Virus record (IMG/VR): IMGVR_UViG_3300009408_000002
Span: 1 to 64,000 of that record
Direction: 5' to 3' (one strand)
From: a virus
Length of the DNA stretch: 64,000 nt
Below the pieces are notes generated by a model. It did not search any database. It saw only the letters and a list, made by a program, of their open reading frames with translations, and was not told where the DNA came from. This document shows, one piece after another, positions 1 through 64,000 of the stretch; position 1 is the stretch's first letter; every line of letters starts with the position of its first letter. The translations under genes were made by a program, and so were the position numbers.

Positions 1-64
1 CCAATATGCAAGAAAATAAAATTCCTGAATCATCAATTCATGATTACAGTTCCCAAAAAAGGAC

Positions 65-92
65 TTGACAAACCCCGTCCGACTCCTACCAT
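65..92 (+). promoter_or_regulatory. sigma70-type promoter TTGACA-N16-TACCAT, probably giving a leaderless transcript of the ERCC4 gene
   Basis: TTGACA at 65-70, TACCAT at 87-92, ATG at 99 only 6 nt downstream with no SD. Confidence 0.55.
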
Positions 93-98
93 CTCGGC

Positions 99-623
99 AT
101 GCCAGACGATACCTCCCTCATGAAGATTATCATTGACACCCGAGAGCAGCAGCCCTGGTGGTTCAGGCGCGAGGTGGACCGTGGCGACTGTCAGATATGT
201 CAGGGCTGCCTGACGACAGGCGACTACTCGGTGGATGAAATGCGTGAACTCGTTGCAATTGAACGCAAGTCGATCAGCGACCTCTGGTCCTGCGTCGGTG
301 GAGGGCGCGACAGATTCAGAAATCAATTCGAGCGCCTCGCAGAGATCCGATGGTCCTGTCTCATCGTCGAGGGTTCACTCACAGAGGTTGCTCGATATGA
401 ATCGCCGTCCGGCAACACGAGAAAGCTGCAAGCGAGCCACGTCATCGGCACCATTACATCATGGTCGCTGCGGCACTCCGTCCCCGTATGGTATGGCGGC
501 ACAATTCGTGAGTCGGAGCGACTAGGATTCCTATGGCTGCGGGCAGCGTGGCGAGAATGGATCAGTGAGACCGCCCCTCCACCCGAAACAGAAATTGCGC
601 CTACGACTAACGCGTCCCTGTGA
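99..623 (+). CDS. ERCC4/XPF-domain structure-specific nuclease
   Basis: IIIDTREQ, L-x-TGDY, AIERKSISDL, RFRNQFERL and LIVEG motifs. Confidence 0.9.
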   Translation: MPDDTSLMKIIIDTREQQPWWFRREVDRGDCQICQGCLTTGDYSVDEMRELVAIERKSISDLWSCVGGGRDRFRNQFERLAEIRWSCLIVEGSLTEVARYESPSGNTRKLQASHVIGTITSWSLRHSVPVWYGGTIRESERLGFLWLRAAWREWISETAPPPETEIAPTTNASL

Positions 624-635
624 TAGAATCCCTGC

Positions 636-1013
636 ATGGCTACTAGAACCGCGATTACGAACAATGTCCGAGAGGTATCGGGGCACTTCGCTTTAGACTT
701 CCCGCGCGTGGGAGAATCCTCGATCTCCTTTCCGATCATCATTGACACGGGCGGCGCACTCATCAACCGGATCGAGCTTGATTCTGTTGGGGCGGGAAGA
801 ATCAGGGTGGAGCGCAGCATCAACTCGCCGGGCCGATTGATTGGTGCGGGGGAAAACATCCGCTTCGCTATGGTTGGGTTCCATGAGATCTTCAACTCCG
901 GCGATTCTCGACTCCCAAGCGACATGATCGCAGACCTTGCCGAATCACGATACCTGCGCCTTGCACTGGAGTCTGGCCCACCAATCAAGCGCCTGTCGAT
1001 TCAAGGGACATGA
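636..1013 (+). CDS. hypothetical protein
   Basis: 125 aa ORF tightly packed with neighbouring + strand ORFs. Confidence 0.6.
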   Translation: MATRTAITNNVREVSGHFALDFPRVGESSISFPIIIDTGGALINRIELDSVGAGRIRVERSINSPGRLIGAGENIRFAMVGFHEIFNSGDSRLPSDMIADLAESRYLRLALESGPPIKRLSIQGT

Positions 1014-1014
1014 G

Positions 1015-2481
1015 ATGACGATCATTCAATCCAGGCGGTTCTTTCCAGGACTCACAGAAGAGGATGAAACCCCAGAGGAAAGGATCAGGAGGGTCCATGC
1101 ACAGTTCGAATCCCCCCTGGTTGAGATCTTTGGGCCAGGAGCCGACACCCAGCAAGAACAGGTCGAAGTTGATCTGTGTCCAGACTGCGCTTCTGCTGGC
1201 CAGCACAGGCTGATCTCTGCTGGCTTCCAATTGCCTGCCGCAGCAAATGCAGCACAGGTACAGGCTGATTTCAATAAGCCAAACCTGCTACAGCTTTTCA
1301 ATCCGATAGAGATCGTCAAAATCATCTCGATCGAGATCATGGAAGAGGGCGGCACGTCCGATGGCAGAATCGCGCAAGCCACCATTGGGAATCCAGAGAA
1401 CAACGAAAACCAGACCGAGATCTTCCACCAGACTGCTGCGCCGATGCCGGCCTCGCTCATTTCGGCGATGACCGGTAGTTCTGCCAGCCAGCCATTCGAT
1501 GGCCCCTGTGTCACGTTGGGTCACGGCCTCATCATGACCCTTCTGATGGACAATCTCGATGCAGTGAATCCAAAGAACTTCATTGTGGCGATGTTGCTCA
1601 AGCGAACGGGGTGCAAGAAAAAGAAGCGCCCCATGAATCCGGGACTGTTTGACATCAGGAATCATGGACTTGGAAAGCGTAGGCCCAAGCCCAAACCAAG
1701 GATTGTCCTGCTGCCGGCCAGCCTGATCAAGGAGGCGCGACGGTCGGCCCTGGATTGGATTGAGGAGTACCGGTCTTGCTATCGCGTATTCATCTCCCGT
1801 CAGATTGTCGCCCATTCGCTTGGTCAGGCAGAGTCGTCGAAGGACCCGCGCATTGAAAAGATATTTCAGAGCCTGCGAGCCCAGAAGAAAAAGTGGTGGG
1901 CAATGCAGAGGGCAAAAAAGGCGGCCAAGAAGAGGGAGCGCGCCGCGCAGTTGCGTGCAACAGCGATCAGGAGAAAGAAGGCCAGCAGCACGCCAAACAC
2001 CAAGGGGCCGAAGCGTCCCAAGAAAAAGATCTCGAAAGAGGCGGCAGAGGCAATCAGGAAGCTTGAACAGGTGAAGCAGAGGCTAATATTCCTGATCAAC
2101 AAATCCATTCTTGGCGATCGCCGGACGGGAGTGGAGCAGGAAGCTGCAAAGCTGATCGCGAAGATGGAATCGATCATCCTCCTTCTCACCATTCTGCTAA
2201 GGGGGTGGGGTGGTGATCCCGCGAAGATCACTCCGAATATCATAAGAACACTTGAAAGACTGGATCCTATAGTCCAGCACGCTGGACTTGGCAAGCCGCT
2301 GAAGGTAGAGGCGCTGGCCATTGCATTTGAAGAGAGAGACGAGACCCTCCTGACGCAATTCTCTGAATTCCAGGGCATCATTACGACGGGCTCTACGGGG
2401 CCGCTCCCCGGTAAAGCCCCGTCACCTATACCAAAAATGCCCATAGGCCCAGGTGTCAAGAAGAAGAGCAAGCAACCGTAG
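1015..2481 (+). CDS. hypothetical protein with a beta-rich N-half and a very K/R-rich helical C-half
   Basis: long ORF; ATG 1015 lies just after the upstream stop. Confidence 0.65.
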   Translation: MTIIQSRRFFPGLTEEDETPEERIRRVHAQFESPLVEIFGPGADTQQEQVEVDLCPDCASAGQHRLISAGFQLPAAANAAQVQADFNKPNLLQLFNPIEIVKIISIEIMEEGGTSDGRIAQATIGNPENNENQTEIFHQTAAPMPASLISAMTGSSASQPFDGPCVTLGHGLIMTLLMDNLDAVNPKNFIVAMLLKRTGCKKKKRPMNPGLFDIRNHGLGKRRPKPKPRIVLLPASLIKEARRSALDWIEEYRSCYRVFISRQIVAHSLGQAESSKDPRIEKIFQSLRAQKKKWWAMQRAKKAAKKRERAAQLRATAIRRKKASSTPNTKGPKRPKKKISKEAAEAIRKLEQVKQRLIFLINKSILGDRRTGVEQEAAKLIAKMESIILLLTILLRGWGGDPAKITPNIIRTLERLDPIVQHAGLGKPLKVEALAIAFEERDETLLTQFSEFQGIITTGSTGPLPGKAPSPIPKMPIGPGVKKKSKQP

Positions 2482-2522
2482 GCCCCGCTCTAAGACCGAA
2501 GCAATAAGAAAGGCAAGAAACC

Positions 2523-2915
2523 ATGAGCAAGATCCTCAGAGGGACAGTAGATGCGCCGGTCAGCGGTGGCGCATCTGGTGCAGACTTTACCGCAACATTT
2601 TCCCAGGCACAGATCGACGCCGCATTCTCTGCTGGCGAATCATTCGTACCAGAGAGCCTGATCGTAAGCCCGGCTGCCGACTTCCTGTTCCAGGCCCTGA
2701 CTATCGGCAACGCAGCAAACAACGAGAACAAGCTCGATCTGTTGCCACTGGACGCAACAGAGGAACTGTCTGCTGCTGATGTGAACAGCAACTTCGGTCC
2801 CGCTGCGGGAGGGATCGATGCAGTTGCAATGGAAGCCACACTGGGACTGTCGATCAGCGGGAAGATCTCTAGCGTTGCTGGCGGATCGCCGCAGTTCGTG
2901 CTCAGGGCGATCTAG
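2523..2915 (+). CDS. hypothetical protein (acidic, A/G/S-rich, possibly virion-associated)
   Basis: 130 aa ORF with purine-rich RBS region. Confidence 0.6.
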   Translation: MSKILRGTVDAPVSGGASGADFTATFSQAQIDAAFSAGESFVPESLIVSPAADFLFQALTIGNAANNENKLDLLPLDATEELSAADVNSNFGPAAGGIDAVAMEATLGLSISGKISSVAGGSPQFVLRAI

Positions 2916-2930
2916 GTCGCGCAGATCGCC

Positions 2931-3125
2931 ATGTGCTGCGGATCGTACTGGACAGATAGCACGCCTTCATCGGCAGCGAAACAAACCAGTCGTGAACTGA
3001 GAGGGATCAGGACATGCGATCAGTGTGGGTCAAGGACAAGATTTACGATCCACACTGATCCGAGGCGGGGCCGAGTGCAGGTTGTCACCTGTATTGAGTG
3101 CGGCTGGCAGCTTCGTTCTGCCTGA
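2931..3125 (+). CDS. small zinc-ribbon protein
   Basis: CDQC...CIECG. Confidence 0.55.
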   Translation: MCCGSYWTDSTPSSAAKQTSRELRGIRTCDQCGSRTRFTIHTDPRRGRVQVVTCIECGWQLRSA

Positions 3126-3135
3126 GCAAGCACAT

Positions 3136-3588
3136 ATGTCAGCGGTCATCCTATTCCTTGGCGCGGCACTCGCCGTTGAATCAGCAACGACTCTTCTTGT
3201 CGATTCCATGATCTTCGACGGGGTCCGACGCAAAGCGCTAGTATGCTCCGAATTCTTGGCCGAGTTGCTGTCGTGCGAATACTGCACCAGCTTTTGGGTT
3301 GCAGCGCCGGTTGCAATCTTGTGCTATTGGAAGTCAATGGGTTGGCTTTCAGTTGCGATGTTATTCCCGCTACAAAGAGCATCGAATCTGCTGTACTGGC
3401 TGATTCACATGCGACTAATCGTCTGGAGAAATCAAAGTGAGCAATGCATTGAGAACGCTAGGTCGCGCCATGGCTCGCACCATGGGGTCTCTCGACAGCC
3501 ACCCGATACAGCAGAAGAAGGATCGGGAAGCGCGGGGAACAATCAGGAAGATGTACCGCGCATTCAGAAGGAAGATGCGCCGCAGTAA
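3136..3588 (+). CDS. DUF1360-like membrane protein
   Basis: TTLLVDSMIFDGVR...ELLSCEYCTSFWVA signature with hydrophobic helices. Confidence 0.7.
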   Translation: MSAVILFLGAALAVESATTLLVDSMIFDGVRRKALVCSEFLAELLSCEYCTSFWVAAPVAILCYWKSMGWLSVAMLFPLQRASNLLYWLIHMRLIVWRNQSEQCIENARSRHGSHHGVSRQPPDTAEEGSGSAGNNQEDVPRIQKEDAPQ

Positions 3589-3605
3589 GCAAAAGCGATA
3601 AGCGA

Positions 3606-3639
3606 TTTTCCTTGCAGCCGGCAGGAAAATGCTTACAAT
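3606..3639 (+). promoter_or_regulatory. candidate promoter TTGCAG-N16-TACAAT overlapped by an imperfect inverted repeat (TTTTCCT...AGGAAAA)
   Basis: intergenic, upstream of GAGGAGG RBS and ATG 3684. Confidence 0.45.
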
Positions 3640-3683
3640 GCGACTGACTAAAAATTCTTCCCAACATCTTGAGGAGGGTGATC

Positions 3684-4154
3684 ATGGAAGAGCGTCACTC
3701 GCATTGGATGTGTTGCGGCGGGGCATACCTCAGGGCGGACGAATTCTGCCCGAAGTGCCGAACAGCCGGCCCGGAGTCCGCCCTGAATCTGAAGAAGATT
3801 CCCATGAAGCCTCAGGGGCCTGCCCGCCGTACTGTTCGTTCATCAGGGACGAGCGTCCACAGATGGATGTGTCACGGACTGTGGCTGGAAATCAACCATG
3901 ATTGTCCTCGCTGCTACATGACTGGACCATCGGCTTCGCGAAGATTCAGGCCGCACGGATGCGACACAGCACAACGCCTGAGAAAGTTTTCTGATCAGAC
4001 CGAAGACACCATCGCACAGCGCCTCCGTTCTGGAGAATCGAAAGAGGACTTGGCTTCAGAGTATGGCTGCGCCCCGAACACGATCCTGTCGGCGCGTTCA
4101 AGAGCTTTGAGCCGCGAGAGATCCATGGATGAAGCAATCACGAGGATCGGCTAA
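3684..4154 (+). CDS. Cys-rich (Zn-finger) protein with C-terminal HTH
   Basis: two WMC...CP(K/R)C units; GESKEDLASEYGCAPNTI HTH; GAGGAGG RBS. Confidence 0.65.
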   Translation: MEERHSHWMCCGGAYLRADEFCPKCRTAGPESALNLKKIPMKPQGPARRTVRSSGTSVHRWMCHGLWLEINHDCPRCYMTGPSASRRFRPHGCDTAQRLRKFSDQTEDTIAQRLRSGESKEDLASEYGCAPNTILSARSRALSRERSMDEAITRIG

Positions 4155-4530
4155 TGGGTGGTGCCGATGACCTGGAAGGCTGGCGAGAATGGGGCACTGT
4201 CCTCAATGCCAGGGGCCAATCGAGATCGCACGCGAGTTCGCACGAGAGGGGACACTTGCCAGATGCGCGCATTGCCTGTCCTACGGATTCGTAACGGTTT
4301 CCCATCGAGAGAGCGGCGGATGGTGCGCTGGAACGCGAGCCATACGTAATCCTCTTCGACACCGAGAGGTGCGACCTGACATCACAACTATGGGAAGCTC
4401 GCGGGATAGCTGCCATTCTGGCAGATGCCTACGACCGCCATGCAGCACCGCCGGAAGATGCGTTGGCTGAAGCGCGGGATTGGCGATGCCATAACACGGA
4501 GTGACTACGAAAACGGGAGAGGATAGAGTC

Positions 4531-4830
4531 ATGAAATTCCGAAAGAAGCCAATCGTCATCGAAGCTGAAAGAAATGACACGGGCGAGCCTATCTGCATCA
4601 AGACGCTTGAGGGAGAGATGCTTGCAATGCCAGGCGACTGGATCATCACCGGCATCAAGGGGGAGCGTTACCCCTGCAAGCCGGACATCTTCGAAAAGAC
4701 CTACGAGCTAGTAAACCAAGGACCAATCCCCGCAGCTTGCAGTAGATGCGATGGAACCGGCATGGACCCAGAGACTGATGACTGCGCCTGTGACTGTTGC
4801 GGCGGAAGCGGCGCTGAGGAGGTGGAATAA
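4531..4830 (+). CDS. conserved phage protein (RKKP..IEA / TLEG / PGDWII / YPCKPDIF family) with a Cys-rich tail
   Basis: MKFRKKPIVIEA...IKTLEGEMLAMPGDWIITGIKGERYPCKPDIFEKTYE; C-terminal CxxCxGxG..CxxCxGxG. Confidence 0.8.
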   Translation: MKFRKKPIVIEAERNDTGEPICIKTLEGEMLAMPGDWIITGIKGERYPCKPDIFEKTYELVNQGPIPAACSRCDGTGMDPETDDCACDCCGGSGAEEVE

Positions 4831-4970
4831 TGTGATGCCTGACTCCCACTGGCGCCCTGTAGTGTATAATCGAGGGCCGGCACCGGGCATGAACGAACCG
4901 CCAGGTTCTTGACCCTCCTCACCTTGGCGGATCAATCTGCCCGGTGGCCGTTCAACTGGAGGCGAAGCCA

Positions 4971-5468
4971 ATGTCAAGAGAAGCCCTGTTTGTTCTCGTC
5001 GAGATCGGGGGGGTATTTGGTCCCTTCGTGTTATGGCTCGCATACCTGACTGTTCGAGACTTCCGGCCAGATCCTGCCACAGAATACTGGTGGTGTTGCC
5101 CTCGCTGCGCCAAGAAGACGTTCACTGGTCGCGAGAGTGACGGCGAGTCAGTCATGTTCGAGTTGTCATCCTGCCCAAAATGTGGATGGTGGCCGAGCCA
5201 CACGGGACCTCCTGGCAGCAGCGACAGACTTGCCCATGACAGACTTCTTGAAATCCAGGATCTAGCACTAGAAGAAGGTGACCAGACGATCTTGCCAGAC
5301 CACGAGATTCTCAATATGGTGTTCGAGATCCTGGAGCGTAGGGATGGCATGGAACGCCACACTATGAGCGATGGCGACATATTCATGGAAGGCGCAAGGG
5401 CGGCTGCCCTTCATACAAGAAGCAGCAATGGCCCCATGAAGCCATGGTCGAGCCTCAAGCCGTTTTAG
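4971..5468 (+). CDS. hypothetical protein with N-terminal TM helix and zinc ribbon
   Basis: GGAGG RBS; TM segment; CPRC...CPKCG. Confidence 0.6.
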   Translation: MSREALFVLVEIGGVFGPFVLWLAYLTVRDFRPDPATEYWWCCPRCAKKTFTGRESDGESVMFELSSCPKCGWWPSHTGPPGSSDRLAHDRLLEIQDLALEEGDQTILPDHEILNMVFEILERRDGMERHTMSDGDIFMEGARAAALHTRSSNGPMKPWSSLKPF

Positions 5469-5469
5469 C

Positions 5470-5817
5470 ATGCGCGGCCTAAAGCTCAGGCAGGCCACAC
5501 CCGAGGAACGGCAGCTAGCGCAGGACGGCCTACAAGAGATGGACTTCTCTCGCCTCTCGGTCGTCCTGATCGATGCGCCTCGCCCGATGTTCTCTGGCCA
5601 CAAGATCCGAGTTGTCGAGTCCAAGAACCCCATCTGGTACCAGTGGCTCTGCCAGGCTAGGCCGCGATCTGCGTCGATCAGATCATCCGTTGCAAGATCT
5701 CTAAAACGGATAGAACGAGGTCTCATCGATACCCGTTCAAGCTCCATAGACGAGGAAATCCTGGCAGCAATCAGAGAGCACCAGGAAGAGTGCAAGGAAA
5801 ATTTTTATTACACTTGA
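5470..5817 (+). CDS. hypothetical protein
   Basis: 115 aa ORF abutting the upstream stop. Confidence 0.55.
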   Translation: MRGLKLRQATPEERQLAQDGLQEMDFSRLSVVLIDAPRPMFSGHKIRVVESKNPIWYQWLCQARPRSASIRSSVARSLKRIERGLIDTRSSSIDEEILAAIREHQEECKENFYYT

Positions 5818-5841
5818 CTTTCCTTGCACGCAAGGAATAAT
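5814..5841 (+). promoter_or_regulatory. candidate promoter TTGACT-N16-AATAAT with repeated TCCTTGCA/TGCAAGGA boxes
   Basis: boxes at 5791, 5821, 5830 and 5841. Confidence 0.5.
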
Positions 5842-6028
5842 CCTTGCACACCAATGCTGGGTCGCCGGGGGATTTGTGGTCTACCCCGGTGACCCTTCGC
5901 TAAACTAAAAGGCCAAACGTACCTGGCCGGCAGGCATGAGAAATTAGAAGAAGCAAGATCCTCTGTCAGCAAAACATGTGCGTGACAGTCGGGAGAGGCC
6001 GGCAATTACAAACCATAGGAGGAAAATC

Positions 6029-6238
6029 ATGGCAGTACGACTGACTGGAATGCAGAGCGAGCTACTGGCCCTGCTGTGTGATCACAAGGAGGCGACTTCG
6101 GATGATCTGATCGAGAACTATGGAAGCGGTCACGTCATCCGATCCGCGCGCGCGCTGGAGTCCAAGGGTCTCGCCAAGTTCGTCAAGACGCGCAATTCAT
6201 TCAGGCCCACCAAAGCTGGCCTGAAATATCTTTCCTGA
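6029..6238 (+). CDS. small winged-helix DNA-binding protein
   Basis: LTGMQSELLALL...RALESKGLAKF...RPTKAGLKYL; AGGAGG RBS. Confidence 0.65.
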   Translation: MAVRLTGMQSELLALLCDHKEATSDDLIENYGSGHVIRSARALESKGLAKFVKTRNSFRPTKAGLKYLS

Positions 6239-6261
6239 TTCAGAGCCCAGAGGAGGGCAAG

Positions 6262-6561
6262 ATGGCGAAAGCAAAGCAGGAGAAGCCTGTCGGTAACAGG
6301 CCGGTCAACGGCAAGAATGAACCGCAGGAGAAGGCTCGTCGCTCGCGCATGAAGGGGGGATTTGCAGTCTGTCTTGAGCAGAACGCAGGGGACGGGGAAA
6401 CCCTTCTGAATATCCTCAAGAAGGATCTAGAGAACACACTCAGTGCCGAGTCGTGGCTCCGCGAGAACGCCCAGCCAGACAACTCGTATATGATCATACA
6501 GGTCAAGCGCTCCGGTATTCAGGTCCGCACGGAGACCGTAACGAAGATCACAATCGCGTGA
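6262..6561 (+). CDS. hypothetical protein (probable paralog of 48527..48808)
   Basis: GAGGAGG RBS; shared DGE..LN(I/V)...A..WL.EN motif. Confidence 0.65.
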   Translation: MAKAKQEKPVGNRPVNGKNEPQEKARRSRMKGGFAVCLEQNAGDGETLLNILKKDLENTLSAESWLRENAQPDNSYMIIQVKRSGIQVRTETVTKITIA

Positions 6562-7181
6562 CATCGATCGAGTTCCCGATACGCCTCACGATTCCGGGTA
6601 TCCCTGCGCCAGGGGGGTCCAAGAAGGCGTTTTTTGATCACAGGTCTGGAAAGATCAAGGTGATCGATGCATGCAAGCGCAACCTCTCGTGGAAAAAGCT
6701 TGTTGGCATCTACGCGAAGAGCTTCTTCAAGAGCCCGCTTCTTGAAGGCCCCCTTGTTGTGAGGGCTCAGTTCATCCTCTTGAGACCGAAGAGTCACTAC
6801 CGCACCGGAAGATATTCGGCGCTTCTGAAGCCTCAAGCACCTCAGCACCACGTCATCAGGCCAGACGCCACAAAGCTGTGGCGTCCGACTGAAGATGCGC
6901 TGACCGGCATCATATGGAAGGATGATGCACAGATCATCCAGCAGTTCGTTACAAAAGAGTATTCGACCGACAAGTCTGGCTGCAACATAGAGATCAGGCC
7001 ATGGTATCCACGTATTCCATTTATGGATCGACCAGACGCCGACACTCTGAAGCCCACGATCAACGAGATGCTATATCCATTCATGCCTCGCAAGATGACA
7101 CTTGAGGCATTCGATGACTTGGCATGTGAGATATCCGAGATAATTGTTCGAGAACACGACAAATCTGTCTCCCAGCAATGA
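6558..7181 (+). CDS. rusA: RusA-family Holliday junction resolvase
   Basis: IPGIPAPGGSK, RPKSHY, RPDATKL..PTEDALTGIIWKDDAQI; GTG start overlaps the upstream stop. Confidence 0.88.
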   Translation: MTSIEFPIRLTIPGIPAPGGSKKAFFDHRSGKIKVIDACKRNLSWKKLVGIYAKSFFKSPLLEGPLVVRAQFILLRPKSHYRTGRYSALLKPQAPQHHVIRPDATKLWRPTEDALTGIIWKDDAQIIQQFVTKEYSTDKSGCNIEIRPWYPRIPFMDRPDADTLKPTINEMLYPFMPRKMTLEAFDDLACEISEIIVREHDKSVSQQ

Positions 7182-7193
7182 GGATCACAAGTC

Positions 7194-7409
7194 ATGAACA
7201 CGATAGAACAGCTTCACGCAATGCGTCACCGGGCTTTCGCATCTAGGCGCGAGGTAGCGAGGCGCCTGGGCGTCAGTAAGCGTGAAGCAATGAGACGAGG
7301 AATCAATTGGCTGAAAATCTTCAAGATCAACCAGCTGATCCGAAAACAAACTGAGCCCGTTTTTCCAAGACGAAGACTCCTGGAACTCGAATCAGAAGAA
7401 ACCACATGA
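7194..7409 (+). CDS. hypothetical protein
   Basis: GAGGA RBS; coupled to the next ORF. Confidence 0.5.
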   Translation: MNTIEQLHAMRHRAFASRREVARRLGVSKREAMRRGINWLKIFKINQLIRKQTEPVFPRRRLLELESEETT

Positions 7410-7711
7410 CAATCTGCGGCCCAGATGGAAGACCGTGGCGCTGCCCAGTCCCGCCTAGTGACGAGATATTGCCGCATGAGCATCTCTACGAGTTCCTCAA
7501 AAGCCAGGGCTACACGAAAGGCATCCGATTCGGCGTGATGATTACTATCGCGAACAGCGGCAGCGGTGGAGTGATAGTCGTAAACCAGAACTGCGAGCCC
7601 GCAGCGATGCCAGTCCAGGAAATCGTTCTGCTTCTGGAGGACGTCACTTCGCAGATGAAGGAGTCGCTGAACATAGAAGATCGAAGCAGTGAAGGATCTG
7701 TCAGTGACTGA
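7406..7711 (+). CDS. hypothetical protein
   Basis: ATGA overlap with the upstream ORF. Confidence 0.55.
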   Translation: MTICGPDGRPWRCPVPPSDEILPHEHLYEFLKSQGYTKGIRFGVMITIANSGSGGVIVVNQNCEPAAMPVQEIVLLLEDVTSQMKESLNIEDRSSEGSVSD

Positions 7712-8242
7712 ACTTATCATTTCCGTCATGGTCACGATCGCAGGATTCAGCGTAGCGATTGCGATTTGGCTCAAGGATCGAGAAAGGTTTACGAAGTGAA
7801 ACTAGACGATGCCACACTAGATCGTTGGAGGTCGGAATACAGTTTCAGGCTTGAGGCGATGCAGCGATGCGACAACTGCAGGCACATGAAGCCCCTGCCA
7901 TTCGATGGCAGTTTCTTCTGTCCACCCGGTGGCGCATGCAAGTTGCTTGACATCGTTATCGACAGCCCACTGCGCTCCGTTTGCCCAGGATGGCAAGGGA
8001 GCCTGCAGACTCGCAGAGAGCGGGCCATGAAACAGGAGGCTTAGAGATGACCAAGCAAGAGGACCTGGTGTAGGCGGGATCTCCCGCCCATCTGTGCGCG
8101 AGCTGCTGGCACAGATGGGCAGAATGCGGAGCCTGCGCAGGCAAGGGGCTGAAATCGTGGCCGGACATATCGCGAGGAGTCGTCGGTCGGACTCCCCTCG
8201 CTGACTGCGCATATCACAAACCAATCGAGATAGGCCAGATCA

Positions 8243-9010
8243 ATGAATAGACCGGAGGCAGTCGTAGTCATTCCGACGCTGGGTGTAAAGGGTTTCGTCT
8301 TCAGGCTGCTCAATCATCTAGAAGTAGACCGGCCCGTGGTCTTCGAGATCAACGATTCCCCCTCTCTCTCAGTCGCGGCAAAGTGGAACATTGGTCTCGC
8401 ACGCGCAATTGCACTTGAGTGTCCTGCGCTGTTCCTCAACGATGATATTCTTCCATGGCCCGGTGCGGTTGCCGCTATGCTTGACTCACCGGCCAAGTTT
8501 GTGACTGGCATCACCACGCGCAACTTGCCTGGAGAGGGGCCGCCGCAGAAGCAAACAAGCGGTGGCTTCAGCATGTTCTGCCTCAAGCACACCGCATCTG
8601 TGGGGCTAGCAGAGTTCGAAGAATGGACGTGGCTGGAATCAGGAGTGTCGTCGCTAATCGAAGAACATTGGCCGAGCAACCACCCAAGATATGGATACTT
8701 CGACGAGAACTTCCATCCGGCATACTTCGAAGATAGCGACTACTATCATCGACTGAAGGTGGCCGGCATCAAGGAGACGGTCCTGGAAGATGCTGCTTAC
8801 TATCACGAACTGACACGCACCGGGAAGAAAGTGATGATCGGCTGCTCGACGAACCTCGGCTGTCCCGAGCGCTGGTCGCGTCATGAGCGCTGGTTTGCGC
8901 TGAACCACGAGCGGTATATGCTCAAGTGGGACGGTGAACCGCACAACGAAAAGAATACACGCCCATTTCAACACCTTCTCAAGGACCGCCTTGAGATCAA
9001 TCAATCATAA
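8243..9010 (+). CDS. GT2-like glycosyltransferase
   Basis: VVIPT, KWNIG, LFLNDDI, FDENFHPAYFEDSDYYHR. Confidence 0.8.
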   Translation: MNRPEAVVVIPTLGVKGFVFRLLNHLEVDRPVVFEINDSPSLSVAAKWNIGLARAIALECPALFLNDDILPWPGAVAAMLDSPAKFVTGITTRNLPGEGPPQKQTSGGFSMFCLKHTASVGLAEFEEWTWLESGVSSLIEEHWPSNHPRYGYFDENFHPAYFEDSDYYHRLKVAGIKETVLEDAAYYHELTRTGKKVMIGCSTNLGCPERWSRHERWFALNHERYMLKWDGEPHNEKNTRPFQHLLKDRLEINQS

Positions 9011-9179
9011 ACAGGGGAGGAAGATCATGAGCAACAGTCACTACAGTCGGGGCCTGATTGACGGCATCGCCGTGCTCGCGGAAGAAATTGAAAGCGAGAC
9101 CGGAGAACATCATGGCGACCATGATCGCGGTCTATGAGGTCATGGAGTCCATCACTGATCTTCATGCGAACGTAGCATC

Positions 9180-9527
9180 ATGAGCGGCATCAGCATCACG
9201 AGCGGAACGGAAACAGCCTGGATTAACGTCAATCATGAATTCACAAATCGAGTCAAATCTTTTCGGCTGCCCTTGTGCTCGATCTTCACTCACGCCATAC
9301 CGGTGCAAGAAATCGATGATGACCCAGGAACGACTGCTTCATTCATCATGGACATGCTGCACGAAGACGGCTTGATCCCCAGGTTCTCAGCGGTCGCATT
9401 TATCACATTCGACTGGAGCACGAACTGCCTTGTTATCGGTGTGACTTCCAGCGACTTTGAGCCAGTCCCTCCAGGAGAGATGTGCCCGTCAGAATTGTAC
9501 ATTCCATCCTCAGAGATCGTGTCCTGA
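9180..9527 (+). CDS. hypothetical protein
   Basis: 115 aa ORF. Confidence 0.55.
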   Translation: MSGISITSGTETAWINVNHEFTNRVKSFRLPLCSIFTHAIPVQEIDDDPGTTASFIMDMLHEDGLIPRFSAVAFITFDWSTNCLVIGVTSSDFEPVPPGEMCPSELYIPSSEIVS

Positions 9528-9561
9528 TGGAGGGGCGTGAACTTCAAGAGCGGATATACGC

Positions 9562-9999
9562 ATGAAGCCCGTCGACCAAACACGGACAAACGTCAGCGAT
9601 CGAGACCTGCCCCCAGCAAATTGCTTCCAGGCATGTATTGCGTCTATCCTGGAACTTTCGATCGAAAAGGTGCCCGACGAAAAGGACTTCTGGTCTCCAG
9701 GAATGCACCCATGGGATTCGTGGAAACCTTACTACAAAAATCTACAGGTATGGCTCACCACATTTTTCGGGGTCTTCTTGCTTGAGAGTGCCAACTACAC
9801 TGGCAGTGAAGAGCCGCCGCTCGCCCCATTTTGCATCATCTCTGGCCCATCTCCCAGATCGCCGGAATCATTATTCCATGCGGCAGTGGGGCTGGGCCAC
9901 TCGGTCATTCATGATCCGCACCCAAGCAGGGATGGGCTTACCGAACCCCTCTCAAAATGGCAATGGGCCTTCTTTGTCTCGCTCAACCCGAAGAAATGA
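9562..9999 (+). CDS. putative papain-like (C39-type) cysteine peptidase-fold phage protein
   Basis: NCFQACIASILEL...HAAVG...IHDPHP, a candidate Cys-His-Asp set. Confidence 0.55.
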   Translation: MKPVDQTRTNVSDRDLPPANCFQACIASILELSIEKVPDEKDFWSPGMHPWDSWKPYYKNLQVWLTTFFGVFLLESANYTGSEEPPLAPFCIISGPSPRSPESLFHAAVGLGHSVIHDPHPSRDGLTEPLSKWQWAFFVSLNPKK

Positions 10000-10337
10000 A
10001 ATACGAACTTCAGACAGAGACTATCGGCATTCCGCAGTCAACGTCTGAATTGCTCGATGAGCTTGCTGAAATAAAATTCAGGATGGACGAGATCATCGAT
10101 TCTCCCGATACCGCACCATACGTCCTGAACAAGACCTTGAAGGACAAGATCCTGCTGTTGAGAGACATTGAACGCCTGCTGGATAAAAGATCAAGAGAGG
10201 CCAAGACTCAGGTCAAGGAAGTCTCTCTGGGCGATATGATCAAGAAGGATCCATCCGCTGCGCTTGCCATGATCAAGAAACACCAGAAGCAATTAAAGCA
10301 GCTTGAGGCGACAGTCAAGAAAGCACTCCCCGGATAG
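9996..10337 (+). CDS. putative terminase small subunit
   Basis: helical 113 aa ORF directly upstream of TerL; assigned by position only. Confidence 0.45.
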   Translation: MKYELQTETIGIPQSTSELLDELAEIKFRMDEIIDSPDTAPYVLNKTLKDKILLLRDIERLLDKRSREAKTQVKEVSLGDMIKKDPSAALAMIKKHQKQLKQLEATVKKALPG

Positions 10338-10340
10338 ACG

Positions 10341-11822
10341 ATGGAACTCCATGAGTCCATCGCAATTGCCTTGAATCTACCGACGCAAGAAGAGCAGGAG
10401 TTCATCAAGTGCTCTCTTGATCCGTGGTACTTCCTCACCAACTACTACATTACGATTGACGAGGACGGCGAGGAGAGGCTGTTCCCCGATCACCAGTACC
10501 TTTGCGATCTGATCGGCCTGATCCACGAAAACAACCAGGTCTCAGTCCTCAAGGTGCGGCAGATGCTATTCACTCTTGCAGTTATCGGATACGAGATCTA
10601 TCAGGGGACGTTCAAGAAAAACACGACGAGCGTGAACGTCTCGAAGACCAAGCCCGATGCCATCGAGATTGTCCACCGAGCCCACTTCTCCATGTCGCAA
10701 CTTCCCGAGTTCTTCAGGGCAGAACGAGTCACGCCTCTCAATCGAGGACGCATCGAATGGGTTCATACCGGTTCACGAATCATCTCTCAGCCTTGCACGC
10801 CAGATGCCGTGCGAACATACACCCCTCAGTTCGTATTTCTCGATGAGTATGCATATCAGAAATATGCCAAGGAGGTATTTCAGTCTTGCAAGCCGGCGCT
10901 GAACAGCAACGGGAAGGTGGTGATCGGTTCAACGCCAAGCCCGCTGCAGCGCGGAGCAGAATTCAGAAAGATCTGTCTGAAGGGCAGGAAGCGTGGCTTC
11001 GTCCACATGGGCATCTCCGCAGACATGAATCCCCGCAAGACGAAGGAGTTCCTGGCCGAACAACGAGCAGCGCTAGGAGACGAGCGATACCGATACGAAT
11101 ACGGTATGTGCCTGGAACGTGCTGGTGCAGGCCACATCTTCGCGAAGGAGTACAACGAGAACAAAAATGTTGTGACCGCCTTTCCTGTCCCCAAGAAATG
11201 GAAACGATTCAGGGGCATTGACTGGGGTCCGCAATATGCCTGCATCTGGTTCGCGATCGATCCAGATCCACCGCACAATATTTACGCCTATCGCGAGCTA
11301 TACCTCAGAGGTCAGCCCACCAAGATTCGTGCTCGGCGGATGCGTCAGATCACCGGCAAAGACAGGATCGAGTGGTCGGTGTCGGACAACGCAGGACCGC
11401 AGGAAGCCACAGACATGTCTGCCGAGGGGATTACTACAATCCCGTGCCTCGCGAAGAATTTGATGGCATCCATCTGGCTGGCCAAGCGCATTCTCAGCGG
11501 TGACGGAGAAGCGTCCCAGTGCCTATATTTCTTTGACATCTGTGCCGAGCTTATTGGCGAGATCGAAGAATACACGGGCGACCAATTTGGCTATCCGATC
11601 AAGCACCAAGGGGCTCACGGCGTTGACTGCTGCCGATACTTCCTTGAGATGCTAGAATTCATGCACCAGCAGGAAGACCTCGGAGAAGAGGACGACGATT
11701 TCGGTGACGACGACTATGAAACAGACAACGAGTATGCGATGATCGATCGTGGAGTAGTCGAGGACCAGTGGAGCGACGACTCAGACGACGCCTACTTCAA
11801 CGACAGGGATCTCGACATATGA
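10341..11822 (+). CDS. terL: terminase large subunit
   Basis: DPWYF..NY, K-x-RQ Walker A region, FVFLDEYAY Walker B, GSTP, RGIDWG and HGVDCCRY nuclease motifs. Confidence 0.9.
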   Translation: MELHESIAIALNLPTQEEQEFIKCSLDPWYFLTNYYITIDEDGEERLFPDHQYLCDLIGLIHENNQVSVLKVRQMLFTLAVIGYEIYQGTFKKNTTSVNVSKTKPDAIEIVHRAHFSMSQLPEFFRAERVTPLNRGRIEWVHTGSRIISQPCTPDAVRTYTPQFVFLDEYAYQKYAKEVFQSCKPALNSNGKVVIGSTPSPLQRGAEFRKICLKGRKRGFVHMGISADMNPRKTKEFLAEQRAALGDERYRYEYGMCLERAGAGHIFAKEYNENKNVVTAFPVPKKWKRFRGIDWGPQYACIWFAIDPDPPHNIYAYRELYLRGQPTKIRARRMRQITGKDRIEWSVSDNAGPQEATDMSAEGITTIPCLAKNLMASIWLAKRILSGDGEASQCLYFFDICAELIGEIEEYTGDQFGYPIKHQGAHGVDCCRYFLEMLEFMHQQEDLGEEDDDFGDDDYETDNEYAMIDRGVVEDQWSDDSDDAYFNDRDLDI

Positions 11823-12022
11823 TCACAAGCAGCCACGAACAGGTCCGCAAAGATCACATCCAGACCATCCTGATGAACGTCGCGCTGCATGCGATGAACA
11901 TCAAGGAGCAGACGGATCCCGAGATGCGGATGCGTGCTATTGACAAATATGTCAAACAGGCGTCGAAAGACATCACGCGAGCAATCGAATACTTCTGGGA
12001 GACAGATGATGCTGTGGTGTAG
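11819..12022 (+). CDS. hypothetical protein
   Basis: ATGA overlap with the TerL stop. Confidence 0.45.
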   Translation: MITSSHEQVRKDHIQTILMNVALHAMNIKEQTDPEMRMRAIDKYVKQASKDITRAIEYFWETDDAVV

Positions 12023-14582
12023 CGACCTGAATGAGTTCGCAGCGGTTTCGTCATCCCATCCAACAGAAGCAACTGACGATCTTCTCGATCGGAAACTGAT
12101 CGACGGCGAGATCATCACGACTGACGCCAGAGATCTGGAACTGAGCTTCCTGTTTGGTACAGACATCTTCGAGAATCCAGACAGTCTGATCCGCGAAAAG
12201 GGAATGCGGATCCTGGACAAGATGCTCGACACGGATGCCGAGATCAAAAATCCCTACATCCTCAAGAAGGCGATGCGGATCTCCGGTGGATTCACGATCG
12301 ATCCGAGGCACCCAGACAATCCTACGGCTGAGGAGCGGGCCGCATTCATCAAATGGAACTTCGAGGAGTTTCTCCAGACTTCCATCCGCAGTTTCCTGCT
12401 CAAGATCTGGGACGCAACGCGCCAAGGATTCAAGATCGCCGAGATCGTCTGGCGGGTGATACCAGACGGGCCATGGGCCGGAAAGATTGGCCTGTGGGAT
12501 CTGCGCGTCAGGAACTCAAGGAACTATTCGTTCGCGACCGACGAGAACGGCAGGATCAAGCCTGACGGGATTGTCGAGGGAATGTCTTCGACCGGCATCC
12601 AGATCTCTGGCAAAGCTCCCCGCAGGCTGCCTCGCCGAAAGTTTGTCATCTACACCTACGCCTCGCTGGATGATGACGGGGCGTCTCTGTATGGCCGCAG
12701 CGACTATCGAGTAGTGTGGCGCTACTATTACGGCAACCTAGTTTCACACAAGAATGAACTGAGGGGCATCGAGACGACCACTAGGCCCCCGGTTATCCTG
12801 CAACATCCCACCAGCTATCAAAAGACTCAGCGCAAGGCAATCGTCAAAAAGTTCTCTGGTGCATACAACCGCGTCGCAACCAGTCTCCCTTCAGACTGGA
12901 AGTGGGATGTTCTGGAGTCGAAGCGCACTAGCGATGCGATTCCGCACATGATGGAGTACAACGGGGACCAGATCTCTCGCGGTCTCCTGATGGGGCCATT
13001 CCTGCAGGGCGCAAAGAAGCAGGGCGTGTCGATGGGTCGCCAGCAATTGCTGACGTTCATCTTCATGCTCGATGCGCTAGGCGAGGAGACTAGCGATGAC
13101 ATCATGGGTCGGCAGATCATCGAGCCGTTGATCAGAATGAACTTCGATGGCCCACTGATGGCGCCCATCTTTAAAATGCCAAAGATGTCGAAGGACAGGG
13201 TTACGCTAGGGGCATTCATCAAGGATCTTGCCGAGTCCGGGGTGATCGATCCTGGTGAGGCATGGATCAGAGAATTCGTTGATGTGCCACCCCAGTCATC
13301 TTCTGACGCCGATCGGATCAGGGGCAATGAGTCTGCCGACGCCAACCCCGACAACATCCCGCAGTCGTATAGTGCCAATCGTGGTGATCACGTATTTGTC
13401 CGAGGCGGCGAAATCGTAGGCGTGACGTTCCAGAAGATTGATCCCATCGACAAGCCGATCGCACATTTCCTCTTCGCCGAGGAAGACAATGGCCAGTCGC
13501 ATGTCCTGGTATCAAGACCGGTCTCCATGGAACGCGCCAAACTGCTGGCCAAGTCGATCACCGGTTCCAGGCGCGACATCAAGGTTCGCATCGGCACGAT
13601 GGTCGGCAGAGTAATGGGGTTTCCTGCATTCAGGATCGATGAGATCATCACATCGCAGTTCGATGGGCCAGTTTCCTTTTCCGAGAACGACTCTCCTCAG
13701 TGCCGAGTTGATTTTATTCGAGTCAATCGAAAGACCCGACTGATCGAGGACTCGGCCCGTGTCGCTGTGATCCGTGGATTCAAGAAGTCGTTCAAGAGCG
13801 TCAATGAGTTCATCGCCAAGCGCTCGCTCAAGTCTGCGCTGAATGATCTGTCACAACGCTCACAGGACATCTCCTTCCTGTCGCGGCAGCTCTCTGCAAT
13901 CTCGACTGCCCTGTTCACTCAGGGCGGGATCGACTTTATGTCGGAAGCCAAGGCCACCCCGTCAGGGGGCTCTGGGGACCCGTCGCTAACCCTTGATACA
14001 CTCGGCCTGACGGGCAAGGATCTCGCTCCGTTTGATACCTCCCGTTCCGACATGGAATCGCTGCCGATAGATGCTTTTGCGTGGAAGCAATTCTCTGAGA
14101 TCGCGATCGACACAACAGGGTTTGTGTTCGACGAGGAAGAGTCGAGGATCACGCTGGCAATCGTTGGACTGCTGAGGGAGGCTGTGTCCTCCAAGATCAC
14201 AAAAGATGATTTCCTCAAGCAGTTTGATGACAGGTTTGCCAAGTGGGCATCTGAGGATGTCGGATCACGGGTCGATCTTGTCATGCGAAACATCGGGAAT
14301 CAGTTCTACAACATGGGCCGCCTGAAAACTGGACGAGCCCTTCCGTCTGTGCGCGCCTTCCAGTACAGCAGCCTGATGGACGAACGAGGCACAAAGTTCT
14401 GTGAGACGTTTGGAGACTTCGTTGCCGACAAAAATGCGAGAGTCTGGGACGGCTTGATCCCCCCAAACCATTTCGGTTGCAGGAGCATTATCCTGCCCGT
14501 CCTCAACTCCGACTCCATGAAGGACTCGACACCCATCCCGCGCTTGCAGCCCTCGCCGGGCTTCGGTAGAATTCGTACATGA
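12006..14582 (+). CDS. portal protein (DUF935/Mu gp29-like) fused to a MuF (gpF/SPP1 gp7-like) minor head protein
   Basis: GFKIAEIVW, KFVIYTY...LYGRS, QIIEPLIRMNF, WIRE..DVP portal motifs; C-terminal YNMGR..QYSSLMDERG..C...PPNHFGCRS MuF motif. Confidence 0.85.
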   Translation: MMLWCSDLNEFAAVSSSHPTEATDDLLDRKLIDGEIITTDARDLELSFLFGTDIFENPDSLIREKGMRILDKMLDTDAEIKNPYILKKAMRISGGFTIDPRHPDNPTAEERAAFIKWNFEEFLQTSIRSFLLKIWDATRQGFKIAEIVWRVIPDGPWAGKIGLWDLRVRNSRNYSFATDENGRIKPDGIVEGMSSTGIQISGKAPRRLPRRKFVIYTYASLDDDGASLYGRSDYRVVWRYYYGNLVSHKNELRGIETTTRPPVILQHPTSYQKTQRKAIVKKFSGAYNRVATSLPSDWKWDVLESKRTSDAIPHMMEYNGDQISRGLLMGPFLQGAKKQGVSMGRQQLLTFIFMLDALGEETSDDIMGRQIIEPLIRMNFDGPLMAPIFKMPKMSKDRVTLGAFIKDLAESGVIDPGEAWIREFVDVPPQSSSDADRIRGNESADANPDNIPQSYSANRGDHVFVRGGEIVGVTFQKIDPIDKPIAHFLFAEEDNGQSHVLVSRPVSMERAKLLAKSITGSRRDIKVRIGTMVGRVMGFPAFRIDEIITSQFDGPVSFSENDSPQCRVDFIRVNRKTRLIEDSARVAVIRGFKKSFKSVNEFIAKRSLKSALNDLSQRSQDISFLSRQLSAISTALFTQGGIDFMSEAKATPSGGSGDPSLTLDTLGLTGKDLAPFDTSRSDMESLPIDAFAWKQFSEIAIDTTGFVFDEEESRITLAIVGLLREAVSSKITKDDFLKQFDDRFAKWASEDVGSRVDLVMRNIGNQFYNMGRLKTGRALPSVRAFQYSSLMDERGTKFCETFGDFVADKNARVWDGLIPPNHFGCRSIILPVLNSDSMKDSTPIPRLQPSPGFGRIRT

Positions 14583-15025
14583 TCTCGAACGTCACCTACG
14601 AATCGCTGACAAGCGAGGATCGCGACCTGATGCTCAATGGCTGCGGTCCTCAAGTGGGTGACTTTGAGAACACAGCAGACTTCTTTACTGCTGCGTGCAA
14701 CCTCCACGATTTCCGCTATCGAGTCGGTGGCCCAAGAGACATGGCGGACGGAGACTCCTCCTGGCGATTCAAGGCCGACAAGGAATTCAAGCGCAACATG
14801 TACCGCATGATCTCCGATTCGATCAGTTTCTGGCTTAGGTGGCTCTACTACTTCAAGGCTTGGGGCTATTATCGGCTGGTCAGAAACTACGGGTCCAGCG
14901 CCTTCAAGTTTAGGCCAGAGGCCGCCATCGTAACCCTCGACATGATGCGTGCAGAGGCCATCATTGATGGCAGGGAAGACAGCCCGCTGTTCACAGCACA
15001 CATCAGCAAAAATGGTGTAGTCTAG
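14579..15025 (+). CDS. phospholipase A2-like (CxxHDxxY) protein
   Basis: NGCG, ACNLHDFRY, RFKADKEFKRNM, YYRLVRNYG. Confidence 0.65.
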   Translation: MISNVTYESLTSEDRDLMLNGCGPQVGDFENTADFFTAACNLHDFRYRVGGPRDMADGDSSWRFKADKEFKRNMYRMISDSISFWLRWLYYFKAWGYYRLVRNYGSSAFKFRPEAAIVTLDMMRAEAIIDGREDSPLFTAHISKNGVV

Positions 15026-15045
15026 CTCAAGACCCTGCTGGTAAG

Positions 15046-17739
15046 ATGTATGGGATGCTTGAGTTCATTGCGCTCGCGAAGATATCCCCAGCCGCACTGA
15101 AGAATGAATCCGACAAGTCGCTGATCAACCTCCATCGCCGGATGCACCAGTTCTGGTCAAATCCAGCGATCAATCGGGAGGAGATCGTAAATCGGCACAT
15201 CTTCATTCTTGAGGAGATGCAGCGGCGTGGCTTCAGCCATAACGCCAAGGGCGAGCTTGACGAGAAGACGGAGAAGCTTTCCGGTATCGGATCTTTCAGC
15301 GAACAGTACGCACCAGTCAGCCACAGTGACCAGGCACGCCACGACCCGATTCTCCTGGAAGATATCATGCCGGCTCTGGGATGGCCGATCAAGCTGCGCG
15401 AAGGGTTCGTGTGTTTGACGGGCGGGCTGGTCGCAAATGGATCGTCGCCAAACGACATCGACATCCTGCTTCAGTCGATCACCGACGAAGAACTCAGACG
15501 AATTGTCGAGTTCAGGATATATCGAATGCTGCCGACATCTCGCATGCATTTGGTATGGGACACCGCTGGACCATTCACTTCTCACATCCCGTTGTATGAC
15601 CTCTCCTTGGTCAGGAATTCTTCGTTTCCAGATGTCCATCTGAAGCAATATCCATCGGGAAACGACCAGGGGCTCAGGTTCGATCTGCACGAGGTGCTTG
15701 AACGATTCGATTCGGCGATCATCCAGAGAAACTCAATCTTCCTGGCTGGAGGGATCGTCAACCACGGCTCGTCGCAAAACGATCTGGACGTAATAATTCG
15801 GCTGCCCAGTGACGAGCAGTTGGATCAAGCGGTGCGATTCATGATAGGCAGAATGTTCCCCAAGGAAGAGCGACAGTTCATCCACTGGCTCAGCAGAACC
15901 TTCGGGTCTCTCAGCAAGTATGTCAAGCTCTACGATCTCCAGCTTACTGTCGCGACCGCCTACCCAAACGTCATCCCGATGACCGAGCAGTTCGCCAAGC
16001 AGAAAACCATTCTGGATCAACCTGGGCCAGAGAAGTCGTTCATCGTCGCAACCAGTGACGGGAAGCGTGTCAAGTTCCAGTCTAATTCGTTCATCCTGGC
16101 GGATCGTCGCGCAAAATTTCTTGCGACGAAAGACCCAGGCAGGGCCATATTTTCCGCCTATGAAGCACGGACAACCTATCAGCGAAAAGCGGGGCAGCCG
16201 CCAAGGCCAGTGCTTGACTTCTCTATCGAGTTTGCCGATCCAGAAGAAGATGTTCTTGATTCACTAGGACCGGGACAGACATTCAAGTGGTTCGGTCTGC
16301 CGGTTACATTTGACGGAAATTTCACACCCGGACTAAACCAGCGAGGCGAGTCGTTCAGGCTGGCGATCGAAGAGCTGTATCGAGCAAGAAAGACCAGGGG
16401 CAAAGAGCCCAAGCTCACGAAAGAACTTGCCCTATATTCCGATCGATCGGGAAACCCCGACATCGACCACGAGCGCTGCTACATCTGCCTCTTCGGCAGG
16501 CGACCAGAGGTCGGCGAAACCATGCTGTGCTCGAAGGTCCAGGGCGACATCGATGTGGCTGGATGGTGCTTCCAGTTCCTGAATCAAGGTCGCGAGAAAA
16601 ACGACTCCGGCAAACTTGAAAAGAGACTGGTGATGTTGCTCTCTGAAGAACTTGGCATCAGGGCAGATGAGAACAAGCCGATTTCATTTGCGACCCCAAA
16701 GCCAGTCAAGACGCCAACGATCGGAAAATTCTTCGAGATGCCAAAGCCGAACCTGGGTGCTCGACAGGGGCAGCACATCTCACTCGACTCGCTTATCGAG
16801 AACGCGAAGGATTTCCCATACCTCGTGTCGAAGAAGTTCGACGGCATCCGGCTTCAGATCCATGCTGTCAAGTCTGACAGATCATTCACAGTGTTCACTG
16901 AGCAGGGTCAAAACATAACGTCCAAGCTGCCCAAGATTTTCGCGGCAGTCGCCGGGCTCAACTTCGATGAAAACGTAATCCTCGATGCGGAGCTTGAACG
17001 ATGGGAAAACGGCAAGCACATCGATCGAGAAGCCGTTGCGGGGGCAATCAATTCTTCGTCAGCGAGCGACCTGGCGGGATGGGTAATCAATCTCTTCGAT
17101 ATCATTATGCTGGGCGGCAAGCCGGCGAATGAAATTGAATCCTTGGACCGCCTTGCGCTCCTGAAGACTCTTAGCGTCAATCAGTCAACTGAAGATGCAC
17201 CTAACCCAGCAAGGCCGTTCAATCTTGCCATCCAGCATAGCGCCAAAAGGCCATCTGAACTCAGGAGGCTAGCTGCATCCCTGGCCAAGAAGCCAGGATC
17301 AGAAGGAATCGTTGCAAAGCCCTTCGCGAGCCTCTATCCCCTGAAGCCTGCGCAACCAGCATGGATCAAATTTCGCAAGACCATCGTCGTGAGGGGCATT
17401 GTGATCTCCAGAACAAAAACATCTGACGGAGATGCGTTCATTTATGAATACGGCGTGAGGCCGGTTGATCAGAAGGATCTTGATCAGTCCAGGGTGAAGA
17501 AGCTCGGCGACAAATCCGCCTTCCTGGTCGGAAAAACATTTTCGACAAAGAGAAGGTTCGAGGTCGGAGATCAGATCCCTGTAGAGCTTCACAATGTGAA
17601 CAGGGAGACATCGAACGGGAAGACCGTTATCACCGGCTTCCTGCCTCGCGTGGTCGAGGCCATGAGCGGAAAACTAGATACTGCCGGATCGATTGTCGAT
17701 CGTGCAGCCGAGAGCGGAATCCTGATAGAGAAAAATTGA
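15046..17739 (+). CDS. multidomain protein: small helical domain, 2x Pol-beta-type nucleotidyltransferase, HiPIP-like Cys motif, ATP-dependent DNA ligase
   Basis: LTGGLV.NG.S.NDIDIL and LAGGIV.HG.S.NDLDVI; CxxC..C..V.GDI...GWC; KKFDGIR, ILDAEL, LFDI, SEGIVAK, WIKFRK. Confidence 0.85.
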   Translation: MYGMLEFIALAKISPAALKNESDKSLINLHRRMHQFWSNPAINREEIVNRHIFILEEMQRRGFSHNAKGELDEKTEKLSGIGSFSEQYAPVSHSDQARHDPILLEDIMPALGWPIKLREGFVCLTGGLVANGSSPNDIDILLQSITDEELRRIVEFRIYRMLPTSRMHLVWDTAGPFTSHIPLYDLSLVRNSSFPDVHLKQYPSGNDQGLRFDLHEVLERFDSAIIQRNSIFLAGGIVNHGSSQNDLDVIIRLPSDEQLDQAVRFMIGRMFPKEERQFIHWLSRTFGSLSKYVKLYDLQLTVATAYPNVIPMTEQFAKQKTILDQPGPEKSFIVATSDGKRVKFQSNSFILADRRAKFLATKDPGRAIFSAYEARTTYQRKAGQPPRPVLDFSIEFADPEEDVLDSLGPGQTFKWFGLPVTFDGNFTPGLNQRGESFRLAIEELYRARKTRGKEPKLTKELALYSDRSGNPDIDHERCYICLFGRRPEVGETMLCSKVQGDIDVAGWCFQFLNQGREKNDSGKLEKRLVMLLSEELGIRADENKPISFATPKPVKTPTIGKFFEMPKPNLGARQGQHISLDSLIENAKDFPYLVSKKFDGIRLQIHAVKSDRSFTVFTEQGQNITSKLPKIFAAVAGLNFDENVILDAELERWENGKHIDREAVAGAINSSSASDLAGWVINLFDIIMLGGKPANEIESLDRLALLKTLSVNQSTEDAPNPARPFNLAIQHSAKRPSELRRLAASLAKKPGSEGIVAKPFASLYPLKPAQPAWIKFRKTIVVRGIVISRTKTSDGDAFIYEYGVRPVDQKDLDQSRVKKLGDKSAFLVGKTFSTKRRFEVGDQIPVELHNVNRETSNGKTVITGFLPRVVEAMSGKLDTAGSIVDRAAESGILIEKN

Positions 17740-18119
17740 TGACGGATACAGAACTGGTCAAAACCGTTGCAGACCTATCAAGAATTGCCAAGGACCTGAA
17801 CTCTACGATCACGTTCATCCAGTGGGCTGCAGTCCCGATAATCGGCGGAATGGCTGCCGCAATCGGCGCGATGTGGTTCAGAATGAACACGAGAGCAACA
17901 GAACACCAGAAAGCGCTTGAGCAGCGAGAGAAAGAAAAAGACGAGCTAAACGACAAGTGGCGCGCATCAGCCAAGGAACTGTCAGAGGAGCATAAGCAAG
18001 AGATCAGTCGGTTTGCTGAGAAGAGCAATGATCTCACCGTCAAGGTGACCCGCGTCATGGAGCATGCGCTCAACATCCCTCCAGCAGCCGACATACCAGC
18101 AAGAGGGGGCGGCCAGTGA
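17739..18119 (+). CDS. single-TM coiled-coil membrane protein (holin-like candidate)
   Basis: FIQWAAVPIIGGMAAAIGAMWF TM segment followed by a charged coiled coil. Confidence 0.55.
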   Translation: MTDTELVKTVADLSRIAKDLNSTITFIQWAAVPIIGGMAAAIGAMWFRMNTRATEHQKALEQREKEKDELNDKWRASAKELSEEHKQEISRFAEKSNDLTVKVTRVMEHALNIPPAADIPARGGGQ

Positions 18120-18328
18120 ACAATGGCAATGGAAACGGAGCAGAAGGCACAAGATCGAGATCGAGGCGATCGGCAGAACTATTGCAGGAGGCAACCGATC
18201 GGATCGATGAGTTCATCAGCAATGACCGATTGAGAGGATGTGCAACCGGGGTTATGAAGAATCCCGACAAGAAGACGATTGAAGCGATCATTGCCGCGAA
18301 GGAGGCGGCAGAAAACCTGACGACATGA
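18116..18328 (+). CDS. hypothetical protein
   Basis: 4-nt overlaps at both ends. Confidence 0.5.
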   Translation: MNNGNGNGAEGTRSRSRRSAELLQEATDRIDEFISNDRLRGCATGVMKNPDKKTIEAIIAAKEAAENLTT

Positions 18329-21270
18329 TTGTATTTCAGGAGCAGTTTCTCAAGTTCCCGCTGAAAGATCCGACAGATTTCGTTCTCCAGTCGCATGTGC
18401 GAGGAAAATCCAACCACATGGATTTTAGATTTGCTATTGACGGCAAAACTCTCGCTGGCTACACTCTCGTTGGAGTTGATGGGCTGAGTCGTGAGCCAGC
18501 AAACCTGGCTGAGGCGAAGAAGCTCATCAAGCCGGGTATCGAAATAGCTCTGAACCGTCTATCGGATCATTCAGGAAAAACCCGCGCAGAGCCGAAATCG
18601 ACCCAGCCTACGATATGGCTCAGGATCGGAGATCGGGAGTTCGCTCCCGGAGAGATCGGGGCCACGAAGAACAAGAAGGGCTGGATCATAACGCTGGAAA
18701 AAGCGAAGCTGAAGTTCGGCGCACAACTGAATGACTTCCACGAATACTGGGTCCAGGGCAGCAAGATCAAGGGAAGATTCCTCTTCCGACAGCTTGCCCA
18801 GAAAACAATGCGACCGTCTGGCGAAGATGCGCCGCCAGGAGAAGTCTTCTTCTGGAATGCATGGTTCGCAAAGTCACAGGTCCCGTTCGTCCTGTCCAAG
18901 CGTGCAGTTGATGAGCCCTACATCTCGCCGCGAGGAAGTTCTGCGCTCCCGGATGAGATCGAGAAACTCGTCCCCGAGAGATTCCGATATTGGAAGTTCA
19001 GCTCTGAGTCCAAGCGGCGTGCCGTGCGAGATGAACTGCGTGAGGCAATCAAGAGCAACGATGTGCCAATTGAGATATCGTTTTCTCAAGACGATCCACT
19101 CGAAGAGTTCGAGGCCACAAAACCGGGTCCTGGGCGGTTCTCTCTGCAGCGAAGAATCTTTCGCGGCCCTATCCAAGTTCGCGTTGGCCCAACCCGCCAG
19201 ATCTTCGATCTCCGAATCGCACTGGACAACGAAACACAGGCGCGTCATTTCGTCCTTGATCAAGATCCGCGCAAGAACTTCAAGTTGTCAGCGACACTTG
19301 AGGCCGCCACTGGCAAGGACAAGCTTGAGATCGGTCGAGGCGGGACCAAGAGAGTCGAACCGGGTACACGTCTCAATCCCAGCAAGAACACCCCCGCGTT
19401 TGTCGAGTTGCTCGACTCGGGGCCTGTCCGCCTGGCCAATGATTCGGGCATGGTCAAGATCTTTCGCTTTTCAGGGAAAACGCTCAATGCCCAGTTGGTA
19501 TTCACTAGGCAGGGCAAGACGAACGTATTCGGAGTTGCGCGAAGCAACGCCAGCAAGAAAGGTGACTCGATGACAGACCCCAGCATGAGGGGGCACGGAC
19601 CATATCCGTACAAGTCTCCGTACCCCTATCCTGCCGTCGCGAAGAAGGCCGCAGGGTCCAGTCCATACCCATACCCAACAACGGGAGATGGAAGCAGCAA
19701 GGTGATCAAGGTGATCGCTCGCCTGCTAGGACTCTCGGCTGTATCGGACGCTGACAAGGACAGGCTCAAGGCAATCCGCGACCGTGCGGGAAAGGGACAG
19801 CTTTCACCACGAGACATCGCGTTCGTCTCGGCGCTCCGCAAGAAGATGGGCATCAGCCTGTCGGATGGGACACCCTTCTCCTTCACTGCCGAGTTTCCTC
19901 ACTATCCATATGACACCAGCGAGTTTGCTGAGCGCTGTCCCGACCTGCAATGGCCGGTGTCGCTATGTGAGTTTGGCGAGGAGTGCCCCGCTGAAGGATC
20001 TGACAGGAAGGCTGCCTGCGAATGCAAGTTCGCGCAGGAATACGGCTGCCCGATCTTCCTGCAGGACATCACTCCTTGTTCCGCAGAGGAATTCGAGAAC
20101 GTCTCCAAGATGAAGGATGATCTTGGCATCGTTGATATGAAGGGGATCGAAATTGCAAGGACAGGTGAGTGGAATGGCATCCGATTCACCGAAAAGGATC
20201 TCGAAGAGATCGCAAGCAATTTCAATGCTCTGAAGGGCGAACTGGATGTTCCGCTCAAGCTGGGCCATCATGAAGAGCAGACGCTCCTGCACAATTCTGG
20301 CGAGCTGGCTGCAGGATGGGCCGATCGGCTCTATCGCCAGGGAAAGCGGCTGTTTGTCGATGCAAGTTCAGTCCCGAAACAAGTCTCGGAACTGATCAAA
20401 CGCCGTGCGTTCCGAAAGATCTCGATGGAGATGTTCAAGGACTTCGTGGATGCTTCTGGCAAGCGCGTAGGCAAGACACTGAAGGCGATCTCGCTGTTGG
20501 GATCAAGCACGCCCGCGATTCGCGGGATGAAAAATCTCGACGACGTACTAGCCCTATACCAGTCGGAACTGGGCGAAGGCGTTGTCCTCATCTGCTGTTC
20601 GGAGGATTCGATGGACGACAACGAAGAGAAGAAGAAGACCGCCGAGGGCGATCCGAATCCGTCGCAGGATGAGGAAATCGTCAAGCTGCGTGCGGAACTG
20701 GAGTCCCGCAAGGGAGAGCTTGAGGCCCTGAAGTCTCAGCAGGGCGTGCTCACCATGGCGCTCCAGGAGACCAGGATTCAGCGTGCCAAGGACGCAAACG
20801 AGTCGGCATACAAGAAGCTGCTCAGCGAGGGCAAGGTGCTCCCGCGACAGGAGGCTCGATTCAAGCTTCTGCTGGGTGCGATCGATGCGGTTGCGGATTC
20901 CGTGAATCCAGAGGGCATGTTCTTCTCGGAACTGACCTACGACAAGGAAGCGCAGAAATTCGCACTGAAGACTGGCGTGGGCGAGGACGGAAAGGATCAG
21001 TTCAGCCATGAGACGCTGAAGGATCTGTTCGTCAACTTTGTTGCGGACCTGGAGGATCAGGTCGATCTCAATGACAAGACGCACGACATGGATCCAGACG
21101 GCAATCGCAAGATCGAGAGCATCTCGACTGGCAGTGCTGGCGATCAACTGGAGAAGCTCGCGCAGGAGTTGATCACCAAGGACGACAAGCTGGACTACGG
21201 AGAGGCACTAGCCCGCGCTTCGCGGCAGATGGTGGAGAGCGGCATCGACATCAAGCTGCTCAATTCGTAA
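18325..21270 (+). CDS. LigD 3'-phosphoesterase-like domains (x2) fused to a Mu gpI-like prohead protease and scaffold
   Basis: FVLQSHVRGKSNHMDFRF (PE motif); IARTGEW...PLKLGH...AAGW...FRKISME...AISLLGSSTPAIRGM protease; coiled-coil scaffold tail. Confidence 0.82.
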   Translation: MIVFQEQFLKFPLKDPTDFVLQSHVRGKSNHMDFRFAIDGKTLAGYTLVGVDGLSREPANLAEAKKLIKPGIEIALNRLSDHSGKTRAEPKSTQPTIWLRIGDREFAPGEIGATKNKKGWIITLEKAKLKFGAQLNDFHEYWVQGSKIKGRFLFRQLAQKTMRPSGEDAPPGEVFFWNAWFAKSQVPFVLSKRAVDEPYISPRGSSALPDEIEKLVPERFRYWKFSSESKRRAVRDELREAIKSNDVPIEISFSQDDPLEEFEATKPGPGRFSLQRRIFRGPIQVRVGPTRQIFDLRIALDNETQARHFVLDQDPRKNFKLSATLEAATGKDKLEIGRGGTKRVEPGTRLNPSKNTPAFVELLDSGPVRLANDSGMVKIFRFSGKTLNAQLVFTRQGKTNVFGVARSNASKKGDSMTDPSMRGHGPYPYKSPYPYPAVAKKAAGSSPYPYPTTGDGSSKVIKVIARLLGLSAVSDADKDRLKAIRDRAGKGQLSPRDIAFVSALRKKMGISLSDGTPFSFTAEFPHYPYDTSEFAERCPDLQWPVSLCEFGEECPAEGSDRKAACECKFAQEYGCPIFLQDITPCSAEEFENVSKMKDDLGIVDMKGIEIARTGEWNGIRFTEKDLEEIASNFNALKGELDVPLKLGHHEEQTLLHNSGELAAGWADRLYRQGKRLFVDASSVPKQVSELIKRRAFRKISMEMFKDFVDASGKRVGKTLKAISLLGSSTPAIRGMKNLDDVLALYQSELGEGVVLICCSEDSMDDNEEKKKTAEGDPNPSQDEEIVKLRAELESRKGELEALKSQQGVLTMALQETRIQRAKDANESAYKKLLSEGKVLPRQEARFKLLLGAIDAVADSVNPEGMFFSELTYDKEAQKFALKTGVGEDGKDQFSHETLKDLFVNFVADLEDQVDLNDKTHDMDPDGNRKIESISTGSAGDQLEKLAQELITKDDKLDYGEALARASRQMVESGIDIKLLNS

Positions 21271-21312
21271 CCCTGGTCATACGCGACGACATAAGGAAAA
21301 AGGAGAAATTCA

Positions 21313-21696
21313 ATGTCCGACTCTCTGACGGACCCTGGGATTTTCCGGGCCGGGGAAGCTCTTGCGCTCGGGAACATCCTGACGATCGACATCACGCCTT
21401 CAGCCAAGACGGTCAAGCTGGCTGACGGTGCAGTGGATGAGCCGTTTGCCCTGGCAAAGGGTGTCAGCCTCAAGGATGCAGAGGCCAAGATTGCAACCGG
21501 TGACGGGAAGATGGTCAGATTTCTCCTGGGGGGCACTGTCACTAAGGGTGACACCCTCCAGCCTGGAACTGCGGCATCCAAAGGCAAGGCGGTCAAGGCT
21601 GCAACTTCCGGCAAGCTGGTGTTCGGGCGTGCCTTCGAATCCGGTGTAGACGGCGATATCGTCCTGGGCGAGATCGTTCGGTTCATTCTCCCCTAG
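21313..21696 (+). CDS. capsid decoration/cement protein (DUF2190-like)
   Basis: G/A-rich 127 aa, LGGTVTKGD, GRAFESGVDGDIV; lies between scaffold and capsid; AGGAG RBS. Confidence 0.7.
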   Translation: MSDSLTDPGIFRAGEALALGNILTIDITPSAKTVKLADGAVDEPFALAKGVSLKDAEAKIATGDGKMVRFLLGGTVTKGDTLQPGTAASKGKAVKAATSGKLVFGRAFESGVDGDIVLGEIVRFILP

Positions 21697-21718
21697 CCAC
21701 CCAGGAAAGGAGTAAATT

Positions 21719-22645
21719 ATGCCGATTCTGGACCGGAGCGAAGTCCACGTTGACGTACCGCTCACCAACCTGGCGATCCAACTCGCAGTGCCAGGGTTCG
21801 TGGCCGAGCAGATCGCGCCCATCGTGCCCGTCAAGAAGGAGTCCGATGTCTATTACGAGTTCAATCGTGAAGAGATCCGGGCCATCGATGACGGCGAAGG
21901 CGACCTCAAGGCCGATGGTGATGTCGCAGGGACGTTCCACTGGAAGCCGAAAGGCACTGTGCCATACGTGTGCGTCAAGCGCGCACAGAAAGACCTGATC
22001 ACCGATCGCCTCGTCGCAAATGAGGATGCACCGATCAAGGCTCGCCAGCGCACGATGAACAAGCTGGTGCTGTTCCTGCGAACGCAGCAGGAGATTCGTG
22101 TCACCAAGCTGATGACGGACATCGCGACTGTCGCATTCACGCCAGCCCCGCTGATTTGGACTGACCCCAGTGCAGAGATCGAGGAGGACGTGAAAGCCGC
22201 CAAGGAGGCGATCCGATCCGTCATCGGCGTCGAGCCCAACATGTTCGTCATGGGCAAGGCGGCAGAGAACGCCGTTGTCGATTTCCTGAAGGCGACCTCG
22301 GAGATCTCGATCGCAGAGCGCAGTCGTATCACCACGATCCCCGACACACTTTGGGGCATGAAGACTGTGGTCAGTGGTTCGATCAAGGACACGTCGGCTC
22401 GCGGCGCAACCGTCGAGGCGCTGTCCGATATCTGGCCATCGACCATCGCATTGCTGGCCTGGGTGAATCCGAGTCCTCCTGGACTGGAAGACATGTCTTT
22501 CGCATACATCCTTCGTCAGCAGGCCATGAAGGTTCGGACATGGCGTGATGAGGAGCGAGAGGCGAGCTGGATCGAGCCCGGATGGATCCAGACCGAGAAG
22601 TTGATCGAGCCTCGTGCCGGACACCTGATCACTGGCATCCTGTAG
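21719..22645 (+). CDS. major capsid protein (HK97 fold expected)
   Basis: VHVDVPLTNLAI..FVAEQIAPIVPVKKES, IGVEPNMFVMG, AGHLITGIL; position; strong RBS. Confidence 0.85.
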   Translation: MPILDRSEVHVDVPLTNLAIQLAVPGFVAEQIAPIVPVKKESDVYYEFNREEIRAIDDGEGDLKADGDVAGTFHWKPKGTVPYVCVKRAQKDLITDRLVANEDAPIKARQRTMNKLVLFLRTQQEIRVTKLMTDIATVAFTPAPLIWTDPSAEIEEDVKAAKEAIRSVIGVEPNMFVMGKAAENAVVDFLKATSEISIAERSRITTIPDTLWGMKTVVSGSIKDTSARGATVEALSDIWPSTIALLAWVNPSPPGLEDMSFAYILRQQAMKVRTWRDEEREASWIEPGWIQTEKLIEPRAGHLITGIL

Positions 22646-22663
22646 TATCGAGACGGCGAATTC

Positions 22664-23212
22664 GTGGGCCGCTATGTGACGATTGCCGCAGACTCCTTCC
22701 TGATCAAGTCGTTCTTGATTGATGAGGGGTCTGACGGCAAGACGCATGTTACTTCTGCAGAGGTTGCGTTCGCAGAGGAATGGGCATCAGATCACATAGA
22801 TGAAGCACTCGGAAAAACATTTCCGAAGCTCACGGATGTACCGGCAACACCAACACTGATAAAGCAGATCGCCCTGCTTCTTGCGTCGAGTTTTATCCGC
22901 CTCATGGTGCTTGCAGGAAACGCACCGAATGAGGACGAACACACAGACAAGATGCAGGCAATGGGCGACGGGATGCTCAGCAGCCTCGTCAAGGGAAAGA
23001 TCGGAATCCGGCTCGCTGACGGAACATTCGACCCAGACTTTCCTGGTCCGACCTTTCTTCAAGTTGATGATGCACCAGAAGAATCTGAACGTAGATTTTT
23101 CATACAACTGAATCGGACCTTCGAAGAGATGGAGCATCTCAATCAGATCGAAGCGCCTGAGACAGATGTGTTTACTGACAGCCTCTACATCGAGGACGGA
23201 TCAAGGAGCTAA
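22664..23212 (+). CDS. head-tail adaptor (Mu gp36/DUF1320-like)
   Basis: YVT...ASDHID..LG...P.LIKQIA...LSSLVKGKI; directly after the capsid gene. Confidence 0.65.
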   Translation: MGRYVTIAADSFLIKSFLIDEGSDGKTHVTSAEVAFAEEWASDHIDEALGKTFPKLTDVPATPTLIKQIALLLASSFIRLMVLAGNAPNEDEHTDKMQAMGDGMLSSLVKGKIGIRLADGTFDPDFPGPTFLQVDDAPEESERRFFIQLNRTFEEMEHLNQIEAPETDVFTDSLYIEDGSRS

Positions 23213-23214
23213 CC

Positions 23215-23670
23215 ATGGCCGGACCAGTATCCAGAGAAGACCTCCTGCGCAAGTACGGTCGGTTCGGAGCCAACAAGTTTGCGCTCTCAGACCTGATCGA
23301 TCACTTCATCGACAGGCGAAAGAAGATGATCTTCCTGCCGACTGTTCCGGTCGGCCCTGTAGCCTCTGGCACAGAGGTGACGTTCACCCTTCAGATCGCA
23401 GATGCGAACAGCGATCCGATCCACTTCCTGGACAAAGCCGAGTCCCTGAGCGTCACCTTCGTGCTAGATGGAGGATCGCTTGCAGGAACCATCGTCACGC
23501 CTCAGCCCGTGTCTTTCGTGCAGAAGCGCGTTGGCACGCTGCTGCTGCTTGAAGCCGTGTGCAAGGCCATGCCAGATGTCGCTGGCCCTGGGTCGCTGAT
23601 CCTTGGCCTGACTGACACTGGCGCAACTGGCCTGGATGTGACGGCACTTGGCTCCGTCGTGGTGAGCTAA
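23215..23670 (+). CDS. hypothetical virion protein (Ig-like beta domain likely)
   Basis: beta-rich; within the structural operon. Confidence 0.55.
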   Translation: MAGPVSREDLLRKYGRFGANKFALSDLIDHFIDRRKKMIFLPTVPVGPVASGTEVTFTLQIADANSDPIHFLDKAESLSVTFVLDGGSLAGTIVTPQPVSFVQKRVGTLLLLEAVCKAMPDVAGPGSLILGLTDTGATGLDVTALGSVVVS

Positions 23671-23675
23671 CAGAT

Positions 23676-25247
23676 ATGTCTGGCTTCGTTCAGTACCTGA
23701 AGCGTTATCTCGGGGACCTGCACAACCGGAAAGCTCTTGTCGATACGTTTGTGGATGTGGCCGGAGATTCCATGCTTGGGTTTTTCCAGCTTGAGGCCCT
23801 CGCTACTGATCCGACACCGGGCAAGGTTGGTCGCATCTGGCTCAACTCGACGACCGATTCCATCAAATATGACGATGGCACGGCGGTGAAGGATCTTCTC
23901 ACGTTCGTTGCGCCTCACACTCACACCTCTGACGAGGTGACGAATCTCAGCGGGGTTGCTGGGCCGACAGTTACCTCCGCTCTGGACACCCTGGCTGGAC
24001 TTGTCCCTCCGGCTGCACCAGTGTCTTCAGTGTTTGGGCGAACTGGTGCGGTGGCATCGGTGCTTGGTGACTACGCTGCGTCGCTGGTGTCCAATGACAG
24101 CACTGTGGCAGGTGCGACAGTCAAGGCTGCTCTGGACTCACTGGCTGGTAGTTCTGGAACGCCGGGCGGCGTTGACACGAATGTGCAGTTCAATAGCGCA
24201 GGTTCCTTTGCTGGAGACTCTGGACTGACATATGCCGGATCGGGAGGAAGGTTCAGTATAGTCAACGACGGGTTGAATACGGAGATCGTAATCAGGTCAT
24301 TCAATAGCATATCTCCTGGAGCAGCAGTCAGATTCCGGGGGGACAGATCAAGGGGTTCCCTAGCGGCTCCTCTTGACCTTCTGTCAGGCGATGCAATCCT
24401 TTTCATTGATGGGGCTCCGTATAGTTCTGCGGGCGGCGGTTTCGTGACCGGGGCGGCCATCATCGCTGAACAAGACGGCCCGAGCGCACTTGTCCCGCCA
24501 ACTCGATGGAGATTTACGACAGGCAATGGAGCCACAACTCTAGAGGCCCTGCGAATCAACTCCAGTCAGCAGATCCTGGCCTCGACGCTGGGGTCTGCAG
24601 CGCTTCCTGCCATTGCAAACCTGTCCTTCCCGACAACCGGCCTGTACTGGTCTGCTGGTCCAGAGATCCTGATGTCTATTGCGGGACTGTCAGTCGCAAG
24701 GTTTTACGCCAATGGAATTTCAATCGGAACGGCCTCCCCGTTCATTGGTTTTAGTCCCGATTCCGTCCTGGAGCTGAACAGCCTGCGTAACACTAGGATA
24801 GCTAATTACCCCACTGGTGGAGGTCAGGGTCTGTATCAGGCATTCGTATCCAACGGGACGCCAACCGCAAGAACTAATGTTATTGCCGGCCAGGAACTCA
24901 TGACTTTCAATTTACTTGGATGGTTTGGAGGTTCTTACAGGGTAGCCGTCAATGTGATAACAAAGGTTGGAACAGGGGCTGTCAGTGCCACCTCAATGCC
25001 GGGGCGCTGGCAGGTTCTCACGAGTCCTGACGGATCCATCTCTCCATCGCTCATGATTGATGTTGACGGATCAAAGATCGGACTTCACGGTTCTACTCCA
25101 GTGGCACAAAATACAGGCTGGTCTGTCACGTCGCTGACACCACTAAAGACTTATGATCAGGCCACAGCGTCTCTCGTTGTCGTCAAGAAGGTGCTCGGGA
25201 CGCTCATTGAAGGCGTCTTGAAACTGAGAGGGGACATAGCGGCATGA
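23676..25247 (+). CDS. fibre-like virion protein
   Basis: VSSVFGRTGAV..GDY, NVQFNSAGSFAG, and two S(R/N)G(S/T)..A....(S/A)G(D/Q) fibre repeats; G/S/T/A-rich. Confidence 0.7.
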   Translation: MSGFVQYLKRYLGDLHNRKALVDTFVDVAGDSMLGFFQLEALATDPTPGKVGRIWLNSTTDSIKYDDGTAVKDLLTFVAPHTHTSDEVTNLSGVAGPTVTSALDTLAGLVPPAAPVSSVFGRTGAVASVLGDYAASLVSNDSTVAGATVKAALDSLAGSSGTPGGVDTNVQFNSAGSFAGDSGLTYAGSGGRFSIVNDGLNTEIVIRSFNSISPGAAVRFRGDRSRGSLAAPLDLLSGDAILFIDGAPYSSAGGGFVTGAAIIAEQDGPSALVPPTRWRFTTGNGATTLEALRINSSQQILASTLGSAALPAIANLSFPTTGLYWSAGPEILMSIAGLSVARFYANGISIGTASPFIGFSPDSVLELNSLRNTRIANYPTGGGQGLYQAFVSNGTPTARTNVIAGQELMTFNLLGWFGGSYRVAVNVITKVGTGAVSATSMPGRWQVLTSPDGSISPSLMIDVDGSKIGLHGSTPVAQNTGWSVTSLTPLKTYDQATASLVVVKKVLGTLIEGVLKLRGDIAA

Positions 25248-25756
25248 GCTGGCATGACATAGCAGGAAGTAGGCCGGCCCCGATTCATTCCTGGTTTGCA
25301 AATGATGCATTCCTTCCATCAGCCGCTCCTGCTGGGTCTGTTTCGAGGAACGAGCGGGTTCTCCTGGCCTTCGACCAGTCCATTGCTGAATCTGCCGTCT
25401 TTTCTGGCAGGATGCCAGCGCATTACATGAGCGGAGGACTCAGCGTAGAAATCGCGTGGGTAGCCAGTGGAGCAATCGTTGGCGATGCAGTCTGGAGCGT
25501 GGCGATCGAGCGAATCGACGCGGGCATACAGAATCTCGACGCTGATGGTTTCGCGGCCTCTCAGTCTGTTACAACGACAACGCCGGGTACTGACGGCGTG
25601 ACAGTAAGATCTGTGATTGCATTTACGCAGGCTCAGGCGGACGGCCTTGTGGCTGGCGATGCGTTTAGGCTAAAGGTTACTCGTGACGCCCCGAACGCTT
25701 CGGACACCCTGGCTGCTGATGCACAGATCCTCTTAGTCGCAATGGAGGAGGTCTAA
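25244..25756 (+). CDS. hypothetical virion protein (beta-sandwich)
   Basis: coupled ORF; LAFD...AGDAFRLKVTRDA..DTL..DA. Confidence 0.65.
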   Translation: MSWHDIAGSRPAPIHSWFANDAFLPSAAPAGSVSRNERVLLAFDQSIAESAVFSGRMPAHYMSGGLSVEIAWVASGAIVGDAVWSVAIERIDAGIQNLDADGFAASQSVTTTTPGTDGVTVRSVIAFTQAQADGLVAGDAFRLKVTRDAPNASDTLAADAQILLVAMEEV

Positions 25757-26262
25757 TGGGTCGTTCCGCACAACTCTGGCAACCGCCTGACCTAAACCTC
25801 GGTCAGTGGATCGGCAATGGCGCCGGACTGTTCGCTAACGCTGGATCAGGATTTGAGCGTGGCTTTTCGCCCGTTGCAAACGATGAGCTTCTGGCACAGG
25901 TAGCACTGAGCTGGGCTGGAATTCCGTATGACGGTTCGTCTACGCGACTCAGACTGTTTAGTGAGCCATTTCAAACGGCTCCTGGCGCAGGAGACAATGT
26001 AATCTGGGAAGTTGATTACGCGCTGATTCCTGCAGATGGAACAGTGGACGCGGAGACAATAGTGACAGGCACCCTCTCGGACACAATAGATATCTCTGCC
26101 AGGACAGCGAACAGGCTCTACCAAGACGCACTTTCGTCAATCCCTGGCGTAATCGGCGCAGAGATCCTGAATCTGACACTCAGAAGAAAATCAAGCGGTG
26201 GTGGTTCGGACACGTTCTCCGACTTCATTGACATTCATGCTATTGCGCTGGAGCGAGTCTAA
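25756..26262 (+). CDS. hypothetical virion protein (distantly similar to the preceding ORF)
   Basis: GDNVIWEV vs GDAVWSV; LTLRR..SDTF vs LKVTR..SDTL. Confidence 0.6.
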   Translation: MGRSAQLWQPPDLNLGQWIGNGAGLFANAGSGFERGFSPVANDELLAQVALSWAGIPYDGSSTRLRLFSEPFQTAPGAGDNVIWEVDYALIPADGTVDAETIVTGTLSDTIDISARTANRLYQDALSSIPGVIGAEILNLTLRRKSSGGGSDTFSDFIDIHAIALERV

Positions 26263-26537
26263 TGGCCAAGAATCCGGTGGGCCTGCCTGGAACAAAGAGG
26301 AGCTTCTGGTTTGACACTGGGCTTACCGACGGTAACGGGAACGTCTCCTTCACAACCCCAGCAAACCAGAAAGATCCAGCGATAGTATATCTTCAGGCCC
26401 ACCATGCAACGCTAGCCTTATTTGGTGTCGTTCAGTCTGTGGCCGGCAACACTATCACTGCAATCGTCTACGATCATTCAGGCGTTATCGCCCCGGTCGG
26501 GACTCGTCTGGATGTTTTCACGATCACAATCGAATAA
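26262..26537 (+). CDS. hypothetical virion protein
   Basis: TAATG coupling. Confidence 0.55.
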   Translation: MAKNPVGLPGTKRSFWFDTGLTDGNGNVSFTTPANQKDPAIVYLQAHHATLALFGVVQSVAGNTITAIVYDHSGVIAPVGTRLDVFTITIE

Positions 26538-26640
26538 GGCGGGAGTGAAATAGACGTCAGAGCGAAAACGCTTCATCGCAGCAGGCGAGGTTTCATCTTC
26601 CGTTCGACAAGCCTAAACGAAAACACCGGAGAGCACATCA

Positions 26641-27198
26641 ATGGTTCACAGAGAGCACTTATTCGCAGCCGGGCAGGAATACTATGACGGTAACACCGGC
26701 GTGCAGGACGTGAATCTTGCTCGCATCGCATCGGGCAGTGACAATCCAAGCGAAAAGGTCTGCTCCTTCATGGTGGTTCGTGGGAAGTTGGTTGCCGGAG
26801 TCTTTGAAGCTCACCTTGCTCCAATCAATGTCGCATACGTCAACAGGGGAGGAGGGGCATTGTCTTCGATTCAAGGTGATGGCCTGACACCGAATACAGT
26901 AACGGTGACAGCCACCAGTCATGGCCTTGCAACGGGTTATCGAATCGATGTGACTGGAACCACAAACTACAATGGCGCGGATCTTCAAGTGACCGTTGTC
27001 GATCAGGACACCTTTACGTATCAGACTTCGCTACACACACAGTCTGGTCAAGAGATGGCGGGGACTATCGCCGGCAAAAATTATGATCACCTGATGGGTG
27101 ATGCCGCAAAGACTCGCGTCCAGATAGAGGATCAAATCTATCAGGATCTTGTTCTGACTGGTAAGGTCAATCCCGGAACGCAGCAAGATGTCGTCTAG
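26641..27198 (+). CDS. virion protein with an E1-FCCH-like beta module
   Basis: VTVTATSHGLATG..I.VTG...YNG...VTVVDQDTFTY. Confidence 0.6.
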   Translation: MVHREHLFAAGQEYYDGNTGVQDVNLARIASGSDNPSEKVCSFMVVRGKLVAGVFEAHLAPINVAYVNRGGGALSSIQGDGLTPNTVTVTATSHGLATGYRIDVTGTTNYNGADLQVTVVDQDTFTYQTSLHTQSGQEMAGTIAGKNYDHLMGDAAKTRVQIEDQIYQDLVLTGKVNPGTQQDVV

Positions 27199-27252
27199 GG
27201 GCTAGCGTACACTCCGATCACACAGGCGACCAGTCTAAGAGGAGGATGGAAG

Positions 27253-27768
27253 ATGGAAAATCACGATGAGGAAATTCGAATCCCCGCAGTTCTCATTTCC
27301 AAGAGAAAAGCGCTTCTTCGCAGGAACACAAGGGCCATGACGCGGCTTGACAAACTCAAGTTACAGCAGCACAAGACCGTCATTCAGCCGTCAGAGGAAG
27401 CCTTCAACATCGCCAAGGATGCGCTTGAGGACTTCGAGGACCAGGAATTCATCAACACTGGTCGCCACCCATCGAAGATCGACGTGTCGGAACGATCCCC
27501 TCTGGACGTGCAACAGCACCGGGCGCTAGGTCGTGACTTCCGCGAAGCCCTGAAGCGCCTAGAACAGTCCCGGCTAGAAGTCCACGCAGCCATCATGCAG
27601 TCTGACGAATATACTCAGTCCCTTCGTTGCGCCGAGGCACTCGACGACTGGTCCGAGCAATTCGAGTTGCACTATGAAACGTGTGAGCGCGACATCGACT
27701 GGGAGAAGGGCCTTTTCACTCGTCGCGCATCCGACATCGAGGGGATCCCGCAAGAACTCCTTGCGTGA
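27253..27768 (+). CDS. hypothetical helical protein
   Basis: GGAGG RBS; 171 aa. Confidence 0.6.
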   Translation: MENHDEEIRIPAVLISKRKALLRRNTRAMTRLDKLKLQQHKTVIQPSEEAFNIAKDALEDFEDQEFINTGRHPSKIDVSERSPLDVQQHRALGRDFREALKRLEQSRLEVHAAIMQSDEYTQSLRCAEALDDWSEQFELHYETCERDIDWEKGLFTRRASDIEGIPQELLA

Positions 27769-27771
27769 GCC

Positions 27772-28293
27772 ATGGTCAAACGGCGAATTGGGTTCATCAC
27801 GCTTGTTCCAGACCAAGCAAGGCTTGAACTAACCAAGAAGCGGTTCTCGCTGCTGACAAAAAAGTTCCTCGCAAACTTCGCTGCACAAGAAGAGGTGGAG
27901 CAAATTGTTGCCGATGAGTATCAGGCGCAGTTTGAGTCCAAGGGCGCAAGGTTTGGGGAGCGATGGGTAGGTGCAATCAGTCGCAGAAACCTTTCGCTTG
28001 TGGAAACTGGAGCGTTTAGGTCGAGCTTTAGCGTTTCGGCTCCATCGTGGATGGCTACGCGAGTAGGATCCGAAAACAACTTCACGCTTCGAATCAGAAA
28101 TTCGTTCAAACAGATAGGCCCAAGAACCAAGCTGATTGATAAACCGCTCGTTAGTTTTTTCGAAGACTGGAAAACAGGGCTCAGAATCACAGGCTTGAAG
28201 TTCGGCGGCATCAGCGAGATTGGGGCGAGGCGCATTACGCAGGTATGGCTCAAATCGTTCAGTTCCATCTTGCGCGAAGTAGGGTTCCAGTAG
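27772..28293 (+). CDS. virion morphogenesis / tail completion protein (Mu gpG-like)
   Basis: QFESKG..FGERW...LVETGAFRSSF; basic; position. Confidence 0.6.
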   Translation: MVKRRIGFITLVPDQARLELTKKRFSLLTKKFLANFAAQEEVEQIVADEYQAQFESKGARFGERWVGAISRRNLSLVETGAFRSSFSVSAPSWMATRVGSENNFTLRIRNSFKQIGPRTKLIDKPLVSFFEDWKTGLRITGLKFGGISEIGARRITQVWLKSFSSILREVGFQ

Positions 28294-28803
28294 ATGGCGA
28301 CCGGGCTGGAGCACATGATCGACGTGATGCGAGAGATCATCTTTCGCAAGTGGTCCACGGAGAAAGCAAAGGACCCTGTCCTCGATTTGATCACTCCGAT
28401 CACCAAGAAGCAGATCCACTTCGGCCTTGTCACGATAGAGCCCAACGACATCGCTGTTTCGGTGATCGGAGCAGATGAGTTTCCAGAGGTCATCCCTGGT
28501 TGCGACGACAACTGGCAGATCCCGACCCTGGTCATCCTGAAGTGGTGGATATTTCAGCCAGACATCGAGGGGGCTCACCGTGGAATCATCAGGATGGGCA
28601 CAATCCTCAGAAGGATATTTCAGCGGAACAAGAGGCTCGTACTTGATTCGCTGGCGAACGCAAACGACATCATCTTCCCTGGTCCGATTGAATACAGTCC
28701 AGGGGTAGAGCAGGCTTTTGTTGGTTCAAGGGTCTACATGGCAGAGGGAACAATGCTGCTTAGTGTGCTCAGTTGTGATATACTGACGCCCGAGACGGCA
28801 TAA
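28294..28803 (+). CDS. putative tail terminator
   Basis: size and position upstream of the tail tube gene. Confidence 0.5.
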   Translation: MATGLEHMIDVMREIIFRKWSTEKAKDPVLDLITPITKKQIHFGLVTIEPNDIAVSVIGADEFPEVIPGCDDNWQIPTLVILKWWIFQPDIEGAHRGIIRMGTILRRIFQRNKRLVLDSLANANDIIFPGPIEYSPGVEQAFVGSRVYMAEGTMLLSVLSCDILTPETA

Positions 28804-28827
28804 CAACGCACCGAAAGGAACGCTGAA

Positions 28828-29220
28828 ATGGGCGACTTCGGAAGTTCGCTGGTTTTCGCAACTGGAAGCGAGACCAAAACAGTCAATGTGGTCAGGACGA
28901 TTGACCGCTTGCGAATCGATCGAGCGACATTCGATTTCCTGAACCGGGCGATCAGCGTCAGGATCTCGAAAGGTTTCATCAACCCAGTCTCGCTCATCGA
29001 AGAGTTCATCACAATCGTAGACAACTATCCGATTGATGATGTCTCTGCTCCACTGGCAAGAGCCATCGATGGCAAGTCGTTCACGGTGCCGAGTGGCACT
29101 CACTTCACAGACGCAGAGACCGATTTCTCGGCAGAGAACCTGCTGGAGCACATCGAGGACTACATCTTCGCCAAGTTCGAGGCGATGACCTACTTCAGTG
29201 GAACTGAGATTCCTGCGTAA
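28828..29220 (+). CDS. hypothetical protein
   Basis: AAGGA RBS; 130 aa. Confidence 0.6.
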   Translation: MGDFGSSLVFATGSETKTVNVVRTIDRLRIDRATFDFLNRAISVRISKGFINPVSLIEEFITIVDNYPIDDVSAPLARAIDGKSFTVPSGTHFTDAETDFSAENLLEHIEDYIFAKFEAMTYFSGTEIPA

Positions 29221-29235
29221 GGGAAGGAGCTAATC

Positions 29236-30114
29236 ATGGGCGGATCGCTATTCAGGGACGTGGGGCCGGTCACATTCGGAGGCTCCGCGTTCAAATGCGT
29301 CAATACGGCTACGATTGCATTTGGGTCAGATGTGCTTCGCGGGAAATGCGGAGCGGCTGTCTCTGAACGATACCAGGGCCTCACGAACCTCTCCGTCGAG
29401 ATCACTCTTGAGAACTCGAATCCATTCAGGAAGGTCCATCCTGGGGATACAGGTGAACTCTCAATCGGGATCCCTTTTGCCATTCCAGGGATTGGTGTGC
29501 CATCTGCTGGTCGGACATTGAGTTTCGCCAGCACAACTCTCACGGGGCGTAGCGGACGGATCACGAAGGATGAACTGGCTTCCGGCACGTATACGTTTCG
29601 TGCACGCTCTTCTGACGGCCTGACGATCCCCGTAGTTGTCGGGGGAGCCGGCGCTCCGTTTGAGCCTGCAGACGCAACGACATTTATCAGAGACATCAAG
29701 TCGTTTGCATTCAGCGGAGACCCTGGGATCTCTCCCGGCGATGTATGCGTAAGGAGTTTCGAGTTCTCAGAGAACGCTGAGCTTCTTGAGAATCAATGTC
29801 AGGGCGAACTCTTCCCGACATATGTCGGCATAACGGGTCTCAACCTGGAAGCGACAGCAGTCTTCAGAGATGTGGTTGTTCAATCTCCTGCGGGCGGACT
29901 GACGTTGGGTTCGAAGGGGACGATTACAATGTCTGCGCTGGCTGGATCCACAACATCCTGCATCGATCTCACTCCGTCTGGCTCCGTCAAGATGGAGAAC
30001 ATGAACATCAACGAATCAACAATCACTGCTCGGCATGGTGACTTCGCAGAAGTTTCTGTTTCGTGGACTGGTCACGGCACGGCAGATAAGGAAGCTATCG
30101 CAATCATCACTTAG
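29236..30114 (+). CDS. major tail tube protein (internally duplicated)
   Basis: G/S/T-rich beta protein with strong RBS upstream of the chaperone and tape measure genes. Confidence 0.7.
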   Translation: MGGSLFRDVGPVTFGGSAFKCVNTATIAFGSDVLRGKCGAAVSERYQGLTNLSVEITLENSNPFRKVHPGDTGELSIGIPFAIPGIGVPSAGRTLSFASTTLTGRSGRITKDELASGTYTFRARSSDGLTIPVVVGGAGAPFEPADATTFIRDIKSFAFSGDPGISPGDVCVRSFEFSENAELLENQCQGELFPTYVGITGLNLEATAVFRDVVVQSPAGGLTLGSKGTITMSALAGSTTSCIDLTPSGSVKMENMNINESTITARHGDFAEVSVSWTGHGTADKEAIAIIT

Positions 30115-30145
30115 GCATCTCGCAACCACTGAGGAGGGTAATACG

Positions 30146-30661
30146 ATGCTACAACAAGGACAGGCAGCAAGCAGGCTGAAGCCGGGAGCCATGAACGGGA
30201 AGTCGTTCGTGCTGAACAACGGCGACCCGTTCGTCATCCCAACGCTCCCGCTAGGGCCGAGCGGTGAACGATTCCTCGGCTTTCTGGAAAGGTCCGAGCA
30301 GCAGGAAGACACCTCGCTGACTCGCGATATGTTCAGGGAGTTCTTCGGCCTTGTGGTGGACATCCTCAAGCTGAATTACGAGATCACGGAGGAGGAATGC
30401 GACGGACTGATTGGGATGCAGCAGTTCCAGGACATCCTGTCGCACTTCTTCGGGATGTCGCAGGAGAACGCAGGTGCCCCTCCTACGAAGGCCCCAGCGA
30501 AAGTCGAGGATCTGGGGCACTACCACGCAGACGGGTCGCTGGGGGCGAAACTCAAGGCGGCGTCGGCTCAGAACGCACGGTCGCCTCAGTACGCCGACTT
30601 CTCCGCTGGGTCCGAGCCAACTGCGGCACAACCGGAAGAGACCCCAGTGGCATCGGCCTAG
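30146..30661 (+). CDS. tail assembly chaperone (G-like)
   Basis: between tube and TMP genes; GAGGAGG RBS; overlapped by a -1 frame ORF. Confidence 0.65.
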   Translation: MLQQGQAASRLKPGAMNGKSFVLNNGDPFVIPTLPLGPSGERFLGFLERSEQQEDTSLTRDMFREFFGLVVDILKLNYEITEEECDGLIGMQQFQDILSHFFGMSQENAGAPPTKAPAKVEDLGHYHADGSLGAKLKAASAQNARSPQYADFSAGSEPTAAQPEETPVASA

Positions 30662-30864
30662 CCGAAGGGCTGGACATCTGCATGGTGCTCCAGTCCACTT
30701 CTCGTGGAGTCTCTTACAATGACTTCATGCGGTGGGCAGAACCAGCCGGCGAGGGGCGAAAGATCTCTGCAGGAGAGAACCAGGCTGCGTTCGACAACCT
30801 GGTTCGCAACCCTCTGTTCAGCGTAACACAGGCAGAGCCAGGGGCCTCAGATGGCGGCATTTGA
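30541..30864 (+). CDS. tail assembly chaperone extension (GT-like, -1 frame)
   Basis: -1 frame open 30397-30864, overlapping the TMP start; no obvious RBS of its own. Confidence 0.45.
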   Translation, partial: GGETQGGVGSERTVASVRRLLRWVRANCGTTGRDPSGIGLAEGLDICMVLQSTSRGVSYNDFMRWAEPAGEGRKISAGENQAAFDNLVRNPLFSVTQAEPGASDGGI

Positions 30865-33800
30865 AGACCTGATCTTCAAGATGAAGACCCAGGGCCAGCA
30901 ACTGGCCTCGGGCCTTCAGTCTGCTGTCGCGTCGATCGCTAAGACGCAGATCAAGATTCCCCTGAATGTGATCATCAATAAGAATGAGATCACAAAAGCG
31001 CTAAAGGCTGCTGCGACAGGACTTCCTCCAGTAACAGTCAGCATCAAAGCCGGCATCACGCAGGGTTTTGCTTCGGCAGCAGCAGCACAAAGAGGTTTAG
31101 CTGCGAGGCAGGGTCCGACAATCACGCCGCCTTCCCAGTTGCCCGTCCTTGCGCCACCAACGCTGAAGGCAGCGGGCATAAGGTCGCAGGCTAGGTCGCT
31201 CGGCAAAGACATCATCGGCATTCTGAGGGCGTCCGTAACAAGAAGGAAGATTCGATCGCCCTCGATCAACATCGGTGCTGAAAGAAAACGAATAGCTTCC
31301 CAGATACGCATACTTGTTTCGAGCGACATCCCTGCTGCGCTCAGCGGAATGGTTTCTTCGTTTAGGTCCGGTTTCAGCCGAGCTTCGACTTTTGTTGGGT
31401 CAATCGCCTCTCCAATCAAAAGACTTAGCCCGTTGCTCCGGCTGGCTGGTCGCGCTGCAAGAGGCGCTGGCGGTGCATTCAGGGGAATCGTGCGTGGTGC
31501 CAATCGCGCAAGACGCGCAGTCTCCGGGCTAACACGTGCTGCAGCGGTCCTGGTAGGCGGACGATTCATCATAGGCGGGCCGCTATTCCTTCCCCTTGCA
31601 GCCCTCACGATAGCACAACGCGCATTCGAGCAGACCGCGCAGTCAGGCGATCAGGTTCGGCAATCGATTGCCCTGTTCTCTAACGAACTGTCGAATCTCA
31701 AGGGGGCTGATCGCTTAGAACGAGTAAATCAACTTTTCGGCGAGCTTCGAGACCAGGTATTCGAGACTGCTTCAGCCACTGGCCTTTCTACCAAGCAGGT
31801 TGCTCTAGGGCTGCAAGACATCCTGTCCGCCGGCTTCGGCTTGAAGGATACGTCAGAACGATTTGCCGCCCTGAAGGCCGCAACGAATGTAGCAGTGGGC
31901 GGTGTAACGGATGTCCGATCAGCCTTCCGTGGGCTTGTGGCGATTGCTCGACCCTTCAATGTTGGCTTCGCCAAGGCGGCAGACGTACTGTTCGCCATCC
32001 AGCGGCTAGGCATCGCGCCGATTGCACAGTTGGCCCCAAACCTCGGTCGTGCATCTGCTGTTGCCGCGCAGGCGGGCGTCTCCCTGGATCAGTTTGCTGC
32101 AGGCATTGCGACTGCAACAAAGGCGGGCATCCCTCTTTCCTCTGTCGTGACTGGCTTCAGGCAGATTTTTTCGGAGTTCACAAAGGGTGGCAGTGGTCCG
32201 GCCCGCAAGGCCCTAGAAGAGCTAAAGAAGACTCTGCCCGGACTAAACCTCAATCTGAGCATTTCTTCACTGAGGCATCTCCAGCTAACCGGACTCGTCA
32301 AGGAGCTTGCTAGGGCTGACCAGCAGGTAGTGGGTCAGATCTTTCGTCGCGTTCGCGGGCTTGTCCCGCTGCTAGCGCTACTGCAGAATCAGGCGCTGTT
32401 TCAGGATGCAGTAAACCAGGTCACCAACGCATCAGGCGAAGCTGCAGCGGCTTCTCAGGTCCGACAGCAGGGGCTCCTGTTTACAGTCAATAGGTTGAAG
32501 GTTACGTTTGACACGCTGCTTGCTTCGCTGGGCGATCAGATTGCGAAGTTTGCAAACATAGCTGGGATCATCGATTCGGTTACGTCGCGCATGCGGGATC
32601 TCGGAGAAACGATCCGTGCTATTCCGAAGGGTGACGTGAAGAAATTCTTCGATTCATTCAAGGGGCAGCAGGGAATCGACAAGGTTTTGGACTTCATCGC
32701 TAGGAAGGCGATCTCAACTGTAGCAACCTTCACGAGGGCCTTCTTCAAGATTCTGCCCAGCGTCCTCAAGACATTTGCAGGCGTCCTGGCCATCGCAAAA
32801 AGACTTGGCATCAAGATAGGACTGTTACTTGCCAGGGGGATTGCATCTGCATTCAGCAAGGAATTTGGTGGATTCCTGAAGAAAGCAGGGAAACTGTTCC
32901 TGGCACTTGGCTCCATAGGGGCTGCATTTGGTTTCGCAACGACGATCGGCGATAAATTCAAGGCAGAGGGCGAAAAGCTCGATCTGGTGGGCGCACTCAC
33001 TGACAACATTGATGAACAGAAAGAAGAAGTAATAAAAGCGATTGATAAAGTGTTCAGTAAAGATGTCAATAGGAGGATACAGGAGGGCATTACCAGCGTC
33101 GAAGATGCCTTCAATCAGACGGTAGCCGCGACCCTCAAGATCAAGACGACCGTCGAACAAGAGGTGACTGGTGTTCTGCAGGCCGGAAAACAAAACAGGC
33201 TGGTGCTGGGGCTGAAGAAACTGGGCGAGACTGTTGCGTCAATAGCACCGCGCGCTTCCATGCAGCTTCTTTCACTGTCTGAGCAGTTGAGGATCCTTTC
33301 GGCCAGGGGTTCAAGGCCATTCAAGATGGAGTTCATCCGCAAGCAGAACAGGGCTATCCCGGTGATCGGCAAGCAGATCGGATTGGTAGAGAAGGAGCTG
33401 TCGAAGTTTCAGAATCGCATTGCTGCAATCAACGCCCTCGGCGGCCCCATTGACAAGAAGGAGGCCCTGCAACTGGTGCGTGCGAAGGGCGCTGTATCAG
33501 TCTTGTCAAACGAACTCGTCAGGCTCAAGATCAAATTTGCGGCGGTCCAGAACCTTGCGTTTCGCGTGGTTGTCGGTGAAACAGGGAAGGAGGCAGCACG
33601 TCAACTAATAGGTAGAATCACTAAAATCCCGGATGATATAAGAAAGGCAAGGGCCGAACTCAGGCTTCAGATTCTCCGTCTCAAGGAAGATCTCGCGATC
33701 TTTACAGAGAACAAAAAAGCAGCCTCTATCGGATTTACACTTGCGTTGGCGCGGGGCAATCAAAGACAGGTCGAGAGTTTCAAGTCTGAAATCGAAATAG

Positions 33801-34750
33801 CCTCGAAGGGCATCGAAATCTTCTCCTCGCGATTGATAAATGCGAAGATTAAATTGCAAAAATTGGCCGTTGGTTTAAGGCAAACCAATCCGATCGTTGA
33901 TGGCATCGGTGCATCTTTCAGGAAGTTCATCAAGTCGGCAACCGGCATAGAATTCCCTGCTGACATATTTGACAGGGCGTTTGCGGGATCGGAAGAATTC
34001 AAGAAGAGAATCGAATTACTTCCCGGCATCGTTGCTAGTTCATTCCGGCAATCCGAAAGGTTCAGCCCCGCACCGCTGCTCAAGACACGAGCGACCATTG
34101 AATCGGTTGATGAACTGGAGACACGATTCAAGCGAGCAGCCTTTAATATTTCACAGGGGATCCAGATAAGCCGAAGAAGGAGAGCGATCCTTCCCGGTTT
34201 CAAGAAGGCCCTAGTTGGCCTGCGGAACCGAACGCTGAAATTGATAGAACTGCTATCGCGAGCGGGCAAGGCTTTCAGGAACGACGATGCGATAAACAGG
34301 CTCAAGAAGCAAGCCGACACGATTCGGAAAACTATCGATGAAACAAACAAGCTGACAGGCGCAGTCGAGAGACTAAAGAAGGCACAGATACCAAGCGGTG
34401 CGTCTGTGTTCGAAGCCGTAGCGCTCAACAGAAAGGCAACAGAGGCATTCGTGAAGGCCGGACTTGAACTCGCCATCAAGCCAATCCAGCCTTCTGACAA
34501 CGCCACAAAGCTGCTTGAGAAGATCGTGAAGGCGGTCAGCTTACTGGAGGGAAGCCTTGGAAACATCGACGAGTCGATCAAGGGGCAGCAAAAAGTCGCC
34601 GCCCTCCTCAACAACTCACAGGTCCAGATCAATCACGTTGGTTCTGCTTCTTCTGATACCATCAGGCTGGGGGAAGAAGCTGCTGCACTCGATTTCGTTA
34701 TCGATGTGGTCGCCGATCCTTCAGAGGCGTTAAGGACAAAGGGTAGGTAA
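30851..34750 (+). CDS. tape measure protein (TP901-type core)
   Basis: 1299 aa helical A/L/K-rich; AADVLF...LGRASAVAAQAGVSLDQFAAGIATATKAG core. Confidence 0.9.
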   Translation: MAAFEDLIFKMKTQGQQLASGLQSAVASIAKTQIKIPLNVIINKNEITKALKAAATGLPPVTVSIKAGITQGFASAAAAQRGLAARQGPTITPPSQLPVLAPPTLKAAGIRSQARSLGKDIIGILRASVTRRKIRSPSINIGAERKRIASQIRILVSSDIPAALSGMVSSFRSGFSRASTFVGSIASPIKRLSPLLRLAGRAARGAGGAFRGIVRGANRARRAVSGLTRAAAVLVGGRFIIGGPLFLPLAALTIAQRAFEQTAQSGDQVRQSIALFSNELSNLKGADRLERVNQLFGELRDQVFETASATGLSTKQVALGLQDILSAGFGLKDTSERFAALKAATNVAVGGVTDVRSAFRGLVAIARPFNVGFAKAADVLFAIQRLGIAPIAQLAPNLGRASAVAAQAGVSLDQFAAGIATATKAGIPLSSVVTGFRQIFSEFTKGGSGPARKALEELKKTLPGLNLNLSISSLRHLQLTGLVKELARADQQVVGQIFRRVRGLVPLLALLQNQALFQDAVNQVTNASGEAAAASQVRQQGLLFTVNRLKVTFDTLLASLGDQIAKFANIAGIIDSVTSRMRDLGETIRAIPKGDVKKFFDSFKGQQGIDKVLDFIARKAISTVATFTRAFFKILPSVLKTFAGVLAIAKRLGIKIGLLLARGIASAFSKEFGGFLKKAGKLFLALGSIGAAFGFATTIGDKFKAEGEKLDLVGALTDNIDEQKEEVIKAIDKVFSKDVNRRIQEGITSVEDAFNQTVAATLKIKTTVEQEVTGVLQAGKQNRLVLGLKKLGETVASIAPRASMQLLSLSEQLRILSARGSRPFKMEFIRKQNRAIPVIGKQIGLVEKELSKFQNRIAAINALGGPIDKKEALQLVRAKGAVSVLSNELVRLKIKFAAVQNLAFRVVVGETGKEAARQLIGRITKIPDDIRKARAELRLQILRLKEDLAIFTENKKAASIGFTLALARGNQRQVESFKSEIEIASKGIEIFSSRLINAKIKLQKLAVGLRQTNPIVDGIGASFRKFIKSATGIEFPADIFDRAFAGSEEFKKRIELLPGIVASSFRQSERFSPAPLLKTRATIESVDELETRFKRAAFNISQGIQISRRRRAILPGFKKALVGLRNRTLKLIELLSRAGKAFRNDDAINRLKKQADTIRKTIDETNKLTGAVERLKKAQIPSGASVFEAVALNRKATEAFVKAGLELAIKPIQPSDNATKLLEKIVKAVSLLEGSLGNIDESIKGQQKVAALLNNSQVQINHVGSASSDTIRLGEEAAALDFVIDVVADPSEALRTKGR

Positions 34751-34753
34751 GCC

Positions 34754-35149
34754 ATGTCAAGCGACTGCCCAATCTACGGAGAGTTGGAATTCGACAACGG
34801 CAACGTCGAGCCATGGGAGTCTTTCAACAGGCTAGTGCAGGAGATCCACCCGCCAGGCTTCGACGGGACGCTCCTCAAGCACATGGGCAAGTCCAAGCGC
34901 CCGTTCACGATCAACGGGATCCTTGAGTCAGTAACGCCGGGTGCTGCCCCGATCAAGAAAATCAAGGACTTTGAGGCGGCTGCCAACACCAGCGTGAAGA
35001 CCCTGAAATTCGCAGGCTTCACGTTCAAGAAGGTCCGGCTGATCAAGATGAACTGGAAAGGTGTTCGCGCCGTCCTCCGAGATGGTAAGATGTTCCTTGA
35101 TGTCGAGTACGAAGCCAAGCTGGAACAACTTTCAGACGACACAACCTGA
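34754..35149 (+). CDS. putative distal tail/hub protein
   Basis: immediately after TMP; PGFDG..L.HMGK..R.FTI.G. Confidence 0.55.
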   Translation: MSSDCPIYGELEFDNGNVEPWESFNRLVQEIHPPGFDGTLLKHMGKSKRPFTINGILESVTPGAAPIKKIKDFEAAANTSVKTLKFAGFTFKKVRLIKMNWKGVRAVLRDGKMFLDVEYEAKLEQLSDDTT

Positions 35150-36174
35150 TGCCCGCTGATTTTCCTGACTCAATCCCAATCTTCTCAGTCAAGAAAGAGG
35201 AACGGGACGCAGTCTCGCCCGACCATGACGAGGCGAAGTTCATCAATGGTCGCGACATCAATGCGATCCAAGACGAGATCACAGCCCTGTCGCGCAATCT
35301 GGGGGATCAGCGCAAGGGCGAGGCGACGCTCTCGGGGACACAAATCACGCTGCTGGACGGTAGATCTCAGGTCCAAGGCAACGTGGTCCCATTCCCCGGC
35401 GCATTGTTCTCCGCTGGCCCGGATCCATTTGTCGTATATGTCAGCCCCTCGGGATTGATCGTCTCGGGGACTTCATTCCCGACCACGAAGCACATCCCCC
35501 TGTTCAGCTATGATCCAGTTGGACCATCGATAACCGATGAAAGGATCTTCATTGACTCTGTCCAGCCGGGTGTAGGCACGGCGTCTGGGACCGAGTTTGC
35601 ACCAGGAGTCCCATCGGACTGGGATGCACCTATCCCATCGGAATCTGGAAGCGCCCTGGACCAGTTGGCTGAGCGACTGAACGAGATTGAACATTCGACC
35701 GCACTGCTTTCGGGCACATCGATCAGGATCCATCCAAGATACCCAAATTCTGTAGAGTCCTTTGCTGCAGGATCTGATGTGTCGATCGGTTACGATGTTG
35801 AACCCGCTGGCGGAAGGCGTCAATTTGCTGGCTTCTCAACCACATCCCTGGTCCCAGGGACAACCAAGATAGCATTCAAGCAATCTCTGGCGAAGCATAC
35901 AGGACTCAGCAAGGTGCGCATCGAGGTGTTCAGGTCCGGGACTGGTCTGGACTCTCTGACCCTCTCGGTGTTCAAGGAGGACGGAACGCCAGACCCCGCC
36001 GTCAGTGGCCTCAGCATAATCCCGTCCGGCGTCGAGGCATTTGAATCCATCGAGGCTATCCCGGCGCTTGCTTACGACTCGCAAGAAACAATTTCTGTCG
36101 AGATAGCAGCGACCCTCTCAAGTCCGTCCGGGACATTCAGGACAGGTAAAGTGGAGTTTGATTTGCTGCCATGA
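35149..36174 (+). CDS. tail-associated protein
   Basis: DINAIQDEI.AL and SALDQLAERL fibre-like helices. Confidence 0.6.
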   Translation: MPADFPDSIPIFSVKKEERDAVSPDHDEAKFINGRDINAIQDEITALSRNLGDQRKGEATLSGTQITLLDGRSQVQGNVVPFPGALFSAGPDPFVVYVSPSGLIVSGTSFPTTKHIPLFSYDPVGPSITDERIFIDSVQPGVGTASGTEFAPGVPSDWDAPIPSESGSALDQLAERLNEIEHSTALLSGTSIRIHPRYPNSVESFAAGSDVSIGYDVEPAGGRRQFAGFSTTSLVPGTTKIAFKQSLAKHTGLSKVRIEVFRSGTGLDSLTLSVFKEDGTPDPAVSGLSIIPSGVEAFESIEAIPALAYDSQETISVEIAATLSSPSGTFRTGKVEFDLLP

Positions 36175-36322
36175 CCCAGCCAGGTGTTGTATACAAATTC
36201 GGAGAAGACAAGATCGGTGGTACGGTCCTTGAGGCGGGGACGATCTTCAGGATCAAATACACAAACACCAATCCAACGACAGACGCGCTTGTCGCCTTCC
36301 GGCTCTTCTACATGTATTAGCA

Positions 36323-37552
36323 ATGGTTGAGCTAGGAAGAGCACTCGGGAACTTCCTCGGTGACGGCAGACCGGACTTAATCCAAGACATCCTCGATCTC
36401 CCATTCGGGCAGGTAAAGGTTTTCTGGAGAGATCTAGAGCGGACAGGCTTCGGCACCAATCACCATTTCTACCTGAACAGACAGCGCGTCGATGTGTCTG
36501 GACTCGATCGTTCAGAGAACATCGTGCAGGCCCTCACGGATTCGCGTCAGGTCATCGAACTTCTGACCAGCGGGCCGTTCAACTCTGACGAGCCAGACGA
36601 GATACTCCAGCAGTTCCTGATCGAGAAGATCGGCGGCAGGGTTTTTCTGTCCTGGGATGATCCGCTGGATCCTTCGGACGTGTCCAAGTTCAACGTCTAC
36701 GGATCACCATCAGGCCCGCTTCTGATGCTCGGGTCGGTGCTTGGCGGTGAACGATCTTTTCTGGCCGAGAGTCTCATCGGTGGCACTTGGTCATTTCGCG
36801 TCAATCCGGTTGATCGCGCTGGCAATGAACTGACCTCGATCGTCACGGCATCAGCAGTTGTTCCAGACTCCATCTCGCTGCCAAATAGTCCTGTGGCATT
36901 CCAATTGATCACACCAACCATTGGCAAGGTCACTTGGGCTGGCGCATCGGGATCAGTTGACTCTTATCGCGTCTATGCCAATAATGGATCGGGATTCGTC
37001 AACCAGACAACTCCGTGGGCCGAAGTGCCCTCTTCGCAGACATTCGCTCAGTCAGCAATCAATGCAGGGCAATGGATCTTCATCGTCAGGTCCGTGAAGT
37101 CTGGCGTTGAAACGATCAATTTTGATAGGCGCGTCGAGGTCGTCCTCGGAGGATCGACGCTAACAGTTCTGTCAGGATTGCCTAACCAGGTATCGTTCCT
37201 GTCTGCGGGAGCATTGGCCAGTGGTTCGATCAGGATCAACGTCAGCTATAACGCGCACCAGGAAGCAAGCCTCGGAAAGCTCATCAACATCTACATGTCA
37301 GAGCTTCCGTCAGGCCCCGACTTCACTGCTCCACCAACAATTGCAATCCCGATCCCAACCCACGCACTTGCTTCGGGAGATGTCTTTGATCTGACCGTAG
37401 ACATTGGCCCATTCGCAGAAGGCGTATTTGCAGTCGTCGCAAGGGTGGAGGACGACAATTCCAATGAGGAGCTAATTGGTGCGAGGGTTGTCGTGACCAC
37501 TGACACAATACCCCCAGCAGACATTACGGGCCTGACTGCGGAGGTGCTCTGA
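36323..37552 (+). CDS. tail protein with fibronectin type III-like repeats
   Basis: FLSWDDP..DVSKFNVY..FRVNPVDRAGNE; VTW..VDSYRVY..FIVRSV. Confidence 0.7.
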   Translation: MVELGRALGNFLGDGRPDLIQDILDLPFGQVKVFWRDLERTGFGTNHHFYLNRQRVDVSGLDRSENIVQALTDSRQVIELLTSGPFNSDEPDEILQQFLIEKIGGRVFLSWDDPLDPSDVSKFNVYGSPSGPLLMLGSVLGGERSFLAESLIGGTWSFRVNPVDRAGNELTSIVTASAVVPDSISLPNSPVAFQLITPTIGKVTWAGASGSVDSYRVYANNGSGFVNQTTPWAEVPSSQTFAQSAINAGQWIFIVRSVKSGVETINFDRRVEVVLGGSTLTVLSGLPNQVSFLSAGALASGSIRINVSYNAHQEASLGKLINIYMSELPSGPDFTAPPTIAIPIPTHALASGDVFDLTVDIGPFAEGVFAVVARVEDDNSNEELIGARVVVTTDTIPPADITGLTAEVL

Positions 37553-39735
37553 TGCCCGGTGGGTCAATAAAGGGCGATGCAGCGGTTGTCCCGATCGACA
37601 AGGCAGACTGCAGGATTCCGTTCGATCTCCCAGAAGTCCGCATCTCAAAGGGTGAGACATCAACCAGCGTTTCTGCGGCGCGGGTAATCAAGGTCGAGTG
37701 GAACAGGAATTCCCAGTTCTCGAAAGCCGTGCTCCGCTGGGATGTCGGGCGATTCGGATCATCCGTCCACGCAGAAGAAGACGACGAAGTTGTAATAACA
37801 GTCGGCGGCGCTGAAAAGAAGTTCACCATCTTTCGAGGCGTCATCAAATCCATCTCGCATCGGATGTCTCAGCCCAGTACGGAGTTCGTTGAGGCAATCG
37901 CCGTAGACCTGAAGTACCACTTATTCAAGGAGGTGATCTTCGGTCAAATCGGGACGGGGGTGACGGCAACCGGGAAGGATTCGGAAGTCGAGGACTTCTT
38001 TACTGGGCTTCCCACGCACTTCAATCCTCGCGACGGGCAGAAGGGGAAGACGAATAAAGATACAGGGAACCAGAAAGGTAAGGGTTCTCTGCTATTCGGC
38101 GGAAATACCAAGGATCCATGGACAGCCAAGGATGGGGTGTCGTATATCAAGAAGTTCGTCTCCAAGCACCCGATGGGGATCGCGTCCGCGATTGCTGGCA
38201 AGGACATCGATTTCGGAGACCTGACAGATCTCGCAGACATTCGCATGGGTGACATGAATGTCAACGGCAACAACTGTCTAGCTGCACTGACGACAATCAC
38301 TCGCAAGGCTGGCGTCTCCTACTGGTACAACCCCGAGACAAAACTCCTGGAGTTCTGGCGCAATCGTAAAGGGCGAAAACTCAAGAAGCTGGTGTTTGCA
38401 TCTGTGCCAGACGGACTGTCGCCTGGAGTGGCAGTGACCCTGAAGTCAATCCTCATCGACCCCTGGAACATCACGGCTGCCGACGTGAATTTCGATTTTC
38501 TCAACACCTACAAGTCATTCGTGGGGGCGACAGAGCGTTGCATAATCCAATCCTTCTTCCCGTTGCGTAAGGGCTGGGCCGATGCATTCCAGAAAGAAAT
38601 CCTGGACCTGGCCGGAAAGTTTCCGTCGCTCAGGAGGGCGGATGGAACGACGAAGTTGTTCCCAAAGGTAGACAAGAAGTTTCTCAAATTCTTCAATGCA
38701 GAAGGCAAAATTCTGAGCATGCTTGTCCCGGATGATCAGCACGATGAGTTTGCCAGGACATTCGGTCGCCTGTGGGTGACCGACGAAGCGGGCAAACTGA
38801 AAGATCTTAGCGGAAATCCGAGGGGACCATATCCTTATGCATTGCTGGGGCTCAGCAAAATTGATGGACGCAGCTACATGATCAAGGAGCGGCCATTCAT
38901 GGCCAGACTCCTCGATCTTGACGCATCGGGTGAACCACTCAAGCCAATGCCTGGGTTCGCAAAGTTCGCTCCGGGGGTTCGAGGAAGGGATGCGGCTGAT
39001 CAGATTGCAAAGAAGAACGTGCCACTGCAGCAGCGTAGCGGAATATTTGTTGGGCTGTCGGAGACCGGAAAGTTTCCGTTCTCCGTGAAGGGCGGGAAGG
39101 TCAGGATTCTCAAGAAGATCGGAGGTCTTTCGATTGATGGGGGTCAGCTTCACTGGCGAGTGTTCTCTTTTACTCCGGGCGATTCAAAAGGCAAGCCGCC
39201 AACGATGACCGCTTTTCCTCCCGTAATCATCGCTGCAATCCAGCACGACCAAGCCAAGCTAGTGAAGTTGCCAGGCGCAGCCTTGCCGTTCCCCAGAAGA
39301 TTCTTCGATGGCAACCGTTTCAAGTTCAGGAAGAAGCTGGTTTCAGGAAAGGTTCCAGGAGGCAAGAAGGCACTCGATGCGAGAGAGACCGCATATTCGA
39401 AAACAGTTCACCCTCCAGGAAAGGGAGAGGGAACAGCGAAGGCGTTCAGCATCGACGATGTGATCGAGGAACCAGTTGACGAATCCCCTGCGATGGCAGA
39501 GAAGATGACCGCCCTGTTGGCTGACAACGCAAAGCCAGCCGTCAGGGGCAGCTTTACGATCCCGGTCATCACCACGGTGTATCAGCCGGGCGACAGAATT
39601 ACTGGTGTTGAAGGTCGCCTGCCTAATGCGCTCCTGGGATTCCGTGGCACTGTCGTATCTGTCACATTCGACTTCGTTGCGATGACCACCCAGTTCTCGG
39701 TCGAGTCTGAATCCTTCAAGTCTGGAGGCGTATAA
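37552..39735 (+). CDS. tail tip / baseplate hub-like protein
   Basis: 727 aa; IFRGVIKSISH, GSFTIP...YQPGDRI..V.SVTFDF. Confidence 0.65.
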   Translation: MPGGSIKGDAAVVPIDKADCRIPFDLPEVRISKGETSTSVSAARVIKVEWNRNSQFSKAVLRWDVGRFGSSVHAEEDDEVVITVGGAEKKFTIFRGVIKSISHRMSQPSTEFVEAIAVDLKYHLFKEVIFGQIGTGVTATGKDSEVEDFFTGLPTHFNPRDGQKGKTNKDTGNQKGKGSLLFGGNTKDPWTAKDGVSYIKKFVSKHPMGIASAIAGKDIDFGDLTDLADIRMGDMNVNGNNCLAALTTITRKAGVSYWYNPETKLLEFWRNRKGRKLKKLVFASVPDGLSPGVAVTLKSILIDPWNITAADVNFDFLNTYKSFVGATERCIIQSFFPLRKGWADAFQKEILDLAGKFPSLRRADGTTKLFPKVDKKFLKFFNAEGKILSMLVPDDQHDEFARTFGRLWVTDEAGKLKDLSGNPRGPYPYALLGLSKIDGRSYMIKERPFMARLLDLDASGEPLKPMPGFAKFAPGVRGRDAADQIAKKNVPLQQRSGIFVGLSETGKFPFSVKGGKVRILKKIGGLSIDGGQLHWRVFSFTPGDSKGKPPTMTAFPPVIIAAIQHDQAKLVKLPGAALPFPRRFFDGNRFKFRKKLVSGKVPGGKKALDARETAYSKTVHPPGKGEGTAKAFSIDDVIEEPVDESPAMAEKMTALLADNAKPAVRGSFTIPVITTVYQPGDRITGVEGRLPNALLGFRGTVVSVTFDFVAMTTQFSVESESFKSGGV

Positions 39736-39956
39736 TGGTTGACCTGAACACGCTGGCTGATCTCATGGATGAGATCACAGAACTCAGAATGGAGGACAGT
39801 GCTGACGGGTTGCATCGTACCTTCATTCAGATCGATTGGTTTGACTGGCAGCCCCAGCCGGACCCGACTGCAGTCGCATTGCTTGCGCTGTCCTTCTCCG
39901 ACAAGACACCAGAGGAGCTAGAAGTGCCGGTTCCGCCTCCCGTCGTGATAGCTTAG
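39735..39956 (+). CDS. hypothetical protein
   Basis: GGAGG RBS; TAATG coupling. Confidence 0.5.
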   Translation: MVDLNTLADLMDEITELRMEDSADGLHRTFIQIDWFDWQPQPDPTAVALLALSFSDKTPEELEVPVPPPVVIA

Positions 39957-39958
39957 CT

Positions 39959-40996
39959 ATGGGTCTCTACGAAACAGAGTTCATGAATTCGATCATGTCT
40001 AACTATGGTCGGGCTCATGACTTGTTCCAGCTCAGGGACACGTCGATCAAAATTACGACCGACTCCAACCAGGTGCCGGACCTGGACCTTTCCCTGGCCG
40101 AGTCCGAACTTGAGCGAGTCTTCCGCCTGTGTCTGTCGCTGGATCATGGGTATGTGACGATGGTATCTCATGATCCTCGCATGTCAGGACGGCCAGTTCC
40201 GTTTGTCAAAGAGACAGAGCTTCGTCCCTCGCCGGCGTTGCCAGAAGAAACCAACATGTCCTACCTGGGATCTGTTGGAAAGCTAAGCGATGCGTTTCAC
40301 ATCTCGGTCAGCGAGGGCGAGATCATCGATCCTGCCGCCACTAAAGGCGACGGCACCCCGTTGGCCATCAAGAGCTTTGGCGACAGGTTTGGGGAATCAC
40401 CCGATCCATCCGGTGAAGAATCCGTCAGGCCGAAGCTACTATTCGGCAGGATGGAACTCCGCATAGGTGTGCATTTCTATGCCGACGACAGGCTCAGCGG
40501 CCCGCTGCTCTTCACAAGGAACAAGTGGCCACTAGACATCGATACAAAGTCGATCCCGACTGTCGAGACGCCCCGCCGACCCGTCAAAGACGAGACAACT
40601 TTTGACAAGACGATCGAGTTGAGGCCCGAGCTTCTTGTCGGCGACGTAAGAATGTCTCCAGACCTGAGAGCCTTCGGTCCAGTGGTCACCATTCAGCCAC
40701 AGCGCTGCCTACCTCTCCTGCCCGTTGTGGATGAGGGGGCTCGCGAGAAGTGTGATGGCATTGCCGATCCCGCAGGCACGAAGAAGAAGCGCGACTGCTT
40801 CACCGATTGTGTTTTCATTGAGTGTGATGAGCTGGCAGAGAAAAGCACAAACGAGAGAATCCTGATGATCTCTGATCGGATCAACTGTATCATGGAGAGC
40901 CTCGATACACTTTTCTGCCACATCGCACACATAGAACTATGCCTGGGGGATGCAGGAATCACATGCGACCTATGCAAGCCGAAGGCCGGGCCGTAA
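39959..40996 (+). CDS. hypothetical protein with Cys-rich C-terminus
   Basis: 345 aa ORF in the tail operon. Confidence 0.6.
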   Translation: MGLYETEFMNSIMSNYGRAHDLFQLRDTSIKITTDSNQVPDLDLSLAESELERVFRLCLSLDHGYVTMVSHDPRMSGRPVPFVKETELRPSPALPEETNMSYLGSVGKLSDAFHISVSEGEIIDPAATKGDGTPLAIKSFGDRFGESPDPSGEESVRPKLLFGRMELRIGVHFYADDRLSGPLLFTRNKWPLDIDTKSIPTVETPRRPVKDETTFDKTIELRPELLVGDVRMSPDLRAFGPVVTIQPQRCLPLLPVVDEGAREKCDGIADPAGTKKKRDCFTDCVFIECDELAEKSTNERILMISDRINCIMESLDTLFCHIAHIELCLGDAGITCDLCKPKAGP

Positions 40997-41348
40997 ACTT
41001 CAATCTGGCCACGATGATTCAGGTGGTCTTAAGGGCGCACGAGATCTCCGAGTCGTCCTCCAGCCAGAGGCCGCTCTCGCCCCATGAGATAGCCGTGCTC
41101 GCAGAGCTTCGGTCCTTTATCTCCAGTGTCGAGAAGAAATCCCTGCGATCATGCTGGGATGGGTCGGCGTACTGCCGCTTCAATAATCGCGGCATCTGCT
41201 GCTTCGAGGTCGAGGATCTCCGGGCTGACTCCTCTCAGATTCTTTCGTGCAAGTGGCGTGGTGCCTCAGTCAAGAAGTGAGGCAAGAGAAAGAGACCGGC
41301 CTTGCGTGACTTGGCCATGTGCATGGGGGTGAAACTGGAGCCAGATGA

Positions 41349-41909
41349 ATGAAACAATTTTTGCTAATCCTGATCTCGTCCGTCTCGCTGACTGGCTGTG
41401 GAATCTTCCAGGCCCCGCCAGAGATCCAGGTCCTCCGACCGGTCGCGTCCTCGGAGATGAGGCAGTTCCAGCGGAAGATGGTGGGCATTGCCCGCTCGAC
41501 AACAAGGGCGTGGGCCAAGTCTGAATCGGCACGCATCAAGGCTGATCATTGGTGGGCGTTGGCGCGTTTCGCCGCTGCATCACCGAAGAAGTTCACGCCC
41601 TTGTATGTGCGCGCACAGACAGCCATCTTGATCACCAAGCTTTACGAGATAGATCAATCAGCAAGGGACGTTGACGAAGCGCTCATGCGCGCAGATGTCC
41701 ATCTCGACAGGGCGCTCAAGATCCTAGAGATGTTTGATGACTGGATGTCAACCGGGCTGACGAAGAGCGATGCGGAATCTATCAAGCGGTTCTTCGAGGA
41801 GTCGTCTCAGAAGTGGATAAAGGCCGAAAAGAACAAGTTGATCAAAGATCTTGAAGCAAAAGTCAGCAGGCTAGAGCGGACAACGGAGAAGATCGATGCC
41901 AACAAGTAA
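41349..41909 (+). CDS. lipoprotein (helical)
   Basis: signal peptide with lipobox LTG|C. Confidence 0.7.
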   Translation: MKQFLLILISSVSLTGCGIFQAPPEIQVLRPVASSEMRQFQRKMVGIARSTTRAWAKSESARIKADHWWALARFAAASPKKFTPLYVRAQTAILITKLYEIDQSARDVDEALMRADVHLDRALKILEMFDDWMSTGLTKSDAESIKRFFEESSQKWIKAEKNKLIKDLEAKVSRLERTTEKIDANK

Positions 41910-42228
41910 GACCGAAGACCAGTTGAGAGCGATCCTCAAGGCAGAAGGCTTGACCGACGAAGAGATCGCCAAACTAGGCAATGACGACGAAACATGGGCG
42001 AGCCTCAAGGAGCAGCAGGCCAAGAAGGTGATGAGCATTGAGATTGAGATCCCTGCCGGAACAGACAGGGAGATCTCAGCTCAGGAATTCGAAGACCTCA
42101 TGCACGATGCAGCAAGCGCCGTATCGACAAAGATGTGGCTCTCAACAGCCCTGAGCTTTGCGGGAACAGCCCTCAAGGTTGCCATGCAAAAGATGATCCA
42201 GTCGCAGACAGGTGGAATTGTAGGTTGA
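41896..42228 (+). CDS. hypothetical protein
   Basis: GGAG RBS; overlaps the lipoprotein gene. Confidence 0.6.
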   Translation: MPTSKTEDQLRAILKAEGLTDEEIAKLGNDDETWASLKEQQAKKVMSIEIEIPAGTDREISAQEFEDLMHDAASAVSTKMWLSTALSFAGTALKVAMQKMIQSQTGGIVG

Positions 42229-42315
42229 TGTTTCTGTGATGTCATGGTAGAAGCAGACGTGAAGATCAAGCAGCCCAACCGCTAGCTTCCCTAGCACCTC
42301 CCTTGCATCAGGCTA

Positions 42316-42360
42316 GACGGCCCGCAGACTCCAGCTCTGCGGGCCGTCCGTCTTTTACTT
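42316..42360 (+). terminator. rho-independent terminator ending the late operon
   Basis: perfect 13-bp stem GACGGCCCGCAGA/TCTGCGGGCCGTC followed by T-rich sequence. Confidence 0.7.
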
Positions 42361-42386
42361 GACTTTGTTTTTCTTGCATGTATCAT
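42359..42386 (+). promoter_or_regulatory. candidate promoter TTGACT-N16-TATCAT for the recombination/replication operon
   Basis: intergenic; spacer contains TTTTCTTGCA. Confidence 0.5.
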
Positions 42387-42456
42387 ACCTAAGCCTTGCC
42401 TGGTCTTGATGCGACCACGCAAGACAAGCAAGAATGCAATGGGAGCTTTCGCTAAC

Positions 42457-43356
42457 ATGGAACCCGTGACTGATCGGAGCACGGGTCTCGGAGGGACCGA
42501 TCTCGCCGCCATTCTCGGCGTCCATCCTTACGTTACGCCCATGGAAGTATGGGCCAGAAAACGTGGACTCATGGACGACATCGAGATGAACGACCCCATG
42601 TACTGGGGCCTTCAGCTTGAGCCCGTCATAGCCGAGGAATATGCTTTCAGGTCTGGAGCGAAGCTCATTGACCTAAAAGATGTGACAGGCGGCTCAACAG
42701 CGTTCAGGCACCCGAAGAATGATTTCATGTTTGGTTCTCCAGATAGGCTGGTGCCGCAAGACAGGAAGGTGCTTGAGGTCAAGACCGCTGGTCAGTTCCA
42801 GTCAAAGAACTGGGGCCATGAACTCGATGGTCCTGACGGAATCCCCGAACATTACGTCTTGCAGGTCAGATGGTATCTTGCGTTCCCCTGGTTTAATGAC
42901 GGCGCGTCTCTCCCTTTGTCTGCAGATCTTGCGGTGCTGATTGGTGGGAGGGATTTTCGGTGCTATGAGATTGCAAGAAATGAGCAGATCGAGTCAGAAT
43001 TGATCGAGACCGCAAGAGTTTTTTGGAGCAATCATATCGTAACGGGGATCCCCCCCGAAGAATCATCCGATCCATCAGACAGGGACATCCTGTCGAAGCA
43101 TTACAGTGAAGATGCAAGCGACATGATTGTCGCCACGCCAGAGATCGAGAAGATCATCGGGAAGCTTGTCTTCTTCAAGTCAATAGGGGATTCTGCCCAG
43201 AAGATGATCGATGAGTGCAAGAACGCAATCTGTGCCTTCATCGGCTGCAGGACCGGTGTTGAGTCCCAGCATGGAACAATCTATTGGAAGGAGCGACCAT
43301 CTGGAAAGAGGTCGTTTATCTGTCGATTCATCAAGGAAAGGAAGGATCACGAATGA
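42457..43356 (+). CDS. YqaJ-like viral recombinase exonuclease
   Basis: R..GLGGTDLAAILG..PY.TP.EVW..K, WG..LEP.IA, SPDR, LEVKTA, HY..QV.WY. Confidence 0.92.
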   Translation: MEPVTDRSTGLGGTDLAAILGVHPYVTPMEVWARKRGLMDDIEMNDPMYWGLQLEPVIAEEYAFRSGAKLIDLKDVTGGSTAFRHPKNDFMFGSPDRLVPQDRKVLEVKTAGQFQSKNWGHELDGPDGIPEHYVLQVRWYLAFPWFNDGASLPLSADLAVLIGGRDFRCYEIARNEQIESELIETARVFWSNHIVTGIPPEESSDPSDRDILSKHYSEDASDMIVATPEIEKIIGKLVFFKSIGDSAQKMIDECKNAICAFIGCRTGVESQHGTIYWKERPSGKRSFICRFIKERKDHE

Positions 43357-44609
43357 GTACAGCAGCGCCAGCACAGACAGCGGTCACGCCGTACCAGAAG
43401 CGAGTCACAACGCTGAGAGGGGTTCTGGAGAGCAGTCAGCAGGCCATGGCTGCAATTGCGCCAACAGGATGGGATGTAGTGCGCGCCGCACGCATTGCGC
43501 TCTCTGAAGTGAAGAAGAACCCCAAGCTCCTGGAATGCGACCCCTATTCGATTGTCAAGTCGGTCAGCCTAGCCAATCAGCTTGGCCTGGAGGTCGGGAA
43601 TGGGCTGGGTCAATTCCATCTTGTTCCGTTCAGGGATAAGCGGCGCGGCATGATCTGCCAGCACATCATTGGATACAAGGGGCTGATTGAGCTTGCGCTT
43701 AGGCACGACCTTGTATCCGGGATGGACTTTGGTGCAATCTACTCTCACGATCACTTCATGCACAGGGCAGGAACCGATCCGGTCCTGGAACACACCCGCT
43801 GGCTCCCCATGGGCCAGACCAAGCACGAAGACCGTGGAGGCTTCGTCGGGGTGTATGCACTTGCCCACATGAAGGATGGACCAATCATCTTCGATATCAT
43901 GGATCTCGGAGAGGTGAATTCCATCAGGAAGCGTTCGAGGGCGCGTGACGATGGCCCATGGAAAACAGATTACGAGGCCATGGCAATCAAGACGGTCGTG
44001 CGCCGGATGTGCAACCGCAAACTGCCCAAGTCTACCGGCCTCTCAATTGCGTTGTCGTCAGAGGTTGTTGATGATGCAGCTATCGAAGTCATTGACAGGT
44101 CAGCGATTCTTGCTGACGATTTTGCTATTCCTGATGATAGCGATCGGCCCGCTGAGATCGTCAAGATCGATAAGCCAAAAACAGTTTCCGTCGATTCGCC
44201 AGTCGGATTCGGAAAACATGCCGACAAAACCTGGCTCGAAGTCGCCAGGATCGACAGGGAGTGGCTCAAGCGGTATGTCATCGATTCAGACAAGAGGACG
44301 GAGCCCGAGAAGAAGGCCGCCAGGATCGCCATTCAGGCTGCAGAGGTGGCCCCAAAGAAGCAGCAGCCATCCGCAACCATCGACGATGAATCCGAGCGCC
44401 AGGGACTGCTTGACTCGATCAATGAAATGCAGGCGATGGTCGGAATTGGCGACGATGCCCTGAGGCAAATCGCAGAGAGCCAGATCGGTGACGATGTTCT
44501 CCAATCGGCGAAGCATCTCACGGACGACCTGTTCTGGGCGGAAGCATCAATCGATTCGCTGAAGGCGACACTCATTAATCTCAGGGAGGAGATGGACAGG
44601 CAAGCGTAG
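43353..44609 (+). CDS. recT: RecT-family single-strand annealing protein with C-terminal extension
   Basis: NPKLLECDP.SI, LVPF, IIGYKGLIELA.R, GPWKTDYEAMAIKTVVRR. Confidence 0.92.
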   Translation: MSTAAPAQTAVTPYQKRVTTLRGVLESSQQAMAAIAPTGWDVVRAARIALSEVKKNPKLLECDPYSIVKSVSLANQLGLEVGNGLGQFHLVPFRDKRRGMICQHIIGYKGLIELALRHDLVSGMDFGAIYSHDHFMHRAGTDPVLEHTRWLPMGQTKHEDRGGFVGVYALAHMKDGPIIFDIMDLGEVNSIRKRSRARDDGPWKTDYEAMAIKTVVRRMCNRKLPKSTGLSIALSSEVVDDAAIEVIDRSAILADDFAIPDDSDRPAEIVKIDKPKTVSVDSPVGFGKHADKTWLEVARIDREWLKRYVIDSDKRTEPEKKAARIAIQAAEVAPKKQQPSATIDDESERQGLLDSINEMQAMVGIGDDALRQIAESQIGDDVLQSAKHLTDDLFWAEASIDSLKATLINLREEMDRQA

Positions 44610-44648
44610 GCTGACCCCGACCTCGGACAACACCTAGCTGGAGGTCGA

Positions 44649-47111
44649 ATGCTGACGCCCGACCACGTACTACCACTTCTCAAGGGCGTCGTGAAATCGG
44701 GAGAGGGCTGGAAGGCCCTCTGCCCGTTTCACGACGATGATAAGCCGTCGCTATCAATCAAGGAGGGCAGTGACGGCAGGGTTCTTCTTCACTGCTTCAC
44801 TGGCTGTTCGTTCACCCAGATTCTTAGCGCACTTGGCCTGAAGCTACCCAAGCAGGGGTCAGGCGGATTTCTTGCAACCTATGATTATGTAGACCAAGAC
44901 GGAAAGCTTCTGTTCCAGGTCTGCAGGACCGTAGACAAGAAATTCTTTCAGCGCAGGAAAGATGAATACGGCGACATTATCTGGGGATTGGCAGCCGGCT
45001 TCTACCAGAAAAACAAGAGTGGCAACTGGGTTCGGATTTCCCCAAAAGAAGCCAAGGACAATCCTGCCGCCAAGGAGTTTCCTGAATGCGAAAAGCATCT
45101 CTATCGGCTCCCCGACATTCTTCATGGCATAGCAGACCAGCAGACCGTCTTCCTGGTTGAAGGCGAAAAGGATGCTGATCGGCTGGCGTCTGCCGGCCTG
45201 ATCGCAACATGCAACCCTGGCGGCGCAACTGGCGGCAAGCCGGGCGAGAAATGGATTAGCAAATACACCAACGTCCTTGTGAAGGCCAAGGAAGTTATTG
45301 TCATCCCAGACAATGATGATGTGGGCAAGGAGTTCGCCCTTAGGGTGTCTAGGATAATCTGCAAGGCGGGCGGCAACTCCAAGATCCTCTCTCTCCCGTC
45401 TCTTCCGCCGAAAGGTGACGTGTCCGATTGGCTGAAATCACCAGACAACTCTGTGACAGATCTGACAGAGCTTGCTGCATTCGCCTCAAAGCCTCCGCTG
45501 CCCAAGGTGAACTCCGCATCCGACATCCCCTTGCTGATGACAGAAATGATCGAGAAGGGAGACTGGCTTCTAGCAATGGAGCTTTGCTTCTCGACAGAGG
45601 CGATGGACGCGCTGGCATCTATCGAGATCCCCGAGCTTGCAGTTCTCCGGTCACAGATCAAGCAGCTTCTCCCAAAGAAGATCAACCTCAAGGATCTCAA
45701 CGCGGCAATTTCTGTCGCTCGCAAGCGGATCAAGAAGAAGTCAGTTCAGGCAGACCTCGCCAGTGATCCGATCGGTGCATTCTTTGAAGCGACCGATAGC
45801 GGGGCGCAGCGGTTCGTTCCATCGAAACTGGGCAGATGGATTGCCCAATCGGGAGACTACCTGTTCGTTGCGGGCAAACTAAAGGTCTACAAGGATGGAT
45901 ACTATCAGGATGACGCAGGTCGCGTAGAGAAGCTGATCGTCGAGGCGCTTGGCGAGTCATGGGACATGTATCACTGTCGGCAAGTCATCACTTGGATGAA
46001 GCAGCAGTTCTTTATTGACGCAAAATCTCTCCCTGTCAATCACGGGCTCCTCTGCCTCAAAAACGGCGTTTATGACATCAAGACGTCGAAGCTATACAAG
46101 CACAACAAGAAGTATCGATTCTTGGTGCAGCACCCAATCAAATATGACCCCGATGCGAAGAGCGACTCTCTCGACAAGTTCGTGAACGATGTCTTCGAGT
46201 CGTCATGCATTCCTGTCATCTGGGAGTTCGCGGGCTATTGCCTCCTGCCTCAATCTGTCGAGATGAAGAAATTGATCATCCTGACGGGGCGGCGGAATAA
46301 CGGAAAGTCAACGTGGCTGTCCTTCCTGGAAAAGTGTCTCGGCGAGGAGAACTGCTCACACGAATCCCTGCAGTCACTCGCCGAGGACAAATATTCTGTG
46401 GCCGAGCTATTCGGGAAGGTCGCCAATATCGTCAGCGATCTTGATGCCAGCTTGGTCCGCAGGACAGATGTGATCAAGCAGTTGACCGGCGGTGATACAG
46501 TACGTGGAGAGCGGAAGTATCAGGACCCGTTCTATTTCCAGAATCGCGCTCGAATGATCTTCAGCGCCAATGAGCTGCCGTCTATCTCGGACTACAACGA
46601 GGCATTCTTTGATCGCCTTCTGATCGTTCACTGTCCTAACATCTTTGAGCTAGGGAAGAACGCTGATCCGTCCCTGGCTGCAAAGCTCAACACCGAGCAG
46701 TGCAAGAGCGCATGGCTCAATGGGGCGCTCCAGGGGGCCGTCAGGCTGCTTCAGAATCGATGCTTCTCGCAGAGCCCGGACATCGAGGCGATGATCGGTG
46801 CCTACATGAGGGAATGCGATTCCGTGACTGAGTTTATTCACGAATGCTGCATCCGTGAAGCAGAAGGCTTCACTCCCAAACGCGAGTTGTACAAGGCTTA
46901 TACAGATTGGTGTCGCCCTAACAACAGACCGGCTGTCAGTTCGATACGATTCAGCAAGCGTGTTCAACAGCGACCCAACAACCTAACGACTACCCGCAGG
47001 TTCGTAGCGGCTGACTCCAAACAAGTCTGGTCGTGGCTCGGAGTCAGGCTGTCGGGTAACATCACCCTTATTCGTCAAGAAGCACAAGAGCACTGGTATG
47101 ACAAAATCTGA
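44649..47111 (+). CDS. primase-helicase (CHC2 Zn finger + TOPRIM + D5/SF3 helicase)
   Basis: CPFHDD.KPSL..HCF.GC; VEGEKDAD, IPDNDDVG; G.RNNGKST, KQLTGGD, FSANELP. Confidence 0.92.
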   Translation: MLTPDHVLPLLKGVVKSGEGWKALCPFHDDDKPSLSIKEGSDGRVLLHCFTGCSFTQILSALGLKLPKQGSGGFLATYDYVDQDGKLLFQVCRTVDKKFFQRRKDEYGDIIWGLAAGFYQKNKSGNWVRISPKEAKDNPAAKEFPECEKHLYRLPDILHGIADQQTVFLVEGEKDADRLASAGLIATCNPGGATGGKPGEKWISKYTNVLVKAKEVIVIPDNDDVGKEFALRVSRIICKAGGNSKILSLPSLPPKGDVSDWLKSPDNSVTDLTELAAFASKPPLPKVNSASDIPLLMTEMIEKGDWLLAMELCFSTEAMDALASIEIPELAVLRSQIKQLLPKKINLKDLNAAISVARKRIKKKSVQADLASDPIGAFFEATDSGAQRFVPSKLGRWIAQSGDYLFVAGKLKVYKDGYYQDDAGRVEKLIVEALGESWDMYHCRQVITWMKQQFFIDAKSLPVNHGLLCLKNGVYDIKTSKLYKHNKKYRFLVQHPIKYDPDAKSDSLDKFVNDVFESSCIPVIWEFAGYCLLPQSVEMKKLIILTGRRNNGKSTWLSFLEKCLGEENCSHESLQSLAEDKYSVAELFGKVANIVSDLDASLVRRTDVIKQLTGGDTVRGERKYQDPFYFQNRARMIFSANELPSISDYNEAFFDRLLIVHCPNIFELGKNADPSLAAKLNTEQCKSAWLNGALQGAVRLLQNRCFSQSPDIEAMIGAYMRECDSVTEFIHECCIREAEGFTPKRELYKAYTDWCRPNNRPAVSSIRFSKRVQQRPNNLTTTRRFVAADSKQVWSWLGVRLSGNITLIRQEAQEHWYDKI

Positions 47112-47167
47112 CATCTTCTCAAGATCGCATGGCTCGACATGGGAGAAGCCCATCTTGTCTCATCGAC

Positions 47168-47651
47168 TATCCATGGATATCCAGGAAGAATCCAAGGTTT
47201 GCCTCGCAAAGTCAAAATGCAAGTGCTGCACGGGCGGCAGGTTGCGACCCGGAATCCAGAGAATCCAAACTATCCAGGGATACTCTTTAACTAGTATCTG
47301 TGTCAAACGAAAACGCCTCACAGAAAATGAATTCATCATCTCTTCTTTTTGTCGCGCACGCTTTAAGATGGTTAACCTGGATAGTTTGGATTCTCTGGAT
47401 AGCAAACAGAACGGCGCCTCTACTATCAAAATTATGCACTTCCACTATCCAGGGTCTGGATATAAGGGGTCAAAAGTCTGGATAGTAAGGGCCAGATTTA
47501 TAGATTGTAATCAAGATGTAAGTAGTTTGTGGATTTCTTGTTATGCTTTGCACCAGCAATAACCGGCAGTTTTCTCTGACGCAGTGCATTACTAGACAAT
47601 TATTCTAGATATCCCAGGGTCAGATAAGGCGGGTCACTTACAAAGTGACCC
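47168..47651. repeat. candidate replication origin: 25-bp perfect inverted repeat plus TATCCAG/CTGGATA iterons
   Basis: 47254-47278 is the reverse complement of 47376-47400; further copies near 47178, 47447-47462 and 47479; AT-richer region right after the primase. Confidence 0.65.
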
Positions 47652-47691
47652 TTATTCAGGTACATGTAAGGATCGAACGGCAGGAACAGGA

Positions 47692-48207
47692 GTGGACATC
47701 AGAGCAGTGGCAATGACCAGCACAGACATGCAGCCAGAATCAACAGTAGCCCGCCTCACTTCGCCGCTGCTGCGTCCAGATACCAAAGTAGTGCCAGGAC
47801 ATCAAGAGACACCAGAAAGGCAACACGGGCAATATTCTCAACAGATTTCAAGCAGACCTGAAACAATGAATTCATGCGATTACAAATATTACAGAACAGA
47901 CAAAGCCTCCATTTACTTCGGAATGGGACCAATCGCGATCGAAATGAGAACTGGCTTCGCCTGCCAGCTCACCGAAGACCGAACGATGTACATCCTCTGG
48001 CTCGGAGTGGCACCGCACGAGCGGCGAAGGGGGATCGGGACCTCGATCGTCAACCAGATAATCGCAATGGCGCTGATGCTCGGAGCAGAGCGCCTAGTCA
48101 CAACACCATCGGGCGAAGGAATTCACTTCTGGCCGAAGATGGGTTTTGTCGAGACAAAGCCAGACGCCATCGATTCGGAGTTCCCACTCAAGGGGTTGAT
48201 CCAGTGA
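47692..48207 (+). CDS. GNAT acetyltransferase (start may be 47866)
   Basis: LGVAPHERRRGIGT acetyl-CoA motif, FWPKMGF. Confidence 0.8.
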   Translation: MDIRAVAMTSTDMQPESTVARLTSPLLRPDTKVVPGHQETPERQHGQYSQQISSRPETMNSCDYKYYRTDKASIYFGMGPIAIEMRTGFACQLTEDRTMYILWLGVAPHERRRGIGTSIVNQIIAMALMLGAERLVTTPSGEGIHFWPKMGFVETKPDAIDSEFPLKGLIQ

Positions 48208-48494
48208 CAGATCTGTTTGAGCACTTCGCACCAGAACAGCCTGCTGTCGCAGAGCAGGAGCCGTTGCAGGAAAATATGCTGCCACGACTGGCAGGCGACT
48301 GGGACGAACCATTCAAATGCGTGCTGCAGTCATACGAAAATCGTGGCTTGTCTAGCGATTTGGCAGAGCGCCTAGTCAGGACCGAATGGGAACGATACTG
48401 CAGAGACGGACACCCCGAATACAGACTAGAGATTTATCGAAGAACTAAATCGGAAAGCGAGAAGCCATGCTCGGGCACTCGACGCCATGGCTGA
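48204..48494 (+). CDS. hypothetical protein
   Basis: GTGA overlap with the GNAT stop. Confidence 0.5.
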   Translation: MTDLFEHFAPEQPAVAEQEPLQENMLPRLAGDWDEPFKCVLQSYENRGLSSDLAERLVRTEWERYCRDGHPEYRLEIYRRTKSESEKPCSGTRRHG

Positions 48495-48526
48495 ACTCAA
48501 GACGATAGCCGAGGAGGGCATGAGTC

Positions 48527-48808
48527 ATGAAGAAACGAGGCAAGCAAGCGCAGAAGAACCCCGCCAAGAATCCGCCTCATAAGCGGGCGTGGCGCGGCTT
48601 CTTCATGGTCGCAACGGCAGAGATCTCTGACGGTGAGGTCAAGAGCCTGAACGTAATCTCACCGCACCTCAGATCACACAAGCACGCAAGGGACTGGCTG
48701 GAGGAGAATTTCCTGGAACATGGAAATGTAGGAAAAGAATTTGCTATCATTCGGTGGGCAGAAGCCGTTTCCATAAAGATGACTCCGATGGTAGAGTATC
48801 GGTCATGA
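48527..48808 (+). CDS. hypothetical protein (probable paralog of 6262..6561)
   Basis: GAGGAGG upstream; shared motif. Confidence 0.6.
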   Translation: MKKRGKQAQKNPAKNPPHKRAWRGFFMVATAEISDGEVKSLNVISPHLRSHKHARDWLEENFLEHGNVGKEFAIIRWAEAVSIKMTPMVEYRS

Positions 48809-49221
48809 ATCAATCACCGGCTGAAGCAGTCCCAGAACAGATTGACCACATAATCGAATCGATCGGCGAGATTCGAGCGCTACTTGCATGCTCGATCTGC
48901 GATCAAGTTATTCTGGAAGCAGACCTGGATCCGAGGGACGGCTACACGATAAAGCGAATGTGGCTCGGTGATTGTGATGGGTCCAAAACTATCGGCGTGA
49001 CGTATGTGGTCCAGCATCACCTGACGGACAAGGACAAGGAGATATTCCGTCCACTCGTGAGGGCTCCAATACAGGTAATCCTCAGATGCATTACGTCATG
49101 TTTCCTTAGTAAGCTAATCGACCTCATTCTCGATCGAGAAGAATCAATTCGGAAGGCAGCATCCAAGGCCAGCGGGATGCTCGACCACTTAATCTATAGG
49201 GCTGGTACAGCGGGAGAATAA
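48805..49221 (+). CDS. hypothetical protein
   Basis: ATGA overlap. Confidence 0.5.
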   Translation: MNQSPAEAVPEQIDHIIESIGEIRALLACSICDQVILEADLDPRDGYTIKRMWLGDCDGSKTIGVTYVVQHHLTDKDKEIFRPLVRAPIQVILRCITSCFLSKLIDLILDREESIRKAASKASGMLDHLIYRAGTAGE

Positions 49222-49222
49222 G

Positions 49223-49639
49223 ATGGAGAGCAGAGGATCGAAGACGAAAGGGCGGAAAGAGAAGGCGCAGGCTAGAGGTCGCAGGGATCCTCGGCATCTC
49301 CGACTGAGATGCTATTCCTGCGATCGCACTCACGTAGAGACGCCCATGACGCGGGTTGACTTTGCAATGGGTCGCTTGCGGAAATACGTGTATGTCTGCA
49401 TGGAGTGCAGGTTCGGAAAGAAAATGCTGGAACATCCGGTAGTAGCCAACGTGATGCAGTCGATCCAAGACCAGCACGCCGCCGCTGCAGAGCGCAGACG
49501 GATCCAGCACGAGAAGCTTCACGGGCTCAAGCAGGAACCCCAACAGGAGCAACAACAGGAGCAACAACAGCAGAACGCTGACGAGAAGCCAAAAATGAAA
49601 GGTCGCCAAGAAGAGGTTGTTGCTCCCTCAAAGAACTAA
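49223..49639 (+). CDS. zinc-ribbon protein with poly-Q tract
   Basis: CYSC...CMEC; QEPQQEQQQEQQQQ. Confidence 0.55.
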   Translation: MESRGSKTKGRKEKAQARGRRDPRHLRLRCYSCDRTHVETPMTRVDFAMGRLRKYVYVCMECRFGKKMLEHPVVANVMQSIQDQHAAAAERRRIQHEKLHGLKQEPQQEQQQEQQQQNADEKPKMKGRQEEVVAPSKN

Positions 49640-49666
49640 TCCCCGCGAGACGAGGAGGGTCTACGC

Positions 49667-50929
49667 ATGAAGCATTCCATCCTATGGTTCGGGGATTCTC
49701 CGACCGGTCCAACCGGATTCGGAAACGTCAGCAGGGGCCTGCTGACAAATATGTCACACGCCTTCGACTTCGTGGTGTGGGGCATCAACGAAAACGGCGA
49801 GCCACACGACTTCCCATTCAAGATCATCCCTGCATTCAACAGGCTTTCGGGGGGCGACATCCTGGGGCGACTGGCCTTCCTCCTGTTCCTGAGAAAGAAT
49901 CCCAGAAGGTTCTCTGCAGTGTTCATGCTGCAGGACAGCTTCGTTCTGTCGCGAGAGATGGCTGAGGCAGGAGGAAGGCCCTTCATCGAGGCGGTCCATG
50001 CCGAGTGCCAAAACCAGAACATCCCGCTGATCGTATACTTCCCGATCGATGCAGCGCCCCTCACAGAATGGGTTGAACCACTATCCGAGGTTGATTGCGC
50101 TGTCACCTACACCCCTTGGGGTCAGCAAGCATGCCTGAAGGCAACCCATGGAGATTTCGAGCCACATGTGATCCCTCACGGTGTTGCAACTCAAGATTTC
50201 TATCCGCTCGATGTTCAGCAGCGGCATGCGGCCAGGGCTCGGCTCACCGAAAAGTACGACCTGGCACCAGACACGTTTGTCACGCTTTATGTGGGGACGA
50301 ATCAGCGCAGGAAGATTATCGACTGGCTGATGATCACTTGGCGCGAGCTGCTCAAGCACAGGCCGAATTCATTTCTGGTCATGCACACCACGTTGCAGTC
50401 TCCCAACTGCGGCTGGAACATGCATCAGATGACTCGGCAGCTTGGGCTTGAACGAGGTCGCCACTGGGGCACGACTTTGGAGTCGAGATTCATGGAGACG
50501 TTCGAGATGAACGAACTCTACAGCTCGGCTGACTGCTTAATCCTGCCATCTGCAGAAGGGTGGGGACTGCCGGCCACAGAGGCAATGGCTTGCAAGCTGC
50601 CTGTCATCTTGGGCGACCATGCCGCACTGTCACACATCGGCGGTGCATCAAGCCGCGCCCTCATGATTGAGTGCCCAGAAGACCCTAACTTCATACGGAT
50701 CTTTGCGTGCGACAATGATGTCATCCGTCGAATGCCGTGCGTCCATTCGGGCGTCAAGAATCTTGTGCGGATGAGCGACGAGGGATATCCAGATGAGCTT
50801 GATCGGATCGACAAAGCGTTTCGCTGGGCAACCAACCTAGACTGGTCACTGATAGCAGAGCAGTGGATCGCACTGATCGATGGTCAGATTAGGGCCAAAC
50901 TAGCAAACCCGATTTCAATCTACCACTGA
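49667..50929 (+). CDS. GT4 (GT-B) glycosyltransferase
   Basis: GDSPTGPTGFG, IPHGV, VGTNQRRK, EGWGLPATEAMACKLPVI. Confidence 0.9.
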   Translation: MKHSILWFGDSPTGPTGFGNVSRGLLTNMSHAFDFVVWGINENGEPHDFPFKIIPAFNRLSGGDILGRLAFLLFLRKNPRRFSAVFMLQDSFVLSREMAEAGGRPFIEAVHAECQNQNIPLIVYFPIDAAPLTEWVEPLSEVDCAVTYTPWGQQACLKATHGDFEPHVIPHGVATQDFYPLDVQQRHAARARLTEKYDLAPDTFVTLYVGTNQRRKIIDWLMITWRELLKHRPNSFLVMHTTLQSPNCGWNMHQMTRQLGLERGRHWGTTLESRFMETFEMNELYSSADCLILPSAEGWGLPATEAMACKLPVILGDHAALSHIGGASSRALMIECPEDPNFIRIFACDNDVIRRMPCVHSGVKNLVRMSDEGYPDELDRIDKAFRWATNLDWSLIAEQWIALIDGQIRAKLANPISIYH

Positions 50930-50941
50930 CGGAGATTTCAA

Positions 50942-51259
50942 GTGCCACTCAAGCAGACGCAGTTCTCTTCTCTCGACACAAGCTCTGGCGTGGATCTTAC
51001 ACCCCTGCCGGATGTTGGGCAGAAGATCGCAATCAGACAGATTGTGATTTCTGTCGGTGCGGCCATGGATGTTACGCTCAGGACCAACGGTGCATCGCCG
51101 GTGACGCTGCTGAAGATGGGCATGACACCAGGCTCCCCTGTCGAGATGAGATTTCCCGACTGGCTCAGATCGACTGTCTCCGACAAGGCAATCCAGGTTC
51201 TCGGTAGCATTGCTGGAGCGGTTGACATTACCGTCTGGAGCAATGATCTGAAGGCATGA
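50942..51259 (+). CDS. hypothetical beta-rich protein
   Basis: GGAG RBS; GTG start. Confidence 0.55.
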   Translation: MPLKQTQFSSLDTSSGVDLTPLPDVGQKIAIRQIVISVGAAMDVTLRTNGASPVTLLKMGMTPGSPVEMRFPDWLRSTVSDKAIQVLGSIAGAVDITVWSNDLKA

Positions 51260-52020
51260 TCCATCAACCTGATTTTACGCTCGTCATCCCTACAATTGTC
51301 GCGAAGAACCTCGTGTTCGACTGCCTCAATTCGATAAGGACAAGGCACCGCTATCGATTGATCGTCAATGCTTCCCGATCAGATTGCCTAGCCAGCAAGT
51401 GGAACCAAGGAATCAACATCGGAATCAAGCAGTGTAACCGGCCAGCCCTCTTCGCCAATGACGACATACTCTTTTGGCCCAAATGCCTGGACGAGATCAT
51501 TGTCGCGTGCCACCAGAACCCAGGATCAATCATAACTGCCAGGCAGTCTTCAACCCCGCCAGCGATCAATGCAAAGCCAGAACCGGCGATCAACTCGGAC
51601 GGGAACCCCATCGAAGGTGGTTTTTGCCTGTTCGCAATCGAGCCTGCTGGGCACAAGAAGCTAGTCCAATATGAACAGCAAGATCTACGTCGATACATCG
51701 GCCACAAGCCAGGGATGTTCGATGAAAACTTTGTCCCGGCCTATTTCGAGGACGGTGACTTCTACAGGAGGTTCATCCACTGCGCAGGGATGTCAGAGGT
51801 CCTGGCCGAGTCGGCATGGTACTACCACCAAGAGCTAACTGACCAGCACGGGAATAAATTGCGAGGATCCTGCTCTGTCAGATCTGACAGTGAAAGACGG
51901 GCAACGGCGAACGAGTCTTTCGAGAGAAACAAGGCGCGTTACGTCGCAAAATGGGGCAGTGATTCGCAGGGACGAGAAGTGTACGAGCTACCATTCAATG
52001 GGGACGTATCATGCGGCTAG
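51256..52020 (+). CDS. GT2-like glycosyltransferase (paralog of 8243..9010)
   Basis: KWNQG, ALFANDDI, FDENFVPAYFEDGDFYRR. Confidence 0.8.
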   Translation: MIHQPDFTLVIPTIVAKNLVFDCLNSIRTRHRYRLIVNASRSDCLASKWNQGINIGIKQCNRPALFANDDILFWPKCLDEIIVACHQNPGSIITARQSSTPPAINAKPEPAINSDGNPIEGGFCLFAIEPAGHKKLVQYEQQDLRRYIGHKPGMFDENFVPAYFEDGDFYRRFIHCAGMSEVLAESAWYYHQELTDQHGNKLRGSCSVRSDSERRATANESFERNKARYVAKWGSDSQGREVYELPFNGDVSCG

Positions 52021-53369
52021 AGTTAATAGTTCCAGCATCAGACAATACAGTCATGACACAACACTGCGTCAAGCGTGCTCGTGATCTTGCAGCCAGTCGC
52101 TCAACGTCGGTCATGATCTATGACAATGGAGTCGGGATTGCAGATTCCCTGGGCGACGGAGAGAACAGGGGTGTGTACCCCGTGTTCTTCGATGTCGCCA
52201 ACAACAGTCACGCCGACATCGTGATGTTCATTCACTCTGACTTGATGATCCATGAATACGGCTGGGATATGCGAGTCATCGAGATGTTTCGAGACAACCC
52301 CAAGCTAGGACTAATAGGATTCGTTGGATCGGATGAGATCAACACCAACGGTGGTCGCGGCCTGGGAACACGATCAAACTTCTCTGGCAAGGAAGAGCAC
52401 TCAGCCCCCGCCGAGGTCCATGGTGCGAGATCCAATGGTGAATGCATCGTTGCACAGGTTGACGGATGCGTGATGGCCATGCGCCGATCCGCCCTGCTTG
52501 AGATCCCCTTCAGAGACGACTTTCCAATTCACCACTTTTATGATCGCCTGCTGTCATGCGAGATGTTGTGGCGAGAATGGCAGGTGGGATATATCGGTGT
52601 TCAGTGTGATCACTTGGGCGGTCAAACTGCATGCGCCTCTGAGAAGTACAGGACTTCTTCAGTTGCGTGGCTTGAGAATCGCGGTCACAAACTGCTCGAT
52701 GACAACCCGGACATGACGAACTACAGGATCGCTGAAAGCATATTCCTACACGAATGGCGAGATCAGCGGAGATTCATCCCGCTCAAAGTCATGCCTAGCG
52801 GAACAACGGTACATGCTTCCCCCCCGCCCAGAAGTCCTGGTCCTATCTGTGGGAAGTTCAGGGACGGAACCGCCGACTCGGACATCCACGAACACATGGA
52901 CACCCTGCACGATCTGGTGCTGAGGGTCAACGCCAGAAACGTATGGGAGCTAGGGGTACATCTGGGGAACAGCACGCTAGCTTTTCTCGAAGCGTGCAGA
53001 AAGGTAGGCGGGATTCTCTCGTCAGTCGATCTCATGCCCTGTGAAGTAGCGCATGAGCGAGTGAAGAAGAACAGGTTGGAGGGCAGGTGGAGATTCACAA
53101 AGGCCAATGATCTCGACATCAAGATCACAACGCCAATTGATGTCCTTCTAATAGACTCAGATCACTCCTACGAACACACAGCAAAAGAACTCAAGAAATA
53201 TGCAGGCATGGTAATGCCAAGGGGATTTATCGCGCTCCATGACACGAAATCGTTTCCGGGGGTGTGGCAAGCAATCGAGGAATTCCTCGCAGAGAACCTG
53301 CAGTTCTATCTGTGGGCGCATCACGAAAACAATCACGGCATGGGAATCTTGAGGAGGAGAGACGCATGA
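52011..53369 (+). CDS. GT2-like glycosyltransferase fused to a class I SAM methyltransferase (Methyltransf_24-like)
   Basis: FIHSD, IGFVG, VDGC, HFYD; WELGVHLGNST, LIDSDHSYE, GFIALHDT. Confidence 0.85.
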   Translation: MRLELIVPASDNTVMTQHCVKRARDLAASRSTSVMIYDNGVGIADSLGDGENRGVYPVFFDVANNSHADIVMFIHSDLMIHEYGWDMRVIEMFRDNPKLGLIGFVGSDEINTNGGRGLGTRSNFSGKEEHSAPAEVHGARSNGECIVAQVDGCVMAMRRSALLEIPFRDDFPIHHFYDRLLSCEMLWREWQVGYIGVQCDHLGGQTACASEKYRTSSVAWLENRGHKLLDDNPDMTNYRIAESIFLHEWRDQRRFIPLKVMPSGTTVHASPPPRSPGPICGKFRDGTADSDIHEHMDTLHDLVLRVNARNVWELGVHLGNSTLAFLEACRKVGGILSSVDLMPCEVAHERVKKNRLEGRWRFTKANDLDIKITTPIDVLLIDSDHSYEHTAKELKKYAGMVMPRGFIALHDTKSFPGVWQAIEEFLAENLQFYLWAHHENNHGMGILRRRDA

Positions 53370-53695
53370 CGATCGACGAATACGAGAACGTCGCCCTGCA
53401 AACAGCGTTCTATCCCGACAGAGGGTCAAACATGAGCTATCCCGCACTGGGTCTGTGCGGCGAAGCAGGAGAAGTTGCCGAGAAGGTCAAGAAGTGCATG
53501 AGGGATCATGCTGGATATCTTGACAAGCAACAGAGAGACCAACTCATCAAGGAGCTAGGAGATGTTCTCTGGTATGTGGCAGCCATGGCTTACGAGATCG
53601 ATTGCCCCATGACGGAGATCGCAGAGAGGAACATCAAGAAACTGGCAAGCAGGAATCTGAGAGGGACTCTCTCTGGTGACGGAGACAACCGATGA
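53366..53695 (+). CDS. MazG-like nucleotide pyrophosphohydrolase
   Basis: YPALGLCGEAGEVAEKVKK..RD, KELGDVLWYVA, NIKKLASR. Confidence 0.92.
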   Translation: MTIDEYENVALQTAFYPDRGSNMSYPALGLCGEAGEVAEKVKKCMRDHAGYLDKQQRDQLIKELGDVLWYVAAMAYEIDCPMTEIAERNIKKLASRNLRGTLSGDGDNR

Positions 53696-54075
53696 CGGAT
53701 ATTTCAGGGAAGAGGCCCCAGCACGATTGGCTATGGACAGCCGAGGTGGTCAGGTGGCTGGACGGAGACACTGTGGTCGTCTTGATAGATCGTGGCTTCA
53801 AGGACAGAAGCCTGCGTCACATCCGGCTGCTGGGGATTGATACTCCTGAGACCAGGAGCAAACTCAGGTGGGGCACCAGAGAGCTAGCAAAGCAGGCGAC
53901 TGAGAGGGCAATCGCGCTGTCGCCAGTTGGCTCAGAGGTGATGGTGAGGAGTTACAAACCAGGCAAGTACGGCGGCAGATGGCTTGGTGAGATATGGCCG
54001 GCAGACAAATCAGAAGAAAGATCTGTCAACCAGATCATGCTCGATGAAGGGCTGGCCAGATCCTATCCCAAATGA
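53692..54075 (+). CDS. thermonuclease (SNase-like)
   Basis: DGDT, IRLLGIDTPE, KYGGRWLG, VNQ.ML.EGLA. Confidence 0.88.
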   Translation: MTDISGKRPQHDWLWTAEVVRWLDGDTVVVLIDRGFKDRSLRHIRLLGIDTPETRSKLRWGTRELAKQATERAIALSPVGSEVMVRSYKPGKYGGRWLGEIWPADKSEERSVNQIMLDEGLARSYPK

Positions 54076-54413
54076 AACAGAACGAGGAGCTACTTCCTCG
54101 ATCCTTCCAGTGGATCATGAGGGACCCAAGTGGCAGGCCGATAGCCGAGCTACCAGCCTACCACCTGGGCATCAGGGGCCTTGTTGTTCATCGCTCAGTG
54201 ACCGATCCCGTGACATGGACGATTAGTCACTGGAGCGGGCTGCACATCGGCGGAATCTTCACCAGCCTAGAGCAAGCGTTTGATCTTGCAAGTGACTTCT
54301 TTCGCAACACGAAGGTCAACTGGACCCTTGGCCCAGCGGATCTTCGAAGTGTGGTTCAGGCCGAGATCGAATCTCGTGGATTCAAGCTGAGGTTCTCTAG
54401 TCGCAACAGCTAG
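54072..54413 (+). CDS. hypothetical protein
   Basis: ATGA overlap; last + strand gene before the convergence point. Confidence 0.55.
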   Translation: MKQNEELLPRSFQWIMRDPSGRPIAELPAYHLGIRGLVVHRSVTDPVTWTISHWSGLHIGGIFTSLEQAFDLASDFFRNTKVNWTLGPADLRSVVQAEIESRGFKLRFSSRNS

Positions 54414-55140
54414 CCCCGCGACGGCTCCCGCCGCCGCGCGCACCTGCACCTCAGCGCCACCTGCACCCCGCGCCGGGCTCACCAGGAACCCCGCGTGTCT
54501 GCGGCAGCGATCGCGAATTCTTCGCAGATGGCGCGAACCATGGGGTCGGGGCTGAGAGAATCAAACTCCACGATCAGGCCGTAGCTGATCGCGCTGGCCG
54601 GGATGCGATCCCATCCGCTCCCACTCCCACGCAGCGCCCACAATTCCCGCCCCACTCGCAGGGCCCGGCCCCGCATGTGACCGCGCCAGTCCAGGGGCGG
54701 GGGGCAGTAGCAATCCCCCAGCGGACCGTCCGGTGGCTCGAAACCACAATCCGGGCAGCGGTACCCCCCGATCATGATTGCACCCCGCGAGCCAGCGCCA
54801 CCAGCGCGGCCCGAGTTTGTCCGTGACCCATTGCGGGAAGCTGGTGGCCCCCTCCGGATGCCCCGATCGGTGGCGGCCCGGCGGATGGCCTCGCTGGCAA
54901 CTGATTGCCAAGATCCCTGGCCACGCCTGACTCGACGATGAAGAAATTGTCAAACTTCTTTCTTACTATCATTCGCCTTCCCCTGTTTGGTAGTGGATCG
55001 TCCAGTCGTGCAGTCGAAGCAACGATTCAGAGTGTCCCATGCAGCGAAGCACTGAATACACAGACCCAGCTCAAGAATGCCATTCAGACCACATCTCCTG
55101 CATGATCCAGGACTGCATGGATAAATACGATCACGGCTCA

Positions 55141-55392
55141 TTACACGGGCTCCTCGTTCTCCATTAGATCAGCCATATCTCGCAGCACCTCCAGTGTGTT
55201 CGCCTTGTTCATGTTACTACCAAAGGATTGGTAGCAGACCTCTGGCTCTTCTGGCAACTCCATGCCATCGGGTGTTGCGCCATTCGTCATGACAAGCACG
55301 AATGCCACCCCCTTGTTCTTGACCCTGTGATTGATAAGTCTCGTGAAGTCGATGCACAATGCTTCGACATATTCTCCGCTTGCTGCTGACAT
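55141..55392 (-). CDS. hypothetical protein
   Basis: AGGAG RBS. Confidence 0.5.
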   Translation of the reverse strand: MSAASGEYVEALCIDFTRLINHRVKNKGVAFVLVMTNGATPDGMELPEEPEVCYQSFGSNMNKANTLEVLRDMADLMENEEPV

Positions 55393-55405
55393 TGCCGCTC
55401 CTTGA

Positions 55406-56674
55406 TCAAACAAAGTCCTTGTCCTGAATCGCACTCGCAAACAACTCGTCCTTGTCGTGGCACAGCTCAAACATTCTTCTGTCGAGCGGATGGTCCACAA
55501 CAAGATAGATGTAGGAGCATGCGTTCTTCTGCGTCATTCGATAGATCCGATCCTCAGCCTGCGTGTTGTAGGCGGCAACCCAGTTAGGATCAACGATCAG
55601 CATGTTCGATGCACGTTCCAGGTTGAGCCCTTCTTTATGGGCCATGATGGTTAGTCCCAGCCCGTCGATATCCCCGCCCTGGAAAGCCTTTATTCGGCGG
55701 ACCCTTTCTCCATTCGCCACTGAGCCATTCGAGTAGGCCCAGTGCTTCCTTCCGCCCAGTCGCTCGACAGGCAGCTTGTGATCGCTGAATGCAACCAATG
55801 GGACGCCATCAAACGAGTCTGCGATATCCATGGCGAATGGAATCTTCCTCTCAGCCAACAGCCTTCGTACTGTCGCGAGTTCAAACATCAGTGGGCAGGT
55901 ACCGGTCCTGATCGCCCCCTGGACATCGAGGTACAGGTCGAGCTTCGAGTTCGCCTCACCAAGCAACTTCAACTGTGAGGCACTGAACTTCGGATCAACC
56001 ATGATTGTCTGCCATCTCTTTGGCGGCAACTGAGGAAGCACGTCCTCTCTTTCGCGCCTCAGCATTATTTTCGAGATGGTAGGATAGAGACTCTTTTCGA
56101 TATGCCACCGCCCATCGATGCAGATGAAGTGACGCATGAATGTGGTCATCGACCCCCACGTCTCCTCCATCATCCGGGTGACCATCAAGATCGCCCCCAG
56201 TTCGGACGGTCTATTGAGCAGCGGTGTCCCCGTAAGCGTCACCAACTTCCCATGAGGAATCACGCAGTCAACCAGATCCATGACGCACATCGATCTAATT
56301 GAGTCGGGATTCTTGCAGGCATGGACTTCATCAATGATTAGGGCGACGCCTTCTCCATCAGCCATCTCAAGCCCATGCCTGGGCAAGATGTCATAGTTGA
56401 AGATCAGAGCTTCGCCGGACTGTGGCCACCGAAACGACTTCCGACCAAACATCGCCTGCGCTGAAATATCTGATCGCCAGATCTCGAACTCATCGACCCA
56501 GTTACGCTTCAGCGAAGCAGGGCAGATGACCATGATCTTCTCGAAGTCAGATGTCCCGCAGATTGCCTGAGCGGTCTTGCCAAGGCCGGGCGGATCGGCG
56601 ATGAGGGACTTGGTTCGTCGCTTGATAAAACTTACGCCGGCTGACTGGTAGGGGTATAGTCTCAACTCACTCAT
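55406..56674 (-). CDS. SNF2-family helicase (HARP/SMARCAL1-like)
   Basis: LYPYQ, IADPPGLGKT, ICPASLK.NW, IIDEVH, LTGTP..NRP.E, EGLNL, QAEDRIYR. Confidence 0.9.
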   Translation of the reverse strand: MSELRLYPYQSAGVSFIKRRTKSLIADPPGLGKTAQAICGTSDFEKIMVICPASLKRNWVDEFEIWRSDISAQAMFGRKSFRWPQSGEALIFNYDILPRHGLEMADGEGVALIIDEVHACKNPDSIRSMCVMDLVDCVIPHGKLVTLTGTPLLNRPSELGAILMVTRMMEETWGSMTTFMRHFICIDGRWHIEKSLYPTISKIMLRREREDVLPQLPPKRWQTIMVDPKFSASQLKLLGEANSKLDLYLDVQGAIRTGTCPLMFELATVRRLLAERKIPFAMDIADSFDGVPLVAFSDHKLPVERLGGRKHWAYSNGSVANGERVRRIKAFQGGDIDGLGLTIMAHKEGLNLERASNMLIVDPNWVAAYNTQAEDRIYRMTQKNACSYIYLVVDHPLDRRMFELCHDKDELFASAIQDKDFV

Positions 56675-56847
56675 CGAGTTTGACTGGCGTCTCGGAATAC
56701 TTGCCATCACGATCGATGTGAGTTTCTGCGTCGGCCCTCATCTGATCGATGAGCTGCTCGGGGGGCGTTTCCTGCCGATCGCAGATTGCAGGATAAACTC
56801 CATCAGCAAGTGATCAAACTGAGCACCCAGATCGTCACGAATCGTTT

Positions 56848-57189
56848 TCATCGGTAACACCTCCGTTCAACCTCTTCCTCGATCACTTCGAGCAGCCAGT
56901 GGAGCCAGAATGCAGCCCGTTCAATAGGACGAGCAGAATCCTTCTGGCACCATGATTGCGACACTCCGTGCTTCAGGTTGAGCGACCGGAGCTTCCTCCC
57001 GACAACAAAACCAAGTAGCCTGACCTCCAGGTCGCTACTCCTCGAAACCCTATTGCACTGCCTGTCTATTTTCTTGAGCGTCCTCTTTCTCAAGGTTCCT
57101 GGTCCTCCTCTCCGTGTCCCATGATCGAGGCGTAGGCCCACAACAGGGCAAGCATGCTCATCGCCCCAGCTAGGTACCACACGATCCAT
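56848..57189 (-). CDS. hypothetical protein
   Basis: coupled in the minus-strand operon. Confidence 0.45.
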   Translation of the reverse strand: MDRVVPSWGDEHACPVVGLRLDHGTRRGGPGTLRKRTLKKIDRQCNRVSRSSDLEVRLLGFVVGRKLRSLNLKHGVSQSWCQKDSARPIERAAFWLHWLLEVIEEEVERRCYR

Positions 57190-57214
57190 GCCGGCATCTC
57201 TATTGTTGAACCCA

Positions 57215-57463
57215 TCACTCAGCCCCGTCTCGAACGATCTCGTTATCTTCTGAAATAAGCGACAGGATTGCCTTTCTCGTGTATCTGAGGTTCTTCTTGC
57301 CAGCCAGCCGGACTGGCTTTACCCGCCCCGCAAATTCATAGTTCCGCAGAGTTCTGTCAGAGATATTGAGAAGATTGCAGACCTCGCGTCTGGTGTACAA
57401 ACGATCTTCGAGATCAAGTATCGGTTCTTCGCTGTTCGTGTCTTCCATGCCTCGCCCCTTCAT
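57215..57463 (-). CDS. MerR/excisionase-type HTH protein
   Basis: LYTRREVCNLLNISDRTLRNY...G...LRY. Confidence 0.8.
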   Translation of the reverse strand: MKGRGMEDTNSEEPILDLEDRLYTRREVCNLLNISDRTLRNYEFAGRVKPVRLAGKKNLRYTRKAILSLISEDNEIVRDGAE

Positions 57464-59340
57464 GACAATCGTTGACTGACAAAAGCCTGCTCAAGTCCCT
57501 CAAGGCTGCATATATCGTCTGCAACAAGATCCGCCCTGACGCATTCAAATCTTGCCCCACGCATGAACACGGTTCCCTCCCCACTTCTCGATAGCGTCTC
57601 GAATGCTACATCGATGACAATGCAGGGCTTGATTGCAAACCCGGATCTCTTTCCGCCAGACGAGTCACGTTGAATTCGTGGACCCATGATCAGCCCGTCC
57701 CCAGTGACCTGTTGCATCAGGGCCATAGTAGACTCACGGTCAGGGGCGCTAATCACGCACACTTCGCGCATCCTGCTGCTCCCGCACACAGATAGACCCA
57801 GAGCACCGATAGAAGATCGATCAGACTCTGACGACCAATAGGCCGATGTGAGACACAGGCTCACTGTCGATTCCCGCTTCTTCTTCAGCCAGTCATTTGA
57901 TGCTCGATCCATGAGGTACTTGGCCTTAAGATCCTTGACGATCAGCCCCTCGTAACCCTGATCGACAAAGCCTGAGTAGACAGAGTTCAGGTCCACTCCA
58001 CTGACAACCGACTGTCCCTTAGCAATCTCGATTCCTTCTGGCAACGCAAGTGACTTTAGCATTGCTCGCCTTCCGACAAGCTTGACGCCAGTGAAGTCTC
58101 GACCATTGAGATACAGAAGATCGAACACCGAGTAGATTAGCCTTACGCGATCATCCCCCGTCCTAATCTTTCTATATACCTCGTGGACCTTGGCATTCCT
58201 GAAGCCATCATCATCAGCGATCACTCCATGAAGTTCGCCATCAAGGATCGCAGACCCTACAGTCCGACCCAGCTTCCTGATTCGACTAGCAAGCCAGGGA
58301 ATCGCAGTTGTCCAGTTGTTCTTCTTGCGGGTGAACAGTCCAACCAGGACATTCCCATCTGCGTCCGTCTTGATGTGTGAATGAATTCGAATGCCGTCGT
58401 ATTTGCATTCAACCCATACAGGGAACTTCTTCTTGAGCACGCCAACTGGTTTCGGTGCGCACAGCATTGGCCTAACAGGACACAGGGGCCTGAGCGTGAT
58501 TCTCTTGAGCCCATCCCCGCCATGATTCTCAATGATTACTCCAAGATCAATCGGATCAACCAGCCTTGTTGCATCGATGATCTTTCGGACATCACACGAA
58601 TACCGCTTGGCAGCATTGAGCCAGACAGACGAGAGGATCTTCTTGGAGAACCGAGACCGGTTACCAGAAATCAGCTTGTAGATGTAATGCCGCTCCAGCC
58701 TCCCCGCTTGGCGCATCAGATCAAAGACAACTCGCTCCCTGTTCTTGAGAGAAATGTCCTGCAGTCCTCTCATCGAAGATAGCACCTCGCATGATGTGAG
58801 CGCAGGCTTGGAACGAATCCTACTTGTCGAGATCGTAAACAGCCGACCCAGGCCAGACGCACCAGCAACACTATCCAGCACCTCATCCTTGGTGCAGAAG
58901 TTCAGTCGGCAAAGCACATTGACCAATGTATCGAAGCCAAGCCCGCTGCCCTTGTTCTCCCCGAACGGGTCTCCAATCAAGACCCCAATCTTCTCTGCCA
59001 GCGTCAAGCCAACGTCAGCTTTCACGAGCTCCCCGATCGCCTGATCCGCTGGAGGAAGATCCTCGATCCTGAAGCCAAACGAGTGGGCCATCTCTGCTGG
59101 TCGGTAGCCAGATAGCGGAAGCAGCGCCCCTCTGCACAATGAATGAAATGGGATGCTGTCTAGCGATCGGCCCTCCTTGACAGATACGTCAGCAGCCAGG
59201 CTCAGTGCGGGACCAAGCCCGATGATGTCACACGCATCTCGATGCGATATGCCGAGAGTCTCCTTCATGCGCTTGAAAGACTCGACTGCCCCTCCGCCGA
59301 GGACCCATTTACGGAATTGCTTTTCCTTGATGATGTTCAC
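57460..59340 (-). CDS. ATP-dependent DNA ligase with N-terminal DNA-binding region
   Basis: PML, ECKYDGIR, ILDGEL, VFDLLYLNG, YEGLIVKD, WLKKK and OB-fold tail. Confidence 0.9.
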   Translation of the reverse strand: MNIIKEKQFRKWVLGGGAVESFKRMKETLGISHRDACDIIGLGPALSLAADVSVKEGRSLDSIPFHSLCRGALLPLSGYRPAEMAHSFGFRIEDLPPADQAIGELVKADVGLTLAEKIGVLIGDPFGENKGSGLGFDTLVNVLCRLNFCTKDEVLDSVAGASGLGRLFTISTSRIRSKPALTSCEVLSSMRGLQDISLKNRERVVFDLMRQAGRLERHYIYKLISGNRSRFSKKILSSVWLNAAKRYSCDVRKIIDATRLVDPIDLGVIIENHGGDGLKRITLRPLCPVRPMLCAPKPVGVLKKKFPVWVECKYDGIRIHSHIKTDADGNVLVGLFTRKKNNWTTAIPWLASRIRKLGRTVGSAILDGELHGVIADDDGFRNAKVHEVYRKIRTGDDRVRLIYSVFDLLYLNGRDFTGVKLVGRRAMLKSLALPEGIEIAKGQSVVSGVDLNSVYSGFVDQGYEGLIVKDLKAKYLMDRASNDWLKKKRESTVSLCLTSAYWSSESDRSSIGALGLSVCGSSRMREVCVISAPDRESTMALMQQVTGDGLIMGPRIQRDSSGGKRSGFAIKPCIVIDVAFETLSRSGEGTVFMRGARFECVRADLVADDICSLEGLEQAFVSQRLS

Positions 59341-60365
59341 TTCTTGGCCCTCACGACCCTCTTCTTCGACTTCTTCTTTGCCGGAGGCACGGGGTAGGAC
59401 ATCTCCGGGTGATCGGGATGAAGCTGCAAGACGCCAGCGTCAGCGCTCTGGACAAGTCGCAACTGGTATCCGAGCGTTGGAGTCGAGACCGACTTGACGC
59501 ACCGAAGGGTCAGGATCTTCTCGCGGTATTCCCCGCCCCACTCAAGAGCCATATCCTTGGTCGAGAGAGACATCCACTCTGCGAGGAACACGACATCAGC
59601 CGTGTGCATCAGGCACTCGCCGCCAGCCGGTGAACCGGTATCCCGGATCTGACCAACTGTCAGACATGTCACCCCAGCATCATGGTTGTACGTCTTCAGG
59701 ACAGCCAAGTTGTCAGCAGTCCGAGTCTTCGACGGATCAAGGGCGTTCAGGGAATCGACCACCACAAACTGAATGCCTTCTTCCTCAACCAAGTATCGAT
59801 AGTGAGTGACGAAATCAGCCCACGTCTTGCCCCGATGATACTGGCTCAGCAAGACCCAGATGTTGGGAGCGATCTTGTCCTTGAACTGCTTGAGCGTGAC
59901 GCCCTCGGTTTGCATGATGATCTTCGTCATGCGGCTCGCCAGGTCATCGCGACCCGAACCAACCGGATCACGGAAGCCCTCTTCTGCCACAACATATGCG
60001 ACCTTCTTGCCAGCAGAGGCGATCCTTCCGATTGCTGCAATTGCTGTCCTCGACTTCCCCTTTCCCGGAGGACCACAGAATGCAATCGTGGTCCCAGCAG
60101 GAACGCCACCAATCCTGTGTTGTCCGTCTTGCAAGAGACACAACAGGTCAAGTGCAGTGCCCGTCTCGATCGCCTGTTGTTCTTTGATGATGTCCTTGAT
60201 ATCGGCTGGACGAATGATATCGGCCTTGAGGCCGGCATCTTCATCCCCGCCCCCATCTGGATCTTGAGCAAATGGGTCAGAAGCCGGATCGAGATTTCCG
60301 ATCTGACTCATCATCATCTGCATCATCTGCATCATCTGGTCGCCATCGACTTTCTTTTTTGCCAT
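59337..60365 (-). CDS. KaiC/RecA-superfamily ATPase
   Basis: TGT.LD..GGVP.G, GPPGKGKS, YV.AEE, VVVDSL, H.ADV. Confidence 0.85.
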   Translation of the reverse strand: MAKKKVDGDQMMQMMQMMMSQIGNLDPASDPFAQDPDGGGDEDAGLKADIIRPADIKDIIKEQQAIETGTALDLLCLLQDGQHRIGGVPAGTTIAFCGPPGKGKSRTAIAAIGRIASAGKKVAYVVAEEGFRDPVGSGRDDLASRMTKIIMQTEGVTLKQFKDKIAPNIWVLLSQYHRGKTWADFVTHYRYLVEEEGIQFVVVDSLNALDPSKTRTADNLAVLKTYNHDAGVTCLTVGQIRDTGSPAGGECLMHTADVVFLAEWMSLSTKDMALEWGGEYREKILTLRCVKSVSTPTLGYQLRLVQSADAGVLQLHPDHPEMSYPVPPAKKKSKKRVVRAKK

Positions 60366-60517
60366 TATCGGACTCTCCTCATTTGATCTCCGTTTGGATC
60401 AAGCGCTTCTTTGATGTCATATATTTCCACTCTGTCAGGATCCAATGATAAGGTGACCCGACACCTACTTATGCTGTCAGAACTCCTTCGCAGCAGATGA
60501 CCCGTATGTGACCACTC

Positions 60518-60715
60518 TCATTTCCCGCCTCCAAGACTCTGATCGTGAGTTGTATTCGATTGGTACTCGGGCTTCTTTTTGCCGGAGACCTTCTTGCCTA
60601 GCGCCTTCTCCAGGAACTTCATGCCAGCATCACACGACTTGCCCTTGAAGCCGATTGCTTCGGCCTCAACGCTTCCGTCCTGAAGTATCTTTATCTCGAT
60701 CTGCTTGCGTGCCAT
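60518..60715 (-). CDS. DUF2997-like protein
   Basis: IEIKI..DG.VE.EA.GFKG.SC....LEKALG......KPEY. Confidence 0.8.
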   Translation of the reverse strand: MARKQIEIKILQDGSVEAEAIGFKGKSCDAGMKFLEKALGKKVSGKKKPEYQSNTTHDQSLGGGK

Positions 60716-61129
60716 CTACCATTTCTCCAGCGTGAGTTGGACTACATCGTTGACCACATTCTCGGACTTCACCTTGTAGCCCGCTTTCTGTGCGCACTTC
60801 ACCGCACGATGTCTTGCGTACCTTTGCCTCAGCTTGTCGAGCCAACTATCGTTGTGTTTCCGCCGGTCGTAGTTGGAGATCACGGCCCGATACTCTCCAT
60901 CAACAAGCTTGAAGCCAAGATCATTACTGACGCCTCCAACGAATCGCCTCTCGACAGAAATGTCAGCAGTCATGAGATTATCGTTTGCATCCTTGCGAGG
61001 ACGACCGTTGTATCCGATGAGCACCCGGCCATTCTCTCTAAGCACAGTTCCATACCCCACATCAGCAAGTGCTGCGCACAGTGCATCAGGATCAGAGAAC
61101 GCTGTCTTGTAGACTGCATACTGACTCAT
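60716..61129 (-). CDS. DUF1257 (Ycf35-like) protein
   Basis: MS.Y....T...D...L..AL.D.G, NDLGF...DG.Y, L.Q.YA. Confidence 0.8.
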   Translation of the reverse strand: MSQYAVYKTAFSDPDALCAALADVGYGTVLRENGRVLIGYNGRPRKDANDNLMTADISVERRFVGGVSNDLGFKLVDGEYRAVISNYDRRKHNDSWLDKLRQRYARHRAVKCAQKAGYKVKSENVVNDVVQLTLEKW

Positions 61130-61404
61130 TGATTCCTCCCGCTGACCAGCCGATCAACAGACCCAGGTTCGTGTTTCATGCGAGCCTCAAGAAGCTCAAC
61201 CTCGAATGCAAGAGCTTCCGATCTGAACTTGAATCCGCCCCACTCCTCTCCTGTCTGGATCACCTTCACACACCAGGCTTGATCCTGATTGTCCCATTCG
61301 ACATGGGACGCTCTCCGCATTCGAGCCCTGCAATCGAAGGCTTCATGCATCACCTCATTATGCAGACACTCGACAGTCCCATCAGGCAAGACGTTGACTA
61401 GCAT
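61126..61404 (-). CDS. conserved hypothetical protein
   Basis: PDGTV.CL..E...RRASHVE...W...F..RSEAL..E. Confidence 0.6.
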   Translation of the reverse strand: MLVNVLPDGTVECLHNEVMHEAFDCRARMRRASHVEWDNQDQAWCVKVIQTGEEWGGFKFRSEALAFEVELLEARMKHEPGSVDRLVSGRNQ

Positions 61405-61841
61405 CAGTTTGTCTCCGCAGAAGTCTTCCTCATTTCGCAGATCGCTTCCTTGACACAGAAGGTCATGTATACTCCGATTGCTTCGTGGTTTATCCTCAGA
61501 CACAGATCGCACACACGAGAGACTGCAAGGTAGAACTTGCCCGCAGAGTTCCATGGTGGACACTGGATAAATAGATATTTCATCACAAGCTCAGGATGTT
61601 TCGATGCGATGATACGAGGCACATAAGCATCACACATGAGGCACGAGTCCATTGCGCCACCAATAATTGCAATGGGCTTCATGCCAACGACATGATAGAT
61701 CTGCTCCATGTTCATGGTCGGGTGAAGACCATTCGCTGACGAAAGCACAAGACACCCATGAACACGATCCTTGCCCAGGTCATTCAGGTCGCCACACATC
61801 GAATAACTGACAGACATGCTGTTCTCCTTGACTAGATGCAC
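61404..61841 (-). CDS. hypothetical protein
   Basis: ORF in the minus-strand operon. Confidence 0.4.
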   Translation of the reverse strand: MHLVKENSMSVSYSMCGDLNDLGKDRVHGCLVLSSANGLHPTMNMEQIYHVVGMKPIAIIGGAMDSCLMCDAYVPRIIASKHPELVMKYLFIQCPPWNSAGKFYLAVSRVCDLCLRINHEAIGVYMTFCVKEAICEMRKTSAETN

Positions 61842-62140
61842 GCAGAGCCCCAGGCCCAGACCGTCTTGATGCCGAGTCGCTTTGGCTCTCTCTTTAGCTT
61901 GTATCCATTGCCACCATAAGAGGGCCAGATGTTGAACAGGTAGGCGGCTTCACAACCGAACTTCCCTACGTAGTTATAGGCATCATCAACAACAACCTCC
62001 GCCCCAAGCCTCTCGCATAGTTCGAATCCGTACCACTTCATGAGATCAAGACTCTTCTCGACTACGATGACTCGATCAACTGATCGTTTCTTCGTGACTT
62101 GATGCAGCAGCCGTCGTCGAACAACAGGGGCGGATTCCAT
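61832..62140 (-). CDS. hypothetical protein
   Basis: ORF in the minus-strand operon. Confidence 0.4.
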   Translation of the reverse strand: MESAPVVRRRLLHQVTKKRSVDRVIVVEKSLDLMKWYGFELCERLGAEVVVDDAYNYVGKFGCEAAYLFNIWPSYGGNGYKLKREPKRLGIKTVWAWGSACI

Positions 62141-62313
62141 GTCGATGCGTCGATCTTCATCCAGTTGTCGAAGGGAAGATCATCACGCCAAGCCACAGCG
62201 GGTCGCCGCTCCATGATATTTTTCGAGAGGCTCCTAACGAAACTGATCATTTGTTCCACGGCTCGACAAGTTCCCGATAACCAACAAGCATAATGACATC
62301 AGTCCACTCCGTC

Positions 62314-63912
62314 TCATCGCACCCTCCGCCTGCCCATCTTCCCGTTCACCCGTTTCGATCCTTCCGGGATGCTGGCCCGCTTGGCACGATTCTCACCCCA
62401 CTCCCTCAGCACCTCAATCCTGTCGCCCATTGTCTTGCTCAGCGGGACGATCTCCTTGAAGCCCCGTTCAAGAAACTTCTGCCCAAGCTCCTTGCCCTCA
62501 TCGAAGGCGAAGAACATGCCCTGGGTGATCGCTTCCTGAATGTCCCCGCCAGTGAATCCCTCAGAAAGATCCGACAGTTTGCCAAGATTGAAACGTCCGG
62601 GATCTCTGAACTTCTCGATGTGAATGCGGCAGATCTCCTTGCGCTCAGCCGCATTCGGCAGATCGATAAAGAAGATCTCATCGAAGCGACCGCCCTTTCT
62701 CAGCAACTCAGGCGGCAGACAGGAGATATCGTTTGCCGTGGCGATGACGAAGACCGGCTTCTTGCGTTCTTGCATCCAGGTCAAGAACGTCCCGAAGACG
62801 CGCCTGCTTGTTCCGCCGTCATGATCCCCGCCCCCGCCGACGCCAGCAAACCCCTTATCGATCTCATCCAAGAACAGGATGCATGGCGCAACAGCTTCAG
62901 CGGTCTCGATGACGGTCCTCATGTTGCGTTCCGACTCGCCAACCAACGAACCGAACACCGCCCCCACATCACACCGGATAAGAGGCAGCCCCCACAACGA
63001 GGCAGCAGCCTTGGCCGAAAGACTCTTGCCACAACCAGGAACACCCAGCATCAAGATCCCTCTCGGAGCGGGCAGCCCGAACTCACGTGCCTCTGGCATG
63101 AAAGCCTTCTGCCTGATCTTGAGCCACTTCTTGAATAGCTCCAGCCCGCCAACGTCTTCCATGGTTTCCTGCGGCTCCATCAACTCCAGGAGACCAGACT
63201 TCTTGATAGCCTGCGCCTTGTGTCGCGTTATGACTTGTGTGTCGAGCTTGCCCTCCTCGACCAGGCTCAGGGCCAGGACGTTCTCCGTCTCGAAAGAAGT
63301 CAGCCCTGATGCCGCATCAAGGATGTGCTCCTTCTCGTCTTCGTCCTCACTGATCTCGTTAGACTTGCAGAACTCATCGAGGATCTGACCCAGGCATTCA
63401 CGATCTGGGAGCGAGTAGTCAATGACCACGACCTCCTTCTCGATCTCATGAGGGAGCTTGAGCACCGGAGAGATGAACACCATCATGCCGCCGATCATCT
63501 TGAGAACGGCAATCGTGTCCCTTGTCTGACGCACGAGTTCAGGATCGTCCCAGTAGGGATGCATGTCGTTGAAGACGAATAGCAGATTGCCAGACTCGCC
63601 CTCTCCATTCGGCTGCATCGAGCATGCCTTCTCGACCGCATCAATCGGGCTGACAGATCCGTCAACCGCTGTTGGCTCTGGCCAAGCCTGCTGTAGTCCG
63701 CGAGTGATTGACCACTCGATGAGACCCCCGCATTCCAGCCCATCACCTGGGATCTCATCGCCGGGCTTGAGTCCATTGATCTTTCGAACAGCAGAGATCA
63801 GGTCATGCTTGGCTCGCTGTTCCTCATGGGTGACGAGCATGAGGGCCGGGAAGCTGGCGTTGTAGTGGTTGACGATCTGCTTGCAGAAGCTAGGCATCGT
63901 AATCTGCTCCAC
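62314..63912 (-). CDS. Ycf46-like AAA+ ATPase
   Basis: T.EE.R N-domain, [61 protein letters not shown]. Confidence 0.9.
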
Positions 63913-64000
63913 AGCGAGGACATTCGTCTAGGTCCCTTGCTAGCTCTGCCCCATGTTCTTCGCAGTATGAGCATGATTCGTTCTGCTTCTTTTGCCTGTC

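Follow-up and report, generated by a model that had tools for sequence, protein, structure and literature searches.

The head-assembly module of this uncultured tailed virus encodes an enzyme set that recurs among many uncultured viruses and is probably a head-borne kit for DNA repair. We analysed a window of 64,000 nucleotides (positions 1 to 64,000 of IMG/VR record IMGVR_UViG_3300009408_000002), in which an initial annotation had placed two large open reading frames (ORFs), of 897 and 981 aa, between a portal-MuF fusion and the capsid gene; the coordinates agree, and the enzyme set seen in the head module is real. The 897-aa protein, P0001 (15046-17739), carries nucleotidyltransferase (NTase)-type repeats and an ATP-dependent DNA ligase, and the 981-aa protein, P0002 (18325-21270), is composed of two phosphoesterase (PE) domains, PE1 and PE2, a linker, a protease and a putative coiled-coil scaffold. 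We put the chances slightly above even that this set is an end-repair kit packaged in the capsid, comprising the ligase with its NTase and a PE pair carried on a prohead protease-scaffold. All features given here with coordinates are on the + strand.

The head module opens with a large terminase (10341-11822; phrog_2, 5.6e-17, and other TerL PHROGs), followed by the portal-MuF fusion of 882 aa (11934-14582; phrog_113, 5.5e-22), for which the ATG at 12006 is an alternative start. In the fusion the portal occupies residues 92-447 (Pfam Portal_Mu, PF06074, 9e-19) and the MuF/SPP1-gp7 minor head domain residues 746-856; the latter contains a PPNHxGCRS motif, and its two matches are both just below cut-off (PF04233, 1.7e-3; TIGR01641, SPP1 gp7, 1.8e-8, 34.7 vs 39.65 bits). 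The major head protein is encoded at 21719-22645 (phrog_1005, 4e-35). P0001 and P0002 are real genes and not chance ORFs, because each of them has many homologs. The module also includes three small ORFs that had been omitted in the initial annotation. The first encodes a PLA2-like protein of 148 aa (14579-15025; PF09056, 6.1e-5, 24 bits, below the 29.4 cut-off) with a C-N-L-H-D-F-R-Y motif, which is possibly further head cargo. The second, of 127 aa (17736-18119), has in translation one hydrophobic, membrane-type helix and a coiled coil, with a weak match to phrog_1533 (6.5e-4), and the third, also of 127 aa (21313-21696), is scaffold-like (phrog_673, head scaffolding, 5e-6).

PE1 (P0002 residues 1-255, 18325-19089) can be assigned firmly, on its predicted structure, to the LigD 3'-phosphoesterase superfamily. 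The AF2 model (pLDDT 90.7) is the beta-barrel of the LigD 3'-phosphoesterase, the top seven PDB matches in Foldseek are all LigD PE structures (3p43, 3n9b in two chains, 3n9d, 3p4h, 2lj6 and 5dmp; probability 1.00, target TM 0.59-0.81), and the top five in a profile comparison with the PDB are the same LigD PE proteins. Profile and fold thus confirm the earlier reading of LigD phosphoesterase-like domains in the 981-aa ORF. Only a profile built from 47 sequences and a structural comparison reveal the domain: searching Pfam, NCBIfam and the PDB directly by sequence returned nothing for residues 1-600 of P0002, the Pfam model LigD_N (PF13298) matched neither P0002 nor anything else in the record, and two relatives scored 25.6 bits with LigD_N, vs a cut-off of 31.1.

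The residues marked in PE1 are Q22, H24, H31, D33 and R35, and the last four align with the H-x5-H-x-D-x-R of 3p43, 3p4h and 5dmp; we take the metal-binding His-His-Asp and the Arg of the P. aeruginosa LigD PE to be His42, His48, Asp50 and Arg52. All 47 sequences have H31, D33 and R35, and at least 90% of them have H24. The E-D-H-P-x-x-Y segment of LigD, which holds His84 and Tyr88, is replaced in PE1 by K91-S-T-Q94-P95-T-I-W98 and reads K-A-x-Q/E-P-x-x-W in the family consensus; K91 and P95 are nearly invariant and W98 is invariant in the same alignment. The active site of PE1 is a variant one, with the metal triad kept and Gln94 and Trp98 in place of the catalytic His84 and Tyr88. Given these two catalytic differences, PE1 need not share the chemistry of LigD. 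The invariance of H31, D33 and R35, with H24, K91 and P95 nearly so, argues that the domain is an enzyme rather than filler. PE2 (residues 256-440, 19090-19644) is a degenerate copy, related to PE1 in a profile-profile comparison (hhalign probability 96.7%, E 3e-10), in which both metal-binding His are gone and D-x-R is kept.

The linker that follows (residues 441-599, 19645-20121) matches no family; it starts within a Pro/Tyr-rich stretch, which sets in near residue 425 while still in the PE2 tail, and it includes a Cys-rich segment. Residues 600-749 (20122-20571) form a head-maturation (prohead) protease, matched by phrog_976 (2.7e-28, spanning residues 600-738) and phrog_3894 (1.9e-19), and the homologous protease domains of relatives precede major head genes. 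The initial annotation had called this fusion partner a Mu-type protease: the protease stands, while the label finds no support, as Pfam Mu-like_Pro (PF10123) has no match in the record at E <= 1; XkdF (PF14550) does not match the protease either. The acidic, coiled-coil tail (residues 750-981, 20572-21270) has weak coiled-coil-type matches (DUF4355 scaffold at 0.66) and is probably a scaffold, given its position as in protease-scaffold fusions. An F-[S/A] cleavage code considered for the protease finds no support, as three proteins hold 10, 13 and 8 such sites vs about 7.3, 7.9 and 7.7 expected; the close homologs P0157 and P0004 lack the junction sites F316, F548 and F534, and F253 is only loosely matched. 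Site counts and homolog comparison thus established no cleavage sites at domain junctions.

P0001 begins with a helical domain (P1_N, residues 1-84, 15046-15297; AF2 helices at 2-79) that, by iterated HMM, precedes the NTase/ligase in 41 related loci, and whose relatives match the C-terminal part of Pfam Pyr_excise. It is followed by NT1 (15343-15630), a minimal Pol-beta-type NTase-like repeat with residues G126, D137, D139 and D172, and by a second such repeat, NT2 (15658-15960), recognised by alignment and by BLASTP to the single repeat of the virus ANMV-1 (3e-13). In the hG[GS]...DxD signature of NT1, G126, D137 and D139 are invariant across 44 sequences; NT2 retains GG and D-L-D and has Ser at the position of D172. 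The best PDB profile matches of NT1 are MNT, TdT and CCA enzymes and are weak (E 0.45-2), and only three of the 44 family members match NTP_transf_2. In a 310-residue AF2 model that includes the helical N-domain, the topology is compatible with the alpha/beta NTase fold; the top Foldseek rows are mostly family-X polymerases, but with E values of at least 0.07, and MNT antitoxins score Z 3.9-4.0 in VIA, with Z 4.0 for residues 116-299, a comparison that the helical N-domain swamped. The two Pol-beta NTase motifs proposed earlier therefore gain from the invariant G and DxD and less from fold and profile matches, and NT1 and NT2 are probably NTase-type domains of the Pol-beta superfamily. The middle region (residues 306-560, 15961-16725), with a C-x2-C-x13-C-x12-C pattern, is shared only with the close relative P0157; it has no Pfam match and was found in no other locus by iterated HMM.

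By its motifs, the C-terminal part of P0001 (residues 561-897, 16726-17739) can firmly be assigned as a minimal ATP-dependent DNA ligase, as had been claimed for this ORF: it matches phrog_114 and PF01068 (61.7 bits vs a cut-off of 26.2; E 2.6e-17 to 1e-16), motif I is K597-F-D-G, and motifs III, IIIa, IV and V (ILDAELE, INLFDII, EGIVAK, WIKFRK) align with those of the archaeal ligase structures 2cfm and 3rr5 (E 1e-5, motifs I-V). The nearest NCBIfam model is NHEJ_ligase_lig (3.7e-13, far below its cut-off), and the domain falls far short of the LigD equivalogs (TIGR02776, 46.5 vs 373 bits; TIGR02779, 49.4 vs 228). About 115 residues after motif V align to ANMV-1 and have no Pfam OB-domain match; the ligase consists of an adenylyltransferase domain and, probably, an OB domain. 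It is not the only ligase of the genome, since a second, longer one sits in the replication/recombination operon.

Clustered at 50% identity, the relatives of the PE module number 867; this family is almost wholly unannotated, with Pfam and PHROGs labelling only the ligase and the protease. Gene order is conserved: in 62 IMG/VR loci the recurrent arrangement is [helical N]-NTase-ligase-PE-PE(-PE)-protease, with the ligase in 52, the NTase in 52 and the protease in 35. These homologs are linked to head genes, with portal/terminase on the upstream side and protease/major head genes on the downstream side: most neighbours upstream encode portal, terminase or minor head proteins, and most of those downstream encode major head, maturation protease or scaffold proteins. 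Among 32 long PE-module representatives, 29 also have a ligase, six or seven are fused to a protease (Peptidase_S78_2/S78) and two also match Pfam RNA_ligase. In ANMV-1 and in many proteins from metagenomes a single chain carries both ligase and PE, and in several lineages the protease is fused to PE or to ligase and PE (P0002; L010, a ligase-PE-protease of 1471 aa; L030), although fusion is not the rule, the protease being a separate ORF in most related loci. The additional domains of relatives (Dam and C5 methylases, UDG, MBL) are DNA-acting. Among 50,697 GenBank phage records, the module occurs only in the uncultured ANMV-1.

The full record has 76,915 bases and is about 58% complete. Neither Ku (PF02735) nor LigD_Prim-Pol (PF21686) is matched in these 76,915 bases, which bears out the earlier remark that Ku and an AEP polymerase are absent; given the incompleteness of the record, either of them could be encoded in the portion that it does not cover. 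The record ends have no terminal direct or inverted repeats and the record has no tRNAs, and these therefore give no clue to genome ends or host. The replication genes in the window (a DnaG-type primase fused to a D5-like helicase, RusA and ParB) do not decide the host domain. Relatives occur in MAGs of archaea (Thermococci, Archaeoglobales, Thermoprotei) and, in some cases, in bins assigned to bacteria, and many members of the virus group come from sediment and hydrothermal samples.

Packaging in the capsid, the reading that we prefer, starts from domain identities, a variant active site, a conserved gene order and recurrent protease fusions, all of which are observed. A protease-scaffold assembles inside the procapsid, and the PE1-PE2 fusion should therefore sit in the head interior; P0001, encoded between portal-MuF and the protease, would probably be co-assembled. 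The protease would free the enzymes inside the head, where they would stay with the DNA and either exit at infection or act on the DNA within the head. PE1 would then unblock 3' ends by taking off a phosphate or a terminal ribonucleotide, the NTase domain might supply or adjust a nucleotide at the 3' end, and the ligase, possibly packaged already adenylated, would seal nicks or join genome ends. In this scheme we infer encapsidation, release, delivery, substrates and timing, in the case of packaging and host delivery because no cultured phage carries the set; it is solely gene position and the protease/scaffold fusion that suggest presence in the virion, delivery and action before phage gene expression. 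Pre-expression tools are known in phages, among them the virion-carried N4 RNA polymerase, T4 Alt and MuF-fused toxins. A more specific proposal, which we advance tentatively and hold at rather less than even chances, is that many uncultured tailed viruses load a self-contained DNA heal-and-seal kit by way of the prohead protease/scaffold, and that at entry this kit repairs nicks and blocked 3' ends of the stored genome or covalently closes it, before expression and without a host ligase.

The enzymes could instead be expressed late and never packaged, sealing nicks and cleaning 3' ends of replicated or concatemeric DNA in the cytoplasm, which would let the terminase motor package it intact; gene position would then merely ensure co-expression with head genes, and the protease fusion would be cut off or incidental. 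That nicked DNA hampers packaging in T4-type phages would favour this explanation, as would the separate protease ORF of most loci. We nevertheless consider it unlikely, as independent in-frame fusions to the prohead protease/scaffold in several lineages would bring the enzymes into the procapsid, where DNA that is not yet packaged is out of their reach, and a ligase is already present in the replication/recombination operon. Still less probable is a role in RNA repair or counter-defence, in which the set, perhaps delivered with the DNA, would heal and reseal tRNAs or other RNAs of the host after cleavage by anticodon nucleases or comparable defences, or the NTase would modify a host defence protein. 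The T4 Pnkp/Rnl system likewise combines healing with sealing, the two relatives with RNA_ligase matches would fit, and MNT-type NTases can AMPylate proteins (title of PDB 7ae9); however, the ligase is a member of the DNA-ligase family with LigD ligase models as its nearest matches, the accessory domains of relatives (Dam, C5 methylases, UDG) are directed at DNA, and no 5'-kinase is linked within the module. That PE and NTase are dead internal head proteins, serving in DNA binding or as scaffold bulk with at most the ligase active, is very improbable, since the losses that would favour it (the metal ligands of PE2, the His84/Tyr88 equivalents of PE1, the third acidic residue of NT2) stand against conservation typical of active sites, namely the metal triad and Arg of PE1, (near-)invariant in 47 divergent sequences together with the new conserved K91 and invariant W98, and the invariant G and DxD of NT1 in 44.

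If the set is packaged, it would account for the ability of viruses that wait long outside the cell to remain infective despite genome damage, would offer a natural route for loading foreign enzymes into capsids via the protease/scaffold, and would extend the LigD phosphoesterase superfamily by a divergent branch, possibly of different specificity; if heal-and-seal is its function, it would represent a new class of virion-borne pilot enzymes. The literature searched, in which coverage of subscription journals was limited, describes neither a virion-carried pairing of DNA ligase and 3'-end-cleaning enzyme nor a head-module or packaged DNA ligase or PE.

The set resembles bacterial LigD in joining an ATP-dependent ligase to a 3'-phosphoesterase that shares the LigD fold and to a probable nucleotide-adding domain, in retaining the His-His-Asp metal triad and Arg of the PE, and in having a ligase nearest to LigD ligase models. 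It differs from LigD and NHEJ in that the record lacks Ku and an AEP primase-polymerase and has a minimal Pol-beta-type domain instead, in that the PE is duplicated with one copy dead and with Gln and Trp for His84 and Tyr88, and in that its genes lie in a viral head module, with the PE fused to a prohead protease and scores far below LigD family cut-offs. [quoted passage not shown] Unlike the proteins described here, that of ANMV-1, an uncultured ANME-1 archaeal virus, is a single polypeptide of 866 aa with one NTase repeat and no protease fusion. Its record annotates it only as a ligase. Two further ANMV-1 genes that we considered as counterparts were rejected, the 1166-aa gene downstream of the ligase being unrelated to P0002 and the 'MutT-like' gene unrelated to the portal-MuF fusion.

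Packaged multi-domain enzymes encoded beside portal and MuF genes are an established theme (Iyer et al. 2017, PMC5512222), and such polyvalent effectors are predicted to load into the head and to be delivered with the DNA. Like these effectors (PMC5512222; T4 Alt, N4 vRNAP, MuF-fused toxins), P0001 and P0002 are multi-domain enzymes among portal, MuF and head genes. Unlike them, they form a set for DNA end healing and sealing, anchored on the prohead protease/scaffold and not on MuF or portal; Iyer et al. (PMC5512222) make no mention of LigD and mention ligases only as RNA ligases. As with T4 IPI-III and Alt, cargo would enter the procapsid via the scaffold/protease and presumably be released there, but whereas T4 relies on a targeting peptide that is short, the protease-scaffold polypeptide described here has entire enzymes fused to it.

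The IMG/VR virus record comprises 76,915 bases, is classed as linear and is estimated to be 58% complete. Its head module occupies the plus strand of the window from 10.3 to 22.6 kb and includes the large terminase (10341-11822), an 882-aa portal-MuF fusion (11934-14582; Portal_Mu 9e-19), whose MuF/SPP1-gp7 domain (residues 746-856) falls just below two curated cut-offs, and the major head protein (21719-22645). ORF and family scans of this module confirmed the two large ORFs reported by the initial annotation: P0001 (897 aa, 15046-17739, plus strand), which carries nucleotidyltransferase (NTase) repeats and a ligase, and P0002 (981 aa, 18325-21270, plus strand), which joins LigD-type 3'-phosphoesterase (PE) domains to a protease-scaffold protein. 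A 127-aa scaffold-like protein, also on the plus strand, is encoded between P0002 and the major head gene. The portal-MuF and ligase genes are separated by a plus-strand gene for a 148-aa protein (14579-15025) that matches prokaryotic phospholipase A2 below the threshold (PF09056, 6e-5) and whose C-N-L-H-D-F-R-Y motif resembles the His-Asp dyad of PLA2; this protein is possibly a further enzyme carried in the head. Between the ligase and PE-protease genes lies a 127-aa plus-strand ORF (17736-18119) whose product combines a single hydrophobic helix with a coiled coil; the next ~205 bp hold no long ORF.

An ATP-dependent DNA ligase makes up the C-terminal third of P0001 (residues 561-897; PF01068, 1e-16 with the full-length protein and 2.6e-17 with this segment alone), and its motifs I (K597-F-D-G), III, IIIa, IV and V align with Pyrococcus and Thermococcus ligase structures. 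The closest NCBIfam models are those of the LigD ligase domain, and since the scores reach 46-49 bits against cut-offs of 228-373, this ligase is not a LigD equivalog. The N-terminal 310 residues, folded from a 46-row alignment (pLDDT 79.3), form a helical domain followed by two alpha/beta repeats, NT1 and NT2. In 41 loci the NTase is preceded by this helical domain (residues 1-84, 15046-15297 in P0001), at times duplicated or triplicated. Its counterparts in relatives reach or exceed the cut-off of Pfam Pyr_excise (T4 endonuclease V family), but the alignment covers just the C-terminal ~27 positions of that model and gives no hint of a complete glycosylase.

The alpha/beta repeats are probably NTase domains of the Pol-beta type. 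G126, D137 and D139 do not vary among the 44 repeats compared, which corresponds to the hG[GS]...DxD signature of these enzymes. The repeat profile matched MNT antitoxin, TdT and CCA enzyme sequences in the PDB weakly (E 0.45-2), and Pfam NTP_transf_2 was matched by three of the 44 members. The highest-ranked Foldseek rows for the N-terminal model came mostly from TdT, Pol mu, Pol beta and Pol lambda, at E 0.07 or worse. MNT antitoxins (Z ~4) were the only VIA matches extending into the alpha/beta part. All of these weak matches fall in the Pol-beta nucleotidyltransferase superfamily. NT2 is without the acidic residue present in NT1 as D172. The region between the repeats and the ligase (residues 306-560, 15961-16725) has no family match in Pfam, and iterated HMM searches over related loci found a counterpart only in the close relative P0157; its C-x2-C-x13-C-x12-C pattern may bind metal.

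Direct searches were uninformative for residues 1-600 of P0002. A profile built from 47 homologs of PE1 (residues 1-255) had LigD phosphoesterases as its five best PDB matches (3p43, 3p4h, 5dmp, 3n9b and 2lj6; E 7e-4 to 0.09), aligned over the catalytic Q-x-H...H-x-D-x-R segment. The top seven Foldseek matches of the AlphaFold model of PE1 (pLDDT 90.7) were likewise LigD PE structures, with probability 1.00 and target TM 0.59-0.81. In the 47 sequences H31, D33, R35, W98, F138 and E140 are invariant and H24, K91 and P95 nearly so, and the LigD E-D-H-P-x-x-Y motif is replaced in this family by K-x-x-Q/E-P-x-x-W, indicating that the metal site is retained and that two catalytic positions are altered. 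Residues 256-440 (PE2) are a second, degenerate copy (hhalign probability 96.7%), from which both histidines are absent in the window virus. The remainder of P0002 consists of a linker, the protease and a coiled-coil tail. Within the linker, a Pro/Tyr-rich repeat (PYPYKSPYPYP ... SPYPYP; residues ~425-452, 19597-19680) and a Cys-rich segment (residues ~538-590, 19936-20094) may act as a flexible tether or processing region. Residues 600-749 are a head-maturation protease (phrog_976, 2.7e-28); neither Pfam Mu-like_Pro nor XkdF matched it, leaving its earlier designation as Mu-type unsupported. A candidate F-[S/A] cleavage code was not supported, as site counts were close to expectation and junction sites mostly unconserved in close homologs.

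Exhaustive phmmer searches with P0002 residues 1-440 recovered 867 cluster representatives at E <= 1e-3 (628 at E <= 1e-10), mostly of 1000-2300 aa. Among 32 long relatives, a ligase domain was present in 29, a prohead protease (Peptidase_S78_2 or S78) in 6-7, Dam methylase in six, metallo-beta-lactamase in three, and C5 methylase and UDG in one each; Pfam LigD_N gave sub-threshold scores in two. An IMG/VR scan yielded 62 related loci, in which iterated HMMs made from the window domains revealed the recurrent order [helical N]-NTase-ligase-PE-PE(-PE)-protease; ligase and NTase were each found in 52 loci and protease in 35, usually immediately 3' of the PE gene. The protease is fused in frame in the window, in L030 and, as ligase-PE-protease, in L010. 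PHROG scans of neighboring ORFs fit a head-module position, the 91 upstream ORFs belonging mainly to portal, terminase and minor head families and the 109 downstream ORFs to major head, maturation protease and scaffold families. Among GenBank phages the module occurs only in the uncultured archaeal virus ANMV-1, whose single 866-aa 'ligase' comprises one NTase repeat, ligase and PE-PE; module-bearing MAG contigs are labelled Thermococci, Archaeoglobales, Thermoprotei and uncultured archaeon, as well as Lentisphaera and other bacteria. Several related viral loci have in-frame ~1-kb interruptions of the ligase or PE1 domain, probably inteins (L020 7094-8043; L027 7151-9371; L045 2446-3539; L054 1776-2812 and 3646-4604; L059 2626-3566; L060 4307-5253 and 6150-7375). 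The domain calls and head-module linkage of the initial annotation both survive testing; the linkage is conserved across a large family, so the refuting outcome that the annotation had named, homologs unlinked to head genes, did not occur.

The minus strand encodes another ATP-dependent DNA ligase at 57460-60365 (626 aa, longer than that of the head module; PF01068 8e-28), for which NHEJ_ligase_lig is the nearest NCBIfam model (3e-35, below cut-off). Its gene directly follows that of a RecA/KaiC-like ATPase in a minus-strand operon, near an SNF2 helicase (55406-56710), an arrangement suggesting that the ligase of the head module serves a different purpose. Neither Ku nor an AEP polymerase was found in the incomplete record, nor was a DNA polymerase among its scanned ORFs. 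At 44649-47111 (plus strand) an 820-aa protein joins a DnaG-type primase (zinc ribbon, Toprim) to a D5-like helicase. A 171-aa P-loop protein encoded beyond the window (L071 8967-9482, minus strand, genome 71967-72482) matches Pfam AAA_33 (1e-10), a family that includes polynucleotide-kinase-type kinases; should it prove to be a 5'-kinase, the heal-and-seal set would be complete, although its gene is distant from the head module.

The strongest case for the set being head cargo comes from the fusion of PE to the protease-scaffold protein, since the latter works inside the procapsid. We infer that the set would be encapsidated, released by the protease, delivered and brought to act on its substrates. 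The main rival is that the enzymes act late in the cytoplasm, repairing DNA that awaits packaging. RNA repair or counter-defence is a lesser alternative, as is a purely structural role. Our literature search, of limited coverage, found no account of a DNA ligase/PE set that is packaged or encoded in a head module. The head-cargo reading follows the theme of packaged polyvalent proteins (PMC5512222), a paper that does not mention LigD and refers to ligases only as RNA ligases. We regard the set as a variation on two known themes, end repair of the LigD kind and multi-domain proteins packaged in virions.
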